The position numbers were made by a program, and so were the translations under genes. A stretch of DNA of 55,774 bases from Parcubacteria group bacterium RIFCSPLOWO2_01_FULL_48_18 (GTDB lineage: Bacteria > Patescibacteriota > Minisyncoccia > UBA6257 > WO2-01-48-18). This document shows positions 1 to 55,774 of the stretch, in pieces. Numbering within the stretch: position 1 is the first letter of the stretch; each line of letters begins with the position of its first letter. Under the pieces are notes generated by a model. The model did not search any database. It saw only the letters and a list, made by a program, of their open reading frames with translations, and was not told where the DNA came from. The stretch covers positions 1-55,774 of the forward strand of contig MHXH01000026.1 in assembly GCA_001824435.1 (NCBI GenBank). The letters run 5' to 3'.

Positions 1-3000
1 GCGAATCCGCTGGGTGGTGTTTTTCCCTACGTCAAGGATCGGGGTATTGGTGGCGGCTTTAAACTCGGCTTCAGATTCATAGCCGTCACGGTTGCGCCAC
101 CGGTAGTGGATTTGGGTGAGATCGGCCGCTGCCACACCTGCCGCAATCGTAGCCGAGGCGTAGATGGAATAGGTATTGATCGCGGTTCCCGCGTTCGTAA
201 CCCTGAAATAATAGGTCTGCCCGTTAATCGCGGTTGTGGTTGCGGTGATGGAGTATTCGAGTTCGGTGAAGGTGTCGCCGCTTAGAGAGATAGAGGGAAT
301 TTGCGCCCCGTCGTCTTTGATTTCGCCTGCGGTAAAAGCGGCGGCTTCGTTGAAGAGACCCAAATTGTCGGTGGTTGAAGGACACATCATTGAGCAATCG
401 ATATACGTTGAATCTTTCATCACCCAATGCGCGCTTGCGGCTCCTACTTGCGTCCATGTAGATGCCCCGCTTGAGGTCGCATACTCAAGCCGGAGCGCGG
501 ATGAGGTTGCCGCATCCCCTTCATTTGAAACCTCGAGCCGGAGGCGCTGGGTGGTTTGTTTTGCGACATCGGTGATGGGAGTGTCTTCGTCGGCGGCGAA
601 GGTGGCGCCACCACCTACCGTATCCTTTTCATAATTGACCACTATATAAGCCTGGGTCACGTAGATTGTGCCTAGCCACGAACCACCTAACTGTGTTGAT
701 AGAAAACCAAGTTCAAGATTCGTAATATCGCTCCATGTCCATGGTAGACCGTTGGAAGGATTCGTGGCCCACACATTGGAACTGCTGGTATAAGTTGCGT
801 CTGGAGTAATATTAGAACCGCTATACGCCGTTCCGCCAATAACAAGCTGTGGCGTAATCCGCTCTGAATCCGTTTGACGACTCGTGATCACAAGCATTAC
901 TTTATTAATCGTGCCGGTGCTTGCCGCATCGGGGTTTTCTATATTAAAACTCGACTGCACGTTGTCCGCAGACGCACACGCGCCGGTGCTTGACGAATCA
1001 TGACTTGCGACAGGATCATCAATATCGCTATACAACCCGGTCCCAGAGCACGATTCATTGATACCCCGCGCCCAACCACTGAATGTTCCTGAAGCGTTTG
1101 GCACGAAAGAGCTTTCGGTGGTGATAAAATCTGATAAGGTCCATTTTTCGAAACGCAATTTGAAATCAACAGATGGAGAGCTGTCGTAATCCGTTGATCC
1201 CACCGCATAAAATTTCCTTCCTGACGAATCAATGACCATTTCATGTATCGTGCCGCTGCTATTGGTTGTGGTGGAAAATTTTATCGAACCATCTGAATAG
1301 AAACGTCTATCAAAAGTCCAATTTTTTCCAACAGATCCGCCTGTATACACAGTTTCGGTCACGGGATCCACTATTACATCCCACGTCCTTTCAAAACCCC
1401 CAGCTAAATCGTCGCCCAAAGTATAAACCATCGCCCCGTCTGAAAGTTTATGCCTGCCCAACTCCCAACGGTCATTAACCCCGCTCAAATAAGCTGTGAA
1501 AAATAGTGCATCTTTTGACCCATCAATTCCTACTCCAGTAGGACCCTCTGAAGAAAGCATTACGTCGGCTCCATATACAAAGGAAAGGTCTGAGAGATTG
1601 CGCTTTTCTATCCGAGTTTCATTGGACAATATTTCTCCCACTAAATACATTGTGCCGCTTGCGACATCGATTTTCATATCCCATATTTCGTCAGTACTGG
1701 TGGTGCCCTGATCGGATGTCGTAGCGGTTACAAGAGACCCATCGGAAAGGTTACGCTTTTCAATACGCCATCTGGCACTGCTAAGGACGCGATCGTACCC
1801 TCCTAAATACATCACTCCTGCATTAACATCAAGGGCAATTGATCGAATCGCATCGGTACTCGTCGAAGGATTCGTCGTTGTTGCCCACACGAGCGACCCG
1901 TCGGAGAGATTTCGTTTCTCAATGCGCCACTCTCTATCCCCAGGAAAATTATCGTAGCCTCCTATGTACATCACGCTACTTGCAACATCCAGAGCAACAC
2001 TTCTGGCTAAATCCGGGCCTGAACTATAATTTACGGAGGTTGCATAAATAAGCGAACCGTCGGAGAGATTACGTTTCTCTAGATACCATTTCGAATCGGT
2101 TGTTCCGCTTGCGAACCCAACCGCATAGAGTGCTCCTCCGGAAACATCAAGCGCAACACCCCATGCCTCATCACCTGCAATAGTTGGATCGCTCGTGGTT
2201 GCCCACATCAAAGAAGAAAGCTGACCGCCACCACCACCTCCGCCCTCTCCCCCGTCATCATTCCTCCACCGGTAGTGGATTTGGGTGAGATCGGCCGCTG
2301 CCACACCTGCCGCAATCGTCGCCGAAGCATAGATGGAATAAGAGTTGAGGGCGGTTCCGGAGTTAGTAACTCTGAAATAGTAAGTCTGCCCGTCAATCGC
2401 GGTTGAGGTGGCGGCAATGGAGTATTCGAGTTCGGTGAAGGTATCGCCGTTCAGCGAGATGGAAGCGGTCTGTGCTCCTGTATCTTTCACCTGGCCTGCG
2501 GTGAAGGTAGTGGCTTCGTTGAAGAGGCCGAAGTTGTCCGTTGTTGGATCGCCGTCGGTAAGATACGTTGAATCTTTCATTACCCAATGAGCGGTTGTGG
2601 AAGTAGGATTTCCGACTTGCGTATATGTTCCTCCTTGAGAGGTGGCGTACTCAAGCCGGAAAGCGGATGAGGTTGCGACTCCCCCTTCGTTTGAAACCTC
2701 AAGCCGCAGGCGCTGGGTGGTTTGTTTTGCGACATTGGAGATGGGAGTGTCTTCGTCGGCGGCGAAGGTGACGCCAAGGCCTCCGACGGTTGATTTGGCA
2801 AAGAGGAGATCACCGTTTGTGCTATCCTGATGGCCGATAAATATCGTGTTCGCGTCAACGGCATGGAGGGAGGTGTAGAATCCGACATTGCCTGCGGATT
2901 GGACGGTTAAAGTAGTCCAGCTCACGCCGCCGTTCGTAGATTTGGCAAAGAGGAGATCGTCATTTTGGCCATCCAGATGACTGATAAAGATGGTGTTTGA

Positions 3001-6000
3001 GTCAACGGCATGGAGGGAGGTGTAGGAGCCTGTAAGTCCCGCAGAATCAACAGTTAAGGTGGTCCAGCTTGAGCCGCCATTTGTGGATTTAGCGAAGAGA
3101 AGGTCGCCGACGCTACTATTCTGATGGCCGATAAATATCGTGTTCGCGTCAACGGCATGGAGGGAGGTGTAGGCGCCGACATTGCCGGCGGATTGGATGG
3201 TGGAGGTGGTCCAGCTTGTACCGCCATTTGTTGATTTGGCGAACATGAGGTCGGTTGTGCCCCCACCCACGCAGTCGGAATTGCACTGATAACTGATAAA
3301 GAGTGTGCTTGAGTCTGTGGCGGCGATGGAAGTATAGAATCCTGTACCAGCCGCTGAATCAAGGGTGGAAGTGGTCCAGCTTGTACCGCCATTTGTTGAT
3401 TTGGCGAACATGAGGTCGTTTGCGCCCCCGCCCACGCAGCCGGTACTGCACAGATAACTGATAAAGAGTGTGCTTGAGTCAATGGCATGGAGAGAGGAGT
3501 AGTCGCCGACATCGCCTGCGGATTGGACGACGGTGGTGGTCCACGCCGTGCCTCCATTTGTAGATTTTTCAAAATAGAGATCGTTGACGATGCCCATCTT
3601 ATGGCTGATAAAAATAGTGTCGGCATCAACTGCATGAAGGGACGTATAATAACCCATCTCATCACCTGCCGTGTCCACAGTAGATGTGACCCAATTTAAT
3701 CCGCCGTTCGTAGATTTGGCGAGGCGGAGATCGGGACTCCCTCCACAGAAGCCATCCGTTGTACATTGATGACTAATAAAGATGGTACTTGAGTCAGCGG
3801 CGTAAAGAGAAGTATATCCGCCGACCGTAGGATCAGATTGGACGGTTGAGGTGGTCCAGGCGGCGGCATCGTTTTCCGGCCCATCATCATTCCTCCACCG
3901 GTAGTGGATTTGGGTGAGGTTGGGCTGTGGAACCGACGTGCCGACCGTCGCAGAAGCGTACCTGGTATACACAAAAGTGGAGGTAGCCCCTGCATTTGTA
4001 ACCCTAAACCAGTATGTCTGACCATCAATGGCTGTGGAAGTGGCGGCGATAGAATATTCCAGTTCGGTAAATTCGTCCGGACCGAGCGTAAGGCCAACGG
4101 TTTGGGAAGAAGAATCGTGCGCATAGCCGTACACAAACGTCGCTTCCTCGTCGTCCAGTCCTCCAGGAACGTTTGTAGCTCTGTCTCCATTAGCATAATA
4201 GGCGGAGTTGGACATTACCCAATGCGCGGAGGTAGAAGTAGAGCCTCCAACCTGCGTCCACGGCCCCGAAGGGGACTGGGCGTATTCGAGTCTATAGGTT
4301 ATGGCGGCTGTAGAAAAATCTCCTTCGTTTGAAACTTCGAGCCTTAACCGCCGCGGGCTGTAACGATCAAGTCCCGTGATAGAAGTGTCCGTCGCCGCGG
4401 CCCAGGAGGTGTTCCTACTGGAATCACCGAAATATCCGCCGCCAAGCGCAACAAGCGCTTTCTGCTGGCTGACCGCCGCATTCCCGTAAGGACTACTCCC
4501 GGATTTTACATATCGAACATTCCAAGAATTTCCTCCATTGGACGAGGAAGCGAATTTCGTAAATGTGGTGCCGCCTTGCCCGTATGAAACAAAAAGCGTG
4601 GATGTTCCAATGCCGTTGATCGTCGGATCACTAAGGGTCTCGGTGCTCGTTGCCGGCAGCGCGTCGATCGTCGAAGTCGTCCAGTTCTGTCCCCCATTCA
4701 CCGACTTGCCAAAATAAATTGTGCCGTTGGCATAGGAACCGGATCTTGAATATACGATGAAAACGTTGTTGGCGTCTGCCGCGTAGATAGAGCACCACCC
4801 TATTGTATTAAGAGAATCAACGGTATAGTGATCCCAGCTGCCGCCGCCATTTATGGAGCGGGCGAATTTAAACTGGCTCGGGTCAGGGGTGACGTCCGGA
4901 TAGCACGCAAAAACATTGTTCGCATCTACTGCGCGGATATCAAATGCATCCGGAAAATTGCTCAAACCCGCGCTGTAAAATGATGAGGTGGTCCACGAAG
5001 TTCCTCCGTTTATCGACTTCGCAAAGCTGTACTGCGTAACATTACCGCTGTCCTTATAGAGAACGAAGATGGTGTTTTTATCAACGGCGTGGATGGCTGT
5101 AAAGCCTACGGCCAGGTTGTTTGAGGCGACAGTCGTGGTACCGAATGTCAGTCCGCCGTTCGTCGAAGAGGCAAACTTAATCGCCCGTACCGCCGAGTCA
5201 TCGTGATACGCAAAAAAGATGGTGCTTGAATCAACGACATGCATTGATATGTCTTCGTCAAATACCCCGGGATCTATCGAAGTCGATGTTTCCCAGCTAC
5301 CTCCGCCGTCAATTGAGCGCTTGAATAAAGTCGAGGCGCCAAGAATAACGTTTCCATTGTCGGCGGCATAAATCATATCGCCCAGTTGATAGGTAACGCC
5401 GAATGCCGGCGACGGCACAAGATAAAATCCCGTTTCACCCCCATCGTCGTTTCTCCACCGATAGTGAATCTGTGTCGGCCGGACAGGTATTGAGACCGTT
5501 GCGGACGCGTATTTGGCATATGTGGTAATCGGAACGCCGGCATTCGTAAGCCGGAAGTAGTACGCCTGCTGCTCAATCGCGGTGGAGGTCGGAAAGACCG
5601 CAAACTCCACTTCGGTAAACGAACTTGGGGAAAGCGTAATGGCAGCCGTCTGGTTTGAAGTGTCCAGCGCCTGCCCCGCCACAAACACGGAGTTTTCGTT
5701 CGTAAGACCGTAACTATCGGCGGTTGAGGCGCCGTCAACAAAATACGCCGAATCCTTCATAACCCAATGGGCTTGAGACGCCGAAGTGGTGCCGACCGGC
5801 GCCCATCCACCGCCGGTAGACGTAGAATATTCAAGCCTGTACTCCGTAGACGAAGAGGTTTGTGTTCCCTCATTTGACACTTCAATACGCAAACGAGTGC
5901 CGGTGGCGTTAGAAGCAATAAGCGGAGGGGTGTCTTCCGCGGCGTAAAAAGAAGCGCTCGAGGTCGCGGCAAAGCCGTCAGAGGTTTTAATATACCGTAT

Positions 6001-7677
6001 TTGCCTCTCTGTATCCGCCTGATAACCGACAACGATATTAGACGCGTCAATGCCGCTGATTTCAGAAAATTTACCGGAGTCTCCGTAGAGGACGCGAGTA
6101 GATGTGGTCCATGAAGAACCGCCGTCTGCGGACTTTGCAACCATAAGACTTTGCCTTGACTGATCGTAGTAGCTAATGAATATGTTATTCGCATCAGCGG
6201 CGTAAATTGAACTTCTTTGCCCCGTAACAGGCGATGAGTTGTCCACCAGCGAGTTTGTCCACGAACCTCCTCCGTTTGTGGATTTCGCGAACCGCAAGGT
6301 ATTGGTATCCGTATAGCTTACATATATTGTTGAGGTACCAAGCGCGAAAATAGATGGATAGGAGTAGTCGCCCGTGCTAGTATCAATCGATTTAGACGAC
6401 CACGTAGAACTGGAGCCGCCGCTTGTTGAAGACACGAACGTAAGATTCGTTCCTGAAGTTCCGGATGCCGAAACCATGTAGAGCGTTGACAAGTTAACTG
6501 CAAAAAGCGAGGGGTCTTGCGTGCCAGCCCCCGCAACAAACGCCGGGCTACCCCATGTTACGCCGCCATTTGAAGACGAGGCAAAATATTGGCCGCCGGA
6601 ACGATAGTAGCTTACAAAGACCGTTGATGTACCTACCGCGTGCAAGGTGTTATAAAAGCCCGTATTAGAACCGGCGGCGTCAACTATCTTCGCCGTCCAA
6701 GACACGCCGCCGTTCGTTGAATAAGAAACTCGCATGTCTTGAAGATCGTCGTCGTAGCTGGAAATAAAAATCGTGTTTGCGTCCGCAGCAAATATGGAAA
6801 CTGCCTTTTCTGAAGAACCGTCTGCGGTTACGATGCTCCACGTCGCACCGCCATCCGTTGTTTTTGCGAAGTTTACCGGCCCGGAGGCTGTGCTTGAAGA
6901 ATACGCAACGTATATCGTACTCGTACTCACCATATGAACATCAAAGCTGCTGGTAACGTTGGCGATTGCGCCGCCGGCGTCTGTGATCTGCGGCCCGTCA
7001 TCGTTAAGCCACCGATAGTGGACTTGGGTAAGGAAAGTGGAATAATCAATCTCAACGGTAACATAGTCAACGTAAACATCCGCATTGGCGGTTGTTGCAA
7101 GTATGCCGATTGCAACGCCGAAATCGGGGTCTTTCACCCATGCCGGAGTAAGCGAGTTGCCCCATTTATCTGAAGCGCTACCTTTAGTAATTACGGTCAT
7201 GGTATTGGCGAGCGGCACGGCAGTGGAACAATTGTTCGTACCGACTTTTGCCCGCGAGGTGTTAAGCAATTGGCAAAGATCAACCGAGCCGGAGCCCTCT
7301 GTGGAGGCGTACTGTGCGTTTATGCGGACCGTAACGCCATTGATGACGGCGTCGTCAGGAATTGAGCTGAAATCAAAGCCGGTGGCTTTGAGCACATAGG
7401 TTTGGTCGGGACTGTCAAAAGTTGCCGCAGTAACGTTTGCGTTTGCGGCGTCAGCGGCATATATATTTTCAGGCGTGGTCCAACCGTTATCAGACCATGG
7501 GGATTCGGAAACGCTTGTGCCGAGAGTCGGGTATACCTGACCCGTGGTAGCGGCGTGGGATTCTGAAGAAAAGAAAAGCAAGAAAGCGAAAGAGCATAAA
7601 AGCAGGAAAGCAAGAAAAGCAAAGAGCCGATATCGATGGATACTGGTTGATAGTGATTGATGCTGGTTGATGCTCAT
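1..7677 (-). CDS. Giant secreted/surface modular protein (>2559 aa, 3' end outside the window) with BNR/Asp-box propellers, a WRIEKR-repeat propeller and a repeated scaffold domain
   Basis: ATG at 7677 begins MSINQHQSLSTSIHRYRLFAFLAFLLLCSFAFLLFFSSESHAA (signal peptide-like). The same frame reads as protein at several checked points and at position 1 (...DLTQIHYRWRNRDGYESEAEFKAATNTPILDVGKNTTQRIR). The track lists no ORF starting at 7677, consistent with no internal stop. Many FAKSTNGGxSW Asp-boxes. Confidence 0.85.
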   Translation of the reverse strand, partial: MSINQHQSLSTSIHRYRLFAFLAFLLLCSFAFLLFFSSESHAATTGQVYPTLGTSVSESPWSDNGWTTPENIYAADAANANVTAATFDSPDQTYVLKATGFDFSSIPDDAVINGVTVRINAQYASTEGSGSVDLCQLLNTSRAKVGTNNCSTAVPLANTMTVITKGSASDKWGNSLTPAWVKDPDFGVAIGILATTANADVYVDYVTVEIDYSTFLTQVHYRWLNDDGPQITDAGGAIANVTSSFDVHMVSTSTIYVAYSSSTASGPVNFAKTTDGGATWSIVTADGSSEKAVSIFAADANTIFISSYDDDLQDMRVSYSTNGGVSWTAKIVDAAGSNTGFYNTLHAVGTSTVFVSYYRSGGQYFASSSNGGVTWGSPAFVAGAGTQDPSLFAVNLSTLYMVSASGTSGTNLTFVSSTSGGSSSTWSSKSIDTSTGDYSYPSIFALGTSTIYVSYTDTNTLRFAKSTNGGGSWTNSLVDNSSPVTGQRSSIYAADANNIFISYYDQSRQSLMVAKSADGGSSWTTSTRVLYGDSGKFSEISGIDASNIVVGYQADTERQIRYIKTSDGFAATSSASFYAAEDTPPLIASNATGTRLRIEVSNEGTQTSSSTEYRLEYSTSTGGGWAPVGTTSASQAHWVMKDSAYFVDGASTADSYGLTNENSVFVAGQALDTSNQTAAITLSPSSFTEVEFAVFPTSTAIEQQAYYFRLTNAGVPITTYAKYASATVSIPVRPTQIHYRWRNDDGGETGFYLVPSPAFGVTYQLGDMIYAADNGNVILGASTLFKRSIDGGGSWETSTSIDPGVFDEDISMHVVDSSTIFFAYHDDSAVRAIKFASSTNGGLTFGTTTVASNNLAVGFTAIHAVDKNTIFVLYKDSGNVTQYSFAKSINGGTSWTTSSFYSAGLSNFPDAFDIRAVDANNVFACYPDVTPDPSQFKFARSINGGGSWDHYTVDSLNTIGWCSIYAADANNVFIVYSRSGSYANGTIYFGKSVNGGQNWTTSTIDALPATSTETLSDPTINGIGTSTLFVSYGQGGTTFTKFASSSNGGNSWNVRYVKSGSSPYGNAAVSQQKALVALGGGYFGDSSRNTSWAAATDTSITGLDRYSPRRLRLEVSNEGDFSTAAITYRLEYAQSPSGPWTQVGGSTSTSAHWVMSNSAYYANGDRATNVPGGLDDEEATFVYGYAHDSSSQTVGLTLGPDEFTELEYSIAATSTAIDGQTYWFRVTNAGATSTFVYTRYASATVGTSVPQPNLTQIHYRWRNDDGPENDAAAWTTSTVQSDPTVGGYTSLYAADSSTIFISHQCTTDGFCGGSPDLRLAKSTNGGLNWVTSTVDTAGDEMGYYTSLHAVDADTIFISHKMGIVNDLYFEKSTNGGTAWTTTVVQSAGDVGDYSSLHAIDSSTLFISYLCSTGCVGGGANDLMFAKSTNGGTSWTTSTLDSAAGTGFYTSIAATDSSTLFISYQCNSDCVGGGTTDLMFAKSTNGGTSWTTSTIQSAGNVGAYTSLHAVDANTIFIGHQNSSVGDLLFAKSTNGGSSWTTLTVDSAGLTGSYTSLHAVDSNTIFISHLDGQNDDLLFAKSTNGGVSWTTLTVQSAGNVGFYTSLHAVDANTIFIGHQDSTNGDLLFAKSTVGGLGVTFAADEDTPISNVAKQTTQRLRLEVSNEGGVATSSAFRLEYATSQGGTYTQVGNPTSTTAHWVMKDSTYLTDGDPTTDNFGLFNEATTFTAGQVKDTGAQTASISLNGDTFTELEYSIAATSTAIDGQTYYFRVTNSGTALNSYSIYASATIAAGVAAADLTQIHYRWRNDDGGEGGGGGGGQLSSLMWATTSDPTIAGDEAWGVALDVSGGALYAVGFASGTTDSKWYLEKRNLSDGSLIYATSVNYSSGPDLARSVALDVASSVMYIGGYDNFPGDREWRIEKRNLSDGSLVWATTTNPSTSTDAIRSIALDVNAGVMYLGGYDRVLSSARWRIEKRNLSDGSLVTATTSDQGTTSTDEIWDMKIDVASGTMYLVGEILSNETRIEKRNLSDLSFVYGADVMLSSEGPTGVGIDGSKDALFFTAYLSGVNDRWELGRHKLSDGAMVYTLGDDLAGGFERTWDVIVDPVTETVYTGGSVGKNWTFDRRFYSDGSIKFSTTTNSSGTIHEMVIDSSGRKFYAVGSTDYDSSPSVDFKLRFEKWTLSDFITTESSFVPNASGTFSGWARGINESCSGTGLYSDIDDPVASHDSSSTGACASADNVQSSFNIENPDAASTGTINKVMLVITSRQTDSERITPQLVIGGTAYSGSNITPDATYTSSSNVWATNPSNGLPWTWSDITNLELGFLSTQLGGSWLGTIYVTQAYIVVNYEKDTVGGGATFAADEDTPITDVAKQTTQRLRLEVSNEGDAATSSALRLEYATSSGASTWTQVGAASAHWVMKDSTYIDCSMMCPSTTDNLGLFNEAAAFTAGEIKDDGAQIPSISLSGDTFTELEYSITATTTAINGQTYYFRVTNAGTAINTYSIYASATIAAGVAAADLTQIHYRWRNRDGYESEAEFKAATNTPILDVGKNTTQRIR
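97..605. repeat. Intragenic direct repeat (scaffold domain), paralogous to ~2266-2770
   Basis: Shares a ~54-bp identical block (ccaccggtagtggatttgggtgagatcggccgctgccacacctgccgcaatcgt) and stays similar over ~500 bp. Confidence 0.85.
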
Positions 7678-7699
7678 TGTATCTTAATTCTTAAACTAT

Positions 7700-7818
7700 G
7701 GACGTCGGACGTCCTTATTTTGATTTTGATGTTAATGCTTTCTTATTGCCTCCACCACGGCGAATTGATCGAAATATCGCACCATTTTTAATATACGGAC
7801 GTCGGACGTCCTTATTTT
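7700..7818. repeat. Two direct copies of the palindrome GGACGTCGGACGTCC followed by TTATTTT (REP-like or operator)
   Basis: Copies at 7700-7721 and 7797-7818, upstream of the giant gene. Confidence 0.8.
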
Positions 7819-7848
7819 ATATTCATTTTGGTATTTAGAATATCCGAC

Positions 7849-8220
7849 TTAGACTCCAGAACTAGCTAAAACAATCTCAAAAATAAGAGAAAGTACGATG
7901 ACGGCTCCGTACAACCATAGCGGCCACGAGAGTTGTTTTGACGAATGGGTAGAAACGGTTTTGTGAGATGCAAACAGCCGCCATAGCACATACGGTAAAA
8001 CGGGAATAAGGCCGCTTACAGTCGCCACCGACGCCACCACACCAAATCCCGAACGAGGCGGCGGAAGAAGCGTGGAAACGCGAAATGCATATACCGCATT
8101 CGCCATGAACAGTACCGACGCCGCGGCAATACCGGGATATACGGAAATGCCGTCTTTTTGAAGACGGCCGGCATCTGCATATACCAAAAAAGAAAGTACG
8201 AACGGCACTATGAAGCGCAT
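7849..8220 (-). CDS. Hypothetical membrane protein
   Basis: 123 aa, several hydrophobic segments, directly downstream of lemA. Confidence 0.65.
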   Translation of the reverse strand: MRFIVPFVLSFLVYADAGRLQKDGISVYPGIAAASVLFMANAVYAFRVSTLLPPPRSGFGVVASVATVSGLIPVLPYVLWRLFASHKTVSTHSSKQLSWPLWLYGAVIVLSLIFEIVLASSGV

Positions 8221-8231
8221 ATTCTGAAATT

Positions 8232-8789
8232 CTAAAACTTCACCTTTACGGCTTCCCGCTCTTGAGGCGCCTCGTCCAAATCGAAAAATTCTTCTTCCTT
8301 GAACTTGAAGGCGTCGGCGATGAATTTTGAAGGCACCGTATCCACCATCGTGTTGTAATCTCTCACCGTGCCGTTGTAAAACCTGCGGCTCGCTTGGATT
8401 TTATTTTCCGTATCCGCAACTTCTCGCTGAAGATCGAGAAAATTCGCGTTCGCCTTCAAATCCGGATAATTCTCCGATACCGCAAAAAGGGTCTTCAGGG
8501 TATTCGAAAGCATATTCTCTGCCTGCGCTTTATCGTGCCGCGTACCCGCACCCATCGCGCGCGAACGCGCTTCAGTAACATTCTCAAACACCTGCCGCTC
8601 ATGCGTCATATATCCTTTTACCGCCTCAACAAGATTCGGGATCAAATCATACCGGCGCTTCAATTGCACTTCGATATCAGACCATGCCTCTTTCACCCGA
8701 TACCGTAAACGGACAAAACCGTTATACGCATAAACGCCCCATGCAATCAGGGCTCCGACGACGATTAAAATAATATAGAATGGATTCAT
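8232..8789 (-). CDS. lemA: LemA family protein
   Basis: N-terminal TM; motifs [42 protein letters not shown]. Confidence 0.95.
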
Positions 8790-8815
8790 GGTTTTACGTT
8801 AAACACTATTCAACG

Positions 8816-9061
8816 CTATCCTTCAAAATATTTTGTAATCTCCTCTTCGATGGCATCGATTTGATGCGAATGGATATCGTCCGAAGGATTCTTGCGAAGC
8901 GCCTTGATAACCTTTTCCGCTTCATACCTACTGATGCCGCTTGAGCCAAAATGAGCGTATTGATTGAATACGGCTTTTGCGTACTCTTCCTGCGGCGGCG
9001 TCAAATTCGGCACGCGCCACATAAGTTCTTTCAACCGTTTTGCATACAATCTATCGGGCAT
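8816..9061 (-). CDS. Hypothetical protein (81 aa)
   Basis: Track ORF 8816-9109; ATG at 9061 (MPDRL) preferred because a TATGAT -10-like hexamer lies just upstream. Confidence 0.6.
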   Translation of the reverse strand: MPDRLYAKRLKELMWRVPNLTPPQEEYAKAVFNQYAHFGSSGISRYEAEKVIKALRKNPSDDIHSHQIDAIEEEITKYFEG

Positions 9062-9131
9062 ACGCGTATCATACCATACTGACGTAATATATTCTCCCCA
9101 GAAAGGCATATATAGTTTCGCGCAACCTAAT

Positions 9132-10589
9132 TCATTGTTTTGGCTTCATAAGCGGAAATGCCATCACGTCTTTTATCGAATGCGAGTCGGTTAATATGGC
9201 CACTAAACGATCAATGCCGATGCCGAGACCAGCTGCCGGCGGCATGCCGTACTCGAGCGCTTCGATAAAATCTTCGTCCAGGCGCGAAACCTCCGGATGT
9301 CCTGCGCGGTACAATTTTTCCTGCAGCTCCATCCGCATCCGCTGATCGATCGGATCATTAAGCTCTGAAAATCCGTTCACAATTTCCATGCCGCACATCA
9401 CGAGTTGAAACCGCTCTGTTTCTTCAGGATTTTCCGGCCGCGCTTTTGCCAAAGGAGAAATTTCTTTCGGATGATTAATGACGAGCAACGGATCGAAAAT
9501 GAACGGCCGCGCCACTTTCTTGAAAATTTCATCCGCCAGTTCGTATTTAGCCAGTCTGTTGTCAAACGCAATGTTATTCTTGGAGAGAAACTGACGAACG
9601 TCATCGGATGACGCGGCGTATATATCAATACCGCTGTATTTCTTAATGACGTCTGCAAACGAAACGCGCGGCCACGGCGCTTTCATACGCACGGGCCGTC
9701 CTTGATAGAAGAGTTTTTTTACGGACAACTTTTTCAAAAGGGCTGCCAGCGCCTTCTCGACAAATTTCATGAGCGACGAATAGTCCTGATACGCCCAATA
9801 CAATTCGAGCATCGTAAATTCCGGATTGTGCTCCCGATCAACTCCTTCATTTCTAAAATCCTTTCCCAGCTCGTACACCTTTTCCCATCCGGCAACCAGC
9901 AACCTCTTCAGATACAGTTCCGGAGCGACGCGCAAGAACAACTTTCTATCGAGCGCATTCGAGTGAGTTTCAAACGGCCTGGCAGTCGCCCCGCCTGCCA
10001 CCGCTTGCAGAATCGGCGTTTCAAATTCTCTAAAACCTTCTCCGTCCAGCACCTCTCGAATGGCAAGCACAATCTCCGACCGCCTTTCAATTGGAGCTGC
10101 CGCTTCCGCATTGAGTAAAAAATCAAGATAGCGCCTTCGGTACCGCTCCTCCGCATCTTTCAAGCCATACCAAGTCGCCGGTAAAGGACGCAGGCTCTTT
10201 ACAATAAGAACGGCGGATCGCGCTCCCAGGGTCTTTTCTCCGGATTTCGTCAGAAACAGAGTTCCTTTAACGCTCACAAAATCGCCGATATCCAAATTTT
10301 CTTTCAAAACCGAAAAGTTCTTCACCTTATCCTTTTTAAAAAGAGCCTGCAGCCGCGCGCGATTCTCCAAAAGATCCAAAAAAATTAACCCGCCTTGCTT
10401 GCGGATTCCCATCACTCGCGCATTGACGACAATTATTTTTTTCTGCCGATGCCACGACGTAAACCTATCGAGTACCGTTTCAATGGCAGTGCCTCCGGCA
10501 ACTCGTGCCGGATACGGATCAGCCCCGCTCGCTCGCAGCGCTTCTAGCTTTGCTTTTCGTTCATCAATAAGTTCTTCGATGCGGCCCAC
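9132..10589 (-). CDS. lysS: Lysine--tRNA ligase (class II)
   Basis: Motifs GGATARPFETH, LRVAPELYLKRL, FRNEG...HNPEFTMLE, ALEYGMPPAAGLGIGIDRL. Confidence 0.98.
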   Translation of the reverse strand: MGRIEELIDERKAKLEALRASGADPYPARVAGGTAIETVLDRFTSWHRQKKIIVVNARVMGIRKQGGLIFLDLLENRARLQALFKKDKVKNFSVLKENLDIGDFVSVKGTLFLTKSGEKTLGARSAVLIVKSLRPLPATWYGLKDAEERYRRRYLDFLLNAEAAAPIERRSEIVLAIREVLDGEGFREFETPILQAVAGGATARPFETHSNALDRKLFLRVAPELYLKRLLVAGWEKVYELGKDFRNEGVDREHNPEFTMLELYWAYQDYSSLMKFVEKALAALLKKLSVKKLFYQGRPVRMKAPWPRVSFADVIKKYSGIDIYAASSDDVRQFLSKNNIAFDNRLAKYELADEIFKKVARPFIFDPLLVINHPKEISPLAKARPENPEETERFQLVMCGMEIVNGFSELNDPIDQRMRMELQEKLYRAGHPEVSRLDEDFIEALEYGMPPAAGLGIGIDRLVAILTDSHSIKDVMAFPLMKPKQ

Positions 10590-10683
10590 TTCAACTTGTA
10601 GCTTGTAGTTTGTAGTTTGTAGTTTTCGATGTTATTTATCTACAATTCTAAAAAGCTACCAGCTACAAACTAAGAAACTTGTA
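10590..10683. repeat. Inverted heptamer tandem array (TTGTAGY repeats facing GCTAC/CTACAA repeats)
   Basis: Fills the greA-lysS spacer; same family as 39493-39587 and 40696-40782. Confidence 0.75.
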
Positions 10684-11142
10684 TTATTCGATAGCGAGAA
10701 TTTTATAGGTCATCTCTCCGCCGGGCGCCTCAATTGTCACCTCTTCGCCAACCCTCTTTCCGAGAAATGCCTTGCCGAGCGGCGATTCATTCGAAAGCAA
10801 TCCTTCGTCGGGTTTTGCCTCGGTAGAACCTACAATCGAAAATCTTCTTGTATCTTTATCTTTTTGCGCCATTACGGTCGAACCGATTTTCACAAACACG
10901 GTCTGCTTCGGTTTCTCGATAATGACCGATTTCTTTATCAGTTCTTCCAGTTCAAAAATACGCGACTCCACAAGCGCCTGTTCTTCTCTCGCTTCAAAGT
11001 ATTCAGAATTCTCCGACAAATCTCCCGCTTCCTTGGCGCGTTTCAACCGTTCGGCTATCTCAATCCGCCTTCTTCCTTTTAAATCCTCGAGTTCTTTTTT
11101 AAGTTCCTCGAGACGTTCTTTGCTTACGTAGGAAAATTCCAT
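10684..11142 (-). CDS. greA: Transcription elongation factor GreA
   Basis: GDLSENSEY motif; SNESPLGKAFLG. Confidence 0.97.
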   Translation of the reverse strand: MEFSYVSKERLEELKKELEDLKGRRRIEIAERLKRAKEAGDLSENSEYFEAREEQALVESRIFELEELIKKSVIIEKPKQTVFVKIGSTVMAQKDKDTRRFSIVGSTEAKPDEGLLSNESPLGKAFLGKRVGEEVTIEAPGGEMTYKILAIE

Positions 11143-11238
11143 CGCTTCGCTCCATCAACGAATATCGAATTTCTTACGAATAAGCAAACAAACGAATTCG
11201 TTTATTCGTAAATTCGCAACGCATTCGTTATTCGTTGA
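11140..11238. repeat. 99-bp palindromic spacer element, copy 1
   Basis: 95/99 identical to 40894-40992 by manual alignment; contains inverted ends TCAACGAATA...TATTCGTTGA. Confidence 0.92.
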
Positions 11239-13151
11239 TTAAATCCACGATTCAAATAATACCACATCAATACGTCTTTAGCTATGGGGATGGCATTAAG
11301 ACTTCCTTCGCGCGCATCTTCCACCAATACCAAAATAACAATCTGCGGTTTCTCGTATGGCGCGAATGCGGCAAAAAGCGCGTTAATCTTTGTTTTTCCT
11401 CCGGCCTGCGCCGTTCCGCTTTTTCCGCCGGCAGAAAACGGCATATCGCTCATTTGAAACGCAGTCCCATACGGCTTTTCAATTGCGTCACGCATGCCTT
11501 CTTTTACTACCTTCAAATTTTTCGGATTCCCCAGATTCTTCCGGATAATCTCCGGAACGAATTCTCTGATAATCGTATTATCACCGCTTTTGATGCGTTT
11601 GACAATATAAGGCCTATAAAGCGTGCCGCCATTAACCAGTGCCGCAATCGATGAAATAAGCCCGATGGGGGTTATCGATATTTCTCCCTGGCCGATGCTT
11701 ACATTATACGTATCTCCCAATCGCCACGGCTCGCCTCGATCCGGATCTTGCCAATCCGGAATCCGCCCCGAACCCTCTCCGCTCATGTCTATACCCAGGG
11801 GAGTCGAAAAATTAAACATTTCAAAGTAGCTAACCAATCGCTCTATACCGATGCCTTTTTGCGCATCGGTGCCTCCGCCAACGATATAAAAATATACGTT
11901 TGCCGATGCCGCAATAGCTTTCCGCATATCCACCGAACCGTGCGCGCGCCAGTCCAAAAATACCGACGGCGAGGAACTATTGTATGGATTCGGCACAAGA
12001 AGATAGCCGGGGTCTTCGAACCTTTTCTCCGAGCTCACTACCCCTTCTTCAAGAGCTGCGAACGCAATCAACGGTTTTATGGTAGAACCAGGGTTATACG
12101 TACCGCTCACGGCCCTACTGAACAATGGCTGATCTGCGTCAGAAAGCAACTGCGCAAGCTCTCGGGAATATCGATGAGGGCTGATAAACCAATTACTATC
12201 ATAAGAAGGAATGCTTACCAAGGCCAGCACCTCGCCCGTCTGGGGACGGAGAGCAATCCCGACGCCGCGTTTCCTCCCAAGGCTTTCAATGCCCATCCTC
12301 AATCGATCGAAGAAATATTTCTGGAGGTCTGCGTCAATGGAGGTTTCAAGCGAATATCCCAGTTGCGGCTCTCTTACTGCCACCTCTTCAAAGGCTCTGC
12401 TGACTATATCTTTTTTTAGAATTTTTTCTCCGCTTACTCCCTTAAGAACTTCGTCATAATACCGTTCCAGTCCCGCTCGTCCGATAACATCATCGATGCG
12501 AAGCTCGCTCTGCAGAGCTAAATCGCCGGCGCTCACTGCACCGACATATCCCAACACATGAGAAAAGGCAGGGCCGCCATCATACTGGCGCTTCGCCTCA
12601 TCAATAATGCGTATCCCCCGAAACCCATGTACCTTGAGAGCAATTGCCTGCTCGGTTCCGATGTTCTCTTCAACGACAACCGAATCTTTATACTCCCGCA
12701 AGCCGCGAACAACCAACTCCACAAGGTACGGCTGGTCGACTTCGATAATTCGGGCAACTTCTTTCAGAGTATCATTCCTCTCGCGAGCGTCAGCGGGAAG
12801 ACCGGTCGGTATGATCAGAAGGCGAAAGCCCGCGACGTTCTTCAAAAGCGGCTTACCGTACCGGTCGTATATCATTCCACGTATGCTCGGAATGCCGATA
12901 GATTTCAAAATGTTCGACTCGCTTCGCTCTCTATAGCGTCGGCCGTCCTTTACAACCAAAAAAACGGTAACGCCGACCACCATGAACAGCACCAAAAGGG
13001 CTGAAACGCCGGTTTTTTTCACCACTGCCTCACCGATGTGAAGCGGCACCGCCGCTCCCCCGCTTTTCTCTCCTATCATTTCATCGGAAATGGCCTCCTC
13101 CATTTCAAGCGATAAACGTCCATACAATTTTTTTCGACGAAGGAATTTCAT
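11202..13151 (-). CDS. mrdA: Penicillin-binding protein 2 (class B)
   Basis: RGMIYDRYG, PGSTIKP (SxxK), SAN (SxN), KSGT; downstream of mreBCD. Confidence 0.93.
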   Translation of the reverse strand: MKFLRRKKLYGRLSLEMEEAISDEMIGEKSGGAAVPLHIGEAVVKKTGVSALLVLFMVVGVTVFLVVKDGRRYRERSESNILKSIGIPSIRGMIYDRYGKPLLKNVAGFRLLIIPTGLPADARERNDTLKEVARIIEVDQPYLVELVVRGLREYKDSVVVEENIGTEQAIALKVHGFRGIRIIDEAKRQYDGGPAFSHVLGYVGAVSAGDLALQSELRIDDVIGRAGLERYYDEVLKGVSGEKILKKDIVSRAFEEVAVREPQLGYSLETSIDADLQKYFFDRLRMGIESLGRKRGVGIALRPQTGEVLALVSIPSYDSNWFISPHRYSRELAQLLSDADQPLFSRAVSGTYNPGSTIKPLIAFAALEEGVVSSEKRFEDPGYLLVPNPYNSSSPSVFLDWRAHGSVDMRKAIAASANVYFYIVGGGTDAQKGIGIERLVSYFEMFNFSTPLGIDMSGEGSGRIPDWQDPDRGEPWRLGDTYNVSIGQGEISITPIGLISSIAALVNGGTLYRPYIVKRIKSGDNTIIREFVPEIIRKNLGNPKNLKVVKEGMRDAIEKPYGTAFQMSDMPFSAGGKSGTAQAGGKTKINALFAAFAPYEKPQIVILVLVEDAREGSLNAIPIAKDVLMWYYLNRGFNQRITNALRIYE

Positions 13152-13266
13152 CCCGTTAGAAATAGGACGCGGACATACTGTATGTCTTGCAATCCTTTAC
13201 TACAGTTTATGAATTTTGGTTCTGCGTATTTTCATGATTAAATGCGTCCGCGATTTCTAACGGGAT
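13150..13266. mobile_element. MITE-like element A (TIR ATCCCGTTAGAAAT / ATTTCTAACGGGAT)
   Basis: Perfect 14-bp terminal inverted repeats; a homologous copy lies at 14114-14231. Confidence 0.8.
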
Positions 13267-13267
13267 C

Positions 13268-13616
13268 ATCCCGTTAGAAGCAGACATTCGTCTCTTCGAG
13301 CCTGAGGGCTCTTCAGAGCCTGAACGGCCCGAGGTCTTCGACCTCATCGAGCCTGGGGCTCTCAGACATTCGTCCCGAGGGCTCAGTCCCGAAGGAGCCA
13401 AACGGCCTGAAGTCTCAGACCGAAAGGACTCAGTTCCCTTCGACTGCGAAGTCTTCAGGCCCTTCGGTCTTGAAAGACCTCAGGATCTTAAAAGAACTGA
13501 ACAGCCCAAGGGATCGCGATCGGCGATCCGCAAAAGATTCGATTTGTTGTACAAACGACTTTCATGGTGTTGAGATGCCGCGCGACGCAACAAGCGATCG
13601 CGGCTTCTAACGGGAT
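13268..13616. mobile_element. MITE-like element B with the same TIR family and nested REP-like units
   Basis: ATCCCGTTAGAAGC ... GCTTCTAACGGGAT; the interior is rich in CTTCGA/CTCAG/CCGAAGG units. Confidence 0.7.
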
Positions 13617-14111
13617 TCATTGCGCCGCCTTTACTTTCTTGAAAAAAAAGAAAATCGCAAGAACTACGACGCTATTCAGCGCGACTTCCCGCGCCATATT
13701 TAGAAAAAATTCGGCCTCGACCGCCGTATGCGCAATAAACCGAACGGCAAATGCATAGAGGCCGCCGGAAAGTACCGTCAACAAGACAGCCACTGCCCCG
13801 GCTGCCCAATACGACCCTAAATCAAAATACATCCTCACGACAAAAAAAGTGACAAGGAAGCTTATCGCAAAAACAATACCGTAAAGGTATATATTCCCCG
13901 TAAAGGGGAGGAGAAAAAATAACAAGAACGGCAGTAGCGCCAGCCGATGCCAAGAAAATTTCATCAGCATCGCAAGGGTCGCATACACGACAAAAAGACT
14001 CGGCTGTGTAACGGAAAACCGCCATAGAAAAATCTGCGCCAATACCACTACAATAAACAGCGCCGTCAATGCCGCATCTTCCCGTATAACGATTTTCGAT
14101 TGTATTGGCAT
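13617..14111 (-). CDS. mreD: Probable rod shape-determining protein MreD
   Basis: Polytopic hydrophobic protein between mreC and mrdA (synteny-based call). The track's TTG start at 14156 lies inside a MITE, so ATG 14111 is preferred. Confidence 0.65.
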   Translation of the reverse strand: MPIQSKIVIREDAALTALFIVVVLAQIFLWRFSVTQPSLFVVYATLAMLMKFSWHRLALLPFLLFFLLPFTGNIYLYGIVFAISFLVTFFVVRMYFDLGSYWAAGAVAVLLTVLSGGLYAFAVRFIAHTAVEAEFFLNMAREVALNSVVVLAIFFFFKKVKAAQ

Positions 14112-14113
14112 GA

Positions 14114-14231
14114 ATCTCGTTAGAAATAGGACGCGGACATATTGTGTGTCTTGCAATCCCTTACTAACAGTTTATAAATTTCATCTTTGCTTATTTTCAT
14201 AATTAAATGCGTCCGCGATTTCTAACGGGAT
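14114..14231. mobile_element. MITE-like element C (copy of A)
   Basis: atctcgttagaaataggacgcggacat...aaatgcgtccgcgatttctaacgggat; aligns end to end with 13150-13266. Confidence 0.8.
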
Positions 14232-14270
14232 AAAGGTCTCAAGGCGTGCTTGAAAATCATTTTTTGCATA

Positions 14271-15026
14271 TCAGGGTAAAACAATAAACACATCTTTAAT
14301 GCTCTCAAGGACGTACGGAAACTCTATCCTCGCTCTTTTCACCACATCGCTTTCATAGTCCTGTATGGACGCTATCTTTCCCACATAGAGATCGGGCGGA
14401 GCGAGCTGGTAGCCGGGGGCAGTAAATACGGCATCGCCAATCTCGACGCGCGCCTCTTTCGGAATAAAATCAAGCAACGGATCACTCCCGCCTACAAGCA
14501 AAGCCGGAATGAGGCTCGGCCCGATACGCACTTCAATTCTCATCTCCGTGTCAAATAGCGTGCGGATAAGGCTGTAGCGCTCGAATACGTCAGCAAGAAT
14601 CCCCAAATAAATCTTATTCGTCCACATTGCCGGCAGTCCTTCCCGCATGCCATCGCGCACGCCGATGCCGATGGCAATGGTTCTCGATAAATTATTCTGC
14701 GACCCCATAAGCACCTTCCCGTACGCATATCGATGTGCCGGATCTTTGCGGAGTCCGATAAGCTCTTTGAGCGACTCGATCTCCGATTGTACCATAGCGA
14801 CTGATTCGATCATCGCTTTGAGTTCTTGATTTTGGCGGGAAAGCATCTGATTAGATTCATACATCCTGCGCGCCGACGTTACTGCATAAAAATACCCAAC
14901 CGTTCGATCCGCAACATCGCCAATCGTTTCGTAGAGTACCATCTTAAACGCCGTCAAAAAACCGCCCTTCCACAACAGGAAGCCCCCTAACAAAAAAATG
15001 GCCAGCAGGATTGCGTTACGCTTCAT
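14271..15026 (-). CDS. mreC: Rod shape-determining protein MreC
   Basis: TM, coiled coil, then beta domain (IGIGVRDGMREG...GDAVFT...P.DLYVGKI); follows mreB. Confidence 0.85.
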   Translation of the reverse strand: MKRNAILLAIFLLGGFLLWKGGFLTAFKMVLYETIGDVADRTVGYFYAVTSARRMYESNQMLSRQNQELKAMIESVAMVQSEIESLKELIGLRKDPAHRYAYGKVLMGSQNNLSRTIAIGIGVRDGMREGLPAMWTNKIYLGILADVFERYSLIRTLFDTEMRIEVRIGPSLIPALLVGGSDPLLDFIPKEARVEIGDAVFTAPGYQLAPPDLYVGKIASIQDYESDVVKRARIEFPYVLESIKDVFIVLP

Positions 15027-15098
15027 GCCCGGATAAAAGTTGGGAGTTGAAAAGTTTTAGAAACTGACAACTTACAACTTAACAACATATCTCTCGCT

Positions 15099-16154
15099 TC
15101 ATAACAAGAGCTGTTTCTTTCTGCTCACGAAGAGAAGGTCTCTAAATTTATCCAGATCTTCGCTGATGACGCCGGTTCCCCGAACAACCGCCGTCATAGG
15201 ATCGTCAATAATGGATGTCTTTACCCTTGACTCTTCTTCAATAAGCCGATCTATATTTTTTAAAAGAGAGCCGCCGCCACACAAGTATATACCGCGATAC
15301 ATAATATCGCCCACCAGCTCCGGTGGAGTTTTTTCAATAATTTCTTTTATGGAGTCGGTAATAATAGAAAGCGGGTGGGCAATTGCCGAACGAATCTGGG
15401 CATCGGCGGCCACCACTTCCTTCGGAAGGCCGGTAGACAAATCTCTGCCCCGCACCCGCACTTCCAGCTTCTGATCAAGGGGGTAGGCGCTGCCGACGGC
15501 AATTTTAATTTCTTCTGCCGTCGGCTCTCCGATAAGCAAACGAAGTTCGTCGCGAAAAAACTTGATAATTTCTTCATTGAATCTGTCGCCGGCGATTTTA
15601 AGACTTCGGGAGGCTACGATGCCGCTCATGGAGATAACCGCGATTTCGGTGGTGCCTCCGCCGATATCAACGATAAAATGAGCCGTGGGGTCTTCAATCG
15701 GAAAGCGGGCGCCGAGAGCTGCGGCAATCGGTTCATCGACAAGGTACGCCCGCGCAGCCCCTGCCTGGAGAGCCGCATCCTCAACCGCCTTGCGCTCAAC
15801 TTCGGTAAGATTGCTCGGCACGCCGATCACCACGCGCGGATAAAACACCATCCGCTTCCGCGCGAATTCTTTCGTCTTATTCAAAAAATATCTCAACATC
15901 TCTTGCGTGATGTCGAAATCGGCAATGACTCCATTGACGATCGGGCGGATTGCAGAAATATGCATGGGCGTCCTACCAACGATTCGTTTCGCAGACTCTC
16001 CCACTGCCAACACCTGACCGGTTTTATTGTTAATGGCAACAGTCGAAGATTCATTAATGATAATCCCATTCCCTTTTAAATAGACAAGAGAGTTTGCGGT
16101 TCCAAGGTCAATCCCGACATCCGTTGAAAATGACGAAAGTAAGCGATTAAGCAT
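15099..16154 (-). CDS. mreB: Rod shape-determining protein MreB
   Basis: GIDLGTAN, DIGGGTTE, GGGSLL actin-fold motifs. Confidence 0.97.
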   Translation of the reverse strand: MLNRLLSSFSTDVGIDLGTANSLVYLKGNGIIINESSTVAINNKTGQVLAVGESAKRIVGRTPMHISAIRPIVNGVIADFDITQEMLRYFLNKTKEFARKRMVFYPRVVIGVPSNLTEVERKAVEDAALQAGAARAYLVDEPIAAALGARFPIEDPTAHFIVDIGGGTTEIAVISMSGIVASRSLKIAGDRFNEEIIKFFRDELRLLIGEPTAEEIKIAVGSAYPLDQKLEVRVRGRDLSTGLPKEVVAADAQIRSAIAHPLSIITDSIKEIIEKTPPELVGDIMYRGIYLCGGGSLLKNIDRLIEEESRVKTSIIDDPMTAVVRGTGVISEDLDKFRDLLFVSRKKQLLL

Positions 16155-17412
16155 AAGTAAAGAATCTAGAATTTAGAAGGAGTTTTGGAATATCTTCTAA
16201 TTTGACCATATTAAGCTTTTCTTCGTTTCTTCTTTTAACCTCTACCTCGCGGTTTTTGATCGTTTTCTCGCTTACCACAAGGCGGTACGGAATTCCCAAA
16301 AGATCGGCATCGGCAAATTTCTCTCCTGCGGTCGCATCCCGATCGTCATATAATACCTCGATCGATGATTTTTGTAAAGCAGCGTATAACTTCTCTGCGG
16401 CGTCATGCGTGGACTTCTCTTTCCCGAGAGCAATAAGGTGGGCCGAATACGGCGCGATGGAGTCGGGCCACATGATTCCTTTCTCGTCGTGACGCATTTC
16501 AACAACCGCTCCCATCACGCGCCCGGGCCCAATGCCGTATGAGGCCATAATCACTGGCCTTTTATCTCCATTCCCGGTTACATATGTCAGATCGAACGCT
16601 TCAGAAAACGCGGTTCCCAATTTAAAAATATTTCCCACTTCAATGCTTTTTCCTTGCGCTAACGCGCCACTGCATTCCGGACATACGCTCTTGAGCCCAA
16701 AATCAGAAACCACCTCAATGTTTACGGCATACCGGCACTCGGTACAATAAAAAATAGTGTCCTCTCCGACCTCCGAAAGAACCTGGAATTCATCCGAGTA
16801 TTTCGAAAAAAGGCCTCCGGCTGCAATAGTCCGACGCGCATCAAGGCCGACGCGACCGAATATATGCTCGTATGCCCTTGCCACAATCTCGTAATACCGA
16901 TTAAGGTCTTCTTCGTCCGCATGAAAACTGTACAGATCCTTCATCAAAAATTCTCGGCCGCGGAGCATGCCGGACTTTGCCCGCGGTTCATTCCTGAACT
17001 TCGTCTGAATCTGATACACGGCTTTGGGCAAATCTTTATACGAACTGATAAAATGCTTTGCAACGGCAGTAAGCGGTTCTTCGTGCGTCCATCCAAGCCC
17101 TATGTCGCGGCCGCCCGGATCCTGAAATTGGTACATTACTTCTTTCGCCGCTGACCACCGTCCGCTTTTCATCCACGTATCTTTGTTCTGCAAGACAGAC
17201 ATATGAAGCTCCTCCGCGCCGATCGCATTCATCTCTTCACGGATAATGGCATTAATGCTATTCAATACGCGAAGCCCCAGCGGCATACATTCATAGACGC
17301 CCGCCATCACCTTCGAAATAAAACCGCCCCGGATCAAAAGCCGGGCATTAATGCTTACTTCATCTTTCGGAGAATCCCGCAGGGTTTTTGTGAAAAGAGA
17401 TGACTGCCGCAT
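16147..17412 (-). CDS. proS: Proline--tRNA ligase, short form without editing insertion
   Basis: THEE, YQIQTKFRNEPR...LRGREFLMKD, IEVGNIFKLG, SYGIGPGR, GEKFADADLLG; 421 aa. Confidence 0.95.
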   Translation of the reverse strand: MRQSSLFTKTLRDSPKDEVSINARLLIRGGFISKVMAGVYECMPLGLRVLNSINAIIREEMNAIGAEELHMSVLQNKDTWMKSGRWSAAKEVMYQFQDPGGRDIGLGWTHEEPLTAVAKHFISSYKDLPKAVYQIQTKFRNEPRAKSGMLRGREFLMKDLYSFHADEEDLNRYYEIVARAYEHIFGRVGLDARRTIAAGGLFSKYSDEFQVLSEVGEDTIFYCTECRYAVNIEVVSDFGLKSVCPECSGALAQGKSIEVGNIFKLGTAFSEAFDLTYVTGNGDKRPVIMASYGIGPGRVMGAVVEMRHDEKGIMWPDSIAPYSAHLIALGKEKSTHDAAEKLYAALQKSSIEVLYDDRDATAGEKFADADLLGIPYRLVVSEKTIKNREVEVKRRNEEKLNMVKLEDIPKLLLNSRFFTYA

Positions 17413-17439
17413 TGCTTATAGTATACATATTCTTCGGGC

Positions 17440-17474
17440 CAAAATGAATAACCGCCGCAATGGCGTTGCGGCGG
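17440..17474 (-). terminator. Intrinsic terminator after rseP
   Basis: CCGCCGCAA-CGCCA-TTGCGGCGG followed by TTATTCATTTT on the minus strand. Confidence 0.55.
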
Positions 17475-17524
17475 CAGAATCTCGAAACAGTTATCGTCCT
17501 AACAACGGCTACACCTATGCTGGC

Positions 17525-18634
17525 CTATAACAATTTCGTAACGTCATTGATGGTAATAACAACCATCAAAATAATGAGTAGCGCAAATCCGGCTGCGTGC
17601 ACAAACCTTTCAAAACGCCTCGGCACCGGAGAGCCCTTCAATTTTTCTATGATTAAAAAGAGGAGCCGTCCTCCGTCAAGCGCCGGTATCGGCAAAAGAT
17701 TTAACGTAGCCAAATTGAGAGAGATGAGCGCTACGAGCTGGATCAGATTTAACAACCCCAATTTGACGGCATCAGAGGTCACGTCCACCAAGCCCACCGG
17801 ACCGACAACGTCGCCGCATACCTTTCCTGATACAAAAACATCCTTCAACATCCCGCCAATCGCCATTAGCACTGCCGAGCTGATATACAAAGACGTTGTC
17901 AACCCCTCGCGGATACTCCGGAAAAACGAGTACCGCACAACGCCGGTTTCCGTAATTTGAATGCCCACCGGGCCTTCACGCGGAGCAAAACAGCCGTTCA
18001 CAAACTGCGCCTGCGGCGGATCGGGCCGTGAGAACACATTAGCCTCAAACGCCTCGCTGCCCCGAAGAACCGTAAACTCAAGTTGTCTTCCGCGGCTGCC
18101 ATCCACTGCCTCGACGAATTTTTGCAGAGTATTGATTTCGAGGATGCCGAGCTGCGGATCTTCGATTTTGACAAGACGGTCACCCGGAGCAAGGCCGGCC
18201 TTTTCTGCGGGCGAATCTTTTGCTACTCCGGTGATGGTAATCGCAACGTCAGAGGCATGGAGCCGCGTGCTGTCGTCAACCGCTGTCCGGGCGCCGACAG
18301 AAAAAACAGCGCTGATTAAAAACCATCCCAGCAAAAAATTCATCGCCACGCCCGCCACCACGACCAAAAATCTGCGCCATACCGGCTGGCTGATAAAACT
18401 GTCCGGATCCCCTTCTCCCTCGCCTTCTTCACCGTAAATTTTCACAAATCCGCCGAACGGAATCCAATTCACGCTATATATGGTGCCCCCCTTCTTTTTT
18501 CCGAATATGCGCGGCGGAAATCCGAATCCGAATTCTTCCACGCGAAGCCCGCTCCACTTAGCGGTAATAAAATGCCCGAATTCATGGATAAAAATAAGTA
18601 TGGCTAATACAAGGATAACGATAAGTATTGACAT
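17525..18634 (-). CDS. rseP: RIP metalloprotease RseP (M50) with PDZ domain
   Basis: HEFGH, NWIPFGGFV, AGVAMN, NLLPIPALDGG. Confidence 0.96.
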   Translation of the reverse strand: MSILIVILVLAILIFIHEFGHFITAKWSGLRVEEFGFGFPPRIFGKKKGGTIYSVNWIPFGGFVKIYGEEGEGEGDPDSFISQPVWRRFLVVVAGVAMNFLLGWFLISAVFSVGARTAVDDSTRLHASDVAITITGVAKDSPAEKAGLAPGDRLVKIEDPQLGILEINTLQKFVEAVDGSRGRQLEFTVLRGSEAFEANVFSRPDPPQAQFVNGCFAPREGPVGIQITETGVVRYSFFRSIREGLTTSLYISSAVLMAIGGMLKDVFVSGKVCGDVVGPVGLVDVTSDAVKLGLLNLIQLVALISLNLATLNLLPIPALDGGRLLFLIIEKLKGSPVPRRFERFVHAAGFALLIILMVVITINDVTKLL

Positions 18635-18656
18635 GCCGTAATTTTTATGCTAATAT
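18628..18656 (+). promoter_or_regulatory. Sigma70-like promoter TTGACA-17-TAATAT with TGn extension
   Basis: Near-consensus; overlaps the rseP start codon on the opposite strand. Confidence 0.6.
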
Positions 18657-18750
18657 TATCAGCAGACGGGCAGCGTGCTGTTTCAAACAATGCTGGCTCT
18701 GCGCCACACGCACGCCCTGTAAACAAACCCTCAATGCCTGGAGGTCCTAG

Positions 18751-18888
18751 ATGGGAGCGTTTCTTGGAGCGATAATAATTGCAGTTACACTTTGCATCTA
18801 TCTACATGATACGCTGGAAAGAATCGCCGTCGCCCTCGAAAAACTCGCAGAGAAAGATTCGGCTCCCGAAATAACGCCGAAAGCCTAA
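18751..18888 (+). CDS. Small single-TM protein (45 aa), absent from the ORF track
   Basis: GGAGG RBS; MGAFLGAIIIAVTLCIYLHDTLERIAVALEKLAEKDSAPEITPKA; has an upstream promoter and a downstream terminator. Confidence 0.7.
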   Translation: MGAFLGAIIIAVTLCIYLHDTLERIAVALEKLAEKDSAPEITPKA

Positions 18889-18909
18889 ATGTACGCTAGG
18901 CCCGTATGT

Positions 18910-18943
18910 GCCTGCTCGACGATTTCTGTCGGCAGGCTTTTTT
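18910..18943 (+). terminator. Intrinsic terminator
   Basis: GCCTGC..GAC...GTC.GCAGGC hairpin followed by TTTTTT. Confidence 0.7.
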
Positions 18944-18964
18944 GTTCCCCAAGTTAAACTCATT

Positions 18965-19213
18965 TTATTTTTTATAATGCTTCGTGATCTTAAAAATCTC
19001 GGCTTTACCTTCAAAGATAAAAAATAAAGCTCGATAGGTTCTATCAAGCCGGAATGAATATATGCCGCGCCAACGAGGTTCCAGAAGCTCAACGTTCAAT
19101 GATGGATGACGAATATTGTTCTCAAACAGCTTTTTAGCTTTTGCCCATTTTGCTTTCAGGGCGTGTGCGCGTATAGATGACTCAACGTCACTTCTTAGCG
19201 GCTTTATTTCCAT
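18965..19213 (-). CDS. RelE/ParE-superfamily type II toxin
   Basis: HPSLNVELLEP..GIYSFRLDRTYRALF...ITKHY; overlaps the upstream small gene. Confidence 0.8.
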   Translation of the reverse strand: MEIKPLRSDVESSIRAHALKAKWAKAKKLFENNIRHPSLNVELLEPRWRGIYSFRLDRTYRALFFIFEGKAEIFKITKHYKK

Positions 19214-19424
19214 ATTTTTTAACATAGGAGGATTTCCGCAGGCCGTCTTCTAAGTCTTTCAAAAATTCGTCAGTATAAAGATTGGACCCCTTAAAATCTT
19301 CTACCACGTCTTCAACTGGATCTTGAATCGCTAATTCAAAGATATGCTCGGCGAGTTTTCGATATGCTCGGCCCTGCCGCTGAAGCATCTCATATTTTGC
19401 CTTTGGAATGGTAACGTTTGCCAT
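19188..19424 (-). CDS. Putative antitoxin
   Basis: 78 aa, VTIPKAKYE start and acidic C-terminal half; directly upstream of the toxin. Confidence 0.7.
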   Translation of the reverse strand: MANVTIPKAKYEMLQRQGRAYRKLAEHIFELAIQDPVEDVVEDFKGSNLYTDEFLKDLEDGLRKSSYVKKYGNKAAKK

Positions 19425-19461
19425 ATATTCAGAATAAATCAAATCGTATAGTAAGTCAATT

Positions 19462-19998
19462 TTATTCGTTGATTTCTTTCGTTTTAGTTTCCAGTAATCC
19501 AGCTATCTCTTTGTTTGCTTTATCAATCGCTTCCTGCACCTTCTCCTTTGTTTTGAATCGTTCGTCCTCGTCTTTTAACTCGTTCGCTTTCTTGTTCGAT
19601 TCATCACGCTGGTGCCGAAGCTTAATTTTGTGCTCTTCGGTAATTTTGTTGGCGAGCTTCGACAACTCTTGTCTTCGTTCGGCTGTCAATGGGGGCAGAT
19701 TCAAATGAATGGTATTGCCGTCAACTTGGGGAACAAGTCCCAGCTTCGACGCCTCAATTGCTTTTGCCGCAGCGTTCACCACCGACTGATCCCACAGTTG
19801 AATCACAATTTCCTTGGGAGGCACCACACCGATGGAACCGAGCTGCTTCATCGGCATTTTAGAGCCGTACGCCTCTACTGCGATATTTTCAACTAAAAGA
19901 GTATTAGCCCTTCCTGTTCGTATGCCGGAAAGTTCCTGGCGCAATCCATCAATCACTGCTCTTGCGTCCTGTTCAAATTGTTTGAGAATAAGCTCCAT
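19462..19998 (-). CDS. frr: Ribosome recycling factor
   Basis: IRTGRAN, VEAYGS, PPLTAERRQEL. Confidence 0.97.
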   Translation of the reverse strand: MELILKQFEQDARAVIDGLRQELSGIRTGRANTLLVENIAVEAYGSKMPMKQLGSIGVVPPKEIVIQLWDQSVVNAAAKAIEASKLGLVPQVDGNTIHLNLPPLTAERRQELSKLANKITEEHKIKLRHQRDESNKKANELKDEDERFKTKEKVQEAIDKANKEIAGLLETKTKEINE

Positions 19999-20034
19999 CC
20001 TTAAATTCTAAATCCTAAATTCCGGAATCTAACT

Positions 20035-21153
20035 TCACTGCGGGGCAAATATCGGAAATTTGATTGGAGAAAATCCTTTGAGCAGCGGCCTTGCGTCCGG
20101 CTGGGATGTTCCTATAAATACCACCCTTCCTCCATCATATCCCTTTATCAAGCTGATTTTACGTCCTTGTACCGGCGTGAGGATTGCCCAGCTCGATCCG
20201 CCGTCTTTGCTCTTATACAGCACATTGTTCTTGGCCGCGTAGATTATTCCGGCGTCGGTTACGAACACGGACGAAATAGAGCTGTTTTGCGGTACCACGG
20301 TATTGAGCACGGTCCACGTCTTTCCGTAATTAGTAGTTTTAAACAAGCCGTATGCAGAAGCGGCATACAGCGCTCCTGCAACATGGTCCTGGCTTCCGAA
20401 ATCATTGATACTTAGCGCACCCGCAAGATTTTTCATGTCCTCCCCGCTAAGCGGTTCCCACGATGCTCCTCCGTTAAGACTCGCAAAAACGCCCTCCGAC
20501 TTTGTTGCCGCATATAATGCTCCGTTGCTCTTTATCACCAAATCGGTTATGGGATCTCCCAATGCTCCCAGACCTCGATACGTACCTTCGGAAATCTGGT
20601 ATCTCAATATTTCTCCATTGCTCATGCCGAGATACAGATAATCTCCGCGAAGTTCCGCATCGTAAACGGCAATACCCTCGGAAGATTCGTATATCTTTTC
20701 AAGCGTAGAGAGGCCGTCCGGGGAAGAATACAAATACGCGTTTCCATTCTTCAAGAAAGAAAAATATACAACGCCGGGTTTCTGGGGATCGGCTACGAAC
20801 CGATATACGGTAATCGGCTCCTCCAGGATGCCGTCCGCGTCAAAAGCGCGATACCACCTCTTTCCGCCGTCATCGCTCACGAAGACGCCGCCATCCGTGG
20901 CAAGGTATGCCCTATTATCAATCGGGGAAAAATCGACGTCAAAAACATTCGCCTGCGCATCAATATCTCCTGCCTGAAACTGCGCTCCGCCGTCATAAGA
21001 AACGTATACGACGCCCGCCTCCAGTGCCTCGCCGCCGGATTCTCCCCGATAACCTTCATCAACCGACGCTTCGATGCCCAATATCGAAGGCAAAAAATAA
21101 AGCAGCGTCCCCACGGCGATAATGCAAACAAGAAAAAGAATTGATTTTGACAT
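20035..21153 (-). CDS. Membrane-anchored Asp-box/YCF48-like beta-propeller protein
   Basis: N-terminal TM; repeated SxDGGxxW motifs. Confidence 0.8.
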   Translation of the reverse strand: MSKSILFLVCIIAVGTLLYFLPSILGIEASVDEGYRGESGGEALEAGVVYVSYDGGAQFQAGDIDAQANVFDVDFSPIDNRAYLATDGGVFVSDDGGKRWYRAFDADGILEEPITVYRFVADPQKPGVVYFSFLKNGNAYLYSSPDGLSTLEKIYESSEGIAVYDAELRGDYLYLGMSNGEILRYQISEGTYRGLGALGDPITDLVIKSNGALYAATKSEGVFASLNGGASWEPLSGEDMKNLAGALSINDFGSQDHVAGALYAASAYGLFKTTNYGKTWTVLNTVVPQNSSISSVFVTDAGIIYAAKNNVLYKSKDGGSSWAILTPVQGRKISLIKGYDGGRVVFIGTSQPDARPLLKGFSPIKFPIFAPQ

Positions 21154-21156
21154 GGT

Positions 21157-22020
21157 TTAAGACTTAACGCTCGCGACTGTGTTCGCCAAAGCTTCCATTT
21201 GAAGCCTCTTATTCGTATTGAGCGCATTGACCGCCCACATGCGCTTTGACAATTCTTTCATTGCGGCAATATACGACTCCGGCTCTTCCATGGGGCGACG
21301 AGCACGAAAGAGCAAAAACGATTCAAAAAACTTTTCCATATCCGCTTCGCCATTCAACGATGAAATTTCCTCATATGCATCCGCGAGGTTCAATCTCCCC
21401 AGCGTATCCGCTCGAATCCTTCTCTCTTTAAGCGCAACGGGGTTTTGGACAAGCTCTAACGCTCCGTACGGAGAACCAAGAGAAAGCTCGATCGCCTCGC
21501 GCGCGAGCTTGCGGTCGACGCCGAAACGATCCTGCAACCATCGTTCGATTTCATCCGCCGGGGGCCGCCTAAAATAAACCCGCATGAAGCGCGAAAGAAC
21601 AGTCGGCATCAACATATCGGGGCGAGAGCTTACCAAAATAAACAAACTGCTTGCCAGAGCATCTTCGGTAATTTTCAGCATTGCCTGTTGGGCCTCGACA
21701 GTAAGAAAGTCGGCATTGTTTATAATAACCGTGCGGCGCCGCGAAACGATAGGCTTTATCGCAACAAAACGCTTCACAGCCCGTATGTCGTCGATGCCAA
21801 CGGACGGCTGATCAATAATCGTCGCATCGACAAGGAAGGAAGGCCCCTCAGCCTCAAGCGCTTGATCGAGAGGCCGATTATCTTCGAAGACATGCGAAAG
21901 AGAGCGCGCAAAAGCGAATTTTCCAATACCCTTACGGCCGAAAAAAAGATAGCCGTGCGAAAGGCGATCTTCGTCAATTAATTTTTGGAAGTAAGAAATG
22001 AGATGGGGATTGCCTACCAA
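21157..22020 (-). CDS. holB: DNA polymerase III delta-prime subunit
   Basis: SHGYLFFGRKGIGK, IDDIR, AQQAMLKITED, PTVLSR. Confidence 0.85.
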   Translation of the reverse strand: MVGNPHLISYFQKLIDEDRLSHGYLFFGRKGIGKFAFARSLSHVFEDNRPLDQALEAEGPSFLVDATIIDQPSVGIDDIRAVKRFVAIKPIVSRRRTVIINNADFLTVEAQQAMLKITEDALASSLFILVSSRPDMLMPTVLSRFMRVYFRRPPADEIERWLQDRFGVDRKLAREAIELSLGSPYGALELVQNPVALKERRIRADTLGRLNLADAYEEISSLNGEADMEKFFESFLLFRARRPMEEPESYIAAMKELSKRMWAVNALNTNKRLQMEALANTVASVKS

Positions 22021-22102
22021 CGAGCAATGGAATTTGGAATTTTGAATTCGGAATTTGGAAAAATTATTCTAAATTCTAAGTTCCAGATTCTAGATTCTAG
22101 AT
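22021..22102. repeat. Inverted heptamer array (GGAATTT repeats facing TTCTARA repeats)
   Basis: Fills the mreB-holB spacer; related arrays at 19999-20034, 23111-23201 and 24483-24565. Confidence 0.75.
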
Positions 22103-23110
22103 TCATCTTTTGAATATGAGCGCCCGTTTATACAAATCAAGATGATCCAACATAACTCCGGCTCCTTTCGCGACGCAAAAGAGCGGCTCTTCCGCAATAT
22201 ACGTTGATACTCCAAGGGCGTGTTTAAAATACTCGTCGATCCCTCGGAGCATCGCGCCTCCTCCCGAAACAATAATTCCTTTCTCCATGACATCGGCAGC
22301 GAGTTCCGGGGGCGTATTATGAAACACCGATTTGATGGTGCTGACAATCTCTGAAAGATTGTATGCAAGCGCTTCGGCAATCTCATTGGAATTAATAGTG
22401 ATATTCTTCGGCAGATTGGTAACTAAGTCGCGGCCGCGGAGTTCAAATTCGAGCCTGGATTTCATCGGCAATGCAGAGCCGATCTCCCACTTCACGATTT
22501 CCGCCGTTTGCTCGCCAATAGCAAGCGCATATTTCTTTTTGACGTAGTCGATAATCGCCTGATCGAATTTATCTCCTGCGACGCGCAGCGACGCCCACGC
22601 CACAATGCCTCCCAATGAAATGACCGCCACCTCGGAGGTTCCTCCTCCGATATTGACAATCATGTTCCCCGAAGGGGTATTAATCGGGATGCCCGCTCCC
22701 AGCGCCGCCAAAATGGGTTCTTTAACGACATAGGCATTCTTCACCCTCGCTTCATAGGCGGCATTGAGCACGGCCCGTCTTTCCGTAGAAGTAATGCCAG
22801 CCGGCACGGAAATAACAACATCCGGCTTGAACACGCGAAACCTGCCAAGAGCTTTATCGATAAAATACCTCAGCATTGCCGCGGTAATATAATAATCAGC
22901 AATCACCCCTTCTTTTAAGGGACGGTGAGCGACAATGTCTTCCGGTGTCCGTCCGATCATTTCTTTGGCGCTTCTTCCTACCGCAACCACGCGATTATCA
23001 TTTAAATTGATTGCGACAATGGACGGCTCGTTAATAAGCAAGCCACGTTTCGGCACAAATACCAGCGTATTCGCAGTACCAAGATCAATGCCTATTTTTT
23101 TGATAAACAA
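22103..23110 (-). CDS. mreB: MreB/Mbl paralogue
   Basis: GIDLGTANT, RPLKEGVIAD, IGGGTSE; second copy in this window. Confidence 0.95.
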   Translation of the reverse strand: MFIKKIGIDLGTANTLVFVPKRGLLINEPSIVAINLNDNRVVAVGRSAKEMIGRTPEDIVAHRPLKEGVIADYYITAAMLRYFIDKALGRFRVFKPDVVISVPAGITSTERRAVLNAAYEARVKNAYVVKEPILAALGAGIPINTPSGNMIVNIGGGTSEVAVISLGGIVAWASLRVAGDKFDQAIIDYVKKKYALAIGEQTAEIVKWEIGSALPMKSRLEFELRGRDLVTNLPKNITINSNEIAEALAYNLSEIVSTIKSVFHNTPPELAADVMEKGIIVSGGGAMLRGIDEYFKHALGVSTYIAEEPLFCVAKGAGVMLDHLDLYKRALIFKR

Positions 23111-23201
23111 CGCTGGAGAAAAGTTAGAAATTAGAACATAGAATTTAGGGAAAATTTAATACTGACCCCCCCCCTAAATCCTAAATCCTAGATTCTAAAT
23201 T

Positions 23202-24482
23202 CTAGATTCTTTTAATATCGGCGCCTAGTTTTTGCAGCGCCTCGTCCAATCGCTCGTATCCTCTGTCAATCTGTTCTATGCCTTGAATAACCGATTTCCC
23301 GCTGGCAATGAGCGCGGCGATCACAAGCGTAGCGCCCGCGCGAATATCCAAGCTTCGTATTTCTATTCCGGAGAGGGGCGTCTTGCCGGTAATACTGGCA
23401 CGATGGGAATCTAACACTCGCGCTCGCGCTCCCATCTTTTTCAACTCATCGATATATTGTAACCTATTTTCAAACAACGTGTCAAAAATAAGGCTTTCCC
23501 CTTGTGCCTGCGTCGCAAGCACGCCAAACGGGGCCTGAAGATCCGTAGGAAATCCTGGATACGGAAGCGTTTGGATGTTTGCTCCCTTCAGCGTTCTGGC
23601 CGCGCCGACAATAAGCTCTCTGCCGCGGCACTCAAATCGGACGCCAAACTCTTTCAGTTTTTGGAGCGTCGCGATAAGATGATCGCACTGCGCGTCGTGG
23701 ATAATCAGTTTTTTCGCGGCCAAGGCTCCCACTACCAAAAATGTTCCAACCGCCAAGTAATCAGAAATAATACGGTGAACGATAGGGGCCAGAACGCCTT
23801 TTCTGCCGACGGCACGCTTTTTACCTTTTATAACAAGACTGTGGGTTCCGAGCCCTGATATTTCGACGCCGATTTTTTTTAGGAACAGACCAAGATCCTG
23901 CACGTGCGGCTCGGCAGCCGCCAAATGGATTTTTGTAGCTTGCGGCGTCAAGGAAAAAAACATCACCATATTCTCGGTCGCGGTCACGCTCAATTCCTTG
24001 AGTACAATCTCCCGCAACGGCTTTCCCGTTATCTTGAAATGATAACGACCCCTCCTACCGTCATACTCAACAGAAACGCCGGCGTCCCGAAATGCATTGA
24101 GGTGCGCATCAAGCGGCCGAGCGCCAATTTTATCTCCACCCGGGAAGCTGACGCTCACTTCATCGCCGCGAGCCAAAAGGGGACCGATCAGCAAGATAGA
24201 GGCGCGAATCCGAGACGCCAGCTGACCGTTAAGTTTTACCGGATCAATCTCGTCATTTACGATCTCAATGGTATGTTCATCGAGCCAGCGCTGGCGAGAG
24301 CCCATCTGCCTCAAAATTTGGAGCATTACTAAAACATCCCCGATTCGGGGAACATTCTGCAATATACACGAACGGTCTGTCAGGAGGGTCGCCGCGATAA
24401 TCGGAAGCGCGGCGTTCTTAGAGCCCTGAACCGTAACTTCACCCTCCAGTTTTCTGCCGCCATTAATAATAAACGACTGCAA
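23202..24482 (-). CDS. murA: UDP-N-acetylglucosamine 1-carboxyvinyltransferase (Asp at the Cys115 position)
   Basis: GSKNAALPI, RAS, PGGDKIGARP, SVTATEN, PYPGFPTDLQ, DIRAG, IDRGYE. Confidence 0.97.
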   Translation of the reverse strand: MQSFIINGGRKLEGEVTVQGSKNAALPIIAATLLTDRSCILQNVPRIGDVLVMLQILRQMGSRQRWLDEHTIEIVNDEIDPVKLNGQLASRIRASILLIGPLLARGDEVSVSFPGGDKIGARPLDAHLNAFRDAGVSVEYDGRRGRYHFKITGKPLREIVLKELSVTATENMVMFFSLTPQATKIHLAAAEPHVQDLGLFLKKIGVEISGLGTHSLVIKGKKRAVGRKGVLAPIVHRIISDYLAVGTFLVVGALAAKKLIIHDAQCDHLIATLQKLKEFGVRFECRGRELIVGAARTLKGANIQTLPYPGFPTDLQAPFGVLATQAQGESLIFDTLFENRLQYIDELKKMGARARVLDSHRASITGKTPLSGIEIRSLDIRAGATLVIAALIASGKSVIQGIEQIDRGYERLDEALQKLGADIKRI

Positions 24483-24565
24483 AACAATTTAGGATTTAGG
24501 ATTTAGGATTTAGGATTTAGGATTCTTGTTCTTCCTAAGTTCTATATTCTAATTTCTAATCCCTT
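24483..24565. repeat. Heptamer array (TTTAGGA x5) with a degenerate inverted arm
   Basis: Read directly from the sequence upstream of murA. Confidence 0.85.
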
Positions 24566-24738
24566 CATTCATTTATTGTACTATCAAATTAAACTTATCA
24601 CTTTTTCAGACAAAAAGAAGGGGCATCACTAAACGAAGTCGTGGTCAGCTAAAAAACCGCCTTGCGGACGGCCATGATTTTGCTTCAAGATATACTCTGT
24701 ATACTCTGCTGTCAAATTTCGTTTCGTGCGTGTGTGTG

Positions 24739-24767
24739 TTGACTTTTTGCTATTTTCACGCTATAAA
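24739..24767 (+). promoter_or_regulatory. Sigma70-like promoter TTGACT-17-TATAAA
   Basis: Correct spacing; upstream of the first island gene. Confidence 0.6.
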
Positions 24768-24808
24768 TGAGCAGGTTACTCGATAACTACATAACACGGA
24801 GAACCGGC

Positions 24809-25489
24809 ATGCCTTGCAACATCGGCTACAAAAGCTACGCGACCATCAAGATCCCCGCGCCCGAACCCCAAACGTTTACGAATAATGCCATGGCGCCCGA
24901 TATCGATGCAGACCTTCTTGAAAAACTCGGCCAGGAAGATACTCAATTCCTGGAGTGGGCACAAGAACTTAACACGAAGCCCCTCCTCGAAGAAGCGCTC
25001 AAGCGCGCGCTGGCAAAAGTGAACACCGGAGGCCTCGTCTTTATAGTAAGCTACGCCGGCGAGCTTGAAGCAAAAGGCTCGTTCACGAGCGCTACCGAAA
25101 AGAACCGCCTCTCGGCCGCAGCCGCCGAAGTTTCGGCACGCTGGCAATTCGAAATCCTCGGCATCGTCGCCGAACTTCTAAACTACACGGTACGCATCAC
25201 CCACAAGGGCGGCGAGTTTATCCTTGAAGCCGAAGAAGAAGACAAGACACACCCGTGCGACTACATCAAGGTTAGCAAGAAGGGCGGCGACGCGACCATC
25301 GTATTCGAACACTTCAAGTCGCGCGACGCCCTCAAGCTTGAAACGGCCAAAGTGCTCGTGCTTGCGCATAAGCTTGGCATCAAAATAGCGCTCGGGAAGT
25401 CCGAGGTGACCGAAGGCGATCCACTTCCCAACGAAAATCGCTTGCGGCATCGCCACGATCACGGACACTCCCCTGACCACAGCCACTAA
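24809..25489 (+). CDS. Hypothetical AAA-ATPase partner (226 aa, His-rich C-terminus); possible DUF1257/DUF2997-like fusion
   Basis: GGAG RBS before MPCNIGYK. The track's ATG at 24767 overlaps the -10 box. Family resemblance is by eye only. Confidence 0.75.
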   Translation: MPCNIGYKSYATIKIPAPEPQTFTNNAMAPDIDADLLEKLGQEDTQFLEWAQELNTKPLLEEALKRALAKVNTGGLVFIVSYAGELEAKGSFTSATEKNRLSAAAAEVSARWQFEILGIVAELLNYTVRITHKGGEFILEAEEEDKTHPCDYIKVSKKGGDATIVFEHFKSRDALKLETAKVLVLAHKLGIKIALGKSEVTEGDPLPNENRLRHRHDHGHSPDHSH

Positions 25490-25517
25490 CCCGAAGGCCG
25501 GCAAAAAGGAGGCTGCG

Positions 25518-27500
25518 GTGAAAACGGAAACCGAATACGCTGAAACAGAAAACGTTTTACCAAGCTGGCTGACGGAAGGCATCGTAAGCCGCAAAGAGGC
25601 AGGTATTTCTTCCGTGTTCATTCTTCACGGAGACATCACCTGTCTTGTGCCCAACCCTTACGGAGACGCAGAGAAAGAATTTCCATATCTGCCCCTCCAT
25701 GAACTGTTCGCCCGAACGTGGGACGAACGAGCGATGGTGATTTTTTATAACATCGCCTCCGGCCTGCGCTTTCTCACTCCCGAAATGGAAAAAGTTTTTC
25801 GTAAGGTGACAGAACCGGAGAAAGACAGCGACGCGGATTCTAAAGACCCTGTAGCAGCTGCGAAGGCTGGACTGGCCGCAAAACGGGCTTTGCCGCGGGA
25901 ACCCGAACTATGCCTGCCGCTCATTGAGAAAGTCTTGAAGAACATGAAGGATGTCGCCATCGTTGTAGAATCAGCGCACTTCATCGTTCCGGAATCGACC
26001 GGTCCGGCGCTTTCGCCGAACGAACGTACGCACATCCAACGTTTCCGGAACTGGGCGCACGAAAGCGGTATGAAAAGGCGGAACAATATCGTTCTTCTGT
26101 TCACCGATCTCGCTGCGAAGATCTCGGGAGAGCTGCGACAGTCTTCAAGTCGCATTTCGATCGTTTTCATTCCAAAACCGTCGCCGGAGGAACGCAAAAA
26201 ATACCTCCTGCGGCTTACCAAGGGATCGGATGCGCGGTCTGAAATCGTCGAGAAGATCGGCGAGCTGAAAAAAAAGCTCAAACGCGCCAAGGGCGAACCG
26301 AAGTCTGATCTTGAAGCCGAAATTTCGGCCCTCGAAAAAAACCTGGATGATTTTCCATCGGTCTTTCCGGTGCCGGACGATTTTGACACCGACGCGTTCG
26401 TCAACGCCACGCAAGGCATGAGCTTGCGCCAGATTCTTGAAATTTTCCGGCTCAATAAACAGACGGGGTGCCCGATCGACCTTTCATTCGTGCGGGAAAA
26501 AAAGAAGGAAGTCCTCAACAACGAATATGGTTCGGTCATGGAAATCACCGATCCGCAGTGGAGCCTCGAAGAAATCGGTGGGCTCGTTACGCAAAAAGCC
26601 CACTTCGAGCGGATACTCGATGCGATCCGGCGGGGAGAGGCCCGTAACATCCCGCAAGGCATTACGATCATGGGTCCGCCGGGAACCGGCAAAACGGCGC
26701 TCGTTGAAGCTCTTGCGAAGGGCGCGCGCTTCAATTTCGTCAAAATGAAAAACGCCCGCTCCATGTGGGTAGGCGAATCCGAACAGCGAACGGAGTTGCA
26801 GATCCAGGGGCTCTGGGCGCTCGCCCCGGTCATCGTCATGAACGACGAAGCGGACCTCGGCGAGGCGAATCGCGATGCCCCGAAAGGCGATTCAGGAGTT
26901 TCCGAACGCATCATGCAAACCTGGATGCGATTCCTCTCTGATCCCCGTATCCGCGGCAGAGTCCTGATGATAAACTGCACCAACCGCCCTGACCGCATGG
27001 ATGCGGCCATGAAACGATCCGGCAGAAGCGATGATCGCATTGCAATCCTCATGCCCTCGGTCAACGAACTTGAAGCGATTTTCCAAGTGATGTTCAAACG
27101 ATACAAAATCCCGATGTCGATTTCTAACTTTCGTCCGTTCGCTCAAATGACGCTTGGATTTTCGGGAGCAGACGTCGAGGCCATCACGCTCAAATCGTTT
27201 CGATTTGCAGGCGAGCAGGACAAAAAGAAGGTCGATGAGACCGCCCTACACGAAGCCATCGAAGATTTCATTCCTTCGGCGAGCCAGTCGGAAATCGACC
27301 TGATGACGCTACTCGCAATCTCCGAATCGTCCTCACGCAGACTCCTACCGGTAAACACGCGCGAGATCGTTCAGGCGATTAAAATCCGCAACCTTGTTCC
27401 CGGCGGGCCGGAGCTGATAGCGCAGATAGAAGCCCGCAATATCGTCAAACTCGAAGACCCTCTACCGGTTCCGTCTGTATCTCCGAAAATGCTGAAGTAA
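25518..27500 (+). CDS. AAA+ ATPase with a degenerate N-terminal ATPase-like domain
   Basis: AAGGAGG RBS; Walker A GPPGTGKT, Walker B VIVMNDEAD, pore loop MWVGESE, SRH TNRPDRMDAAMKRSGR. Confidence 0.92.
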   Translation: MKTETEYAETENVLPSWLTEGIVSRKEAGISSVFILHGDITCLVPNPYGDAEKEFPYLPLHELFARTWDERAMVIFYNIASGLRFLTPEMEKVFRKVTEPEKDSDADSKDPVAAAKAGLAAKRALPREPELCLPLIEKVLKNMKDVAIVVESAHFIVPESTGPALSPNERTHIQRFRNWAHESGMKRRNNIVLLFTDLAAKISGELRQSSSRISIVFIPKPSPEERKKYLLRLTKGSDARSEIVEKIGELKKKLKRAKGEPKSDLEAEISALEKNLDDFPSVFPVPDDFDTDAFVNATQGMSLRQILEIFRLNKQTGCPIDLSFVREKKKEVLNNEYGSVMEITDPQWSLEEIGGLVTQKAHFERILDAIRRGEARNIPQGITIMGPPGTGKTALVEALAKGARFNFVKMKNARSMWVGESEQRTELQIQGLWALAPVIVMNDEADLGEANRDAPKGDSGVSERIMQTWMRFLSDPRIRGRVLMINCTNRPDRMDAAMKRSGRSDDRIAILMPSVNELEAIFQVMFKRYKIPMSISNFRPFAQMTLGFSGADVEAITLKSFRFAGEQDKKKVDETALHEAIEDFIPSASQSEIDLMTLLAISESSSRRLLPVNTREIVQAIKIRNLVPGGPELIAQIEARNIVKLEDPLPVPSVSPKMLK

Positions 27501-27507
27501 TTACAGA

Positions 27508-27543
27508 GCCTTGCCGCCCCCGCGCGACAAGGTTTTTTCTTTT
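27508..27543 (+). terminator. Intrinsic terminator after the ATPase
   Basis: CCTTGCCGC...GCGACAAGG followed by TTTTTTCTTTT. Confidence 0.7.
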
Positions 27544-27591
27544 GCAATCACACCGTAGGGTCCAGATACAGTTTTATTATCGAAACTCGAG

Positions 27592-27621
27592 TTGACAGAA
27601 GAATCGTGCCAATGATACCAT
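27592..27621 (+). promoter_or_regulatory. Promoter TTGACA-18-TACCAT with TGn extension
   Basis: Consensus -35 upstream of vWA gene 1. Confidence 0.55.
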
Positions 27622-27710
27622 AGAGCTGGATTGAAACCTTGAAAATAGAATGTCGCGGCCCGAACGATCTTCCGGCAACTCACCAACAACCCACACAAAA
27701 GGAGGCTGGT

Positions 27711-28736
27711 ATGGGCGGTGGCGGCGACTATTACGGTCGGGACGTAACCGACAAGAGATACCGTAGCGCGAGCGGCGCTTCGAACATGGCGGAACGGGAG
27801 CTGTCTCGAGCTTCAATCGATACATCCTTCCTGCCAAAGAATCGCAGATTGGAGTGCAATGCTCTCAATCCCCTCGTGTATGCATTCGACGAAACTGGTT
27901 CAATGGACAAACTGCCGAAGATCATCTACGACAAGTGGCCGGGCATTGTGGGCCAGATCGTGGCGCGCAAGTACTTATCCGATCCGCAGATGAGCCTTGC
28001 GGCCATTGGCGACATCACTTCCGACACGGCACCGATCCAGATCGCCCCGTTTTCGGCATTGCGCAACCTCGACCGATATTTCAGAAATATCTATTTCGAG
28101 GGTAATGGTGGCGGCCAAAGCCAAGAATCATACGAGATGATGGCGTATTACTACGCTTATCTGTGCGATATCCCGAAAGCGGAAAATCCTATCTTCCTAT
28201 TTACCGGAGACGAGGGATTCCGAGAAAAGCTTTTTGCGTATGATCTCTTCGAACATTTCGGCGGCGAGCATAAAGAAACGACGGCAAAGAAGGTTTTTGA
28301 CGACCTGCTCAAAAAGTTCAAAGGTAACGCATTCCTCATCCATCGCTACTACCCCGGTGGAAAAGACCCGTCAATCGTGCGTCAGTGGGAAGGAGCGCTT
28401 GGCAAGGAACGTATCATCCGAATGCCCGAAGGCGAGAGCGGTGATCTGGCTATCGGCGATATCACTCTCGGCGTCTACGCCATCGTTTCCGGCGGGCGCA
28501 CGCTTGAACAGTATCTCGAGGATATGCGCACCCGCCCGCTCGATCTCGGCACAGACATTGAGTACGAGCCGCAGACTCCCGCGCGCATCAGAGATGTGGC
28601 CAAGGCGCTTAAACCTCTCGAGAACTTCAGGCCCGTTAAAGCTCCGCGCCGGACCGCGAAGTCGGCCAACGGTAAGACGTCCTCCGAGAAAAAGCCGCCT
28701 GCGAAAAAAAAGGGAAAGGGTAACTTCAGATTTTAG
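27711..28736 (+). CDS. vWA (MIDAS) domain protein 1
   Basis: AAGGAGG RBS then MGGGGDYY; DETGSM, GNGGG..ESY, FLFTGDE; Lys-rich tail ending KKKGKGNFRF. Confidence 0.82.
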   Translation: MGGGGDYYGRDVTDKRYRSASGASNMAERELSRASIDTSFLPKNRRLECNALNPLVYAFDETGSMDKLPKIIYDKWPGIVGQIVARKYLSDPQMSLAAIGDITSDTAPIQIAPFSALRNLDRYFRNIYFEGNGGGQSQESYEMMAYYYAYLCDIPKAENPIFLFTGDEGFREKLFAYDLFEHFGGEHKETTAKKVFDDLLKKFKGNAFLIHRYYPGGKDPSIVRQWEGALGKERIIRMPEGESGDLAIGDITLGVYAIVSGGRTLEQYLEDMRTRPLDLGTDIEYEPQTPARIRDVAKALKPLENFRPVKAPRRTAKSANGKTSSEKKPPAKKKGKGNFRF

Positions 28737-28750
28737 TTGATTAGATTTAA

Positions 28751-28782
28751 GCCGTGAGCAGATCGCTCACGGTCTTTTATTA
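28751..28782 (+). terminator. Intrinsic terminator
   Basis: CCGTGAGC-AGATC-GCTCACGG followed by TCTTTTATT. Confidence 0.75.
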
Positions 28783-28811
28783 TTGACTATCGTGCATCCG
28801 GGTGGTACAAT
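28783..28811 (+). promoter_or_regulatory. Promoter TTGACT-17-TACAAT with TGn extension
   Basis: Near-consensus; upstream of the PK-like gene. Confidence 0.65.
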
Positions 28812-28865
28812 TGTGGTGTTCTTTAACAACAAGTCGTTAAAGCCGCAACGCGGAGAGGAAACGAC

Positions 28866-29792
28866 ATGCTCATTTTAACATTGCCGCAGGTGCATCAAAA
28901 AGACCTGCTCAAAGACATGATCGCCCACCCGCTTGTCAAAGCGGTGCGATACAACACGGGCACGAATTCAGCGTACAGTCCGCGAGAAACCCTTCGACGA
29001 ATCTCAACTCTCGCACAGCCTTTCAAAAAACCCGTATATGTTGACCTCAAAGCCAAGCAACTGCGCGTGGTCGAATGGGCAAATCTGCCCGAGGGGCCGA
29101 TCGTACTCAACCACCGTATTACCGTTACGCTCCCCGCAACAGTCTGCTTTCGGGGTGACGACCGCTCACAATTATGCGAAGTGGTCGACGGCAACCAAAT
29201 TTATGTTGACCCGCTGCCAAAGTATCCGGTGGGGCGCGGACAGGCCGTTAACATTCTCGCGCCCGATCTCAAGATCGAGGGCGGGTTGCTACCGGCTGAC
29301 CACGACTACATTGAAGCCGCGCTAGCCGAAGGCATGTCCCGGTTCATGCTTTCATTCGTCGAGAATATGGACGACGTGCGTGAACTGGAAAATGCTATCG
29401 GGCGCTATCGCAAATCACGGACAAAGACTCCATGCGAGATCGTGCTGAAAATCGAATCGCGTGCCGGGATCGACTTTGTCGCAAAAACTGAAACCAGCCT
29501 CCTGCGTCCGTACCGGCTCATGGCTGCGCGAGACGACCTGATGATCCAGATCGGCATCAACGCTATGCCAGACGCCCTCAAGATAATCATTGAAAAGGAC
29601 CGGCATGCGATCTGCGCCTCACGCCTGCTCATGGGCCTTGAAACAGGCGCGATATCGATGGCCGACGTATCTGATCTGGAGTACATGAAATCGTTATCGT
29701 ATGGGATATTCATGCTCTCCGACAGCATCTCGCGTAACCACTTCCGCCCGGCCATGGATTTCTGGCTTTCGTATACAGGCGGTACCCCGTGA
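28866..29792 (+). CDS. Pyruvate-kinase-like protein (barrel plus B domain, no C-terminal allosteric domain)
   Basis: PK motifs in order: RYN, DLKAKQLR, LSFVE, LKIES, MAARDDL, ASRLL, FMLS; 308 aa. Confidence 0.8.
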   Translation: MLILTLPQVHQKDLLKDMIAHPLVKAVRYNTGTNSAYSPRETLRRISTLAQPFKKPVYVDLKAKQLRVVEWANLPEGPIVLNHRITVTLPATVCFRGDDRSQLCEVVDGNQIYVDPLPKYPVGRGQAVNILAPDLKIEGGLLPADHDYIEAALAEGMSRFMLSFVENMDDVRELENAIGRYRKSRTKTPCEIVLKIESRAGIDFVAKTETSLLRPYRLMAARDDLMIQIGINAMPDALKIIIEKDRHAICASRLLMGLETGAISMADVSDLEYMKSLSYGIFMLSDSISRNHFRPAMDFWLSYTGGTP

Positions 29793-29860
29793 GTACTTAT
29801 GCGGGGCGTTCTCATGGACCGATTCTGTCCTGTGCATACGGGGGGACATAAGGCGTACGC

Positions 29861-29889
29861 TTGACGCGGCGGCATTGATCATATACAAT
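29861..29889 (+). promoter_or_regulatory. Promoter TTGACG-17-TACAAT
   Basis: Near-consensus; followed by a GC-rich leader hairpin at ~29907-29933. Confidence 0.6.
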
Positions 29890-29966
29890 ATCGGTGCAGT
29901 AAATTGCGACCCGGGGTTTTTACCTCGGGGTCGGCTTGCTTACAGAACCTTAACAACGGGGGACAA

Positions 29967-31106
29967 ATGAGAGAAAAGGGCGATTGGTCACGGGCGACAT
30001 ACCGAGACACCGAGACAAAGACCAAGAAATTCGGTAGCGCGACGTTTGTCGGCGAAGAACGGGCACGTCAAGGCAAGGGCCTTGATTCCTTGATCGACCC
30101 TTCACAGCGCGGAGTCATCCGCGAATCGAATAATCTGCTCGTGCCCGACGGAGATGAATTCATTCTCAAGTTCGGCGTTGCGATGCCGGTCGAGACTGAT
30201 TTCGATACGACCGGGTCGATGGGTGGCAATGTTGACGTCGCTTTTGCGGTTCTGCCGAAAGTGCAGGGTCTTTTAGTTCAAGGGGCGAACGCTGTCCTAC
30301 GCCGGTATCACACCCAGATCGCCACCGGCGTTATCCAGGACCGCCTGGATCGATTCCCCTACCAACGATCGCAGTTCGAACCCGACAATGAAGTTGAGCG
30401 TCAAATGGGATTACTGGTCCCCGAACGCAGTGGTGGGGACAGTACCGAAGATTACCAGCTGGGACTATTCGCGGCTGCCCACCTCACCAGCACGAGCATT
30501 ACGCGGTACGGCCTGCGAGGCTATTACTTCGTTGTGGGAGATGAAATCGGGCGCGACTCGCTCGACCCCAAGCTCCTCACTAAAGTTTTCGGTCCCGAGG
30601 TCATCGAAAAGGCCTTTGGTTCAAAACCTCCGAAGTCCCTGCCTTCTACCCGCGAGGTCGCGAAGAAGGTACTCGAAAACTGGCATGGCTTTTTCCTGCA
30701 AGTAGGCACAAACCGCTACACGAAGGACTGGTGGACAGAAATCTTCGGGAGCGAGCGGGTGATTCAACTGCCGACAACCCAGGATCTCGCCGAGATCCAA
30801 GCATGCGTCATCGGCCTTACCGAAGGCGTACTCGACCTCAGGAACGCCATGGATTTCCTCAAAGACATGGAAGTCAGTCCGGCGAAAACCCAGAAGATCG
30901 TTGATGCGATTTCCCAAATTCCGGTTGGCTTGCAGACGACGCTTCCAAGCTTCAACCGGATCCCGGCTGCAGGCGCACGATTCGCAAGCCGCGAAGACAT
31001 CTGGCCGATCGGCACGAAGAAGGACATGGCTGCCAAAACCGAAAAAACCGGCAAGCCTGGCAAAACTGCCAAGCCCGGCAAGAAAAAGGGCGATTTCAAG
31101 TTCTAA
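29967..31106 (+). CDS. vWA (MIDAS) domain protein 2
   Basis: GGGGGA RBS, ATG 29967; DTTGSMG, SGGD..EDY, YYFVVGDE; tail ending KKKGDFKF. Confidence 0.82.
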   Translation: MREKGDWSRATYRDTETKTKKFGSATFVGEERARQGKGLDSLIDPSQRGVIRESNNLLVPDGDEFILKFGVAMPVETDFDTTGSMGGNVDVAFAVLPKVQGLLVQGANAVLRRYHTQIATGVIQDRLDRFPYQRSQFEPDNEVERQMGLLVPERSGGDSTEDYQLGLFAAAHLTSTSITRYGLRGYYFVVGDEIGRDSLDPKLLTKVFGPEVIEKAFGSKPPKSLPSTREVAKKVLENWHGFFLQVGTNRYTKDWWTEIFGSERVIQLPTTQDLAEIQACVIGLTEGVLDLRNAMDFLKDMEVSPAKTQKIVDAISQIPVGLQTTLPSFNRIPAAGARFASREDIWPIGTKKDMAAKTEKTGKPGKTAKPGKKKGDFKF

Positions 31107-31129
31107 ATTCTGACCTGTTCAAAAAACCA

Positions 31130-31157
31130 GGGCGGCCCCACTCGGTCGCCCGTTTTT
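31130..31157 (+). terminator. Terminator-like hairpin between vWA gene 2 and the PurA-like gene
   Basis: GGGCGGCC-CCACTC-GGTCGCCC followed by GTTTTT. Confidence 0.6.
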
Positions 31158-31176
31158 AAAAAGAAAGGAGGCGCGC

Positions 31177-32586
31177 ATGGCAAAGAAGGTTTTCGTGGTA
31201 ACAGGACTCGGCTACGGCGATGAAGGAAAGGGCACGATCACGCACTGGCTGTGCCATGCGCACAGGGCTCACACGGTGGTACGGACGGGCGGACCGCAAG
31301 CGCTCCACCGCGTCGTCACCGCCGCGGGCAAAGAACATGTGTTTTCACAATTCGGTAGCGGCACGCTCTGCGGATCGGCCACTCACCTATCAAAGCACAT
31401 GGTGATCGATCCATATGCGATCCTGAAAGAGGGCGAAGCGCTCATGTACGAGCATGGGGTCCGCGGCCTCTTCGACATGCTCACGATCCACGAGGACGCC
31501 TTAGTTATCACGCCGTTTCAAGCAATCGTCGGTAGACTACGCGAACTTCTGCGTGGCGCCAAGCGGCACGGATCGGTTGGCATCGGGGTAGGAGAAACGG
31601 TGCTTGATGACGATGTGTTTGGCGATACCGCAGTCCGCGCAAAAGACCTTAACGCACCTTCCCTGCGGACCAAACTTGAAGCTATTCGGCTCCGCAAGTT
31701 GACAGAATTCGAGGAAATTCGCGACCGCGCCCATGTCCTTCCGCCGGAGACGAGAGATCGCATCCAATTGGAACTCCGCGATCTTGAAGATCCGGATACG
31801 ATCCAATGGGCAGTCGAGCAATTCACGAAGCTCGCATGCAAAACCAGAGTCGTCGGCACGGAGTATGTTGCAAAAAATATTCTGGAGAGCGACGGCACCG
31901 TGGTGTTTGAGAGTTCCCAGGGAGTGCTCCTTGATCGCTGGTACGGATTTCATCCATACACCACAAAGGTCAGAACCATCCCAGGAACGGCACTTTCGAT
32001 CATCCGGGAATGCGCGTATGGCGGCGAGATCAACGCCTATGGCATCCTGCGCGCGTACCACACGCGGCACGGCGCAGGTCCATTCGTAACAGAGTCATCA
32101 GAAATAACAGCGCTTCTGCCCGACGCCTCAAATCGGGACCATGCGTGGCAAGGCAATTTCCGAGTCGGCCAGTTCGATCTCGTAGCCGCCAGATATGCTG
32201 TCGACGCATGCGGTTCGCATTCCCTTGATGGCATCATACTTACATGCATGGACCGGATCCGCCCTTCGGCCACGGTTCGCTTCGCCGAAAGATACGAATC
32301 CGTGCCGGTAGAGCACACGCAGGACTTTTTCCGCAGATCAACCGACACATCGATCGAGCGGATCATTGTCCGCCATGGACAAGGCCCTGCACAGCTACAG
32401 CGGCAAGAAAAACTAGGAAAGGCTTTGGAAACATGCTCGCCACGTCTTACGCAATGCACAAAAAATATCTTTCCCGAGATGCTCGCGGACGCGCTCAACG
32501 TACCGATCGTGGCCATTTCTACGGGCCAGACCGAAGATAATAAATCGGTAGTTACCCAAATAGAAAAACGGGCGGTTTCATTATGA
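31177..32586 (+). CDS. Adenylosuccinate-synthetase-like protein (divergent PurA family)
   Basis: GLGYGDEGKG, GGPQALH, HGSVGIGVG, FESSQGVLLD...GFHPYTT, YHTRHGAGPFVTE, FRVGQFD; AGGAGG RBS. Confidence 0.9.
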   Translation: MAKKVFVVTGLGYGDEGKGTITHWLCHAHRAHTVVRTGGPQALHRVVTAAGKEHVFSQFGSGTLCGSATHLSKHMVIDPYAILKEGEALMYEHGVRGLFDMLTIHEDALVITPFQAIVGRLRELLRGAKRHGSVGIGVGETVLDDDVFGDTAVRAKDLNAPSLRTKLEAIRLRKLTEFEEIRDRAHVLPPETRDRIQLELRDLEDPDTIQWAVEQFTKLACKTRVVGTEYVAKNILESDGTVVFESSQGVLLDRWYGFHPYTTKVRTIPGTALSIIRECAYGGEINAYGILRAYHTRHGAGPFVTESSEITALLPDASNRDHAWQGNFRVGQFDLVAARYAVDACGSHSLDGIILTCMDRIRPSATVRFAERYESVPVEHTQDFFRRSTDTSIERIIVRHGQGPAQLQRQEKLGKALETCSPRLTQCTKNIFPEMLADALNVPIVAISTGQTEDNKSVVTQIEKRAVSL

Positions 32587-32608
32587 AACTGCCCTGTTTA
32601 TTTTTCTT
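32570..32608 (+). terminator. Terminator overlapping the stop codon of the PurA-like gene
   Basis: GGGCGGTTTCA-TTA-TGAAACTGCCC followed by a T-rich tract. Confidence 0.7.
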
Positions 32609-32649
32609 ATTTTCCGATCACTCCATCCGCTCAGCGGTCTTTCCGGCCA

Positions 32650-34599
32650 TTAATCACTCTTGCTTACAATCTGGGGAAGAAACACGCGGCTTACAAACAA
32701 TGTAGTCGCCAACCGTCTGTATCCAGAATCCCAAAAAACGCTCTGCGGATCAATGCCGTGCGCGTTCGGTGCCTTGATGCCGCCCTGCTCCGGGTACAAA
32801 CGTCGGTAGCCCTTGTGCATCAAACGGTACTGCAAAACCTCGCGCTCAATCCCCTTCAACCATTCTGTTCTCGCGTCATGCGATTCAAACTTCTTGCCAT
32901 TCGAGTAAAGAAATCCGGGCAAGAGATTTGCATAGAGCTCTTTGATCGCCTCTTGCGACCCGAACCAAACACCGCCGAGTAACACATGTGCCCATGTACT
33001 GTCGGCGAGCGAGACGTCCATATCCGCAAGGTCGCGAACGACGAGCTTGTCGCCCTTCGCGCCTTCGGCAGCAAGCCAGAACTCGACGATGCTTCCGCGG
33101 ATCTTGTTATCCGGAAACACACGGGAGAGGGCTTGTCGTATACGGGGACGGTCCGCGAAAAGAACATCCGCCTTCACAAAAACTGCGATATCGACATCCG
33201 CGTTGCGCTTGGCATACCCCTTAAGTCGTGATCCGAAAAAAATGACAATCGGATAAAGGAGCCGCGAGAGCTCATCGTCCATTCGCACGGCCTCTATGAC
33301 AGGCGCAAGTTTTTCGAGCTCGGCCGCAATCAACCGATTGCCATTTAAATGTAGCTTGTCCAGGCACGGGACTTCGATCCCGAACCACTCCAAGAATGAG
33401 CTTTGAAGAATTCCCTGATTCACCCAACGAATAAGGACGCTGGTTATGGCGTCTCTCTCACCGGGCACGCCTTTCACCCATGCATCTCGCAAATCGGCTT
33501 GAAAGCTGCCCGCCATCTCGACCGCCCTCGAAGAACCGGCTGTAACCAGTAACTCCACAGCTCTTCCAAGACCGCGAATGATCGCTAAACGGAGAACCTT
33601 CCCATCGGCAGACGCGAGAAGGGCCCGAATATCACTAACTCTCTCCGGGTTTCCGGCAAGCAGCATTGCCATTCGATCGGCGTATCTGCTCGCAAGCTTA
33701 TCTTCTCTATCGAGCCGTTCCCATGCTACCCTGGGCCGAGGCAGGTCACGGGACTCATCGAGGGTCACGCGCATCTCTATTTTTTTCATTTCGAATTCCG
33801 CATCGGCTGCAAGACCGGCAAGCCATGCGCGATCCGTCTTCGTCTGCGCGCAAATGCTTGCATTCCTCTTTTCCGCATACGGATAGAAGCCGTGCGCACG
33901 GGTGATACGATCGCACTCACCGTAATCAAGATACGACATGCCCGCAAGAACAGGCAGGACATCGACTACGCCCCGCCTCAAGGCTTCAGAAGGATTCGTG
34001 TCCAAAAGAGCAACCGCATCCGCCGTAGCAAGAAGTTCTTTTTCGACAAGATATGGAATCAGGTGGGCAGCCTTGCACACAACGGGCTGGCCGCTTGGGC
34101 TCAATTCCGTTTCCAATATATCCCCATCTACAAAATTGGCCCGTACATCTTTTTCAACAAGCAGCTCGCGCCAGCATTTCATATACGAGGCGCGGAAATG
34201 CTCGGCGGCACCGGCAACCCGAGAGGAACGGGACTGCCAATTTTTCCTCGGCACAAGCTCGAATGGAAAGTAAAGGACAAGTCTTCGGTTATACGAGTCA
34301 CTGTCCAAAAAGTCTGCCAGCATCGCATACAGCTCTGCGGCGAACTCCGGATCAACGTTTCCCGAATCTATTGCTTCAGTCAATTCCGCGGTCACAAGCG
34401 GCAGCTGCTTGAAAAGCGCATCAAGCTTAGCGAACAAATCCAGGCGCTGGCGGGCATCAACCCGTATGAACGGGTTTTCCCGTATTTCAACCGGCCAGAA
34501 AGAGCTCTCGCGCGCTATATGAAGAAGAGATTCTATGGCTGGCGGAACATCAATAACTTCAAACAACTGCGCCGCTCCGCTTTCGTTCGAATCAGTCAT
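32650..34599 (-). CDS. Large protein with a C-terminal Pol-beta-type nucleotidyltransferase motif
   Basis: FFGSRLKGYAKRNADVDIAVFV (GS...DxD); AAGGAGGAG RBS; 649 aa. Confidence 0.75.
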   Translation of the reverse strand: MTDSNESGAAQLFEVIDVPPAIESLLHIARESSFWPVEIRENPFIRVDARQRLDLFAKLDALFKQLPLVTAELTEAIDSGNVDPEFAAELYAMLADFLDSDSYNRRLVLYFPFELVPRKNWQSRSSRVAGAAEHFRASYMKCWRELLVEKDVRANFVDGDILETELSPSGQPVVCKAAHLIPYLVEKELLATADAVALLDTNPSEALRRGVVDVLPVLAGMSYLDYGECDRITRAHGFYPYAEKRNASICAQTKTDRAWLAGLAADAEFEMKKIEMRVTLDESRDLPRPRVAWERLDREDKLASRYADRMAMLLAGNPERVSDIRALLASADGKVLRLAIIRGLGRAVELLVTAGSSRAVEMAGSFQADLRDAWVKGVPGERDAITSVLIRWVNQGILQSSFLEWFGIEVPCLDKLHLNGNRLIAAELEKLAPVIEAVRMDDELSRLLYPIVIFFGSRLKGYAKRNADVDIAVFVKADVLFADRPRIRQALSRVFPDNKIRGSIVEFWLAAEGAKGDKLVVRDLADMDVSLADSTWAHVLLGGVWFGSQEAIKELYANLLPGFLYSNGKKFESHDARTEWLKGIEREVLQYRLMHKGYRRLYPEQGGIKAPNAHGIDPQSVFWDSGYRRLATTLFVSRVFLPQIVSKSD

Positions 34600-34757
34600 A
34601 TCTCCTCCTTTCGGTCGCGATATCCAATTTTAATTGTTAAAGAAACAATACTATTATACGCTCGGCTTTGGCTATTTGTAAAGGAAAGAAGCCCAATGGT
34701 TCAACTACGTAACTCGTAGGCTTATTAAAACCGAGTGGGAAGTCAAACCGTACGAAA

Positions 34758-35360
34758 CTACTCCACCGCCCAAATCGTCCCTACGCTGAAAAATCTGTCG
34801 CAGTCATAGTTGTACACGCCGGTGCCGGATGCAAAGCTAATCGTTACAGTGGTAGAACCAAGAGGAGGAATGGACGACAACGGATCTTCGGTAAGAAGCG
34901 TATGCCCGATTTCGTCTGTGTTGATAATCGTAATGTGTTGGCCGATTTTAGCCCGCACAACAGCCGGTTCGGGAATGCAGTTGGTAATCACAATCGTGTC
35001 GGTTGCCACTGCCATTTCTTTTACTATTTTTAGGTACTCATCGATTTGCTCCGGCGTCGGATCCTTCGGCAGCTGCGGATTCTTGCTTTCGGGAAAAACA
35101 ACATTTTCCTCTTTAAGAGTACTCTGCTTGAATTTCTCTAAGAGCGCTTTTTTCTGCTCTTCCGTAAGATACTGGTCCGTCTGTTCGGGCAAAAGAACCG
35201 ACGCCGACGACGCCGTACCGCTATCGATTTTCACTCCGACGCGAGGAGTAATTTCACTCAGCGCGCTATAGTAAGATTTATACTTGACAGCAGTAATCAG
35301 TGCGCCACCCAGTCCCGCCGTAATGACAATGATGGCAAGCCAAAGCCCGATTCGTTTCAT
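34758..35360 (-). CDS. Membrane-anchored protein with a cupredoxin-like C-terminal domain
   Basis: N-terminal TM; NTDEIGHT...GVYNYDC...GTIWAVE pattern, with an incomplete copper-ligand set. Confidence 0.6.
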   Translation of the reverse strand: MKRIGLWLAIIVITAGLGGALITAVKYKSYYSALSEITPRVGVKIDSGTASSASVLLPEQTDQYLTEEQKKALLEKFKQSTLKEENVVFPESKNPQLPKDPTPEQIDEYLKIVKEMAVATDTIVITNCIPEPAVVRAKIGQHITIINTDEIGHTLLTEDPLSSIPPLGSTTVTISFASGTGVYNYDCDRFFSVGTIWAVE

Positions 35361-35501
35361 AATTGCGATTATATTTTATGGGACGAAACGTAATGCGTGT
35401 TTCTTAACTTCGCTCAAGGCGAAACGCTATTAACGTTTTTGCCACTGCAACGCTATGGTGCGGGGTGAACCTTAGGGGCTTAAAATAAAAAGCTACCAAG
35501 G

Positions 35502-36215
35502 CTAGTTTTGGTAGTGGAACTCTTTTCTTATACCAAGTGCATAGTCGATCATGGCCGAATACAACGCACCATAACCAAGATAAATGGTAAAATATGCCCA
35601 AAAAGGAACCAGTGGGGCCATAACCAGGAATATTGGCATTTTCATTGCTAGTGAAAATAAGTAAACGAGTATTCCTCCAAATGCCAGAAGATGACTATAC
35701 CTTCCAAGTCTTCCAAGTATCTTCATATGTTTGAGCTCCGATTCGCTTATTAATTCTCCCTTATTCTTTCTGCCGATTGTGAACATCAACTTGTTAGCCT
35801 CATAAAAATGAATAGCTAATCCTGTCGTGATTATGCAGAAGAGTACGCCGTTAATTATGTTTGATCTTTCTGCAGTACTTGTGACCCAAGCATATACCAA
35901 GTAGATTCCAGACGCCGCTGATGCGACAAGTAAAAAGCGTTCAACAAATTTCAGTACTCTATTTATTCCCCGAACCTTCCCGTTTTCATTCCTAAATCCA
36001 TCAAAGAAATCGTTGTAAGTTTTTTCATACAGCGACTTATCTTTTATCGACTTTACTATATCTCCTCCCAAAAAGAAATATAGATACACAATGCCTACCA
36101 GAGGGGATAAAATAAAGGAAATCCACTTCAAATCAGGAATAAGCATAAGAACAAAACTCGCGATGAAACCAACAGAAGCAACAATGGCGAGGACTATTTT
36201 CAAAGTTCTCTTCAC
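35502..36215 (-). CDS. Hypothetical polytopic membrane protein, AT-rich
   Basis: GTG at 36215 follows GAGGGGG; about 6 hydrophobic segments. Confidence 0.7.
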   Translation of the reverse strand: MKRTLKIVLAIVASVGFIASFVLMLIPDLKWISFILSPLVGIVYLYFFLGGDIVKSIKDKSLYEKTYNDFFDGFRNENGKVRGINRVLKFVERFLLVASAASGIYLVYAWVTSTAERSNIINGVLFCIITTGLAIHFYEANKLMFTIGRKNKGELISESELKHMKILGRLGRYSHLLAFGGILVYLFSLAMKMPIFLVMAPLVPFWAYFTIYLGYGALYSAMIDYALGIRKEFHYQN

Positions 36216-36276
36216 GGACACCCCCTCATAGCATGCATCTACTAAAGGAATAAAAGCATGCTTTCTGTAAAAAATC

Positions 36277-36302
36277 AAGAGCCGCGGGGTTCCGCGGCTT
36301 TT
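36277..36302. terminator. Terminator downstream of rpsI (bidirectional-looking)
   Basis: AGCCGCGG-GGTT-CCGCGGCT with A/T tracts on both sides. Confidence 0.7.
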
Positions 36303-36482
36303 GTGTATATTTCAATTCTGTGAAGATCCGTATCTGCGGTGCTCGTTTATCCTTTCCGTCAATCAAGCACTCGGGTCAAAATTTCCTCGTATTTACTCAT
36401 ACAGACAGCGTTGTCTACGGGGCTCGTTTATCGCTTGGTTTCGCCCACCCATTCACTCAGCTCAGAGTGGTCAAAAAGATAG

Positions 36483-37031
36483 CTATCTTTTTGACCACTG
36501 CGGCGCCTTCCTCGCCTTCTTCAGGCCGTATTTTTTGCGCTCCACCATGCGCGGATCTCGCGTAAGATATCCTTGGCGGCGCAACCGCTTTCGAAATTCT
36601 TTGTTAAACTCGACAAGCGCCCGCGCAATACCCAGCCGCACTGCGCCGGCCTGCGAGGAAACTCCTCCGCCGTTCACCTTAGCTTCCACGGCAAATTTTC
36701 CAACGGCCTTCATTACCTTCAAAGGAGATTCTGCCTCATGAACAAAACGGGGAAGCTTAAAGTAAGTTTTGCATTCAACGCCGTTGACGAGAAATTTCTT
36801 CTCAAGGCCTTTGGTAAATAACCTCACCTGCGCAACGGCCGTTTTTCTCCGGCCGAGGCCGTAATAATATCTACCATCATATACGCTCAAATCGCCGCCG
36901 GCTTTAACCGGAGACGAATCCTGGACAGGCTCAGCTCGCTCCTCTATTTTCGGAGCGATTGTTTTCTTTTTTGGCTCCTTTTTTGCTACAACCCTTCTAG
37001 GAGTTTCTTTTGTTTTTTCTTTTGTAGGCAT
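36483..37031 (-). CDS. rpsI: 30S ribosomal protein S9 with charged N-terminal extension
   Basis: GRRKTAVA, GGG..SQAGA, LTRDPRMVERKKYGLKKARKAPQWSKR. Confidence 0.98.
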   Translation of the reverse strand: MPTKEKTKETPRRVVAKKEPKKKTIAPKIEERAEPVQDSSPVKAGGDLSVYDGRYYYGLGRRKTAVAQVRLFTKGLEKKFLVNGVECKTYFKLPRFVHEAESPLKVMKAVGKFAVEAKVNGGGVSSQAGAVRLGIARALVEFNKEFRKRLRRQGYLTRDPRMVERKKYGLKKARKAPQWSKR

Positions 37032-37034
37032 ACA

Positions 37035-37388
37035 TTACTGCAATCTATGGCTACTAATTGACAGGCGCAAAAGCCTCACGCGGCGCAACCTATTTTTCGG
37101 CAACATATTATAAACGGCGCGGCGCAATACCCCTGCCGGATCTTTCTCAATCGCCTCCTCCAAGCTTTGCTCTTTCAAGTGTCCCATGTAGCCCGTATGT
37201 CGCCGGTATATTTTAGTTCGCAACTTAGTGCCGGTAAATTGCGCCTTGTCCACGTTAATAACCCTCACCTCGCCGACCCCCGGAAAACGCGGATGATAAC
37301 GGGGAGAGTCTTTCCCCTGAAGAATGCGGGCGATTTCCGAAGCCAATCTGCCAATTGATTTATTTGTGGCGTCAATGGTATACCTCAT
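37035..37388 (-). CDS. rplM: 50S ribosomal protein L13
   Basis: IDAT...GRLASEIA, HTGYMG, AVYNMLPKN; start ATG 37388. Confidence 0.96.
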   Translation of the reverse strand: MRYTIDATNKSIGRLASEIARILQGKDSPRYHPRFPGVGEVRVINVDKAQFTGTKLRTKIYRRHTGYMGHLKEQSLEEAIEKDPAGVLRRAVYNMLPKNRLRRVRLLRLSISSHRLQ

Positions 37389-37456
37389 TAGCCTGTAGCT
37401 CGCTTGCCCCGAGCGGTTTCGAGGGATAGCTTGTAACCGCTTAAAAAACCGCAAGC

Positions 37457-37810
37457 TTATTTTACAAATTCAATAACCGCCGCCTCCGCGCTATCCCTCT
37501 TTCTCGTTTTACTTGTTTTGACGACCCTCAAATATCCGCCAGCCCTACCATGATAGCGCGGTCCAATGTCGTAGTACAGCTTTAATGCGGCTCGCCTCGG
37601 CAGCCGCGACAGAAGAAGCCTGAGCGCATGAAGAGTCTGCGGACGCGCCGTCGTCACCAGCTTTTCCATATACGGCCGCAATTCTCTGGCACGAGAAAGC
37701 GTCGTCTGAATCTTTTCGTTTACGATCAAGTTATTCGCCAACCCTTCTAAAAAATGTCGGCGCTGCGAACGCCGGCGGCCAAATTTTCTTCCCTTTTTTA
37801 GATGCCTCAT
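37457..37810 (-). CDS. rplQ: 50S ribosomal protein L17
   Basis: MRHLKKGRKFGR, GGYLRV, RDSAE; start ATG 37810. Confidence 0.96.
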   Translation of the reverse strand: MRHLKKGRKFGRRRSQRRHFLEGLANNLIVNEKIQTTLSRARELRPYMEKLVTTARPQTLHALRLLLSRLPRRAALKLYYDIGPRYHGRAGGYLRVVKTSKTRKRDSAEAAVIEFVK

Positions 37811-38015
37811 GCCAATGTAGCCCAAGAGAGCAAGCAATGAGCGAAGCGAATTGCGTCGCTCGATTGGTTGCTACATTGAGCATTCTGAGCGAAGTCGCGT
37901 TTAACGCGACGGAGTTCGAAGAATTACATTAGGAAACCCTTCGACGAGCTCAGGGTAAAGGTTTGCTGGCTAAATTTTGTTCGTCCTTCGGACTCCAAAA
38001 TTTAGAGCAAGCCCT
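37811..38015. repeat. Composite REP-like spacer element, copy 1
   Basis: Shares ttgagcattctgagcgaag..cgcg..cgaagaattaca..gaaacccttcgac..gagctcag.gtaaaggttt with 40041-40311. Confidence 0.85.
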
Positions 38016-38795
38016 TTACTTTTTCTTTTTTGCGCTCCTCTTCCCTCTAGCGGCTTTCTTTGTCTTTTTTTCTTCTACGGACTCAGCAACCCCCCCAACC
38101 TCTTCTTCCGCTTCGATTCCGACGACAAGATTAAAATGCCCCACCAGGATCTTTGCTGCATTCTGAAGCGCCCGCGAGGGAGAAATGCTTCCATCGGTTT
38201 CTATCAAAATACGCAGTCGATTATAATCGGTTCGATCACCCACGCGCATATTCTCCGATTCGAAACTCACTTTTTTAACCGGGGAGAAAAACGCGTCCAG
38301 GGACAGCGTGCCGATCGGCAATTTCTTCATCTTTCTCGCCTCCACCGGCTCATAGCCCAATCCCCTCTCTACCGTCACCTCCATCTCCAATTCTGCCTTT
38401 TTATCCGTAAGCGTGGCGATGTGTAAATCATTATTAATCACCTCCGCATTCGAGTTTTTGTCAAACAGTTCTGCGGTAACTTTCTGCTCTCCTTTTGCTT
38501 TGAGTACAAGCGTCTGAGACTCTTCGGTGTGCAGCTTGACACGAAGCTTCTTGAGATTGAGAAGGATCTCAACCATATCTTCAACGACGTGCGGAAGCGT
38601 GGAAAATTCGTGATCGACGTTTTTAATCTTCGCCTGAGTGACCGCGGCCCCCGGCAATGAAGAAAGAAGCGCCCTCCGCAGAGCATTGCCCAGCGTGACA
38701 CCATATCCGGCATATAAATTCTCTATTTCAAACACGCCCACGTCCTTTCCTCTCTTAATAAATTTTGGCTTGGTAACTATAGAAATGTCCAGCAT
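38016..38795 (-). CDS. rpoA: RNA polymerase alpha subunit lacking the C-terminal domain
   Basis: GYGVTLGNALRR.LLSSLPGAA, HEFST, DAFFSPV, RVGDRTDY; ends at 259 aa. Confidence 0.97.
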   Translation of the reverse strand: MLDISIVTKPKFIKRGKDVGVFEIENLYAGYGVTLGNALRRALLSSLPGAAVTQAKIKNVDHEFSTLPHVVEDMVEILLNLKKLRVKLHTEESQTLVLKAKGEQKVTAELFDKNSNAEVINNDLHIATLTDKKAELEMEVTVERGLGYEPVEARKMKKLPIGTLSLDAFFSPVKKVSFESENMRVGDRTDYNRLRILIETDGSISPSRALQNAAKILVGHFNLVVGIEAEEEVGGVAESVEEKKTKKAARGKRSAKKKK

Positions 38796-38871
38796 ATAGA
38801 AACCTTTAACCCTTGATCCTTAACCCTTGACGTTTTTTTGTCAATGGTCAACGGTCAATGGTCTTGTTATT

Positions 38872-39492
38872 TTACCTCGAATAAAAATCTACCACAAGGC
38901 CCATATCGAACACGCTCTCTGCAAACGGTGGCAGCTTTATCACTTTCCCCGAACATGAATCTTTCGCCACACGAAGCCATTCTGGCGGTTCATACTTTTG
39001 AAGCCTCACAGCCAAGTCTTCAAATGGTTTGATGCCCCGAGACTGGGGACGGATCAAAACGACATCGCCCGGTTTTACCTGATACGACGGAATCATAACT
39101 TTCTTATCGTTGACTAGTATATGACCGTGGCTTACTAACTGCCTCCCGACACTGCGAGAGATGGCAAAACCAAGGCGATACACGACATTATCCAATCTTA
39201 GTTCAAGTTTTTGCATCATCAGCTCCCCGGTCGCGCCATGCGCCCTGGAGGCTTCTTTAAAATAGTTTTTAAACTGCGCCTCTCTCAACCCGTAGCTCCA
39301 TTTAATCTTTTGTTTTTCAATAAGCTGCTGGCCATACTCCGAAACTCTCCGTCGCCTTTTCTTGCCGTGGACTCCCGGCGGATACGGTTTCTTCACGACC
39401 GCGCTCTTCGGAGAAAACGAACGCTCCCCTTTCAAAAAAAGGTTTGTACCAACTGCCCTTGATTTTTTTTCTTTGGGTTCTTGTTTGGGCAC
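38872..39492 (-). CDS. rpsD: 30S ribosomal protein S4
   Basis: PPGVHG, SEYGQQL.EKQK, LELRLDNVVYRLG, RQLVSHGH. Confidence 0.98.
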   Translation of the reverse strand: MPKQEPKEKKSRAVGTNLFLKGERSFSPKSAVVKKPYPPGVHGKKRRRRVSEYGQQLIEKQKIKWSYGLREAQFKNYFKEASRAHGATGELMMQKLELRLDNVVYRLGFAISRSVGRQLVSHGHILVNDKKVMIPSYQVKPGDVVLIRPQSRGIKPFEDLAVRLQKYEPPEWLRVAKDSCSGKVIKLPPFAESVFDMGLVVDFYSR

Positions 39493-39587
39493 TTTCTGGC
39501 TTGTAGCTTGTAACTTGTAGCTTGTTAGAAAAATTTACTATTTATTCTACTCTAAAAAGCTAAGAAGCTACCAGCTAGGAAGCTCGA

Positions 39588-40040
39588 TCAAACGCGTCTG
39601 GGCTTGGGCGGCCTGGGACCATTATGCGGCATCGGTGTAACGTCTTTGATGGAAACAATATCAAACCCTCGATTCGCCAATGTCTTAATTGCCGAATCAC
39701 GACCGCTGCCAATACCCTTAACGTACACGCTTACTTTCATCGGACCGGCTTTCCTCAGTTTTTCTACAATGGCTTCCGCAACCTTCGACGCAGCAAATGG
39801 CGTCGCCTTTTTGGGACCGGAAATACCGAGCGAACCGGAAGAAGACCACGCCAATACATCCCCATCAACGTCAGTAACGGTAATGAACGTGTTGTTATAC
39901 GAAGCATTAATATATACCCTTCCAGCCGATACCCTTTTCTCCATCTCCTGCGCTTCTGCTTTCTTCAGTCCCGACTGCAACGCCTCGGTTTCTTTTAGCG
40001 CATCTTCGGTTGATTTTTGAAATATTTTCTTCTTGCCCAT
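39588..40040 (-). CDS. rpsK: 30S ribosomal protein S11
   Basis: ASYNNT, KKATPFAA, DVTPMPHNG.RPPKPRRV. Confidence 0.98.
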   Translation of the reverse strand: MGKKKIFQKSTEDALKETEALQSGLKKAEAQEMEKRVSAGRVYINASYNNTFITVTDVDGDVLAWSSSGSLGISGPKKATPFAASKVAEAIVEKLRKAGPMKVSVYVKGIGSGRDSAIKTLANRGFDIVSIKDVTPMPHNGPRPPKPRRV

Positions 40041-40311
40041 GCCAATTTTGTCGAAATTTTGGAGCGAAACTTGCTCGCCCGCCTAAATTTTTGCCTTGCA
40101 AAAACTTGGGCGGGTGAATGAACAAAATTCCGCTACAAAATTGAGCATTCTGAGCGAAGCCGCGTCAGGCGCGGCGGAGCCGAAGAATTACAGCGTTGAA
40201 ACCCTTCGACAAGTCATTCGACCCTGAGAGTCTCAGACTCGATGAGCTCAGAGTAAAGGTTTTGTTGCCAAATTTCGTGCGCCTTCGGCTTCGAAATTTG
40301 GACAAAATCCT
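40041..40311. repeat. Composite REP-like spacer element, copy 2, with nested insertions
   Basis: Paralogue of 37811-38015. Confidence 0.85.
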
Positions 40312-40695
40312 TTACTTCAGTTCCACTTTTCTCTTTCCGCTTCCGACCGTTTTACGCACATTCCCCCTGACGGTCCTCGAGTTTGTTCGTGTCCGCTGTC
40401 CCCGAACGGGAAGGCGACGCATATGCCGCAGTCCACGGTATGCTTTAATATCAATTAATCGCCGGATGTTCTGACTGCGTTCCCGCCTCAGCTCTCCTTC
40501 GATTTTCAAACTTTTTTCAATCACCCCCTTAATCCTGCTCACCTCATCAGGAGTAAACTGGGACGCACGCTTGTACAAATCAACATTGGCCTGCTGTAAT
40601 ATTTTTACCGCCGCAGAACGGCCGATGCCGTAAATATAAGTAAGCGCGATCTCCGCGCGCTTAGTGTCCGGAATATTTACACCGACAATTCTCAT
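40312..40695 (-). CDS. rpsM: 30S ribosomal protein S13
   Basis: ALTYIYGIG, YRGLRH...LPVRGQRTRTNSRT. Confidence 0.98.
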   Translation of the reverse strand: MRIVGVNIPDTKRAEIALTYIYGIGRSAAVKILQQANVDLYKRASQFTPDEVSRIKGVIEKSLKIEGELRRERSQNIRRLIDIKAYRGLRHMRRLPVRGQRTRTNSRTVRGNVRKTVGSGKRKVELK

Positions 40696-40782
40696 ATGCT
40701 ACCAGCTTATTAGCTTGTAGCTTTTTAGCTTCTTAGGCGTGAAGCCCTACAAGCTACAGCTATACAAGCTCGCAAATTGCTA

Positions 40783-40896
40783 TCATCCTTGTCTCTGTTT
40801 ATGCTTCGGATTCTTGCATGTAATATAAACCTTCCTCTTTCTTCTGACAACATTGCAATTTTGGCAAATCTTTTTAACCGAAGAACGTACTTTCAT
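40783..40896 (-). CDS. rpmJ: 50S ribosomal protein L36 (below the track size cutoff)
   Basis: [37 protein letters not shown]. Confidence 0.97.
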
Positions 40897-40992
40897 CGCT
40901 TCACTCCATCAACGAATATCGAATTTCTTACGAATAAACGAACAAACGAATTCGTTTATTCGTAAATTCGCAACGCATTCGTTATTCGTCGA
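40894..40992. repeat. 99-bp palindromic spacer element, copy 2
   Basis: 95/99 identical to 11140-11238. Confidence 0.92.
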
Positions 40993-41214
40993 CTATAATC
41001 TACGAACAATCCTTCCTCTCGCCCGATCGGGGCTCAATTCTACGGACACCCTATCCCCCGGCAGAATACGGATATAATTAAGACGCATCCTGCCCGACAG
41101 ATACGCCAGAATTAAACGATCATCTTCAAGGCGAACCCGAAAAGTCGTATTCGGCAGCGACTCTTCAACGAATCCCATCACCCTTTGAACACTTGCTTTT
41201 TCTCCTTTCAGCAT
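40993..41214 (-). CDS. infA: Translation initiation factor IF-1
   Basis: [16 protein letters not shown]...[13 protein letters not shown]. Confidence 0.97.
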
Positions 41215-41228
41215 ATATACAAATGGGT

Positions 41229-41257
41229 ATATTAAATGATAATCCAATACCTGTCAA
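41229..41257 (-). promoter_or_regulatory. Promoter TTGACA-17-TAATAT for the infA-rpsI operon
   Basis: Consensus -35 and correct spacing. Confidence 0.7.
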
Positions 41258-41333
41258 CGGTCTCCTCTGCAACCCCTGCGTTCGAAAAACGATTATTCCC
41301 GCGGGTCGAGCCGTTTTGATCATCAGGCATGCT

Positions 41334-43040
41334 CTACTGCAAGGTTATTTTTATCCGGCTTGTATCTTTCGGAGCGGATCGCACCCAAAATGGCCACAAC
41401 GATATTTTCGCCTTCTCAAGCCCCGGAAGCGCAAAAATAATTTCTTTTAACGCAATTTCCTTTTTCCCCACGAGTTTTGTCCTCAACTCATCAATATCAA
41501 TATAACGGTAAAGGGTAGCTTGATAATTTACGGGAAAAGACGCCTTATTCGCTTTAAAATCTACTCGTGCGACGCCATACGTAAGCGCATCTTCTCTCAG
41601 TACGAGCTTGGCGCCGACCCCTTCTTCTGCCAACGCGTGCATCAACTGTTTCACCTCCGATTCTTTAAAAACCGCCGCGCGCAGCACGAACTTTCCCACG
41701 GCAGTAAACGTTTCAGCGGCGTCCCCAGCATTGTGGGAAAACGTAAGCGTGTCGAAAGTGCTCTCTTTGGCGCCGTCGATTAATACGAAACCCTCGGGCA
41801 GTTTCAATTCAAACTCCTTTTCCGACGACTCTTGAAGCGCCAGTGAGATCTCAGCTTTTGCGCTGTCCAAGTCCTGCTTCGTCACCACGTGCGCCTCTCC
41901 AATAAAACCTCCAGCCATCGGCTCCTTGGATTCGGCGTAAAATGACTGGTATTTGGGCGTTCCTTGAAATCCCGGAATTGAAAAACGGCTCACCGGCCCG
42001 ATGTTATATTCCGGTCCAGTCCGATCAGCGGTTACCGCGGCTGCGATCGACGACGGAATGATTTTGCCGTCTTGAATTTTCGCGCCCGGTATCTGAATCG
42101 CCTTGTCCAACCGGAACAACTTCCCATCGGACGTAAGGAATCTGGTCGTTGCCACAAGCGTCTGCGAATCAGAACTAAAACTGTTATAAATAATAATCTG
42201 CCCCTTTGCTTTTCGCTGAATCTCCTGCCTGCCGCTTGCCGGAAAATCCCTAGGGTCGCTGCTTTTAGAAAAGCTGAGCGCTTGAAGGCCGATGGCGGGC
42301 GGATTTGTCGCAAGTTCCGTGCGGCCGACTTCTGCAGTAATTGCATCTTTGAAATCAAAGCGTATCTCTTTCACGTCAATCTCAATAGCAGCGCGCGGCA
42401 AACGAGTAACCGCAAGAAAACCGCCCGCTCCTGCAAAAAGGACGATCGCCGCCGCCGTCAAAACTTTCATTGCGCGGAACCCAAGGTTTGGTTTCGATTC
42501 TGGCGGCAATGCCTCGGCAACTACATCTTCTCCCTTCGACGGCTCAATCGCAGCGGCAACTGCACCTTGAGGTGTCTCAATGTTTGGGAAGGACTCTTGC
42601 AATCCGCCCCCTTTTTCTCTCTTATATCGGGACAGTTTTTTGCCCGCAACCGGCGGTGTCGCCGTCTCTTCCAAATATTCTTTGGCGGAATCCTTGCCTA
42701 CGGCGCGCAGCCTTTGATCAATCCCGGTATCCCCCGAAACGCGCGGCGGTAAAATGTCGGAAAAACTCCTCCGAATAACCGAAGAAACGCCCCTGGCGGG
42801 AACTATCTGAAAACCCGCCTCCACGGCCATCTTCCGAACCGACTCGCTCTCGGATTCAATGACAACCTTCTTATCGCTGCTCTCGCTTTCTCTTTTGAGC
42901 AACCGGAAATTCAGAAAGCTGCTGCCGAACTCCGATATTTTCGGTACAACCAAAATAACTTCCTCGGACCCTGCGCCGATTACTCTTTCTACAATCGCCG
43001 ACAGCTCATCTTTTGATTTTATAATAATGCGGTCTACCAA
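41334..43040 (-). CDS. Bitopic membrane protein with a baseplate-J-like extracellular region
   Basis: TM followed by KAKGQIIIYN, LVATTRF...GKLFRL, VTAD..GPEYNI, MAGG; family recognised by eye. Confidence 0.7.
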   Translation of the reverse strand: MVDRIIIKSKDELSAIVERVIGAGSEEVILVVPKISEFGSSFLNFRLLKRESESSDKKVVIESESESVRKMAVEAGFQIVPARGVSSVIRRSFSDILPPRVSGDTGIDQRLRAVGKDSAKEYLEETATPPVAGKKLSRYKREKGGGLQESFPNIETPQGAVAAAIEPSKGEDVVAEALPPESKPNLGFRAMKVLTAAAIVLFAGAGGFLAVTRLPRAAIEIDVKEIRFDFKDAITAEVGRTELATNPPAIGLQALSFSKSSDPRDFPASGRQEIQRKAKGQIIIYNSFSSDSQTLVATTRFLTSDGKLFRLDKAIQIPGAKIQDGKIIPSSIAAAVTADRTGPEYNIGPVSRFSIPGFQGTPKYQSFYAESKEPMAGGFIGEAHVVTKQDLDSAKAEISLALQESSEKEFELKLPEGFVLIDGAKESTFDTLTFSHNAGDAAETFTAVGKFVLRAAVFKESEVKQLMHALAEEGVGAKLVLREDALTYGVARVDFKANKASFPVNYQATLYRYIDIDELRTKLVGKKEIALKEIIFALPGLEKAKISLWPFWVRSAPKDTSRIKITLQ

Positions 43041-43122
43041 GGCATATATCTGCCACTGGGACTTAACCAGGGGTCATTAGAGCTTGCTGTAGCTACCTAA
43101 TACCCTGCTGACCAGCGGCTCA

Positions 43123-44325
43123 TCAAACTTCCAACCATCGTATTCGCTTATTCAGAAGACTGTTTAAATACTTTTCTCCGCGGTTTCCGTATAAAAACTC
43201 GGAAAGCAAAGCCGTCAATGAATTCGGCAACGGATGATTTAATTTTAACTGCACGGAAAGAAAATCGGGGCGCAGTACAATAACCTCGGGGGCGGTTTTA
43301 AAAATGGTTTTCGGCCACTTATGAGCCTTCATTCGGGAAGCGACAAGCGGCGGCATCGCCTGTTCTTGATTAATGCAAATCGTCTGCGGCAATTGATGCT
43401 TCGGCTTCAACGATTCAAGCGCAATTTCAACTCCTTGAAAAAACAGAGACAATTCTGCGGCAAGGCTTTTTTCTATTTTTCTTCTTACGTTCATCGACAC
43501 GCGGCCGTCTGCGTATCGCTCAAGAATCTTTCTCGCCGTTGAAAGGCGAACGGTAAACAAATGTCCCATCGCATGGATGAGGCTCGAATTCCCCCATGTA
43601 AAATGCTGCTGGTAGATAAGATTTTCGCGGTCGACTACCGCTATTGCCGCCTGCGAATGGCTGACGCTTGCCACAACCGCGCTCTCCCGTTTTAAAAACC
43701 TCAACATCGCATTCACAAGCGCCGCATTACGCTCAATGACCAATTCTACGGGACGCGCAGGACCGAGCCGCTGACGAAACAAATGAATGAATCTCTTGGA
43801 TATAAACGTATTGGTGATATCAAATTCAACCAGTCGCGGCCGGAAGCCGGTCGGATTAATCACGCGGTGTCCGTCAAGACGTACCTCTTCGACTTTGGCA
43901 TCCGCCAGATGAAGGTCCAAATCATGAATACCCATCTTGGCGGAAATTGCCGACCTGCCCTTATCAAAAATGCGCCACTGAGCCTTAAACAGCAAATCCT
44001 CAAGTTCGGGCTCTTGAAGCGTGTTCCCCGTATTCATGCGGCTGACGGCCGCCTTCAACCGCGTGGTTACCGCGGCATCGTTATGCAACGCCAGCGCCAC
44101 CGATAGCCTTTTTTTGGTTTTAAAATAACCGAACGCGCGCAGCAGTTCGTCCATCAAAAGATCGCTCTGCTGCAAAGGAAAATTGAAATGGCGAACGGTT
44201 GCGTCAACTATTTTCACCGCGCCGTCCGGTATCGCCGCTTCCGCAATCGCAGCCCTGATTGTGCCGGGAAACGCCTCCGCGAAAAGAATCCGCTGTTTTT
44301 TCTTAAACGCGCCCAATAATCCCAT
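43123..44325 (-). CDS. Degenerate FtsA-like (actin-fold) protein
   Basis: VRLDGHRVINPTG, FTWG...I...M..LF...A.KI pattern; ATG 44325 follows a TATAAT box. Confidence 0.6.
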   Translation of the reverse strand: MGLLGAFKKKQRILFAEAFPGTIRAAIAEAAIPDGAVKIVDATVRHFNFPLQQSDLLMDELLRAFGYFKTKKRLSVALALHNDAAVTTRLKAAVSRMNTGNTLQEPELEDLLFKAQWRIFDKGRSAISAKMGIHDLDLHLADAKVEEVRLDGHRVINPTGFRPRLVEFDITNTFISKRFIHLFRQRLGPARPVELVIERNAALVNAMLRFLKRESAVVASVSHSQAAIAVVDRENLIYQQHFTWGNSSLIHAMGHLFTVRLSTARKILERYADGRVSMNVRRKIEKSLAAELSLFFQGVEIALESLKPKHQLPQTICINQEQAMPPLVASRMKAHKWPKTIFKTAPEVIVLRPDFLSVQLKLNHPLPNSLTALLSEFLYGNRGEKYLNSLLNKRIRWLEV

Positions 44326-44363
44326 AACATTCTTATTATATACTGCGGTGAGGCTCGCTACCA

Positions 44364-44432
44364 GTCCAAACAATAAACATAGAACCCTATGCAGCACCGC
44401 GCCGAAGCGCAAAGTTCGGAGCGCAACTCCGA
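44364..44432. repeat. Direct repeat, copy 1 (copy 2 at 45126-45191)
   Basis: gtccaaacaataaa(a)catagaaccc(t/c)atgcagc...gccg.agc.caa.gt.cgg. Confidence 0.8.
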
Positions 44433-44509
44433 CGTAACATCAGGACGCAATGCCCCGGAGATAAGCAATAAAAAAACCTCCTCAATAAGGAGGCGTTTTT
44501 TCGGGAGAA

Positions 44510-45022
44510 TTAATAGAGCGCTATGCTTGCTGCTAAATACAGAAGCGTCACCGATGTACGCCGCGCCTTATTATCATCAACTAGAAGTGGCTTATGCGCC
44601 ATATAGGTATACTGCAAGCCAAGAGAAATACCAACGCCATCTCTGCTAAAAACGCCGATTGCGCTAGACAATGTTGGATAAATTCCTCCATTGGTAGCTA
44701 TAGTAGGACCGAGTCCGCCGCCAAACATCAGTACTCTCGGAAAATCACACTGCGTACCATCACAGGCATAGAGCTTCCAACTCTTTCTAAAATCGAACTC
44801 GACAGAAAGCAGCCCGGCATTTTTATCACCCTTTAATACGGCTGCGCTTAACCTTGGTCCAATTACAGCTTTTTCGCCTGTGCGGTAAAAAAGACCGGCT
44901 CCCACGTAAGGTCTTACTTGGGTTGATATACCGCCATCGAATATCGATACCTGAGCCTTCGCTTCATTTATGGTGAGCAAAACAAAAGTAAGGGCTAATA
45001 GATAATTCCTAGCACTTCTCAT
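44510..45022 (-). CDS. Secreted beta-rich protein resembling a small outer-membrane beta-barrel
   Basis: Signal peptide ending AKA-Q, amphipathic strands (RPYVGAGL, FGGGLG, ISLGLQYTY), terminal Tyr; AAAGGAG RBS; terminator at ~44469-44502. Confidence 0.65.
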   Translation of the reverse strand: MRSARNYLLALTFVLLTINEAKAQVSIFDGGISTQVRPYVGAGLFYRTGEKAVIGPRLSAAVLKGDKNAGLLSVEFDFRKSWKLYACDGTQCDFPRVLMFGGGLGPTIATNGGIYPTLSSAIGVFSRDGVGISLGLQYTYMAHKPLLVDDNKARRTSVTLLYLAASIALY

Positions 45023-45315
45023 GGATTCCTTACTCCTTTCGTTGATTCAGTTTTTAATCGGATAGTAGCCCCGTGCTACTACCACCAAAGACAAGAGTAG
45101 CACGCAATATCATAGCAGGCCAAGGGTCCAAACAATAAAACATAGAACCCCATGCAGCCACGTGCCGGAGCACAAGGTGCGGGGACCCCCGAGTGTATAA
45201 CAATTTAACTTTCAACGGGTCCCCCTTTGTATAAGACGGCCTATTTATCTTTCTCGAACTTTGCTGTACGATTGAAAGTAGAAACTTACATCTTGAGGTT
45301 CAACGAGGCGCCGAA

Positions 45316-45870
45316 ATGAACCGGCAGAAATGGTTAGGGCCGCTTCTATTCGATTACGCCGATGTCGCCACCAAAGAAAAATGGAAGCTGATAGCACGAG
45401 TGATGATGCTCAATGCGATAGCGGTGCCGGTTCTTAGTATAATTTCCTATCTCGTCTTGGACGAAAAGCTTAATCTAATTTCAGCTTACCCACAGTTCTT
45501 TTACCCTCTTTCCAGATTCTTCGAATTTTTTGAAAGCAGCGCTTTACAGCCTGCGGTAATGGAAGAGCTTTTTTATCGAACGGCCGTCTGGTTTTTTACG
45601 GTCAATACAATCAAGTTTTATTCACGGAACAAGGACCTTACCTCGCTGTTCCTGTGGCTCGCCATTATTATCCCTAGCGCTTATTGGGCCATCGTATCTC
45701 ATCCGATTGCTCCGCCGGTATTTTTTGCGGGCATCACATGGGGCTGGCTTGTAGCCAAGACCAAATCATGGTGGCCGGCAGTTATCTCTCACGTGCTGAG
45801 CAACACTTTCATTTTCTTCATCGCGAAGGTATTAAATTTGATCGCTCCGCAGTTCCTCAAAAATCTATAA
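45316..45870 (+). CDS. CPBP (CAAX/Abi) intramembrane glutamic endopeptidase
   Basis: PAVMEELFYR, W.IVSH, HVLSN motifs. Confidence 0.85.
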   Translation: MNRQKWLGPLLFDYADVATKEKWKLIARVMMLNAIAVPVLSIISYLVLDEKLNLISAYPQFFYPLSRFFEFFESSALQPAVMEELFYRTAVWFFTVNTIKFYSRNKDLTSLFLWLAIIIPSAYWAIVSHPIAPPVFFAGITWGWLVAKTKSWWPAVISHVLSNTFIFFIAKVLNLIAPQFLKNL

Positions 45871-45909
45871 CCCTTGCTATAAACAGCGGGGTTTTTTGCT
45901 GCGGTGGCG

Positions 45910-46299
45910 TCACCGAATCAAGGCATTCCAGTCTGAAGAAAATCGCTCAATTCCCTTATCGGTCAATTCATGATGAATGCCAAATTCATGCCAGGGTTTT
46001 TTAAGATCAGTATCCCGATATTCGATCGGCGCCAAATTGTCCGGTTTATATCTAAAACCTTTATCGGGCATCGGCAACCCTCTTTCGCTCCATTCTTTCA
46101 AAATCTTAAACGGCGCAGTTGCTATATCCGAACCGAGTTGTGTGGCATACAGCAAATGATCGAGGCTTCTCACGCTGGCGGTTAACGCCTCAACGTGGCT
46201 TGCCCCAAACACAGTCGAGGAGCTTGCCCCGAGCGCGGCCGAGGGGCCGAAGGTCCCGAGCGCAATCGAGGGGCCGTCGTCACCTCTATACATACGCAT
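45910..46299 (-). CDS. Hypothetical protein
   Basis: 129-aa ORF co-oriented with its upstream neighbours; no motif recognised. Confidence 0.45.
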   Translation of the reverse strand: MRMYRGDDGPSIALGTFGPSAALGASSSTVFGASHVEALTASVRSLDHLLYATQLGSDIATAPFKILKEWSERGLPMPDKGFRYKPDNLAPIEYRDTDLKKPWHEFGIHHELTDKGIERFSSDWNALIR

Positions 46300-46305
46300 A
46301 ATATT

Positions 46306-46355
46306 TTTAACTAGATAATTCCGACCAGCAAGCTGGTCGGAATTATCTAGTTAAA
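46306..46355. repeat. Perfect inverted repeat with 24-bp arms and a 2-nt loop
   Basis: tttaactagataattccgaccagc-aa-gctggtcggaattatctagttaaa. Confidence 0.95.
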
Positions 46356-46375
46356 GGAGGACTAGCCCTTGCGGG

Positions 46376-46918
46376 TTATAATTTCGTCTTTCGCTTCAAG
46401 GTATTAGCCGGCAGTAAATTCTTCAACCATTCCTTGTGTGATCTTAAATCGCCCACAGCACCGCCGTGATAAACTTGAATATAAACCATTCTCCCTTTGT
46501 AATAGATTTTTTCTTCGCCCTCCACGAATCCGCGTTTTTCAGAAGACTTATTTCGATAAAGCCAATGGTTCTTTCTATAACCATCCAATCCACGATGGAC
46601 TGATTTACCCGATCCCGCTCGAAGCGCTTCTTTGAGAAAGTCGAAGATTATATCCGCCTTGGGTCTTCGTACGGTCACGATCCCATAATAATTCAATCCG
46701 TAAACTGGTTGCTTTCGATAATAGTAGATGGCCTGCCCGATATTTTGTTCCTGCCCCGTGTATCTATCAATTATTTTGTAGTTCCCTTTCCTGTAATAGA
46801 TTGCCTTAAATCTCGGTAGAAATGGATCCACATACTTTTCGGGGTTTCCTCCATATCCTTTCGTCTTATCCTGACGTAAAGAAATTTCTCTGATTTTTGC
46901 TGTGTGTTTATTCCTCAT
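46376..46918 (-). CDS. DUF5680-like protein
   Basis: GQ..YY...PVYGLNYYG, FLKEAL, RG, GEEKI, YHGG pattern; ATG 46918 (MRNKH) preferred. Confidence 0.65.
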   Translation of the reverse strand: MRNKHTAKIREISLRQDKTKGYGGNPEKYVDPFLPRFKAIYYRKGNYKIIDRYTGQEQNIGQAIYYYRKQPVYGLNYYGIVTVRRPKADIIFDFLKEALRAGSGKSVHRGLDGYRKNHWLYRNKSSEKRGFVEGEEKIYYKGRMVYIQVYHGGAVGDLRSHKEWLKNLLPANTLKRKTKL

Positions 46919-46935
46919 GGCCCATGACGCTTTTT
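46915..46935 (-). repeat. secA-tail-like remnant KKRHGP-stop
   Basis: AAA AAG CGT CAT GGG CCA TGA; the stop overlaps the next ATG. Confidence 0.6.
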
Positions 46936-47129
46936 CGCGTTTAAATAATACCGCGCACGGATTTTTCTTTATCTTAAGCCGTTTTTCCAAGCCATGCACC
47001 TATCGAATTGGTTGGACTAAAGAAAATATCATAGGGATTATCGCCTCAATCCCTCAGTTTTAAATCTTTGACATGCAGTCCAGCCCATGCTAACTTTAAA
47101 CCAAATCACATCGGAAAGGAGATATCGCA

Positions 47130-47293
47130 ATGAAGGACCTCGGGAAAGCGATTGCAACAGTTGCTATTTGGGGTGGAACCGTAGTTCTTTCGTATCTTTC
47201 CATCAATTCGGGATCCTAACAGGACCTGGAGCGTTTCTGATGGTTCTTGGAGCCATTCTGCTCACAGCGGCACTCTGGAACCTCAGTTCTTAA
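47130..47293 (+). pseudogene. Small two-TM protein gene with an apparent 1-nt deletion
   Basis: TTGACA-17-TAACTT promoter and AAAGGAG RBS; MKDLGKAIATVAIWGGTVVLSYL continues in another frame as FHQFGILTGPGAFLMVLGAILLTAALWNLSS; 164 nt. Confidence 0.65.
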
Positions 47294-47508
47294 TCTCATC
47301 TCCCTGTATCCGCCCAGCTCACATGAGTATGGGTTTTTTTCTTATCCCTGCGTCATGTGACACTTCTTATATTTCTTCCCGCTGCCGCCCCGCACCGGAG
47401 TCCTTCGACCCATTCAATCTTATTCAGGGTCGCCCTGAAGAAATTGAAGGGCGACAAATTCAGGACACGGTGCGAGACTTCGCTTTATCTATACAAGTTA
47501 TTTTCGAA

Positions 47509-47529
47509 TTACTGCCCATGACAACGTTT
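47509..47529 (-). repeat. secA-tail-like remnant KRCHGQ-stop
   Basis: AAA CGT TGT CAT GGG CAG TAA. Confidence 0.7.
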
Positions 47530-47561
47530 GATGTGCGATACGAATAGGAAATACCCCATAA

Positions 47562-48347
47562 TCATTCAAATACAATCACTATAAGGGATCTCTCATGTCC
47601 GTAATGCTCTGAATCTTCACTATTCATTTTTCCCGAAAATTTTGCAATTCGATCTTTTAAATCGTCACTTCTTTCTAAAAAGAGCCTTTGGAAATCGTGA
47701 TTCTTCACATAATGCTCAAAACCATCAGTGAATACAAAGATGCGGTCTCCTCTTTGAAGGTCCAAAACACCACGCCCTAAATGATCGACCATTTCTGATT
47801 CACCATTAATAACTGCGTAAGGAGTGCATGCTCCCGTGGACATAAATTTAAGATTCATGTCTTTGTCAAAATGTGCTACAAAAGAATCGCAGATGGATGC
47901 CCAGTATGCTTTATTCTCACGAATAATAACAAATGAACCCGTAGCCGAATAAAACCCTGTTTTATTTCCTGATATATCAGTTTTACCTATTTTTTTATTG
48001 TAGTCGGCAACAGCATTATTTGCTTCTTTAAAGACATTTATTATTTCTTCCGCATTGAACGTGGTATATTTTACTTTAACGCTTTTTAACACTGCTTCAC
48101 AAAATATCTTGGCAACTTCTCCTGCGGGCGACGGATCAGGATATTTTTTATTACTTTCAGCTAACTTCAGAAAGTTTAAAGTAACGCCATCAGAAACAAC
48201 AAAAATAGGAGGCGTATCTGATACAATTAAATAATCTTCTTGGGGATGTCGGTAATTTTCTGTTACATACTCAGTAAGATTCCTTTCCTTGGCAAAGTGC
48301 TGAATTACTTCTTTTGTAGCCTGTTCTAAGACTGAAAATGTTTTCAT
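47562..48347 (-). CDS. PP2C-like phosphatase
   Basis: QED, VVSDG, ICDS, FTDG motifs; AT-rich. Confidence 0.75.
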   Translation of the reverse strand: MKTFSVLEQATKEVIQHFAKERNLTEYVTENYRHPQEDYLIVSDTPPIFVVSDGVTLNFLKLAESNKKYPDPSPAGEVAKIFCEAVLKSVKVKYTTFNAEEIINVFKEANNAVADYNKKIGKTDISGNKTGFYSATGSFVIIRENKAYWASICDSFVAHFDKDMNLKFMSTGACTPYAVINGESEMVDHLGRGVLDLQRGDRIFVFTDGFEHYVKNHDFQRLFLERSDDLKDRIAKFSGKMNSEDSEHYGHERSLIVIVFE

Positions 48348-48470
48348 TTACTTTTTGAGAGCCGCCGATGCTCTTCTGTATTAACAAGCCCCCCAACGTT
48401 TATATTTCTTTGGACGCCCATCAGGATGTCTCGCTCCGCAAGGACACGACGGATCGTTGCGGCCCGCCTT
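48344..48470 (-). pseudogene. Degenerate SEC-C motif / SecA C-terminal fragment
   Basis: Translates KAGRNDPSCPCGARHPDGRPKKYKR, then after a shift in a G-run GLVNTEEHRRLSKSK-stop; its TGA overlaps the next ATG. Confidence 0.85.
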
Positions 48471-48507
48471 CGTTCACCCCTGAAAAACTTCGGCGAGCAA
48501 GCCGATT

Positions 48508-48768
48508 TTATCTATAAATGTCTTTGCGGTGGCCGATGCGCAGAACATAAACTATTTTATCTCTGGAATTAACGTCGTATAAAATTCGATGATCCCCAAC
48601 GCGAGTCCTGAATTGAGCCAATCTTCTATCTTTTAAATGTTTAGTGTTGGGCCTATATGGATTTTGAACCAATGACAAAAGCGCCCGATCTATTCTTGGT
48701 AAAATCGAGCGCTCTAATTTTCTTAAATCTTTTTCAGCGGCAGGGCTCAAAAAAATCTAAAAGTTCAT
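48508..48768 (-). pseudogene. RelE-family toxin with an in-frame TAG at codon 4
   Basis: ATG AAC TTT TAG ATT TTT TTG AGC CCT...; RTRVGDHRILY, IGHRKDIYR; the ATG overlaps the antitoxin stop. Confidence 0.75.
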
Positions 48769-48977
48769 TTTAACAAACTCTTTCTTAGCTCTCTATAAGT
48801 TTTAGCTTTTTTATAATCTTTTCTTGCTTCTCTAATACTCTCTAAGAGCTGTGGCGAAGAAAGTTCAGAAATAATATCTTCGATTTGCTGCCATTGATTT
48901 AAAGATAAAACCACCAAAGGCGAGCGCTCCTTCTTGATTTGAATATTGATATTTTTCAATAAAGTTTGAGTAGTCAT
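48765..48977 (-). CDS. Putative antitoxin (Phd/YefM-like C-terminal helix)
   Basis: LVVLSL.QW..IED...ELSSP.LLESIREARKD; directly upstream of the RelE-like gene. Confidence 0.75.
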   Translation of the reverse strand: MTTQTLLKNINIQIKKERSPLVVLSLNQWQQIEDIISELSSPQLLESIREARKDYKKAKTYRELRKSLLK

Positions 48978-49021
48978 AACCCAAGCATAAAATAACAAAA
49001 TTAATAAGTCAAAATCTATCC

Positions 49022-49042
49022 CTACGCCCCATGACATCTTTT
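49022..49042 (-). repeat. secA-tail-like remnant KRCHGA-stop
   Basis: AAA AGA TGT CAT GGG GCG TAG. Confidence 0.7.
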
Positions 49043-49054
49043 GATCTTCAATAA

Positions 49055-49585
49055 CTAACCGCGGGAATAATGATTAAAATATTTCTCAAATGTATCGGCT
49101 GGTGTTTGTCCAGTCGTATCAATAAAGTTTTCTTTACCGACCGCGTTTTTTATCGCCTCAAGTTCGGCACAAACCGCCGATATACGATTAATTCCCGTTG
49201 TCCAGCATTCACGTTCTTTATCTCTTTTAACCATTTCTGCTTTAGTTGGGAATAGAACCTTAATTTCCAACTTATTCCCGAATTCTTTCTTAAACATTTC
49301 GAAAAATTCCAGATAATTGCCGAGGATAATGTAATCGAGTACAACATTATTTTCGCTGTTGTTAAATATTTTCTTAACCTCGGTAAGAATCTTTTCTTGC
49401 GCTTGTTTCAACTTTTCAGAATTCTCCGGAAACCACTGACCACCGTTAGGAAAGAATTCGGTATCCAAATCATCGCCATCAATCTTAATAAATCCGCATC
49501 TTTCAATCAATAAATCGGCAATCGTGGTTTTACCAGAACCTCCGGGACCAGTTAAAATTAACACCTTTTTCTCGCTATTTTTCAT
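49055..49585 (-). CDS. P-loop kinase-like protein
   Basis: ILTGPGGSGKTT, IDGD, RDKER lid-like motif, IDTT; ATG 49585. Confidence 0.8.
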   Translation of the reverse strand: MKNSEKKVLILTGPGGSGKTTIADLLIERCGFIKIDGDDLDTEFFPNGGQWFPENSEKLKQAQEKILTEVKKIFNNSENNVVLDYIILGNYLEFFEMFKKEFGNKLEIKVLFPTKAEMVKRDKERECWTTGINRISAVCAELEAIKNAVGKENFIDTTGQTPADTFEKYFNHYSRG

Positions 49586-49599
49586 AGTTTTTATCGTTC

Positions 49600-49620
49600 C
49601 TATTTCCCATGACATCTTTG
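49600..49620 (-). repeat. secA-tail-like remnant QRCHGK-stop
   Basis: CAA AGA TGT CAT GGG AAA TAG. Confidence 0.7.
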
Positions 49621-49624
49621 GTTT

Positions 49625-49900
49625 TTACTCTCTATCCCGCATAAATCTTTGATTCCTTTTCAACCATAATTTCCTGAAGAGCGGCATGGTCAGCGTTGAA
49701 AGCATAAACGCCACTGCAGGTACCACTGCATTCAGCCACGGTCGCGAAATATCAATCGCCCACATATACACTCCGACTGCCAAATAAGTAAAAAGCGTTA
49801 GTAGAATCCGCCGCGTCCAGCTGGTTTCCCATGCTTTATCGGCTTCAACTCGCAGATTTCGTTCTTCAATTTTTTGAACTTTTTGTTCTATACTTTCCAT
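49625..49900 (-). CDS. Small membrane protein
   Basis: IEERN.RVEADKAWETSW.R followed by two TM segments. Confidence 0.75.
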   Translation of the reverse strand: MESIEQKVQKIEERNLRVEADKAWETSWTRRILLTLFTYLAVGVYMWAIDISRPWLNAVVPAVAFMLSTLTMPLFRKLWLKRNQRFMRDRE

Positions 49901-49933
49901 ATTTTTCGCTCTTAGTACGAACAGCAGCGCGTG

Positions 49934-50308
49934 TTACGCGCCGTCTTCCACCAACGCAATTTGATTACCTTCCGAGTCCTTAAAAAAGGCGGCTCTTCCC
50001 CACGGAAATTCTATGATGTCTCCCGCAATCTTAAGCGAATTAATCTGGTTTGTATCAATAAAAAATTTCGCGCCGCTTGCCTTAAGCTCTTCTACTGCAT
50101 TTTCAAGATTCGCTACGCGGAATTCCAATCCGCTCTCGGTGCCACCGTGAAGATACAGGTGAATTTCCGCTCCCGCGGCCTCAAACGACGCCCAGTCCGC
50201 TTCTTTACAGATGAGCCGCGATCCCAGCACGTCACGGTAAAAAGCAACCGCGCGATTTAAATCATGTACCCGTATATCAATAATCAACTTCTTCAACTCG
50301 GGTTTCAT
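49934..50308 (-). CDS. VOC/glyoxalase family protein
   Basis: V.DL.RA.AFYRDVLG, F.V.NLE, PWGR.AFFKDSEGN. Confidence 0.9.
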   Translation of the reverse strand: MKPELKKLIIDIRVHDLNRAVAFYRDVLGSRLICKEADWASFEAAGAEIHLYLHGGTESGLEFRVANLENAVEELKASGAKFFIDTNQINSLKIAGDIIEFPWGRAAFFKDSEGNQIALVEDGA

Positions 50309-50317
50309 GTATTTTGG

Positions 50318-50563
50318 CTAATCCCATTCTTGAAGAACGCGCCCATCTCTATCCACCTCAATATAGCTCGGTTCCGGAAGTTCCATTCGATTTTCGGCGA
50401 TCATTCGGTATACACACGAAGTTCCTTTATCGTTCCGCGAATCATACGCGACGCCACGGTATTCTACTACTTGAGGAAATTGCCGATATTTCCAATCGTA
50501 GACAAATTCTTCTATTCGTGAATCACCGGGTTGTTTTTCACGTTTACGCTCCATAAATTTCAC
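50318..50563 (-). CDS. Hypothetical protein
   Basis: 81-aa ORF fitting the gap; start may be the ATG three codons later. Confidence 0.55.
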   Translation of the reverse strand: MKFMERKREKQPGDSRIEEFVYDWKYRQFPQVVEYRGVAYDSRNDKGTSCVYRMIAENRMELPEPSYIEVDRDGRVLQEWD

Positions 50564-50592
50564 CTTATTGCTTACAACGCATCAGGTTTTTG

Positions 50593-51243
50593 TCACAATT
50601 TAAACGATCGTCTTAAGATTTCTGCTGCTTTCCGCGGGTTCCCTCTCCCTATAGGAAAATAGCACGGCGCAACGCGAACGCGCAAACCCGAAATTCTTTC
50701 TGCTTCTTCAGTTTGTTTACCGCTCCAGCATTCGGATAACTTTAGCGGCTTTCCCGTTAACGTCTTATACACCAACCCGCCGAATGCGACTATCTTTTTT
50801 GGTTTAACTATGTTTATTTCTTCTGCCAACAACTTCATTTGATGATGTATCACCTTTGTATCCGGATACGCGCTATGGCTATAACAGCATTTTACCGCGT
50901 TGGTCAAAAACAACTTGCCCCTCATTAACTCCCTTTGCAGCTGTTTTGTATGCCGCAATGTCCAATCCGCTCTCGGCGGCAACCCGTACGCGACTTTCTT
51001 ACTGACTAATCCTCCATCTGCCAACACTTTCCAAAATTGCCGCACCCCTATAAACGGAAACCGATCTCCGTGATATTCCGGACTGGAACTTAAGTTTCTA
51101 TAAGTCGGATTTATCAAAACAAGCATCAGTCGGGGGTTCACCACGCCATAGCCATGAATGTGCTGCAGTTTATTTTTTTCCGTTTTGCAAAACTTACATT
51201 TGTCTGCCTGCGTATATAACTTTTGCAATTTCGTATTTCTCAT
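50593..51243 (-). CDS. Uracil-DNA glycosylase family 4-like protein
   Basis: CKFC near the N-terminus, PFIG, FLTNAVKC, EINIVKPKKIVAFG. Confidence 0.75.
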   Translation of the reverse strand: MRNTKLQKLYTQADKCKFCKTEKNKLQHIHGYGVVNPRLMLVLINPTYRNLSSSPEYHGDRFPFIGVRQFWKVLADGGLVSKKVAYGLPPRADWTLRHTKQLQRELMRGKLFLTNAVKCCYSHSAYPDTKVIHHQMKLLAEEINIVKPKKIVAFGGLVYKTLTGKPLKLSECWSGKQTEEAERISGLRVRVAPCYFPIGRGNPRKAAEILRRSFKL

Positions 51244-51260
51244 GATCCATGACGCTTCTG
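51240..51260 (-). repeat. secA-tail-like remnant QKRHGS-stop
   Basis: CAG AAG CGT CAT GGA TCA TGA; the stop overlaps the UDG ATG. Confidence 0.55.
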
Positions 51261-51263
51261 CTA

Positions 51264-53255
51264 TTAACCAACGCGCACAAACTCATCTTTTCTGATATTT
51301 TTCAATCTCTGAACAATGGCTTCGCGCGAAATTTCTTCATAGTCCAAAAGTTCTTCCGGTTTTCCGCTTTTGGGCATTTTTCGAACCGCGAGCGAATGTA
51401 CAACTATCCTGCTTCCGGCCAAGGCGCTCGTAACCGCCTCGCCAATTCCTCCTTCGGCAAAATGATCTTCAACTGTAATGATTGTTCTTGTTTCACGCGC
51501 GGCTTTTTGAAGCGTTTCCACATCAATGGGTTTAACGCTATAAAGATCGATGACGCGCACCATAATTCCCTCTTTCTTCAACTCTTCGTATGCCGCCAAT
51601 GCTTCATGAAGCGTAATGCCTGCGGCAACCACGGTAGCCGCATCGTTCGGCGATTGATGCAACACCTTTGATCCTCCAATCGGAAATGCTTCGGTCAGCT
51701 CATACAAAATCGGGGTGTCTTTTCTGGTGGTACGAATATATACAATTCCTTTATATGCTACCGCTCCTTCGACAAGTTTTTCTGCTGACACTGCATCAGA
51801 CGGGTACAATACCGCGCTGCCAAGAATCGTTCGAAACATAGCCAAATCCTCAAGTCCCATCTGCGAAGCGCCGTCTTCTCCAATCGACACGCCCGCGTGG
51901 GAACCGCAGAATTTGATACCTGCCCCGAGCGCAGTCGAGGGGTTCGCATTCGAGTACTGCGACATCCTAATCTGATCAAATGCTCGCGTAAAAAAAGCCG
52001 CAAACGTGGATACAAACGGAATTTTCCCTCTTCGAGAAAAACCCAAAGCCGCTCCCACCATATTCTGTTCGGCAATGTACATTTCAAAAAATCTATCGGG
52101 GTATGCCTTTTTGAATGTTTCTGAAAACGTAGAGTTGCTCACTTCGGCATCAAGCACGACCATATTGGGATATTTCGGAAATATACGAACTAAGGCGTTT
52201 CCGTATGCTTTTCGCGTCGCGACCGGTTTGCCTTTAGCGTAATCGAAGAGTTTATCTGCCGCAGACGAAACTGTCCCAACCGTTTCAAAGTCTATACCCT
52301 CATTCGCGCGAATCGGGGGTAGGATTTCAGGCGGGGGTTTTTTAATTTCGCCGCGAACGCCTTTATCTATTGCCCCCAATTCTCCCAACGCTTTCTGCAA
52401 TTCTTCTTTACTTAATACTTTACCGTGCCAACCGTCCTGATTTTCAATAAATGATACACCCTTGCCTTTTATGGTTTTCGCGATAATCATGCGCGGAGCA
52501 TTACTTTCCTCGCCTACCGCCTTTTCATACGCATCAAGTATTTCCAAAAAAGAATGTCCGTCAATAACATACGTCTTCCAGCCGAATGACGAAATACGTT
52601 TTTCGTACGCCGCGACATCGTGCCCGTACATCGTTTCTCCCCGCTGACCCAATCGATTTACATCCAGAATGCCAATAAGATTATCCAAGCCGTAGTGTGC
52701 CGCAATTTGCATTGCCTCCCAGACTGATCCTTCTGCCATCTCGCTATCGCCCAAAAGCACATACGTACGGTACGGCAGCTTATCAACATATTTGGCATTC
52801 AATGCCATGCCCACGCCGATCGAAAGTCCTTGTCCTAAAGAGCCGGTAGCTGCTTCGGTGAACGGAAAAGCAGGCGTCGGATGCCCCTCGAGCGGGCTGC
52901 CGAATTTTCTGAAGGTCAGCAACTCTTCCGGACTTACTTTTCCCGCCGCTGCCCAGAGAGAATAAAAAAGGGGCGACGCATGCCCCTTGGAAAAAATCAG
53001 CCGGTCATTGTTCGGATAATCAGGATTATCAAGATCATAGCGGAAGAAACCGCCCGCCGCAGACGAGACTCGCTCATCGGAAGATGAGTGGCCGAACAAA
53101 AGCGCGCACATCAAATCCGTCGCCGAAAGAGACGATGTCGGATGACCTGACCCGGCTTCAGTTGAAGAAATTAATATATAGTAACGGATGAGCCTGGAAA
53201 ACTCTTCCAGATTACGTATATTTACCCCACGCAAATTTATTCCACGCGCGCTCAT
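51264..53255 (-). CDS. tkt: Transketolase (start codon uncertain)
   Basis: SGHPTS, SKGHA, LEGHP, TGSLGQG, GDSEMAEG (TPP-binding), IAEQNM, GEDGASQ, TVEDH. Confidence 0.95.
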   Translation of the reverse strand: MSARGINLRGVNIRNLEEFSRLIRYYILISSTEAGSGHPTSSLSATDLMCALLFGHSSSDERVSSAAGGFFRYDLDNPDYPNNDRLIFSKGHASPLFYSLWAAAGKVSPEELLTFRKFGSPLEGHPTPAFPFTEAATGSLGQGLSIGVGMALNAKYVDKLPYRTYVLLGDSEMAEGSVWEAMQIAAHYGLDNLIGILDVNRLGQRGETMYGHDVAAYEKRISSFGWKTYVIDGHSFLEILDAYEKAVGEESNAPRMIIAKTIKGKGVSFIENQDGWHGKVLSKEELQKALGELGAIDKGVRGEIKKPPPEILPPIRANEGIDFETVGTVSSAADKLFDYAKGKPVATRKAYGNALVRIFPKYPNMVVLDAEVSNSTFSETFKKAYPDRFFEMYIAEQNMVGAALGFSRRGKIPFVSTFAAFFTRAFDQIRMSQYSNANPSTALGAGIKFCGSHAGVSIGEDGASQMGLEDLAMFRTILGSAVLYPSDAVSAEKLVEGAVAYKGIVYIRTTRKDTPILYELTEAFPIGGSKVLHQSPNDAATVVAAGITLHEALAAYEELKKEGIMVRVIDLYSVKPIDVETLQKAARETRTIITVEDHFAEGGIGEAVTSALAGSRIVVHSLAVRKMPKSGKPEELLDYEEISREAIVQRLKNIRKDEFVRVG

Positions 53256-53427
53256 GAACGTAATAAGCGACTGTACTCAATACCTGCCCGAGCGACGTGA
53301 TACCTAACGACAACAAAAATCTGCCGGTCACAACGTAGGCGCCGATAAAATTCATGAGGATCGCAATCACGCGCCACGAAATCATTTTAACGAACGTTCG
53401 CGTTTTCGTTTCTTGAAAAAAACCCAT
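53212..53427 (-). CDS. DUF2061-like small membrane protein
   Basis: R.FVK.ISWR and YYVHERAW motifs. Confidence 0.8.
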   Translation of the reverse strand: MGFFQETKTRTFVKMISWRVIAILMNFIGAYVVTGRFLLSLGITSLGQVLSTVAYYVHERAWNKFAWGKYT

Positions 53428-53503
53428 ACTATTATTATATCACATGGGCTCAGGCGTAAGACGCGGGACGTTGTTCTGCGTCGCCCTTCGACGGACAGAT
53501 CGG

Positions 53504-54475
53504 TTACGAAACAATATTCTGGGAAGAACTCTCTTTCGGCCCACCGAGCTTAATTACAACCGCAGTCATATCATCGTCTTTCGCGCGTGGATGCTTTTTT
53601 ACTTCGCCCGTTTCTGGATCTATTTCACCGCGCGGATGCTTTTCCTGACTTCGCGCTTTTGCTTTCTGCAATAGAACGTCCACCTCTTCCGCTACGCCCC
53701 CAACCTTCATCAATTCATCCAAAATCTCTTTCGAAGTAAGGTTATCGTGAACTCCATCAGAAGTAATAAGAAGTGTATCTCCGCCATGAATGTCGACAAC
53801 ATACATGCGCGGCTCTGCACGAAAGGTGCCAAGCGCCTGCGTTATTACATTTCGAGTCTTAAAAAGAGACCGCGCCGGTTCCGCAAGAGTTGCAGGGTCT
53901 TCCACGTCATTTAAGCTTGCCTGTAACTGTCGCGCCTGCTCCTCGTTTCCGGAAACTTCCCGGATCCGGCTATCATCGAGCGTTATCTGTTCCAAACTTT
54001 CATTACGGCGCAACACATACACGCGGCTGTCTCCGACGTTTCCTATTACGGCTTTCCGTTGATTATCCGGCCCTTTCCATAATTTTACAACCGAAGCAGT
54101 CGTTCCCATACCACGATACTCCGGTTTATCCAAAGAATCATTTAATATCCTGTTACTTGCCTCATTGAGAATACGCTCAATCTCGGTTTTCAACTCTTCT
54201 ACAGAAACATCTTCGCGCAATGCTCTGACGGCATTCTCTACATACTCCTTCGCCATTCGCGACGCCACCTCTCCAGAGGAGTGCCCGCCCATACCGTCAA
54301 ATACCGCAAAAAGTCCTTTCGCTTCATCAGAAAACCAGGCATCCTCGTTACTTTCTCCTCGCTCTGGACCTAAGTGCTTCACGCTCTCTCCGGCCGATTC
54401 AAAATATCTCTCCGCTCCCTCATGAGATGCTAAGGGTTGTTCATCCTTTCGTTTTAACTCTTCTGATGAAACCAT
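53504..54475 (-). CDS. PP2C-family Ser/Thr phosphatase
   Basis: NED, FDGMGGH..GEVAS, MGTT, NVGDSR, TSDG, DDMT. Confidence 0.93.
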   Translation of the reverse strand: MVSSEELKRKDEQPLASHEGAERYFESAGESVKHLGPERGESNEDAWFSDEAKGLFAVFDGMGGHSSGEVASRMAKEYVENAVRALREDVSVEELKTEIERILNEASNRILNDSLDKPEYRGMGTTASVVKLWKGPDNQRKAVIGNVGDSRVYVLRRNESLEQITLDDSRIREVSGNEEQARQLQASLNDVEDPATLAEPARSLFKTRNVITQALGTFRAEPRMYVVDIHGGDTLLITSDGVHDNLTSKEILDELMKVGGVAEEVDVLLQKAKARSQEKHPRGEIDPETGEVKKHPRAKDDDMTAVVIKLGGPKESSSQNIVS

Positions 54476-54535
54476 AGTGAAATTTTCTTAATGTGGAATT
54501 ATATAACTCTGCTCGAACATTTTTTGAACGGAACT

Positions 54536-54650
54536 GACCGCCTCCGCTTCACTCCGGCGGAACGCTCGGGCGCGGCGGAATTCCCCCCACACCTCTTCGA
54601 GTCTAAAGACTCATCAGAGTCTGAACGACCCCCTTCCGCCGCGCCCTCGC
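54536..54650. repeat. GC-rich palindromic element with a nested insert
   Basis: gggcgcggcggaa ... ttccgccgcgccc inverted arms enclosing a ctcttcgagtctaaagactcatcagagtctgaacga unit. Confidence 0.7.
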
Positions 54651-54680
54651 TTCTAGCATTTCAGCGAAAAAATCCGGCGG

Positions 54681-55661
54681 CTATGTCTTATTCTCTAACT
54701 TCTCAATTCTGTTTGCAACATCATCAAATCTGTCCTTGTCGTCTAATCTCTCTCGTACTTCCGCAAAGGTTAGCCAATACCCACCTTTACCCTCCAAAAC
54801 ATCAAATTTTTCTTGGTCCGTTGAATACAAAAACATGTATCTGATAATTTTTCGTTCGTTCCAAAGTGTGATTGAAGTGCCTAGATATTTCAATTCTTCA
54901 GCGAGAACATCAATTTGCAGCTCTTCTTTTGTCTCGCGGATTATGGCTTGCGTCGGTGTTTCTCCAAATTCAATTTCACCCCCGAAATAACCCCAATCTG
55001 GTTTTTTATGTCCGCGCCTGTCTTGAATCAAAATTTGATGTTTTGAATTGATGGGAACGATAAGGGCTTTACGGTTATCGAAGTCAATAATTTTTTCCAG
55101 CAATTCGGGAAATTCTTCCGTTCCAATATCGCCAAGTGTGTAATGTCCGTGTCCTTTTAGTTCGATAACCGCACCGCCTAATGCTTGGTGAAAAAATTTC
55201 AAACTTTCTTTTCCTTCCCCTTCTTCATCATCGGCAGTAAACATTACAATTTCGATTACTCTCGATTTTATACTTTCATCAATCGAGTAAGTATAAAATT
55301 CCTTCCGAAATTCATCGTCTTTGTCAGGAATTTTCCACGGAGCCACGAGAATAAGTTTGAAAATTTTTCTCTTTGTTTCTCCGAGCCAGCGAACCAAAAA
55401 AGCGGAGCCGCAACTATGCCCGACTAAAATTGTATTCTCGCTAACTTCGTATTTCTCAAATTCTGCTTTGAATTTTTGATAATTCGGTTCCCACGGGTCG
55501 GGCATGAGCGGTGTTTCGGTTTCTATTCCAGCGGCTACGAGATTTCGTTTGAGCCACGGAATCCAATGTTTATCATAAGTCCTTGTTTCGGGATTCATCG
55601 CTTTCTCTGCGTCCGAAGGACAACCGTGAATGATTATGCAGTTTGTATTTTTTGTATCCAT
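54681..55661 (-). CDS. RBBP9/YdeN-type alpha/beta hydrolase fused to a NUDIX domain
   Basis: IIHG, GHSCG, DD, GH in the hydrolase part; GGEIEFGETPTQAIIRETKEEL Nudix box. Confidence 0.88.
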   Translation of the reverse strand: MDTKNTNCIIIHGCPSDAEKAMNPETRTYDKHWIPWLKRNLVAAGIETETPLMPDPWEPNYQKFKAEFEKYEVSENTILVGHSCGSAFLVRWLGETKRKIFKLILVAPWKIPDKDDEFRKEFYTYSIDESIKSRVIEIVMFTADDEEGEGKESLKFFHQALGGAVIELKGHGHYTLGDIGTEEFPELLEKIIDFDNRKALIVPINSKHQILIQDRRGHKKPDWGYFGGEIEFGETPTQAIIRETKEELQIDVLAEELKYLGTSITLWNERKIIRYMFLYSTDQEKFDVLEGKGGYWLTFAEVRERLDDKDRFDDVANRIEKLENKT

Positions 55662-55665
55662 AGTT

Positions 55666-55774
55666 TTAGGAAAGCTCTTTTCGTAATCCGTTACGACCCA
55701 AATTTAGCCAATACTCCGTTTCTTCGGTGGCGTTGCCTTTGATAAATTTTTCTTGATGACCGCCCATAAATTCC
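55666..55774 (-). CDS. 3' end of a gene entering from the right edge
   Basis: Open frame ...EFMGGHQEKFIKGNATEETEYWLNLGRNGLRKELS-stop, ending 4 nt before the next ATG. Confidence 0.5.
   Translation of the reverse strand, partial: EFMGGHQEKFIKGNATEETEYWLNLGRNGLRKELS

Follow-up and report, generated by a model that had tools for sequence, protein, structure and literature searches.

The window analysed here is a 55,774-nucleotide stretch from Parcubacteria group bacterium RIFCSPLOWO2_01_FULL_48_18, a small bacterium of groundwater. It holds six co-oriented plus-strand genes, g1 to g6, and a convergent minus-strand gene, C2 (Table 1). Nearly all remaining long open reading frames in the window lie on the minus strand, as stated in a preliminary description made from the sequence alone. 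The six genes are a real set, kept together in relatives, although the unit does not end with them: C2, missed in that description, is a seventh member and extends the unit to position 34599. The starts of g1, g3 and g5 were moved to M15, M25 and M22 on the basis of family alignment and ribosome-binding sites. Strong Shine-Dalgarno sites, claimed for all six genes, were found for four, reading aaaggagg before g2, g3 (at M25) and g6 and ggagagg before g4, whereas the sites of g1 and g5 are weaker. The set is not one tight operon, since intergenic gaps of 129 to 210 nt contain promoter-like and terminator-like sites. By pattern scan, such sites are no more numerous in the region than in shuffled sequence, and for this reason the hairpin at the end of g6 is only suggestive of a terminator.

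Table 1. Features of the module, with the open reading frames as originally delimited and the positions adopted after revision of starts.
Feature	Position	Open reading frame	Strand	Length	Assignment and basis
g1	24809..25489	24767-25489	+	226 aa from M15	small Cys/His protein
g2	25518..27500	25518-27500	+	660 aa	classic-clade AAA+ ATPase; PF00004, 1.5e-21
g3 (vWA-A)	27711..28736	27639-28736	+	341 aa from M25	vWA/MIDAS-type; phrog_2971, 1.5e-17
g4	28866..29792	28866-29792	+	308 aa	minimal pyruvate-kinase-like (PK-like) enzyme; PF00224
g5 (vWA-B)	29967..31106	29904-31106	+	379 aa from M22	vWA/MIDAS-type; model and Foldseek
g6	31177..32586	31177-32586	+	469 aa	PurA-like GTP-type ligase with rebuilt amine-substrate loop; PF00709
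Replaced loop in g6	32146..32178		+		WQGNFRVGQFD, aligned to the aspartate-binding PurA loop ATTGRRRRTGWLD
Terminator-like hairpin	32570..32594		+		between convergent g6 and C2; pattern scan
C2	32650..34599		-	649 aa	convergent with g6

The genes are indeed GC-richer than their surroundings, as had been supposed before any computation: GC content is 0.543 for the six genes (0.541 for the seven-gene unit) versus 0.480 and 0.475 for the 10-kb flanks and 0.481 for the whole genome, and the value of the module is not reached in any of the 480 windows of 9.8 kb into which the genome was sampled. Raised GC is nevertheless a family trait, present in 44 of 45 module loci, and is therefore no evidence for recent transfer or for an island newly arrived. 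Housekeeping genes make up the flanks, where neither an integrase nor a tRNA nor flanking repeats were found.

The proposal that these genes recur together in other genomes is borne out by related loci. In 78 of 80 related genome loci a PurA-like gene comes directly after the g5-type gene, and HMM tallies over the 80 give PurA-like 78, C2 65, a kinase-like protein (C3) 64, PK-like 11, AAA 10 and g1 10. The six-gene order occurs in at least ten genome loci and, with or without C2, in metagenome loci L123-125, L130 and L132. The constant core is a vWA/MIDAS gene directly before the PurA-type ligase gene, usually together with the convergent nucleotidyltransferase-domain protein; in the window a second vWA paralogue, g3, is paired likewise with the minimal pyruvate kinase g4, and in related loci a g3-type gene always precedes the PK-like gene. 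Upstream is a "regulator slot", occupied here by g1 and a Ycf46/SpoVK-type pore-loop AAA+ unfoldase and in most relatives (64 of 80) by C3, which is mutually exclusive with the AAA gene across the 80 loci. In most relatives C3 lacks the HRD aspartate, and it is thus uncertain whether this kinase-like protein regulates by phosphorylation. In a sample of 401 genomes from the phylum, low-scoring PurA-like genes number roughly six, and among 40 same-order relatives only one gives a strong match. Among Mycobacterium phage records, 201 contain a PurA-like match and 200 a vWA match, and a Bixzunavirus carries a triad of kinase, vWA and PurA-like genes; an IMG/VR search with the g5 profile returned a single contig. 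Rarity combined with presence in about 200 mycobacteriophages is compatible with either a metabolic role or a role in conflict. We found no published description of the module.

The g1 protein matches no family in Pfam, NCBIfam, PHROG or PADLOC, and Atlas leads (DUF2997, DUF1257) were weak only. Its ten homologues, each placed before an AAA gene, conserve its Cys/His positions; its motifs are an invariant N-terminal MPCNIGYKS, HPCDY, FEHF and a His-rich tail. In g2, residues 1-330 form a family-specific N-domain, and the ATPase motifs are intact, with Walker A GPPGTGKT at 386 and Walker B VIVMNDE at 438, accompanied by a pore-loop-like MWVG and by TNRPDRMD...RSGRSD. The top NCBIfam matches of g2 are PAN, FtsH and Cdc48, each far below cut-off, and relatives sharing its N-domain carry the JGI name "SpoVK/Ycf46/Vps4 family". 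Its closest paralogue in the same genome adjoins a ClpP-like protease gene. Defence-system detection, which had been suggested for this locus, gave little: PADLOC models matched none of the other five proteins, and g2 showed weak matches of IetA/TRIP13 type, scoring 38.8 bits against the IetA equivalog with its cut-off of 510.

Both proteins read earlier as vWA proteins prove to be so, although neither has a Pfam match. Their families are paralogues (hhalign 99.4%), and phrog_2971 matches both. The motifs, MIDAS-type, are DETGS, GNGGGQ..ESYE and GDE in g3, which starts with MGG, and DTTGS, GGDSTED and GDE in g5; each protein has a Lys-rich tail, disordered in g5, ending in NFRF and DFKF, respectively. 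The g3 family has 1186 representatives at E<=1e-3. An AlphaFold model of g5 (pLDDT 87.4) matches 123 PDB chains at E<=1e-3 by Foldseek, including integrin beta-I, vWA, NorD-vWA and ArnB, and among them the NorD vWA domain bound to NorQ (9qh6). C2 has an N-terminal helical region followed by a Pol-beta-type nucleotidyltransferase core (GS...DxD at about 456-470), in which G456, S457, D468 and D470 are invariant in the family. The core matches Polbeta PF18765 weakly (4.2e-5) and, in the PDB, an HI0073-type nucleotidyltransferase (0.0038); the C2 model (pLDDT 88.2) finds no PDB fold at E<=1e-3.

The two enzymes are each the only match in the genome to their Pfam family, and both fall far below NCBIfam equivalog cut-offs. 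For g4, a barrel whose B-domain is short and which lacks a C-terminal domain, PF00224 scores 34.7 bits (1.4e-8; cut-off 30), and all 101 PDB sequences found by the family profile are pyruvate kinases (best 6e-13). The catalytic set of pyruvate kinase is invariant in the family (R28, N30, D60, K62, R67, K195, E197, D224), which makes NTP regeneration, proposed earlier for this protein, plausible. For g6, PF00709 (Adenylsucc_synt) scores 171 bits (4.3e-50) and phrog_1211 8.7e-63, while the two NCBIfam purA equivalogs give 133.9 against a cut-off of 402 and 107.5 against 395.55. The enzyme retains the GTP loop as well as the catalytic residues, Asp and His (GDEGKG, GG..H, a QG motif, T.MD, STG). 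When g6 is aligned by phmmer to E. coli-type PurA, the aspartate-binding loop is seen to be replaced, the consensus of the PurA-like family there being NRWQGxVRVGPLD; two residues aligned to IMP-phosphate contacts are also altered. With the loop replaced, adenylosuccinate, the PurA product, is unlikely to be made by g6. Across most of the family, the position of PurA Gln224 is occupied by His, which counts against the reaction proposed below. Grouping with housekeeping PurA was tested in a tree and is absent: the g6 clade, which includes the mycobacteriophage "PurA-like" protein gp255, stands apart from the phylum's canonical PurA, represented by 30 sequences (SH-aLRT 100).

The absence of purB, first remarked on for the window, extends to the whole genome (95.9% complete), which contains no other Lyase_1 gene either. 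Lyase_1 is present in 10 of 39 module-carrying genomes, compared with 24 of the 30 genomes encoding canonical PurA. At least six of the 39 carriers also encode a canonical-scoring PurA, and thus the PurA-like enzyme is not simply a replacement. Since Lyase_1 was not seen in five of those dual carriers and is lacking in 6 of the 30 canonical-PurA genomes, the lyase argument is statistical rather than absolute. IMP is plausible as a metabolite here, since the genome carries phosphoribosyltransferase genes and one of the IMPDH family.

Genes for NrtR-like proteins, PncB, PncA, NadE, NadD or ADP-ribosylglycohydrolase accompany the module in 24 of the 80 genome loci and in 10 of 32 metagenome loci; in L128, L136 and L137, NadE separates the PurA-like gene from the PK-like gene. 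In relatives, the module and NAD-salvage genes have a palindromic operator in common, TAGTGT-N7-ACACTA: 51 of its 97 sites (at most two mismatches) in 1.19 Mb fall in the 300 nt before a module or NAD gene, and it precedes the g5-type gene in six-gene loci L012, L017 and L018. These neighbours and the common operator are the strongest context signal, and one invisible to the preliminary description. The source genome has no NrtR-type domain and no operator site within one mismatch, and its NAPRTase gene is on a contig other than that of the module; the NAD link therefore comes from the relatives only.

From these observations we infer substrates, binding partners and a role for the module, which we tentatively regard, mechanism included and at a probability of roughly 0.4, as one form of a conserved, undescribed nucleotide-handling unit of candidate-phyla-radiation (Patescibacteria-like) bacteria. 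Lying among NAD-recycling genes in relatives, it probably rebuilds adenine nucleotides or NAD. The reaction we favour is gated and dependent on GTP; it would aminate a 6-oxopurine nucleotide but take no aspartate, and PEP would serve to regenerate NTP. Using GTP, g6 would phosphorylate a hypoxanthine nucleotide at the 6-oxo group, either IMP or something larger such as a hypoxanthine dinucleotide, and an amine other than aspartate would displace the phosphate, giving an adenine-type nucleotide without adenylosuccinate lyase, while g4 would regenerate GTP or ATP from PEP. The MIDAS site of each vWA protein may bind the partner enzyme, so as to hold, assemble or gate it, and g2 may reset or release the vWA-enzyme complexes, perhaps via the tails, which are disordered, rich in Lys and aromatic at the end. 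By analogy with the relatives, the module would supply or repair the adenine-nucleotide part of the NAD pool. Part of the earlier interpretation survives in this account, namely co-occurrence, a divergent PurA, the missing purB, the vWA proteins and, as plausible, NTP regeneration; the six-gene extent and adenylosuccinate as product do not. The set may serve stress or conflict, as that interpretation allowed, or plain salvage.

An ordinary housekeeping reading, in which g6 is adenylosuccinate synthetase and g4 glycolytic pyruvate kinase, beside unrelated genes by chance, could draw on their standing as sole family matches and on their core catalytic residues. It is largely refuted, and we consider it very improbable, given the low equivalog scores, the replaced loop, the separate clade, the missing purB and Lyase_1 genes, the canonical PurA found beside the module in other carriers and the strict pairing of each enzyme type with a vWA gene across genomes. 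A conflict system, in defence or counter-defence, is less easily set aside, although we hold it to be rather unlikely. The vWA proteins with kinase or AAA+ would sense attack and release two nucleotide enzymes, which would act on GTP, IMP or PEP by draining or altering them, produce a signal, or keep NAD+ from being depleted; phage copies would act in reverse during infection. Proteins with vWA, kinase, AAA+ and Pol-beta nucleotidyltransferase domains are typical conflict-system parts, and the patchy, rare distribution, the phage triad and phage matches and the weak IetA matches speak for such a system; the NAD-salvage and ADP-ribosylglycohydrolase neighbours would suit NAD-centred conflicts. 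Against this, the g2 match is generic and the other five proteins have none in PADLOC, the flanks are housekeeping without mobility features, the g5 profile finds one IMG/VR contig, both enzymes conserve catalytic residues as working metabolic enzymes do, and the common operator points to metabolic regulation.

An AAA+/vWA enzyme-maturation or activase system, in which g1 would deliver metal and g2, through the vWA adaptors, would insert it into the clients g4 and g6 or strip tight-binding inhibitors from them, leaving the enzymes to do ordinary salvage chemistry, seems to us improbable. AAA+ remodelling cannot be the general mechanism, because 64 of 80 related loci have the kinase-like protein without ATPase or g1; g2, moreover, belongs to the classic PF00004 clade, not to MoxR or chelatase-type ATPases. 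Neither PurA nor PK is known to need an inserted cofactor, their known requirement being for exchangeable Mg2+ and K+. The conserved Cys/His positions and His-rich tail of g1 are nonetheless consistent with metal delivery, and the AAA+ gene adjoins a pair of MIDAS-type vWA genes that each neighbour the gene of a client enzyme, an arrangement that, together with the NorD vWA-NorQ fold match, likens such a system to the Rubisco activase CbbQO and to NorQD.

An ORF scan of the window finds six genes on the plus strand, encoding in order a small Cys/His protein (g1), an AAA+ ATPase (g2), a vWA protein (g3), a pyruvate-kinase-like enzyme (g4), a second vWA protein (g5) and a PurA-like ligase (g6), while nearly all other long ORFs lie on the minus strand, as the preliminary description had it. 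Three start sites were corrected from family alignments and ribosome-binding sites. The left flank is housekeeping, with a murA-like gene of the EPSP_synthase family, mreB, and holB-like genes; to the right come the convergent gene C2 and two unassigned ORFs, and then ribosomal protein S9, again housekeeping. The whole window makes up one contig (C26) of a genome of 1.21 Mb, with a completeness of 95.9%. Its relatives have small genomes and the homologs come from sources named Parcubacteria and Patescibacteria, as would be expected of a bacterium of the candidate phyla radiation. At the far left of the window, a very long minus-strand ORF, encoding more than 2559 residues, runs off the end. 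Coordinates and tallies are collected in the table.

The six genes originally described are real, but the unit is larger than those six, with C2 as its seventh conserved member. To establish this, loci were gathered by profile search with an alignment of g5-type vWA proteins (A1), the ORFs of the 80 related genome loci were clustered, and each component was tallied with HMMs. A g5-type gene is followed directly by a g6-type gene in 78 of the 80 loci; of the two exceptions, one is cut off by the end of its contig and the other is an odd locus. The commonest architecture consists of a kinase-like protein (C3), a vWA protein, the PurA-like ligase, and then C4 or its relative C13, with C2 convergent; that of the window is g1, AAA+, vWA, PK-like, vWA, PurA-like, again with C2 convergent. 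C3 and the AAA+ gene are mutually exclusive across the 80 loci. The order seen in the window recurs in loci L011-L013, L016 and L017, with variants in L014 and L018-L020, and also in metagenome loci found via the PK-like protein; a compact metagenome variant reads C3, single vWA, PK-like, PurA-like, and the same-order relative G027 has vWA, PurA-like, DnaJ-kinase, vWA, PK-like and then a GATase gene. Gene-neighborhood analysis, which had been proposed as a check, thus finds both the vWA-ligase pair and the full six-gene order conserved elsewhere. Even so, the module is rare and its distribution patchy: a strong match occurs in just one of 40 same-order relatives. In a sample of 401 genomes from the phylum, about 6 have a low-scoring PurA-like gene, and most of the other 75 that match PF00709 have the score of a canonical PurA.

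Features of the window, its genome and related loci: positions, and occurrence among the 80 related genome loci
Feature	Sequence	Positions	Strand	Loci
Six ORFs, g1-g6 (ORF scan)	window	24767-32586	plus	
g1, small protein (corrected start)	window	24809	plus	10/80
Corrected start of g3 (first vWA gene)	window	27711	plus	
Corrected start of g5 (second vWA gene)	window	29967	plus	
C2, 649-aa gene	window	32650-34599	minus	65/80
Tandem 7-mer TTTAGGA	window	24486-24526		
Very long ORF, open at left end	window	1-7677	minus	
Gene run with g2 paralogue	same genome, contig C18 (locus L154, 612-9637)	18450-25136	minus	
Class-I glutamine amidotransferase gene	G027, locus L008	16629-17411		
Palindrome sites (example)	L066	7991-8061		
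Palindrome sites (example)	L057	17235-17253		
C3, kinase-like protein				64/80
C4				45/80
C13, related to C4				15/80
PK-like protein				11/80
Family-specific AAA+ ATPase				10/80

C3 has a CK2-like kinase fold in which the HRD aspartate is not conserved. C2 carries a nucleotidyltransferase core of the Pol-beta type, its G-S and D-x-D motifs invariant, and this core is the only part supported by Atlas and PDB sequence searches; the rest is a long helical region, modeled with confidence, and a Foldseek search of the model against PDB returned no match at E<=1e-3, just armadillo/importin-like helices. C4 and C13, the downstream genes of most relatives, are absent from the window's locus and found no match in Pfam or PDB; hhalign comparisons of g1 with C3, and of C4 with the PK-like family, showed no link.

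The preliminary description had put the island down, without computation, as richer in GC than its flanks. It is indeed: the six genes have a GC fraction of 0.543 against 0.481 for the genome, a value reached by none of 480 genome windows of island size, and C2 (0.534) resembles them. This might be read as the mark of a recent foreign island, but module GC exceeds that of the flanks in 44 of the 45 loci with enough flank, by a mean of 5.7 points, and the excess is therefore a trait of the family rather than a sign of recent acquisition; we reject that reading. Module GC follows host-genome GC across loci. At the borders of the island we found no tRNA and no flanking direct repeats, and no integrase among the scanned flanking genes. 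A pattern scan of the island for promoters and terminators gave site counts not above those of shuffled sequence.

Contigs from four other DNA runs, mapped to window positions 22000-37000, cover the island and bridge both the g6/C2 junction and that between C2 and the right flank; the left junction is unbridged among the pieces listed from those runs, with the break at a 7-mer tandem repeat. This repeat consists of some five copies of TTTAGGA within the 284 nt that separate the murA-like gene from g1, and it breaks short-read assemblies at this spot. In four public metagenome runs the summed contig depth over it is 10-30 times that of its surroundings, with many loose ends, and so it must be present in many other contigs.

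The ligase g6 matches PF00709 at 171.1 bits (cut-off 27) over profile positions 1-412 of 416, so that the fold of PurA (EC 6.3.4.4; with 1ADE and 1KJX among its E. coli structures) is present along the whole length. It scores far below the purA equivalogs, however (133.9 against 402 for NF002223, 107.5 against 395.55 for TIGR00184), and reaches 42 bits against 300 for PurZ (NF038379), over residues 6-112 only. We compared residues by alignment to E. coli-type PurA and then across 33 relatives, 34 family members in all, with residue roles as given in the PurA literature. The P-loop (GDEGKG, at residue 14) and the GG..H segment (GGPQALH, at residue 38), which carry the counterparts of the catalytic Asp13 and His41 of PurA, are kept, their positions invariant or nearly so in the 34 members. 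Also kept are the STG motif and the Asp that specifies guanine, with TKLD of PurA becoming TCMD. What PurA uses to bind aspartate is replaced: the loop with Thr300, Thr301, Arg303 and Arg305 aligns to W-Q-G-N-F in g6, with one residue missing, and the family consensus there is NRWQGxVRVGPLD. Equivalents of Thr129 and Arg143, which contact the IMP phosphate in PurA, are lost.

Rather than grouping with housekeeping PurA, the 34 PurA-like proteins and a phage homolog, gp255, are split from 30 canonical PurA sequences of the phylum with an SH-aLRT of 100 and a long branch. The absence of purB, earlier noted for the window, extends to the genome, in which, at 95.9% completeness, neither purB (TIGR00928) nor any Lyase_1 member (PF00206) was found; the genome has an IMPDH-family gene and three phosphoribosyltransferase-family genes, and a GMP-synthase C-domain was not found in it. 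Lyase_1 is present in 10 of 39 module-carrying genomes, and in 24 of the 30 whose PurA is canonical. At least six of the 39 carriers have, in addition, a PurA of canonical score, which argues that the PurA-like enzyme has a role distinct from that of PurA. Complex prediction of g6 with g5, run without controls, gave a score of 0.00 and a mark of 0.32, values that speak neither for nor against binding.

The two vWA proteins have no Pfam match at E<=0.01, and a homolog in G027 matches only VWA_2, at E 0.0071. They are paralogs of each other (hhalign, 99.4%), both match phrog_2971, and the model of g5 (pLDDT 87.4) matches 123 PDB chains at E<=1e-3, among them integrin beta-I, the collagen VI vWA domain, the NorD vWA domain and ArnB (8s05_B). 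Because of this paralogy, shared family and fold, we classify both from sequence and model as vWA/MIDAS-type proteins, with a predicted metal site. The MIDAS motif is a variant, D-x-T-G-S (DTTGS in g5, DETGS in g3), followed further on by acidic motifs, in g5 GGDSTED and GDE; D80, T82, S84 and D192 are invariant in alignment A1. In both proteins the C-terminal tail is disordered and rich in Lys, and an aromatic residue stands near its end. The g3 family numbers 1186 representatives at E<=1e-3. Some distant members in its alignment A2 (P0148, P0156, P0158 and P0177), all starting with an invariant Met-Gly-Gly, have C-terminal extensions with motifs that look by eye like a U-box, a RanBP2 zinc finger or a Nudix box.

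The enzyme encoded between the two vWA genes, g4, is a pyruvate kinase barrel of 308 residues with a short B-domain of about 60 residues; a Pfam scan found no C-terminal PK domain. It is the sole match of the genome to PF00224 (34.7 bits, cut-off 30) and scores 44-53 bits against pyruvate kinase equivalog cut-offs of 306-432 (TIGR01064: 44.2 against 306.4). A profile built from 12 family members matches only pyruvate kinases in PDB, and the aligned catalytic residues (the Arg/Asn/Asp/Lys set and Lys-Glu...Asp) are invariant in all 12. The protein shares the catalytic constellation of the pyruvate kinase barrel but differs in lacking the regulatory C-terminal domain, in its short B-domain, and in being encoded beside a vWA gene. 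Judged by its length, g4 would be, if active, among the smallest of its family.

The ATPase g2 belongs to the classic clade of AAA+ proteins (PF00004, 1.5e-21), in which both Walker motifs (A and B), MWVG as a pore-loop-like motif, and the second region of homology are all intact, behind a family-specific N-domain of 330 residues. Its best NCBIfam matches are PAN, FtsH and Cdc48, not the MoxR/chelatase clade, and relatives sharing the N-domain are called 'SpoVK/Ycf46/Vps4' by JGI. The gene for its nearest paralog in the genome comes right after that of a ClpP-like protease, in the same run as JAB-like and E1-like genes; this setting supports the view that the g2 family are substrate-threading unfoldases. 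The run itself, outside the window, consists of co-oriented genes for, in order, an S1-domain protein, the ClpP-like protease, the paralogous AAA+ protein, a 417-residue protein, a weak Prok-JAB match and a ThiF/E1-like protein, and it resembles a ubiquitin-like conjugation pathway to which an unfoldase and a protease are coupled, remarkable in so small a genome. The small protein g1 has conserved Cys3, HPC and FEHF features and a His-rich tail; its family was not found in Pfam, NCBIfam, PHROG or PADLOC, and the only leads, DUF2997 and DUF1257 in the Atlas, were sub-threshold.

In relatives the module is associated with NAD salvage. Clusters of neighboring genes assigned by Pfam include NrtR-like, NAPRTase, PncA-like isochorismatase, NadE, NadD-like adenylyltransferase and ADP-ribosylglycohydrolase families; at least one such gene occurs in 24 of 80 genome loci, and an NrtR-like gene in 20. 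Of 32 metagenome loci, 10 have at least one NAD-type gene; in L123-L125 all six genes and C2 stand between PncB/PncA and NadD/NadE/NrtR. Genes able to supply ammonia adjoin the PurA-like or PK-like gene in several relatives: in G027 a class-I glutamine amidotransferase, and in L128, L136 and L137 NadE, lying between the two; the NadE representative scanned, from L057, carries a CN_hydrolase domain. We searched the upstream regions of related loci for palindromes. One, TAGTGT-N7-ACACTA, has 97 sites with up to two mismatches in 1.19 Mb, 51 of them within 300 nt upstream of starts of module or NAD genes, and 19 exact sites against about 0.1 expected by a rough composition-based estimate. Sites precede C3, the g5-type gene in six-gene loci, and the NrtR-like, PncA, NadE and NadD genes. 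There are often two or three in tandem (loci L010-L089). From this placement we infer that the palindrome may be the operator of NrtR, a regulator that senses ADP-ribose. In the genome studied here, the NrtR-type domain (PF21906) was not found, nor was the palindrome in the window with up to two mismatches or in the genome with up to one; the NAPRTase gene lies on another contig.

The core of the module occurs also in phages. The ligase matches 236 phage records, 201 of them from Mycobacterium phages, and g3 matches 203, of which 200 are from Mycobacterium phages; a search of IMG/VR viral contigs with the A1 profile gave one locus only. These phage copies, together with the patchy distribution, keep a conflict role, either in defense or in guarding NAD, as a serious rival to a metabolic one. 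Defense-system detection, a check that the preliminary description had put forward, gave no support beyond a generic match: among the six proteins PADLOC matched the ATPase g2 alone, found no IetS protease partner, and g2 scores 38.8 bits against 510 for the IetA model NF042959.

On the metabolic reading, the one we favor, the module would probably work as follows. The ligase would use GTP to activate a 6-oxopurine nucleotide and would then join this to a non-aspartate amine, g4 would regenerate NTP from PEP, each vWA protein would bind the enzyme encoded directly after its own gene, and the complexes would be switched by an ATP-using regulator, whether a pseudokinase or an AAA+ ATPase with g1, with output to the adenine-nucleotide and NAD pool. 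A more pointed version, which we regard as unlikely, with perhaps one chance in five, makes g6 a one-step 'adenine-forming' aminase: with GTP it would activate IMP, or a hypoxanthine dinucleotide (deamino-NAD, for example), at the 6-oxo group, which would give way to ammonia or another non-aspartate amine, possibly from the NadE or GATase encoded alongside in relatives, so that AMP or NAD would be rebuilt without adenylosuccinate lyase, while the dedicated vWA partner would restrain the enzyme until it is freed by a pseudokinase or, in the window's variant, by the AAA+ unfoldase. If true, this would be a new purine/NAD-salvage reaction common to minimal-genome bacteria and large phages.

Bacteria of the candidate phyla radiation generally lack de novo purine synthesis, and to our knowledge little is understood of how they keep adenine, guanine and NAD in balance. 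The module, conserved and centered on a PurA-type enzyme with neither the aspartate site nor the lyase partner, may bypass the textbook two-step reaction. Its core is also carried by about 200 mycobacteriophages and so may be relevant to phage handling of host nucleotide or NAD pools. The window adds to this picture a variant with AAA+ ATPase and g1, a double pairing of vWA protein with enzyme, the C2 partner, and a copy that has lost NrtR control. That an AAA+ unfoldase with g1 here replaces the kinase-like regulator, beside a second vWA protein with a mini pyruvate kinase and with NrtR control absent, suggests that the module keeps its vWA proteins as fixed adaptors and can exchange the ATP-using regulator. 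A full-text literature search, covering main texts, turned up announcements of phage genomes and papers on unrelated subjects, with no description of the gene set among the hits listed.

Among known systems, PurZ of the phage 2-aminoadenine pathway is likewise a PurA-family ligase with altered substrate, also borne by phages, and the best PHROG family of g6 carries a PurZ-type name. PurZ still uses aspartate, however, the weak match of g6 to its model is limited to the first 108 residues, and datZ- or mazZ-type partner genes were not found among the module neighbors examined. The phage relative studied closely, Shaqnato of mycobacteriophage cluster C (Bixzunavirus), encodes in gp252-gp255 a Ser/Thr kinase by annotation (gp252) that the C3 profile hits at 2.7e-20, a member of the g3/g5 vWA family (gp253) and the 'PurA-like adenylosuccinate synthetase' gp255, with 34% identity to g6 over 98% of its length and placed in the same clade; it differs in an insertion of about 270 residues in gp253 and in the absence of AAA+ and PK-like genes and C2. 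The phage literature, as far as it was accessible, reports no function for these genes.

CbbQ-CbbO, NorQ-NorD, CoxD-CoxE and the I/D subunits of Mg- and Co-chelatases likewise place an ATPase beside a MIDAS-type vWA protein and the genes of client enzymes, and the vWA domain of NorD is among the fold matches of g5. The module differs in that its ATPase is of the PF00004, Ycf46/SpoVK-like kind instead of the MoxR or chelatase type, its vWA family has no Pfam VWA match, its clients are new, and most relatives have a kinase-like protein in the ATPase's place. In that last respect it resembles ArnB with ArnC/ArnD, in which a vWA protein, also among the fold matches of g5, is encoded with a eukaryote-like kinase, and may also resemble the TerY-P triads, which combine a vWA protein with a eukaryote-like Ser/Thr kinase. 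The module showed neither a PP2C phosphatase nor an FHA partner. It differs from such vWA/kinase switches in that the window's variant has no kinase and the C3 protein of its relatives lacks the conserved HRD aspartate.

Follow-up and report, generated by a model that had tools for sequence, protein, structure and literature searches.

We have found, in a MAG of the Parcubacteria (Patescibacteria) from a tiny groundwater bacterium, a region of some 5 kb in which accessory genes are separated by worn copies of the end of secA. We think it probable that this is an integron-like cassette system with the 3' end of secA as attachment site, although the reaction is inferred and the enzyme is unknown. 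The array would contain eight or more small gene cassettes, and each of them would have as its boundary a copy of about the last 60 nt of secA (its SEC-C end), which we call a tail. Cargo bounded by secA tails, part of it with close relatives located behind secA in distantly related bacteria, points to an undescribed route of gene capture and swapping; we found no description of secA-tail-bounded cassette arrays in the literature. Eight tails in the array are solid or positionally supported and one more is possible, more than were listed in an earlier note on this DNA. The features of the array within the window (the whole stretch of DNA analyzed, 55,774 nt) are the following.

51264..53255, minus: fused transketolase gene, 663 aa (Pfam)
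51240..51293, minus: tail T1 (..VRVG, two stops, QKRHGS, stop), nhmmer E=7e-4; its stop overlaps the UDG start (ATGA)
50593..51243, minus: UDG family-4-like gene, cassette (Pfam and NCBIfam)
50544..50581, minus: possible degenerate tail T1b (..IYGA, stop), at the same position as the orphan tail after the UDG gene in genome G071
50318..50563, minus: 81-aa ORF without family (ORF list, Pfam and family searches)
49934..50308, minus: VOC/glyoxalase-fold gene (Pfam)
49912..49932, minus: weak tail T2 (TRCCSY, stop), aligned with the secA KKCHGx-stop of loci L064 and L071
49625..49900, minus: gene of a 91-aa membrane protein, cassette (homologues behind secA and in a tail array)
49587..49650, minus: tail T3 (LCGIESKNQRCHGK, stop), full SEC-C spacing, nhmmer E=7e-6, repeat family D1
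49055..49585, minus: P-loop kinase-like gene, cassette (Pfam)
49005..49072, minus: tail T4 (SRG, stop, LLKIKRCHGA, stop), nhmmer E=2e-7, in frame with the kinase end
48508..48983, minus: toxin-antitoxin pair (Pfam), with a Phd/YefM-like antitoxin (48765-48983, weak match) and a ParE toxin (48508-48750)
48380..48470, minus: tail T5, full-length copy of the resident long-type secA ending, reading GRNDPSCPCGARHPDGRPKKYKRWGAC, stop (blastn/tblastn)
47562..48347, minus: PP2C-like phosphatase gene (Pfam)
47489..47546, minus: tail T6 (..HIKRCHGQ, stop), nhmmer; its end and the box that follows match contig C1
47326..47430, minus: tail T7 (GSGKKYKKCHMTQG, stop), copy of the short-tail module after secA, PF02810 22.7 bits
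47087..47293, plus (opposite strand): 68-aa ORF without family (ORF list, family search)
46896..46985, minus: tail T8, long variant (..KIKKNPC..KKRHGP, stop), nhmmer E=2e-6; its stop overlaps the DUF5680 start
46376..46933, minus: DUF5680 gene, last cassette (Pfam)
46306..46355, no strand: perfect 24-nt palindrome at the array end (repeat finder, I1)

The tails are clustered in the array

The motif GTCATGG appears eight times in the window, where 4.79 copies are expected (both strands). Five minus-strand cores (46922, 47516, 49029, 49607 and 51247) fall within 4332 nt, a span for which only 0.19-0.21 would be expected on one strand, so that P(>=5) is 1.6e-6 to 3e-6, as computed with the shuffle rate and with the genome-wide rate (119 copies). 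These five cores had been reported at gene junctions in the earlier note, and they are indeed real and clustered beyond chance (P about 2e-6). The minus-strand peptides given there (QKRHGS, QRCHGK, KRCHGA, KRCHGQ and KKRHGP, each before a stop) are correct as well and all read as SEC-C endings. The overlap of the stop with the next ATG (ATGA), claimed for three junctions, holds at two, 51240 and 46915. Scanning the 1.21 Mb of the genome with the tail pattern of the same note gave 16 matches, five of them in the array, and none ended a long ORF. With a DNA profile of the tails (nhmmer) there were 13 matches in the genome at E<0.02, seven of which were in the array, and the next best had an E of 1.2. 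An independent repeat finder also returned the tails as its top-ranked direct-repeat families, T1 and T8 being 88% identical over 24 nt (family D4).

The open frames at the tails do not exceed 36 aa, and the membrane-protein gene extends with its 3' end into T3, in a different frame. Only T7, which lacks the first Cys pair, passes the Pfam cutoff of PF02810, and at no tail of the array did we meet a complete SEC-C motif (Cys-x-Cys ... Cys-His/Cys) ending a real protein. The stretch 47326-47394 of T7, the best PF02810 match of the genome, was absent from the earlier note. So was T1b, which is not detected by nhmmer with the tail profile.

The tails derive from secA

The only secA of the genome is located on another contig, C1, is intact, and carries an unusual AKHPDGRP insert. 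T5 is 92% identical to its end over 66 nt by blastn (87.5% over 24 aa by tblastn) and contains this insert, rare and particular to the lineage; its core has decayed. This is the copy that had been described before as a longer degenerate one of the GRNDP type. T6, whose 5' arm is similar to tails in locus L038, ends in secA's own CATGGGCAGTAA, after which comes a box that is also present on C1. T7 matches a module that C1 has 50-90 nt behind secA (39 nt at 90% by blastn; 62 nt by local alignment). Between them, T6 and T7 reproduce the final codons of secA and the module directly downstream of it. At the level of sequence comparison these matches demonstrate that the tails of the array derive from secA, in agreement with the origin proposed in the earlier note. 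Since T5, T6 and T7 match the secA end and its downstream DNA on C1, the segment 48470-47326 reads as the secA end of this lineage with a PP2C cassette inserted, having AAACGTTG on each side.

Behind the secA on C1 there is a Nudix gene with a tail on both sides. The same unit lies behind secA in locus L009, and an upstream tail and the same gene recur in the array of L038. The long variant of T8 is also present in L037, L025 and C24.

The array itself adjoins the transketolase gene upstream, not secA. The last nine or so codons of this gene (RKDEFVRVG) resemble a degenerate RNDPCPCG, and because of this the transketolase may possibly be a cassette gene itself. Its homologues in two other genomes (G006, 66%; G038, 63%) are 7-9 residues shorter at the end and have no tail. 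A second, split copy of tkt is found on contig C5.

The same cassettes are found behind secA in other genomes

We compared the DNA downstream of secA across relatives, as the earlier note had proposed, and found orphan tails on the secA strand at about 20 of 80 Parcubacteria secA loci. The tail matches downstream of secA were 31 on the same strand (four of them secA's own) and one on the opposite strand, and nhmmer on the secA loci gave 79 plus-strand matches versus one on the minus strand. In the cassette-bearing loci secA is intact. The cargo is small and diverse, including NUDIX, UDG, deaminase, MazG, methyltransferases and toxin-antitoxin pairs, among others. Known defence systems were not found in it, PADLOC giving only three sub-threshold-like matches of 17-20 bits.

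For four cargo genes the closest relatives are located directly behind secA or in tail arrays: the kinase (L068, L090, L093), the 91-aa membrane protein (L064, L071), the UDG (G071) and the Nudix of C1 (own secA, L009). The suggestion that each block once sat behind a secA-like gene is supported by such blocks in other genomes; the array of this genome follows a transketolase. The closest UDG homologue in 250 genomes of the class (67%, in G071) is directly behind secA and followed by an orphan tail, with its start codon being the ATG inside the core. The membrane protein has homologues directly behind secA in L064 (84% aa identity) and L071 (66%), where the KKCHGx-stop of secA occupies the exact position of the TRCCSY-stop here, and the weak junction of the earlier note is supported in this way. 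Its closest homologue in the class sample (74-78%) is inside a six-tail array of G315 that is not adjacent to secA. L028 has a homologue of the DUF5680 gene (30%) at a distance of about 700 nt behind secA. PP2C homologues exist in seven of the 250 class genomes, and none of these seven loci has tails nearby; neither were there any near four distant UDG homologues or seven distant homologues of the membrane protein.

The kinase provided the most detailed comparison, with seven copies, six of them independent, all with the same 3' tail and with different neighbours, ours being 76-81% identical (aa) to the other six. Pairwise identity was 0.83 at codon positions 1 and 2 and 0.57 at position 3; the tail had 0.58, and the 40 nt that follow it had 0.28; hence the conservation of the tail is no higher than that of third codon positions. 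In all seven copies homology ends abruptly once the GG of the core is passed, and the left junctions differ by up to 11-17 nt. From these comparisons between genomes we regard a sharp boundary of cassette homology, differing neighbours and linkage to secA in other genomes as shown. A foreign origin of the cargo is also supported: the array has a GC content of 0.41-0.42, the genome one of about 0.48, and the kinase of L068 is 79% identical (aa) to ours although the SecA C-terminus there is only 37% identical. The dN/dS of the kinase is 0.08. The different donors that the earlier note inferred from the differing tails agree with these values. The dS is about 1.5, indicating that the transfers are not recent.

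A putative mechanism and its alternatives

We propose that cassettes would circulate among Parcubacteria with the secA 3' end as their usual place, and that recombination would take place at or beside the core TGYCAYGG (Cys-His-Gly), a point that is inferred. The incoming cassette would supply one codon after CHG and a stop, so that SecA stays intact, and its tail-like 3' end would join the DNA formerly downstream of the core, remaining as an orphan tail. Repeated events would accumulate cassettes in the orientation of secA, from which they could therefore be read through. Arrays at other genes, such as the one behind the transketolase here, might be started or carried by tail copies as well. 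The earlier idea of repeated integration at KxCHG survives as insertion at the secA end; the supply of a new tail does not, for only the codon after CHG and the stop would be new and the tail would travel with the cassette, as its 3' end.

As had been noticed before, there is no intI and there are no attC-like inverted repeats at the array: the repeat finder detected only direct-repeat families at the window tails, without inverted repeats or attC-like hairpins. In five other genomes seven tails show a pair of 8-bp arms in inverted orientation, separated by a 7-bp spacer that falls at the break of cassette homology. The window tails keep the left arm only, without an inverted right arm (no dif site is known for these bacteria). 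The genome has a single tyrosine recombinase, on contig C4 beside rpsO/pnp, scoring 232 bits for XerC and 121 bits with the integron-integrase model (cutoff 265). One Xer-like tyrosine recombinase was present in four of five array-bearing genomes checked and two partial matches in the fifth, and the single one of G000 scored as XerC/D/A, not IntI. No recombinase was linked to this array or to those examined in relatives. The host Xer-like enzyme is, by inference, the sole candidate common to all the genomes checked.

The main rival keeps the same cassettes and tails without any dedicated enzyme. RecA or short-homology recombination could act anywhere in the SEC-C segment of ~60 nt, which is conserved in its DNA sequence throughout the Parcubacteria and would be a portable homology, with DNA coming from other cells or looped out between tails, duplicating the tail and adding cargo. 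The duplications, near-identical to the resident secA end, have no fixed length (L068, 27 nt; L037, about 80 nt, located 1.1 kb downstream; T5, 66 nt), and the full-length T5 together with the L037 copy fits a Campbell-type homologous duplication better than a single-point exchange. The lack of a linked recombinase, the decay of the tails at about the neutral rate and the arrays at non-secA loci are also on its side. However, distant hosts share only about 20-60 nt of homology, the end point after GG is identical in the seven kinase copies, a perfect core is kept in five of the eight tails although their middles have decayed, and dyad-type cores occur in five genomes. We hold this explanation as unlikely, if still a serious one.

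We find it improbable that the tails are kept for a cis effect on expression (RNA hairpin, terminator or coupling signal), with the gene order due to ordinary rearrangement. A conserved box, a hairpin and a short tail do follow long-tail secA in at least six genomes, with compensatory change in 4 of 13 predicted pairs, two tail stops overlap the next start, and the UDG of G071 starts at the ATG within the core. Yet there is no Rfam match, the hairpin is missing from the window tails, promoter-like and terminator-like sites are at chance level, and the travelling of gene plus tail among changing neighbours with a homology break at the core would be left unexplained.

Still less credible is a reading without mobility, in which the product of every cargo gene formerly ended in a functional SEC-C zinc finger of its own and these domains have decayed. 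Several tails continue the upstream gene in frame (kinase ..NHYSRG-stop, tkt ..VRVG-stop-stop) and the L093 kinase reads through an open half-motif, but most tails are out of frame or have stops, those of the kinase lack the first Cys pair, T5 to T7 copy secA plus its non-coding downstream DNA, and in other genomes the tail that precedes a cassette belongs to secA itself. Finally, a false joining of metagenome contigs at the conserved secA ending is barely conceivable: the SEC-C end is common to many community members and contigs from other organisms accumulate on T7 (bin depth 48 vs about 5-6 in most other bins), but the k-mers of the degenerate tails are not shared, T3, T4 and T8 are bridged by error-free contigs of independent runs, the stretch is present in 10 sequencing runs from seven studies (at least half its words in seven runs), and arrays recur in about 20 MAGs of different projects and in a one-contig genome.

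Comparison with known systems

The integron-like system that we favour has partial parallels. Polymorphic toxin loci (Rhs, CdiA-CT) have arrays of orphan modules, and in them too a conserved coding segment before displaced modules is the recombination handle. Here the handle is a C-terminal ending instead of an N-terminal core and the cargo is not toxin-immunity tips; Pfam and PADLOC gave no toxin-family matches in the array beyond ordinary toxin-antitoxin pairs. Integrative islands target the 3' ends of tRNA or protein genes and restore them, tandem accretion occurs, and they have many kilobases and their own integrase. They are alike in the direct repeats that copy the target 3' end, the intact target and the displaced ends piling up downstream. 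The secA-tail units differ in having 0.3-1.5 kb, one to three genes and no integrase, with a tail copy travelling with each tiny cassette.

IMEX and the dif modules of Acinetobacter (PMC6449649, PMC13141974) are Xer-dependent elements. Such elements are small modules without their own recombinase, bounded by short sites, shuffled between replicons and served by the host Xer in trans, the type of enzyme that is the only recombinase common to the genomes checked here. For the secA-tail sites no resemblance to dif has been shown. They differ in being direct and not alternately inverted, and in being chromosomal and tied to secA. There is no GC-skew switch at the array to mark a location at the terminus or dif: beyond about 6 kb the skew does not change sign up to 54 kb, where the profile ends, and the array lies within this range.

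With integrons the system shares the organization in arrays: the cassettes are small and co-oriented, most have a single gene, and their cargo is diverse, with accessory genes and toxin-antitoxin pairs. Each has a 3' end resembling a recombination site and boundaries inside a short core, and the same cassette is found with different neighbours. In contrast to integrons, the integron integrase is missing, the sites are sequence-conserved mimics of a coding end, not hairpins, without inverted repeats, and an essential protein gene serves as the platform with its 3' end, which has to be rebuilt at each insertion.

Tails of the array and their detection

We have analyzed the orphan copies of the SEC-C-coding secA 3' end (hereafter tails) found on the minus strand of the window, which covers all of contig C26 in a 1.21-Mb MAG of 29 contigs. 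Eight of them were identified (T1 to T8), plus a possible ninth. The main features are:

45910-46299: downstream ORF
46306-46355: perfect palindrome (24 nt, loop of 2 nt) immediately following the last cassette
46376-51260, minus strand: array of tails with small cargo genes (cassettes) between them
47326-47394, minus strand: tail T7
48380-48470, minus strand: tail T5
49055-49585: kinase cassette gene
50544-50581: possible ninth tail
51264-53255: fused transketolase gene

The heptamer GTCATGG appears eight times in the window and, as the earlier note had claimed, the minus strand has five copies, all within 46922-51253. Only 0.19-0.21 copies would be expected on one strand of this span (P(>=5) = 1.6e-6 to 3e-6), taking either the shuffle rate or the genome-wide rate (119 copies). 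The C-terminal peptides listed in that note are exactly those that the minus strand yields, and its regular expression for tail endings, run over the whole genome, matched 16 sites, 5 of them clustered in the array and none at the end of a long ORF. It had also described three junctions at which the tail stop overlaps the next ATG; two are real and the third is not. With a DNA profile derived from 12 tails, 13 sites were found in the genome at E<0.02, seven of them in the array and the others on C1 (three), C24 (two) and C16 (one); the next-best match was at E=1.2. For an independent repeat finder the highest-ranking direct-repeat families were likewise the tails. T7, overlooked before, is the best PF02810 match of the genome. 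A position-wise comparison of conservation between orphan and real tails was discarded as circular, since its anchor was the core itself, i.e. the GTCATGG-type bases coding for Cys-His-Gly near the tail end.

The tails also have a consequence for annotation, as orphan endings generate spurious start codons and short ORFs. The MSW... starts given by the ORF finder to the kinase (49615) and the antitoxin (49037) are created by the tail (..AGATGTCATGG..); translation probably begins at ATGs further downstream (49585 and 48983, respectively).

Logan contigs reproduced the gene order of the window in error-free pieces. This read evidence consists of assembled contigs only and cannot speak to excision or circles. 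The candidate joints (47388/49023 and similar) were rejected, having sides of 20 letters that derived from the secA ends of other organisms.

Origin of the tails from secA

The genome has a single secA (C1:40222-42825), whose 3' end codes for an unusual long SEC-C motif with an AKHPDGRP insert; the best match to its SecA C-terminus among 185,579 species genomes had just 48% identity. By SecA comparison the MAG belongs with the Parcubacteria/Paceibacteria of the Patescibacteria. T5 is 92% identical to this secA ending over 66 nt, with the homology ending just before the core. A degenerate short-type tail (module) is located ca. 50 nt 3' of secA on C1, and T7 is 90% identical to it. T6 terminates in the last bases of secA itself, CATGGGCAGTAA, followed by the AGCGAAGT.. 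box as on C1. From these three alignments we infer that the stretch 48470-47326 would be the secA end of this lineage, interrupted by a PP2C cassette that separates ..AAACGTTG from TCATGG..; AAACGTTG is found on either side of the cassette.

In six loci with a long-tail secA (L004, L011, L016, L020, L044 and L081) we observed a conserved box, AGCGRAGTCC, ca. 40-60 nt 3' of the gene. It is followed by a hairpin with compensatory changes, the 3' stem strand of which corresponds to the 'ADG' codons, and by a short-type tail coding for xDGSGKKYKKCHGK and a stop (e.g. L011:8812-8887). Degenerate versions of this arrangement are at C1 42870-42946 and in the window at 47326-47430. The ensemble may be an empty attachment site or an RNA element. 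The Rfam search of the window and six loci gave nothing but one tRNA in L034, and the promoter and terminator scan stayed at chance level.

Setting of the array in the genome

The earlier note had inferred a former secA-like gene ahead of each block. Blocks of this kind do lie behind secA in other genomes; in this one the only secA is on C1 and the upstream neighbour of the array is a fused transketolase of 663 aa. Its homologues in two other genomes (G006 and G038) stop 7-9 residues sooner; the additional stretch, RKDEFVRVG, can be read as a degenerate RNDPCPCG, and T1 is therefore fused to the end of the transketolase gene. A second transketolase gene, split, is found on C5 (6567-8067). The split form is the usual one in relatives and in the order, and close homologues of the fused one were present in only two of 40 relatives. 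At the other side, the only part of transaldolase to which the ORF at 45910-46299 has a match is the final third (199-281 of the 285 profile positions, with a score under the cutoff); judged from its sequence, this is a truncated gene, located at the array's far end. The GC content of the array is 0.41-0.42 vs. ca. 0.48 for the genome. Another array, that of G315, also has no secA within 12 kb upstream. A location at the terminus or at dif was rejected because GC skew does not switch at the array.

Single tails remote from secA were also observed in this genome. Two are behind gltX (C24:73679-74121), the second of them preceding an HD-domain-like gene (named by eye). Another (C16:68658-68726) has an HTH regulator on one side and a putative shikimate kinase gene (aroK, named by eye) on the other, and is preceded by a hairpin resembling one in L038. 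Upstream of the transketolase (53-55.7 kb) there are only hints, ..LGRNGLRKELS-stop at the contig end and AWGKYT-stop at 53212, on which we make no claim.

Tail arrays behind secA in other genomes

On C1 a Nudix gene (42930-43394) with a tail on each side lies directly behind secA. The same gene, with both flanking tails, is found after secA in L009, and the Nudix gene with its upstream tail recurs in the array of L038. In E. coli, mutT is presumably also directly downstream of secA. Orphan tails downstream of secA and on its strand were found in ca. 20 of 80 secA loci of other Parcubacteria (L009, L011, L016, L019, L020, L025, L034, L036, L037, L038, L039, L040, L042, L043, L044, L056, L064, L068, L076 and L081). 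The automated tally was 21 of 80, with secA's own tail miscounted at some loci and two other loci missed. The strand bias is marked: over the same 469 kb there were 31 downstream matches on the same strand (four being secA's own) vs. one on the opposite, and nhmmer gave 79 on the plus strand (own tails counted) vs. one on the minus. In L037 a stretch of 2.4 kb contains six or seven tails, one of which, 1.1 kb downstream, repeats ca. 80 nt of that genome's secA end almost identically. In 200 genomes sampled across the phylum, an insensitive Pfam model gave mostly one SEC-C match per genome.

The cargo of these foreign arrays includes NUDIX (four), dCMP deaminase, MazG-like, two methyltransferases, Pol-beta nucleotidyltransferases, GNAT, AlaX-like, CutA, PCC, DUF3850, HicAB and RelE proteins, with no recombinase among them. 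Nearly the same HicB/HicA-like pair was observed in secA-downstream arrays of two different genomes (L025:3433-3897 and L038:11506-11970). PADLOC gave nothing usable for 10 cargo proteins.

Cargo genes shared between genomes

If each block had once been located directly behind a secA-like gene, as the earlier note inferred, its homologues should be found there in other genomes, and this is the case for the kinase (L068, L090 and L093), the 91-aa membrane protein (L064 and L071) and the UDG (G071). The kinase has 79% amino acid identity to its L068 counterpart vs. only 37% for the SecA C-termini of the two genomes. A metagenome scan retrieved six more kinase loci, one being the L068 contig itself; besides those at secA, the gene is behind another tail in L094 and behind a CutA-like gene and a degenerate tail in L091, and L095 starts within it. 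The 3' tail is common to all seven copies, and their neighbours vary, the next unit in L093 being the Nudix cassette. Pairwise identity was 0.83 for the first two codon positions and 0.57 for the third; the tail had 0.58, and the 40 nt past the core GG only 0.28. The dN/dS against L068 was 0.08 with a dS of ca. 1.5, indicating that the gene is functional and that its transfer was not recent.

The membrane protein is 84% (L064) and 66% (L071) identical to the products of genes starting right after the secA stop, and the weak tail T2 aligns with the secA ending of both loci. Among 250 genomes of the class its closest homologue (74-78%) is inside a six-tail array in G315. The closest UDG of the same sample (67%) is the one of G071, after which come an orphan tail and then an ORF that is called SecD-like from its N-terminus only. 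This G071 cassette (L115, G071:C7, 1380-1950) is frameshifted, and its start codon is the ATG within the Cys-His-Gly core of secA, overlapping the secA end by 11 nt. Weaker links connect DUF5680 with L028 (30%) and the DUF2061 gene upstream of the transketolase with L034 (34%). No tail was associated with distant homologues of the UDG (0 of 4) or the membrane protein (0 of 7), and at seven loci with PP2C homologues neither tails nor secA occurred within 1.5 kb. Recruitment of the genes from ordinary loci, with a later spread as cassettes, would agree with this.

Mechanism and candidate recombinases

In the mechanism that we propose, exchange would take place at or beside the core, so that each unit would open with one codon and a stop after the GG and close with its own tail as far as the GG. 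An exchange at or next to the core agrees with the boundary data. Recombination through tail homology is the main alternative, and the full-length tail duplications (T5 and L037) and the uneven left junctions argue for it in at least some events.

As to the enzyme for exchange at the core, the absence of intI and attC reported from the first inspection was borne out, with no integron integrase in the genome and no inverted repeats detected at the window tails by the repeat finder. The sole tyrosine recombinase of the genome (C4:30519-31481) scores as XerC/XerD/XerA. One such enzyme was found in four of five other array-bearing genomes, and two partial matches in the fifth; their serine recombinases numbered 0-4, with zero in G042. 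Separately, the present genome has six large serine recombinases (461-586 aa) in 1.2 Mb, at C4:1530, C4:37914, C6:924, C6:7784, C20:54763 and C21:6, none of them near a tail. Seven tails in five other genomes (L037:10557, 10919 and 11253; L034:8871; L040:6141; L042:7879; L129:13758) form dyads, in which 7 bp separate two inverted 8-bp arms. This spacer comprises the Gly and the following codon, i.e. the point where homology breaks, and spans the secA stop. A GYAAT pentamer follows each of these tails (GCAAT in six, GTAAT in L040), and a second core follows six of the seven. No dyad-type tails were found in this genome, where the window tails have the left arm only. The Xer profile, the recombinase survey and the dyads make a Xer-like enzyme of the host, acting on the tails, a candidate, the only one shared by all the genomes checked, and not a finding.

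The whole could tentatively be read as a new gene-capture platform of Parcubacteria, a possibility that we consider rather doubtful at present. The zinc-finger end of secA would be the attachment site, of which cassettes would carry mimics; the host's single Xer-like enzyme, acting in trans, would exchange them at the Cys-His-Gly core, rebuilding SecA, and copies of the tail would spread arrays to other genes. Full-text literature, supplementary files aside, gave no account of cassettes or integration at the secA end.

Significance and comparison with known systems

The genomes of bacteria of the candidate phyla radiation are tiny, with few mobile elements recognised in them, and genetics in culture is lacking for these organisms. 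The array bears on how they acquire accessory genes. It is a recurrent hotspot defined by sequence that a simple profile can find, and its small cassettes, with cargo including kinases, phosphatases, toxin-antitoxin pairs and enzymes for nucleotide house-cleaning, are linked to the end of a gene that is both essential and expressed. Gene flow between distant Parcubacteria thus has a route that is concrete and can be tested. If a host Xer-like enzyme does carry out the exchange, the concept of modules that exploit Xer would come to include a coding target located away from the terminus, and a minimal cassette system would be available for in vitro study.

The array would function in a manner similar to integrons and Xer-dependent dif modules. 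It fails the defining tests of an integron because it has neither IntI nor attC structure. Restoration of the target is common to it and to islands that integrate at gene 3' ends, but each of its units is a single gene and none has an integrase.
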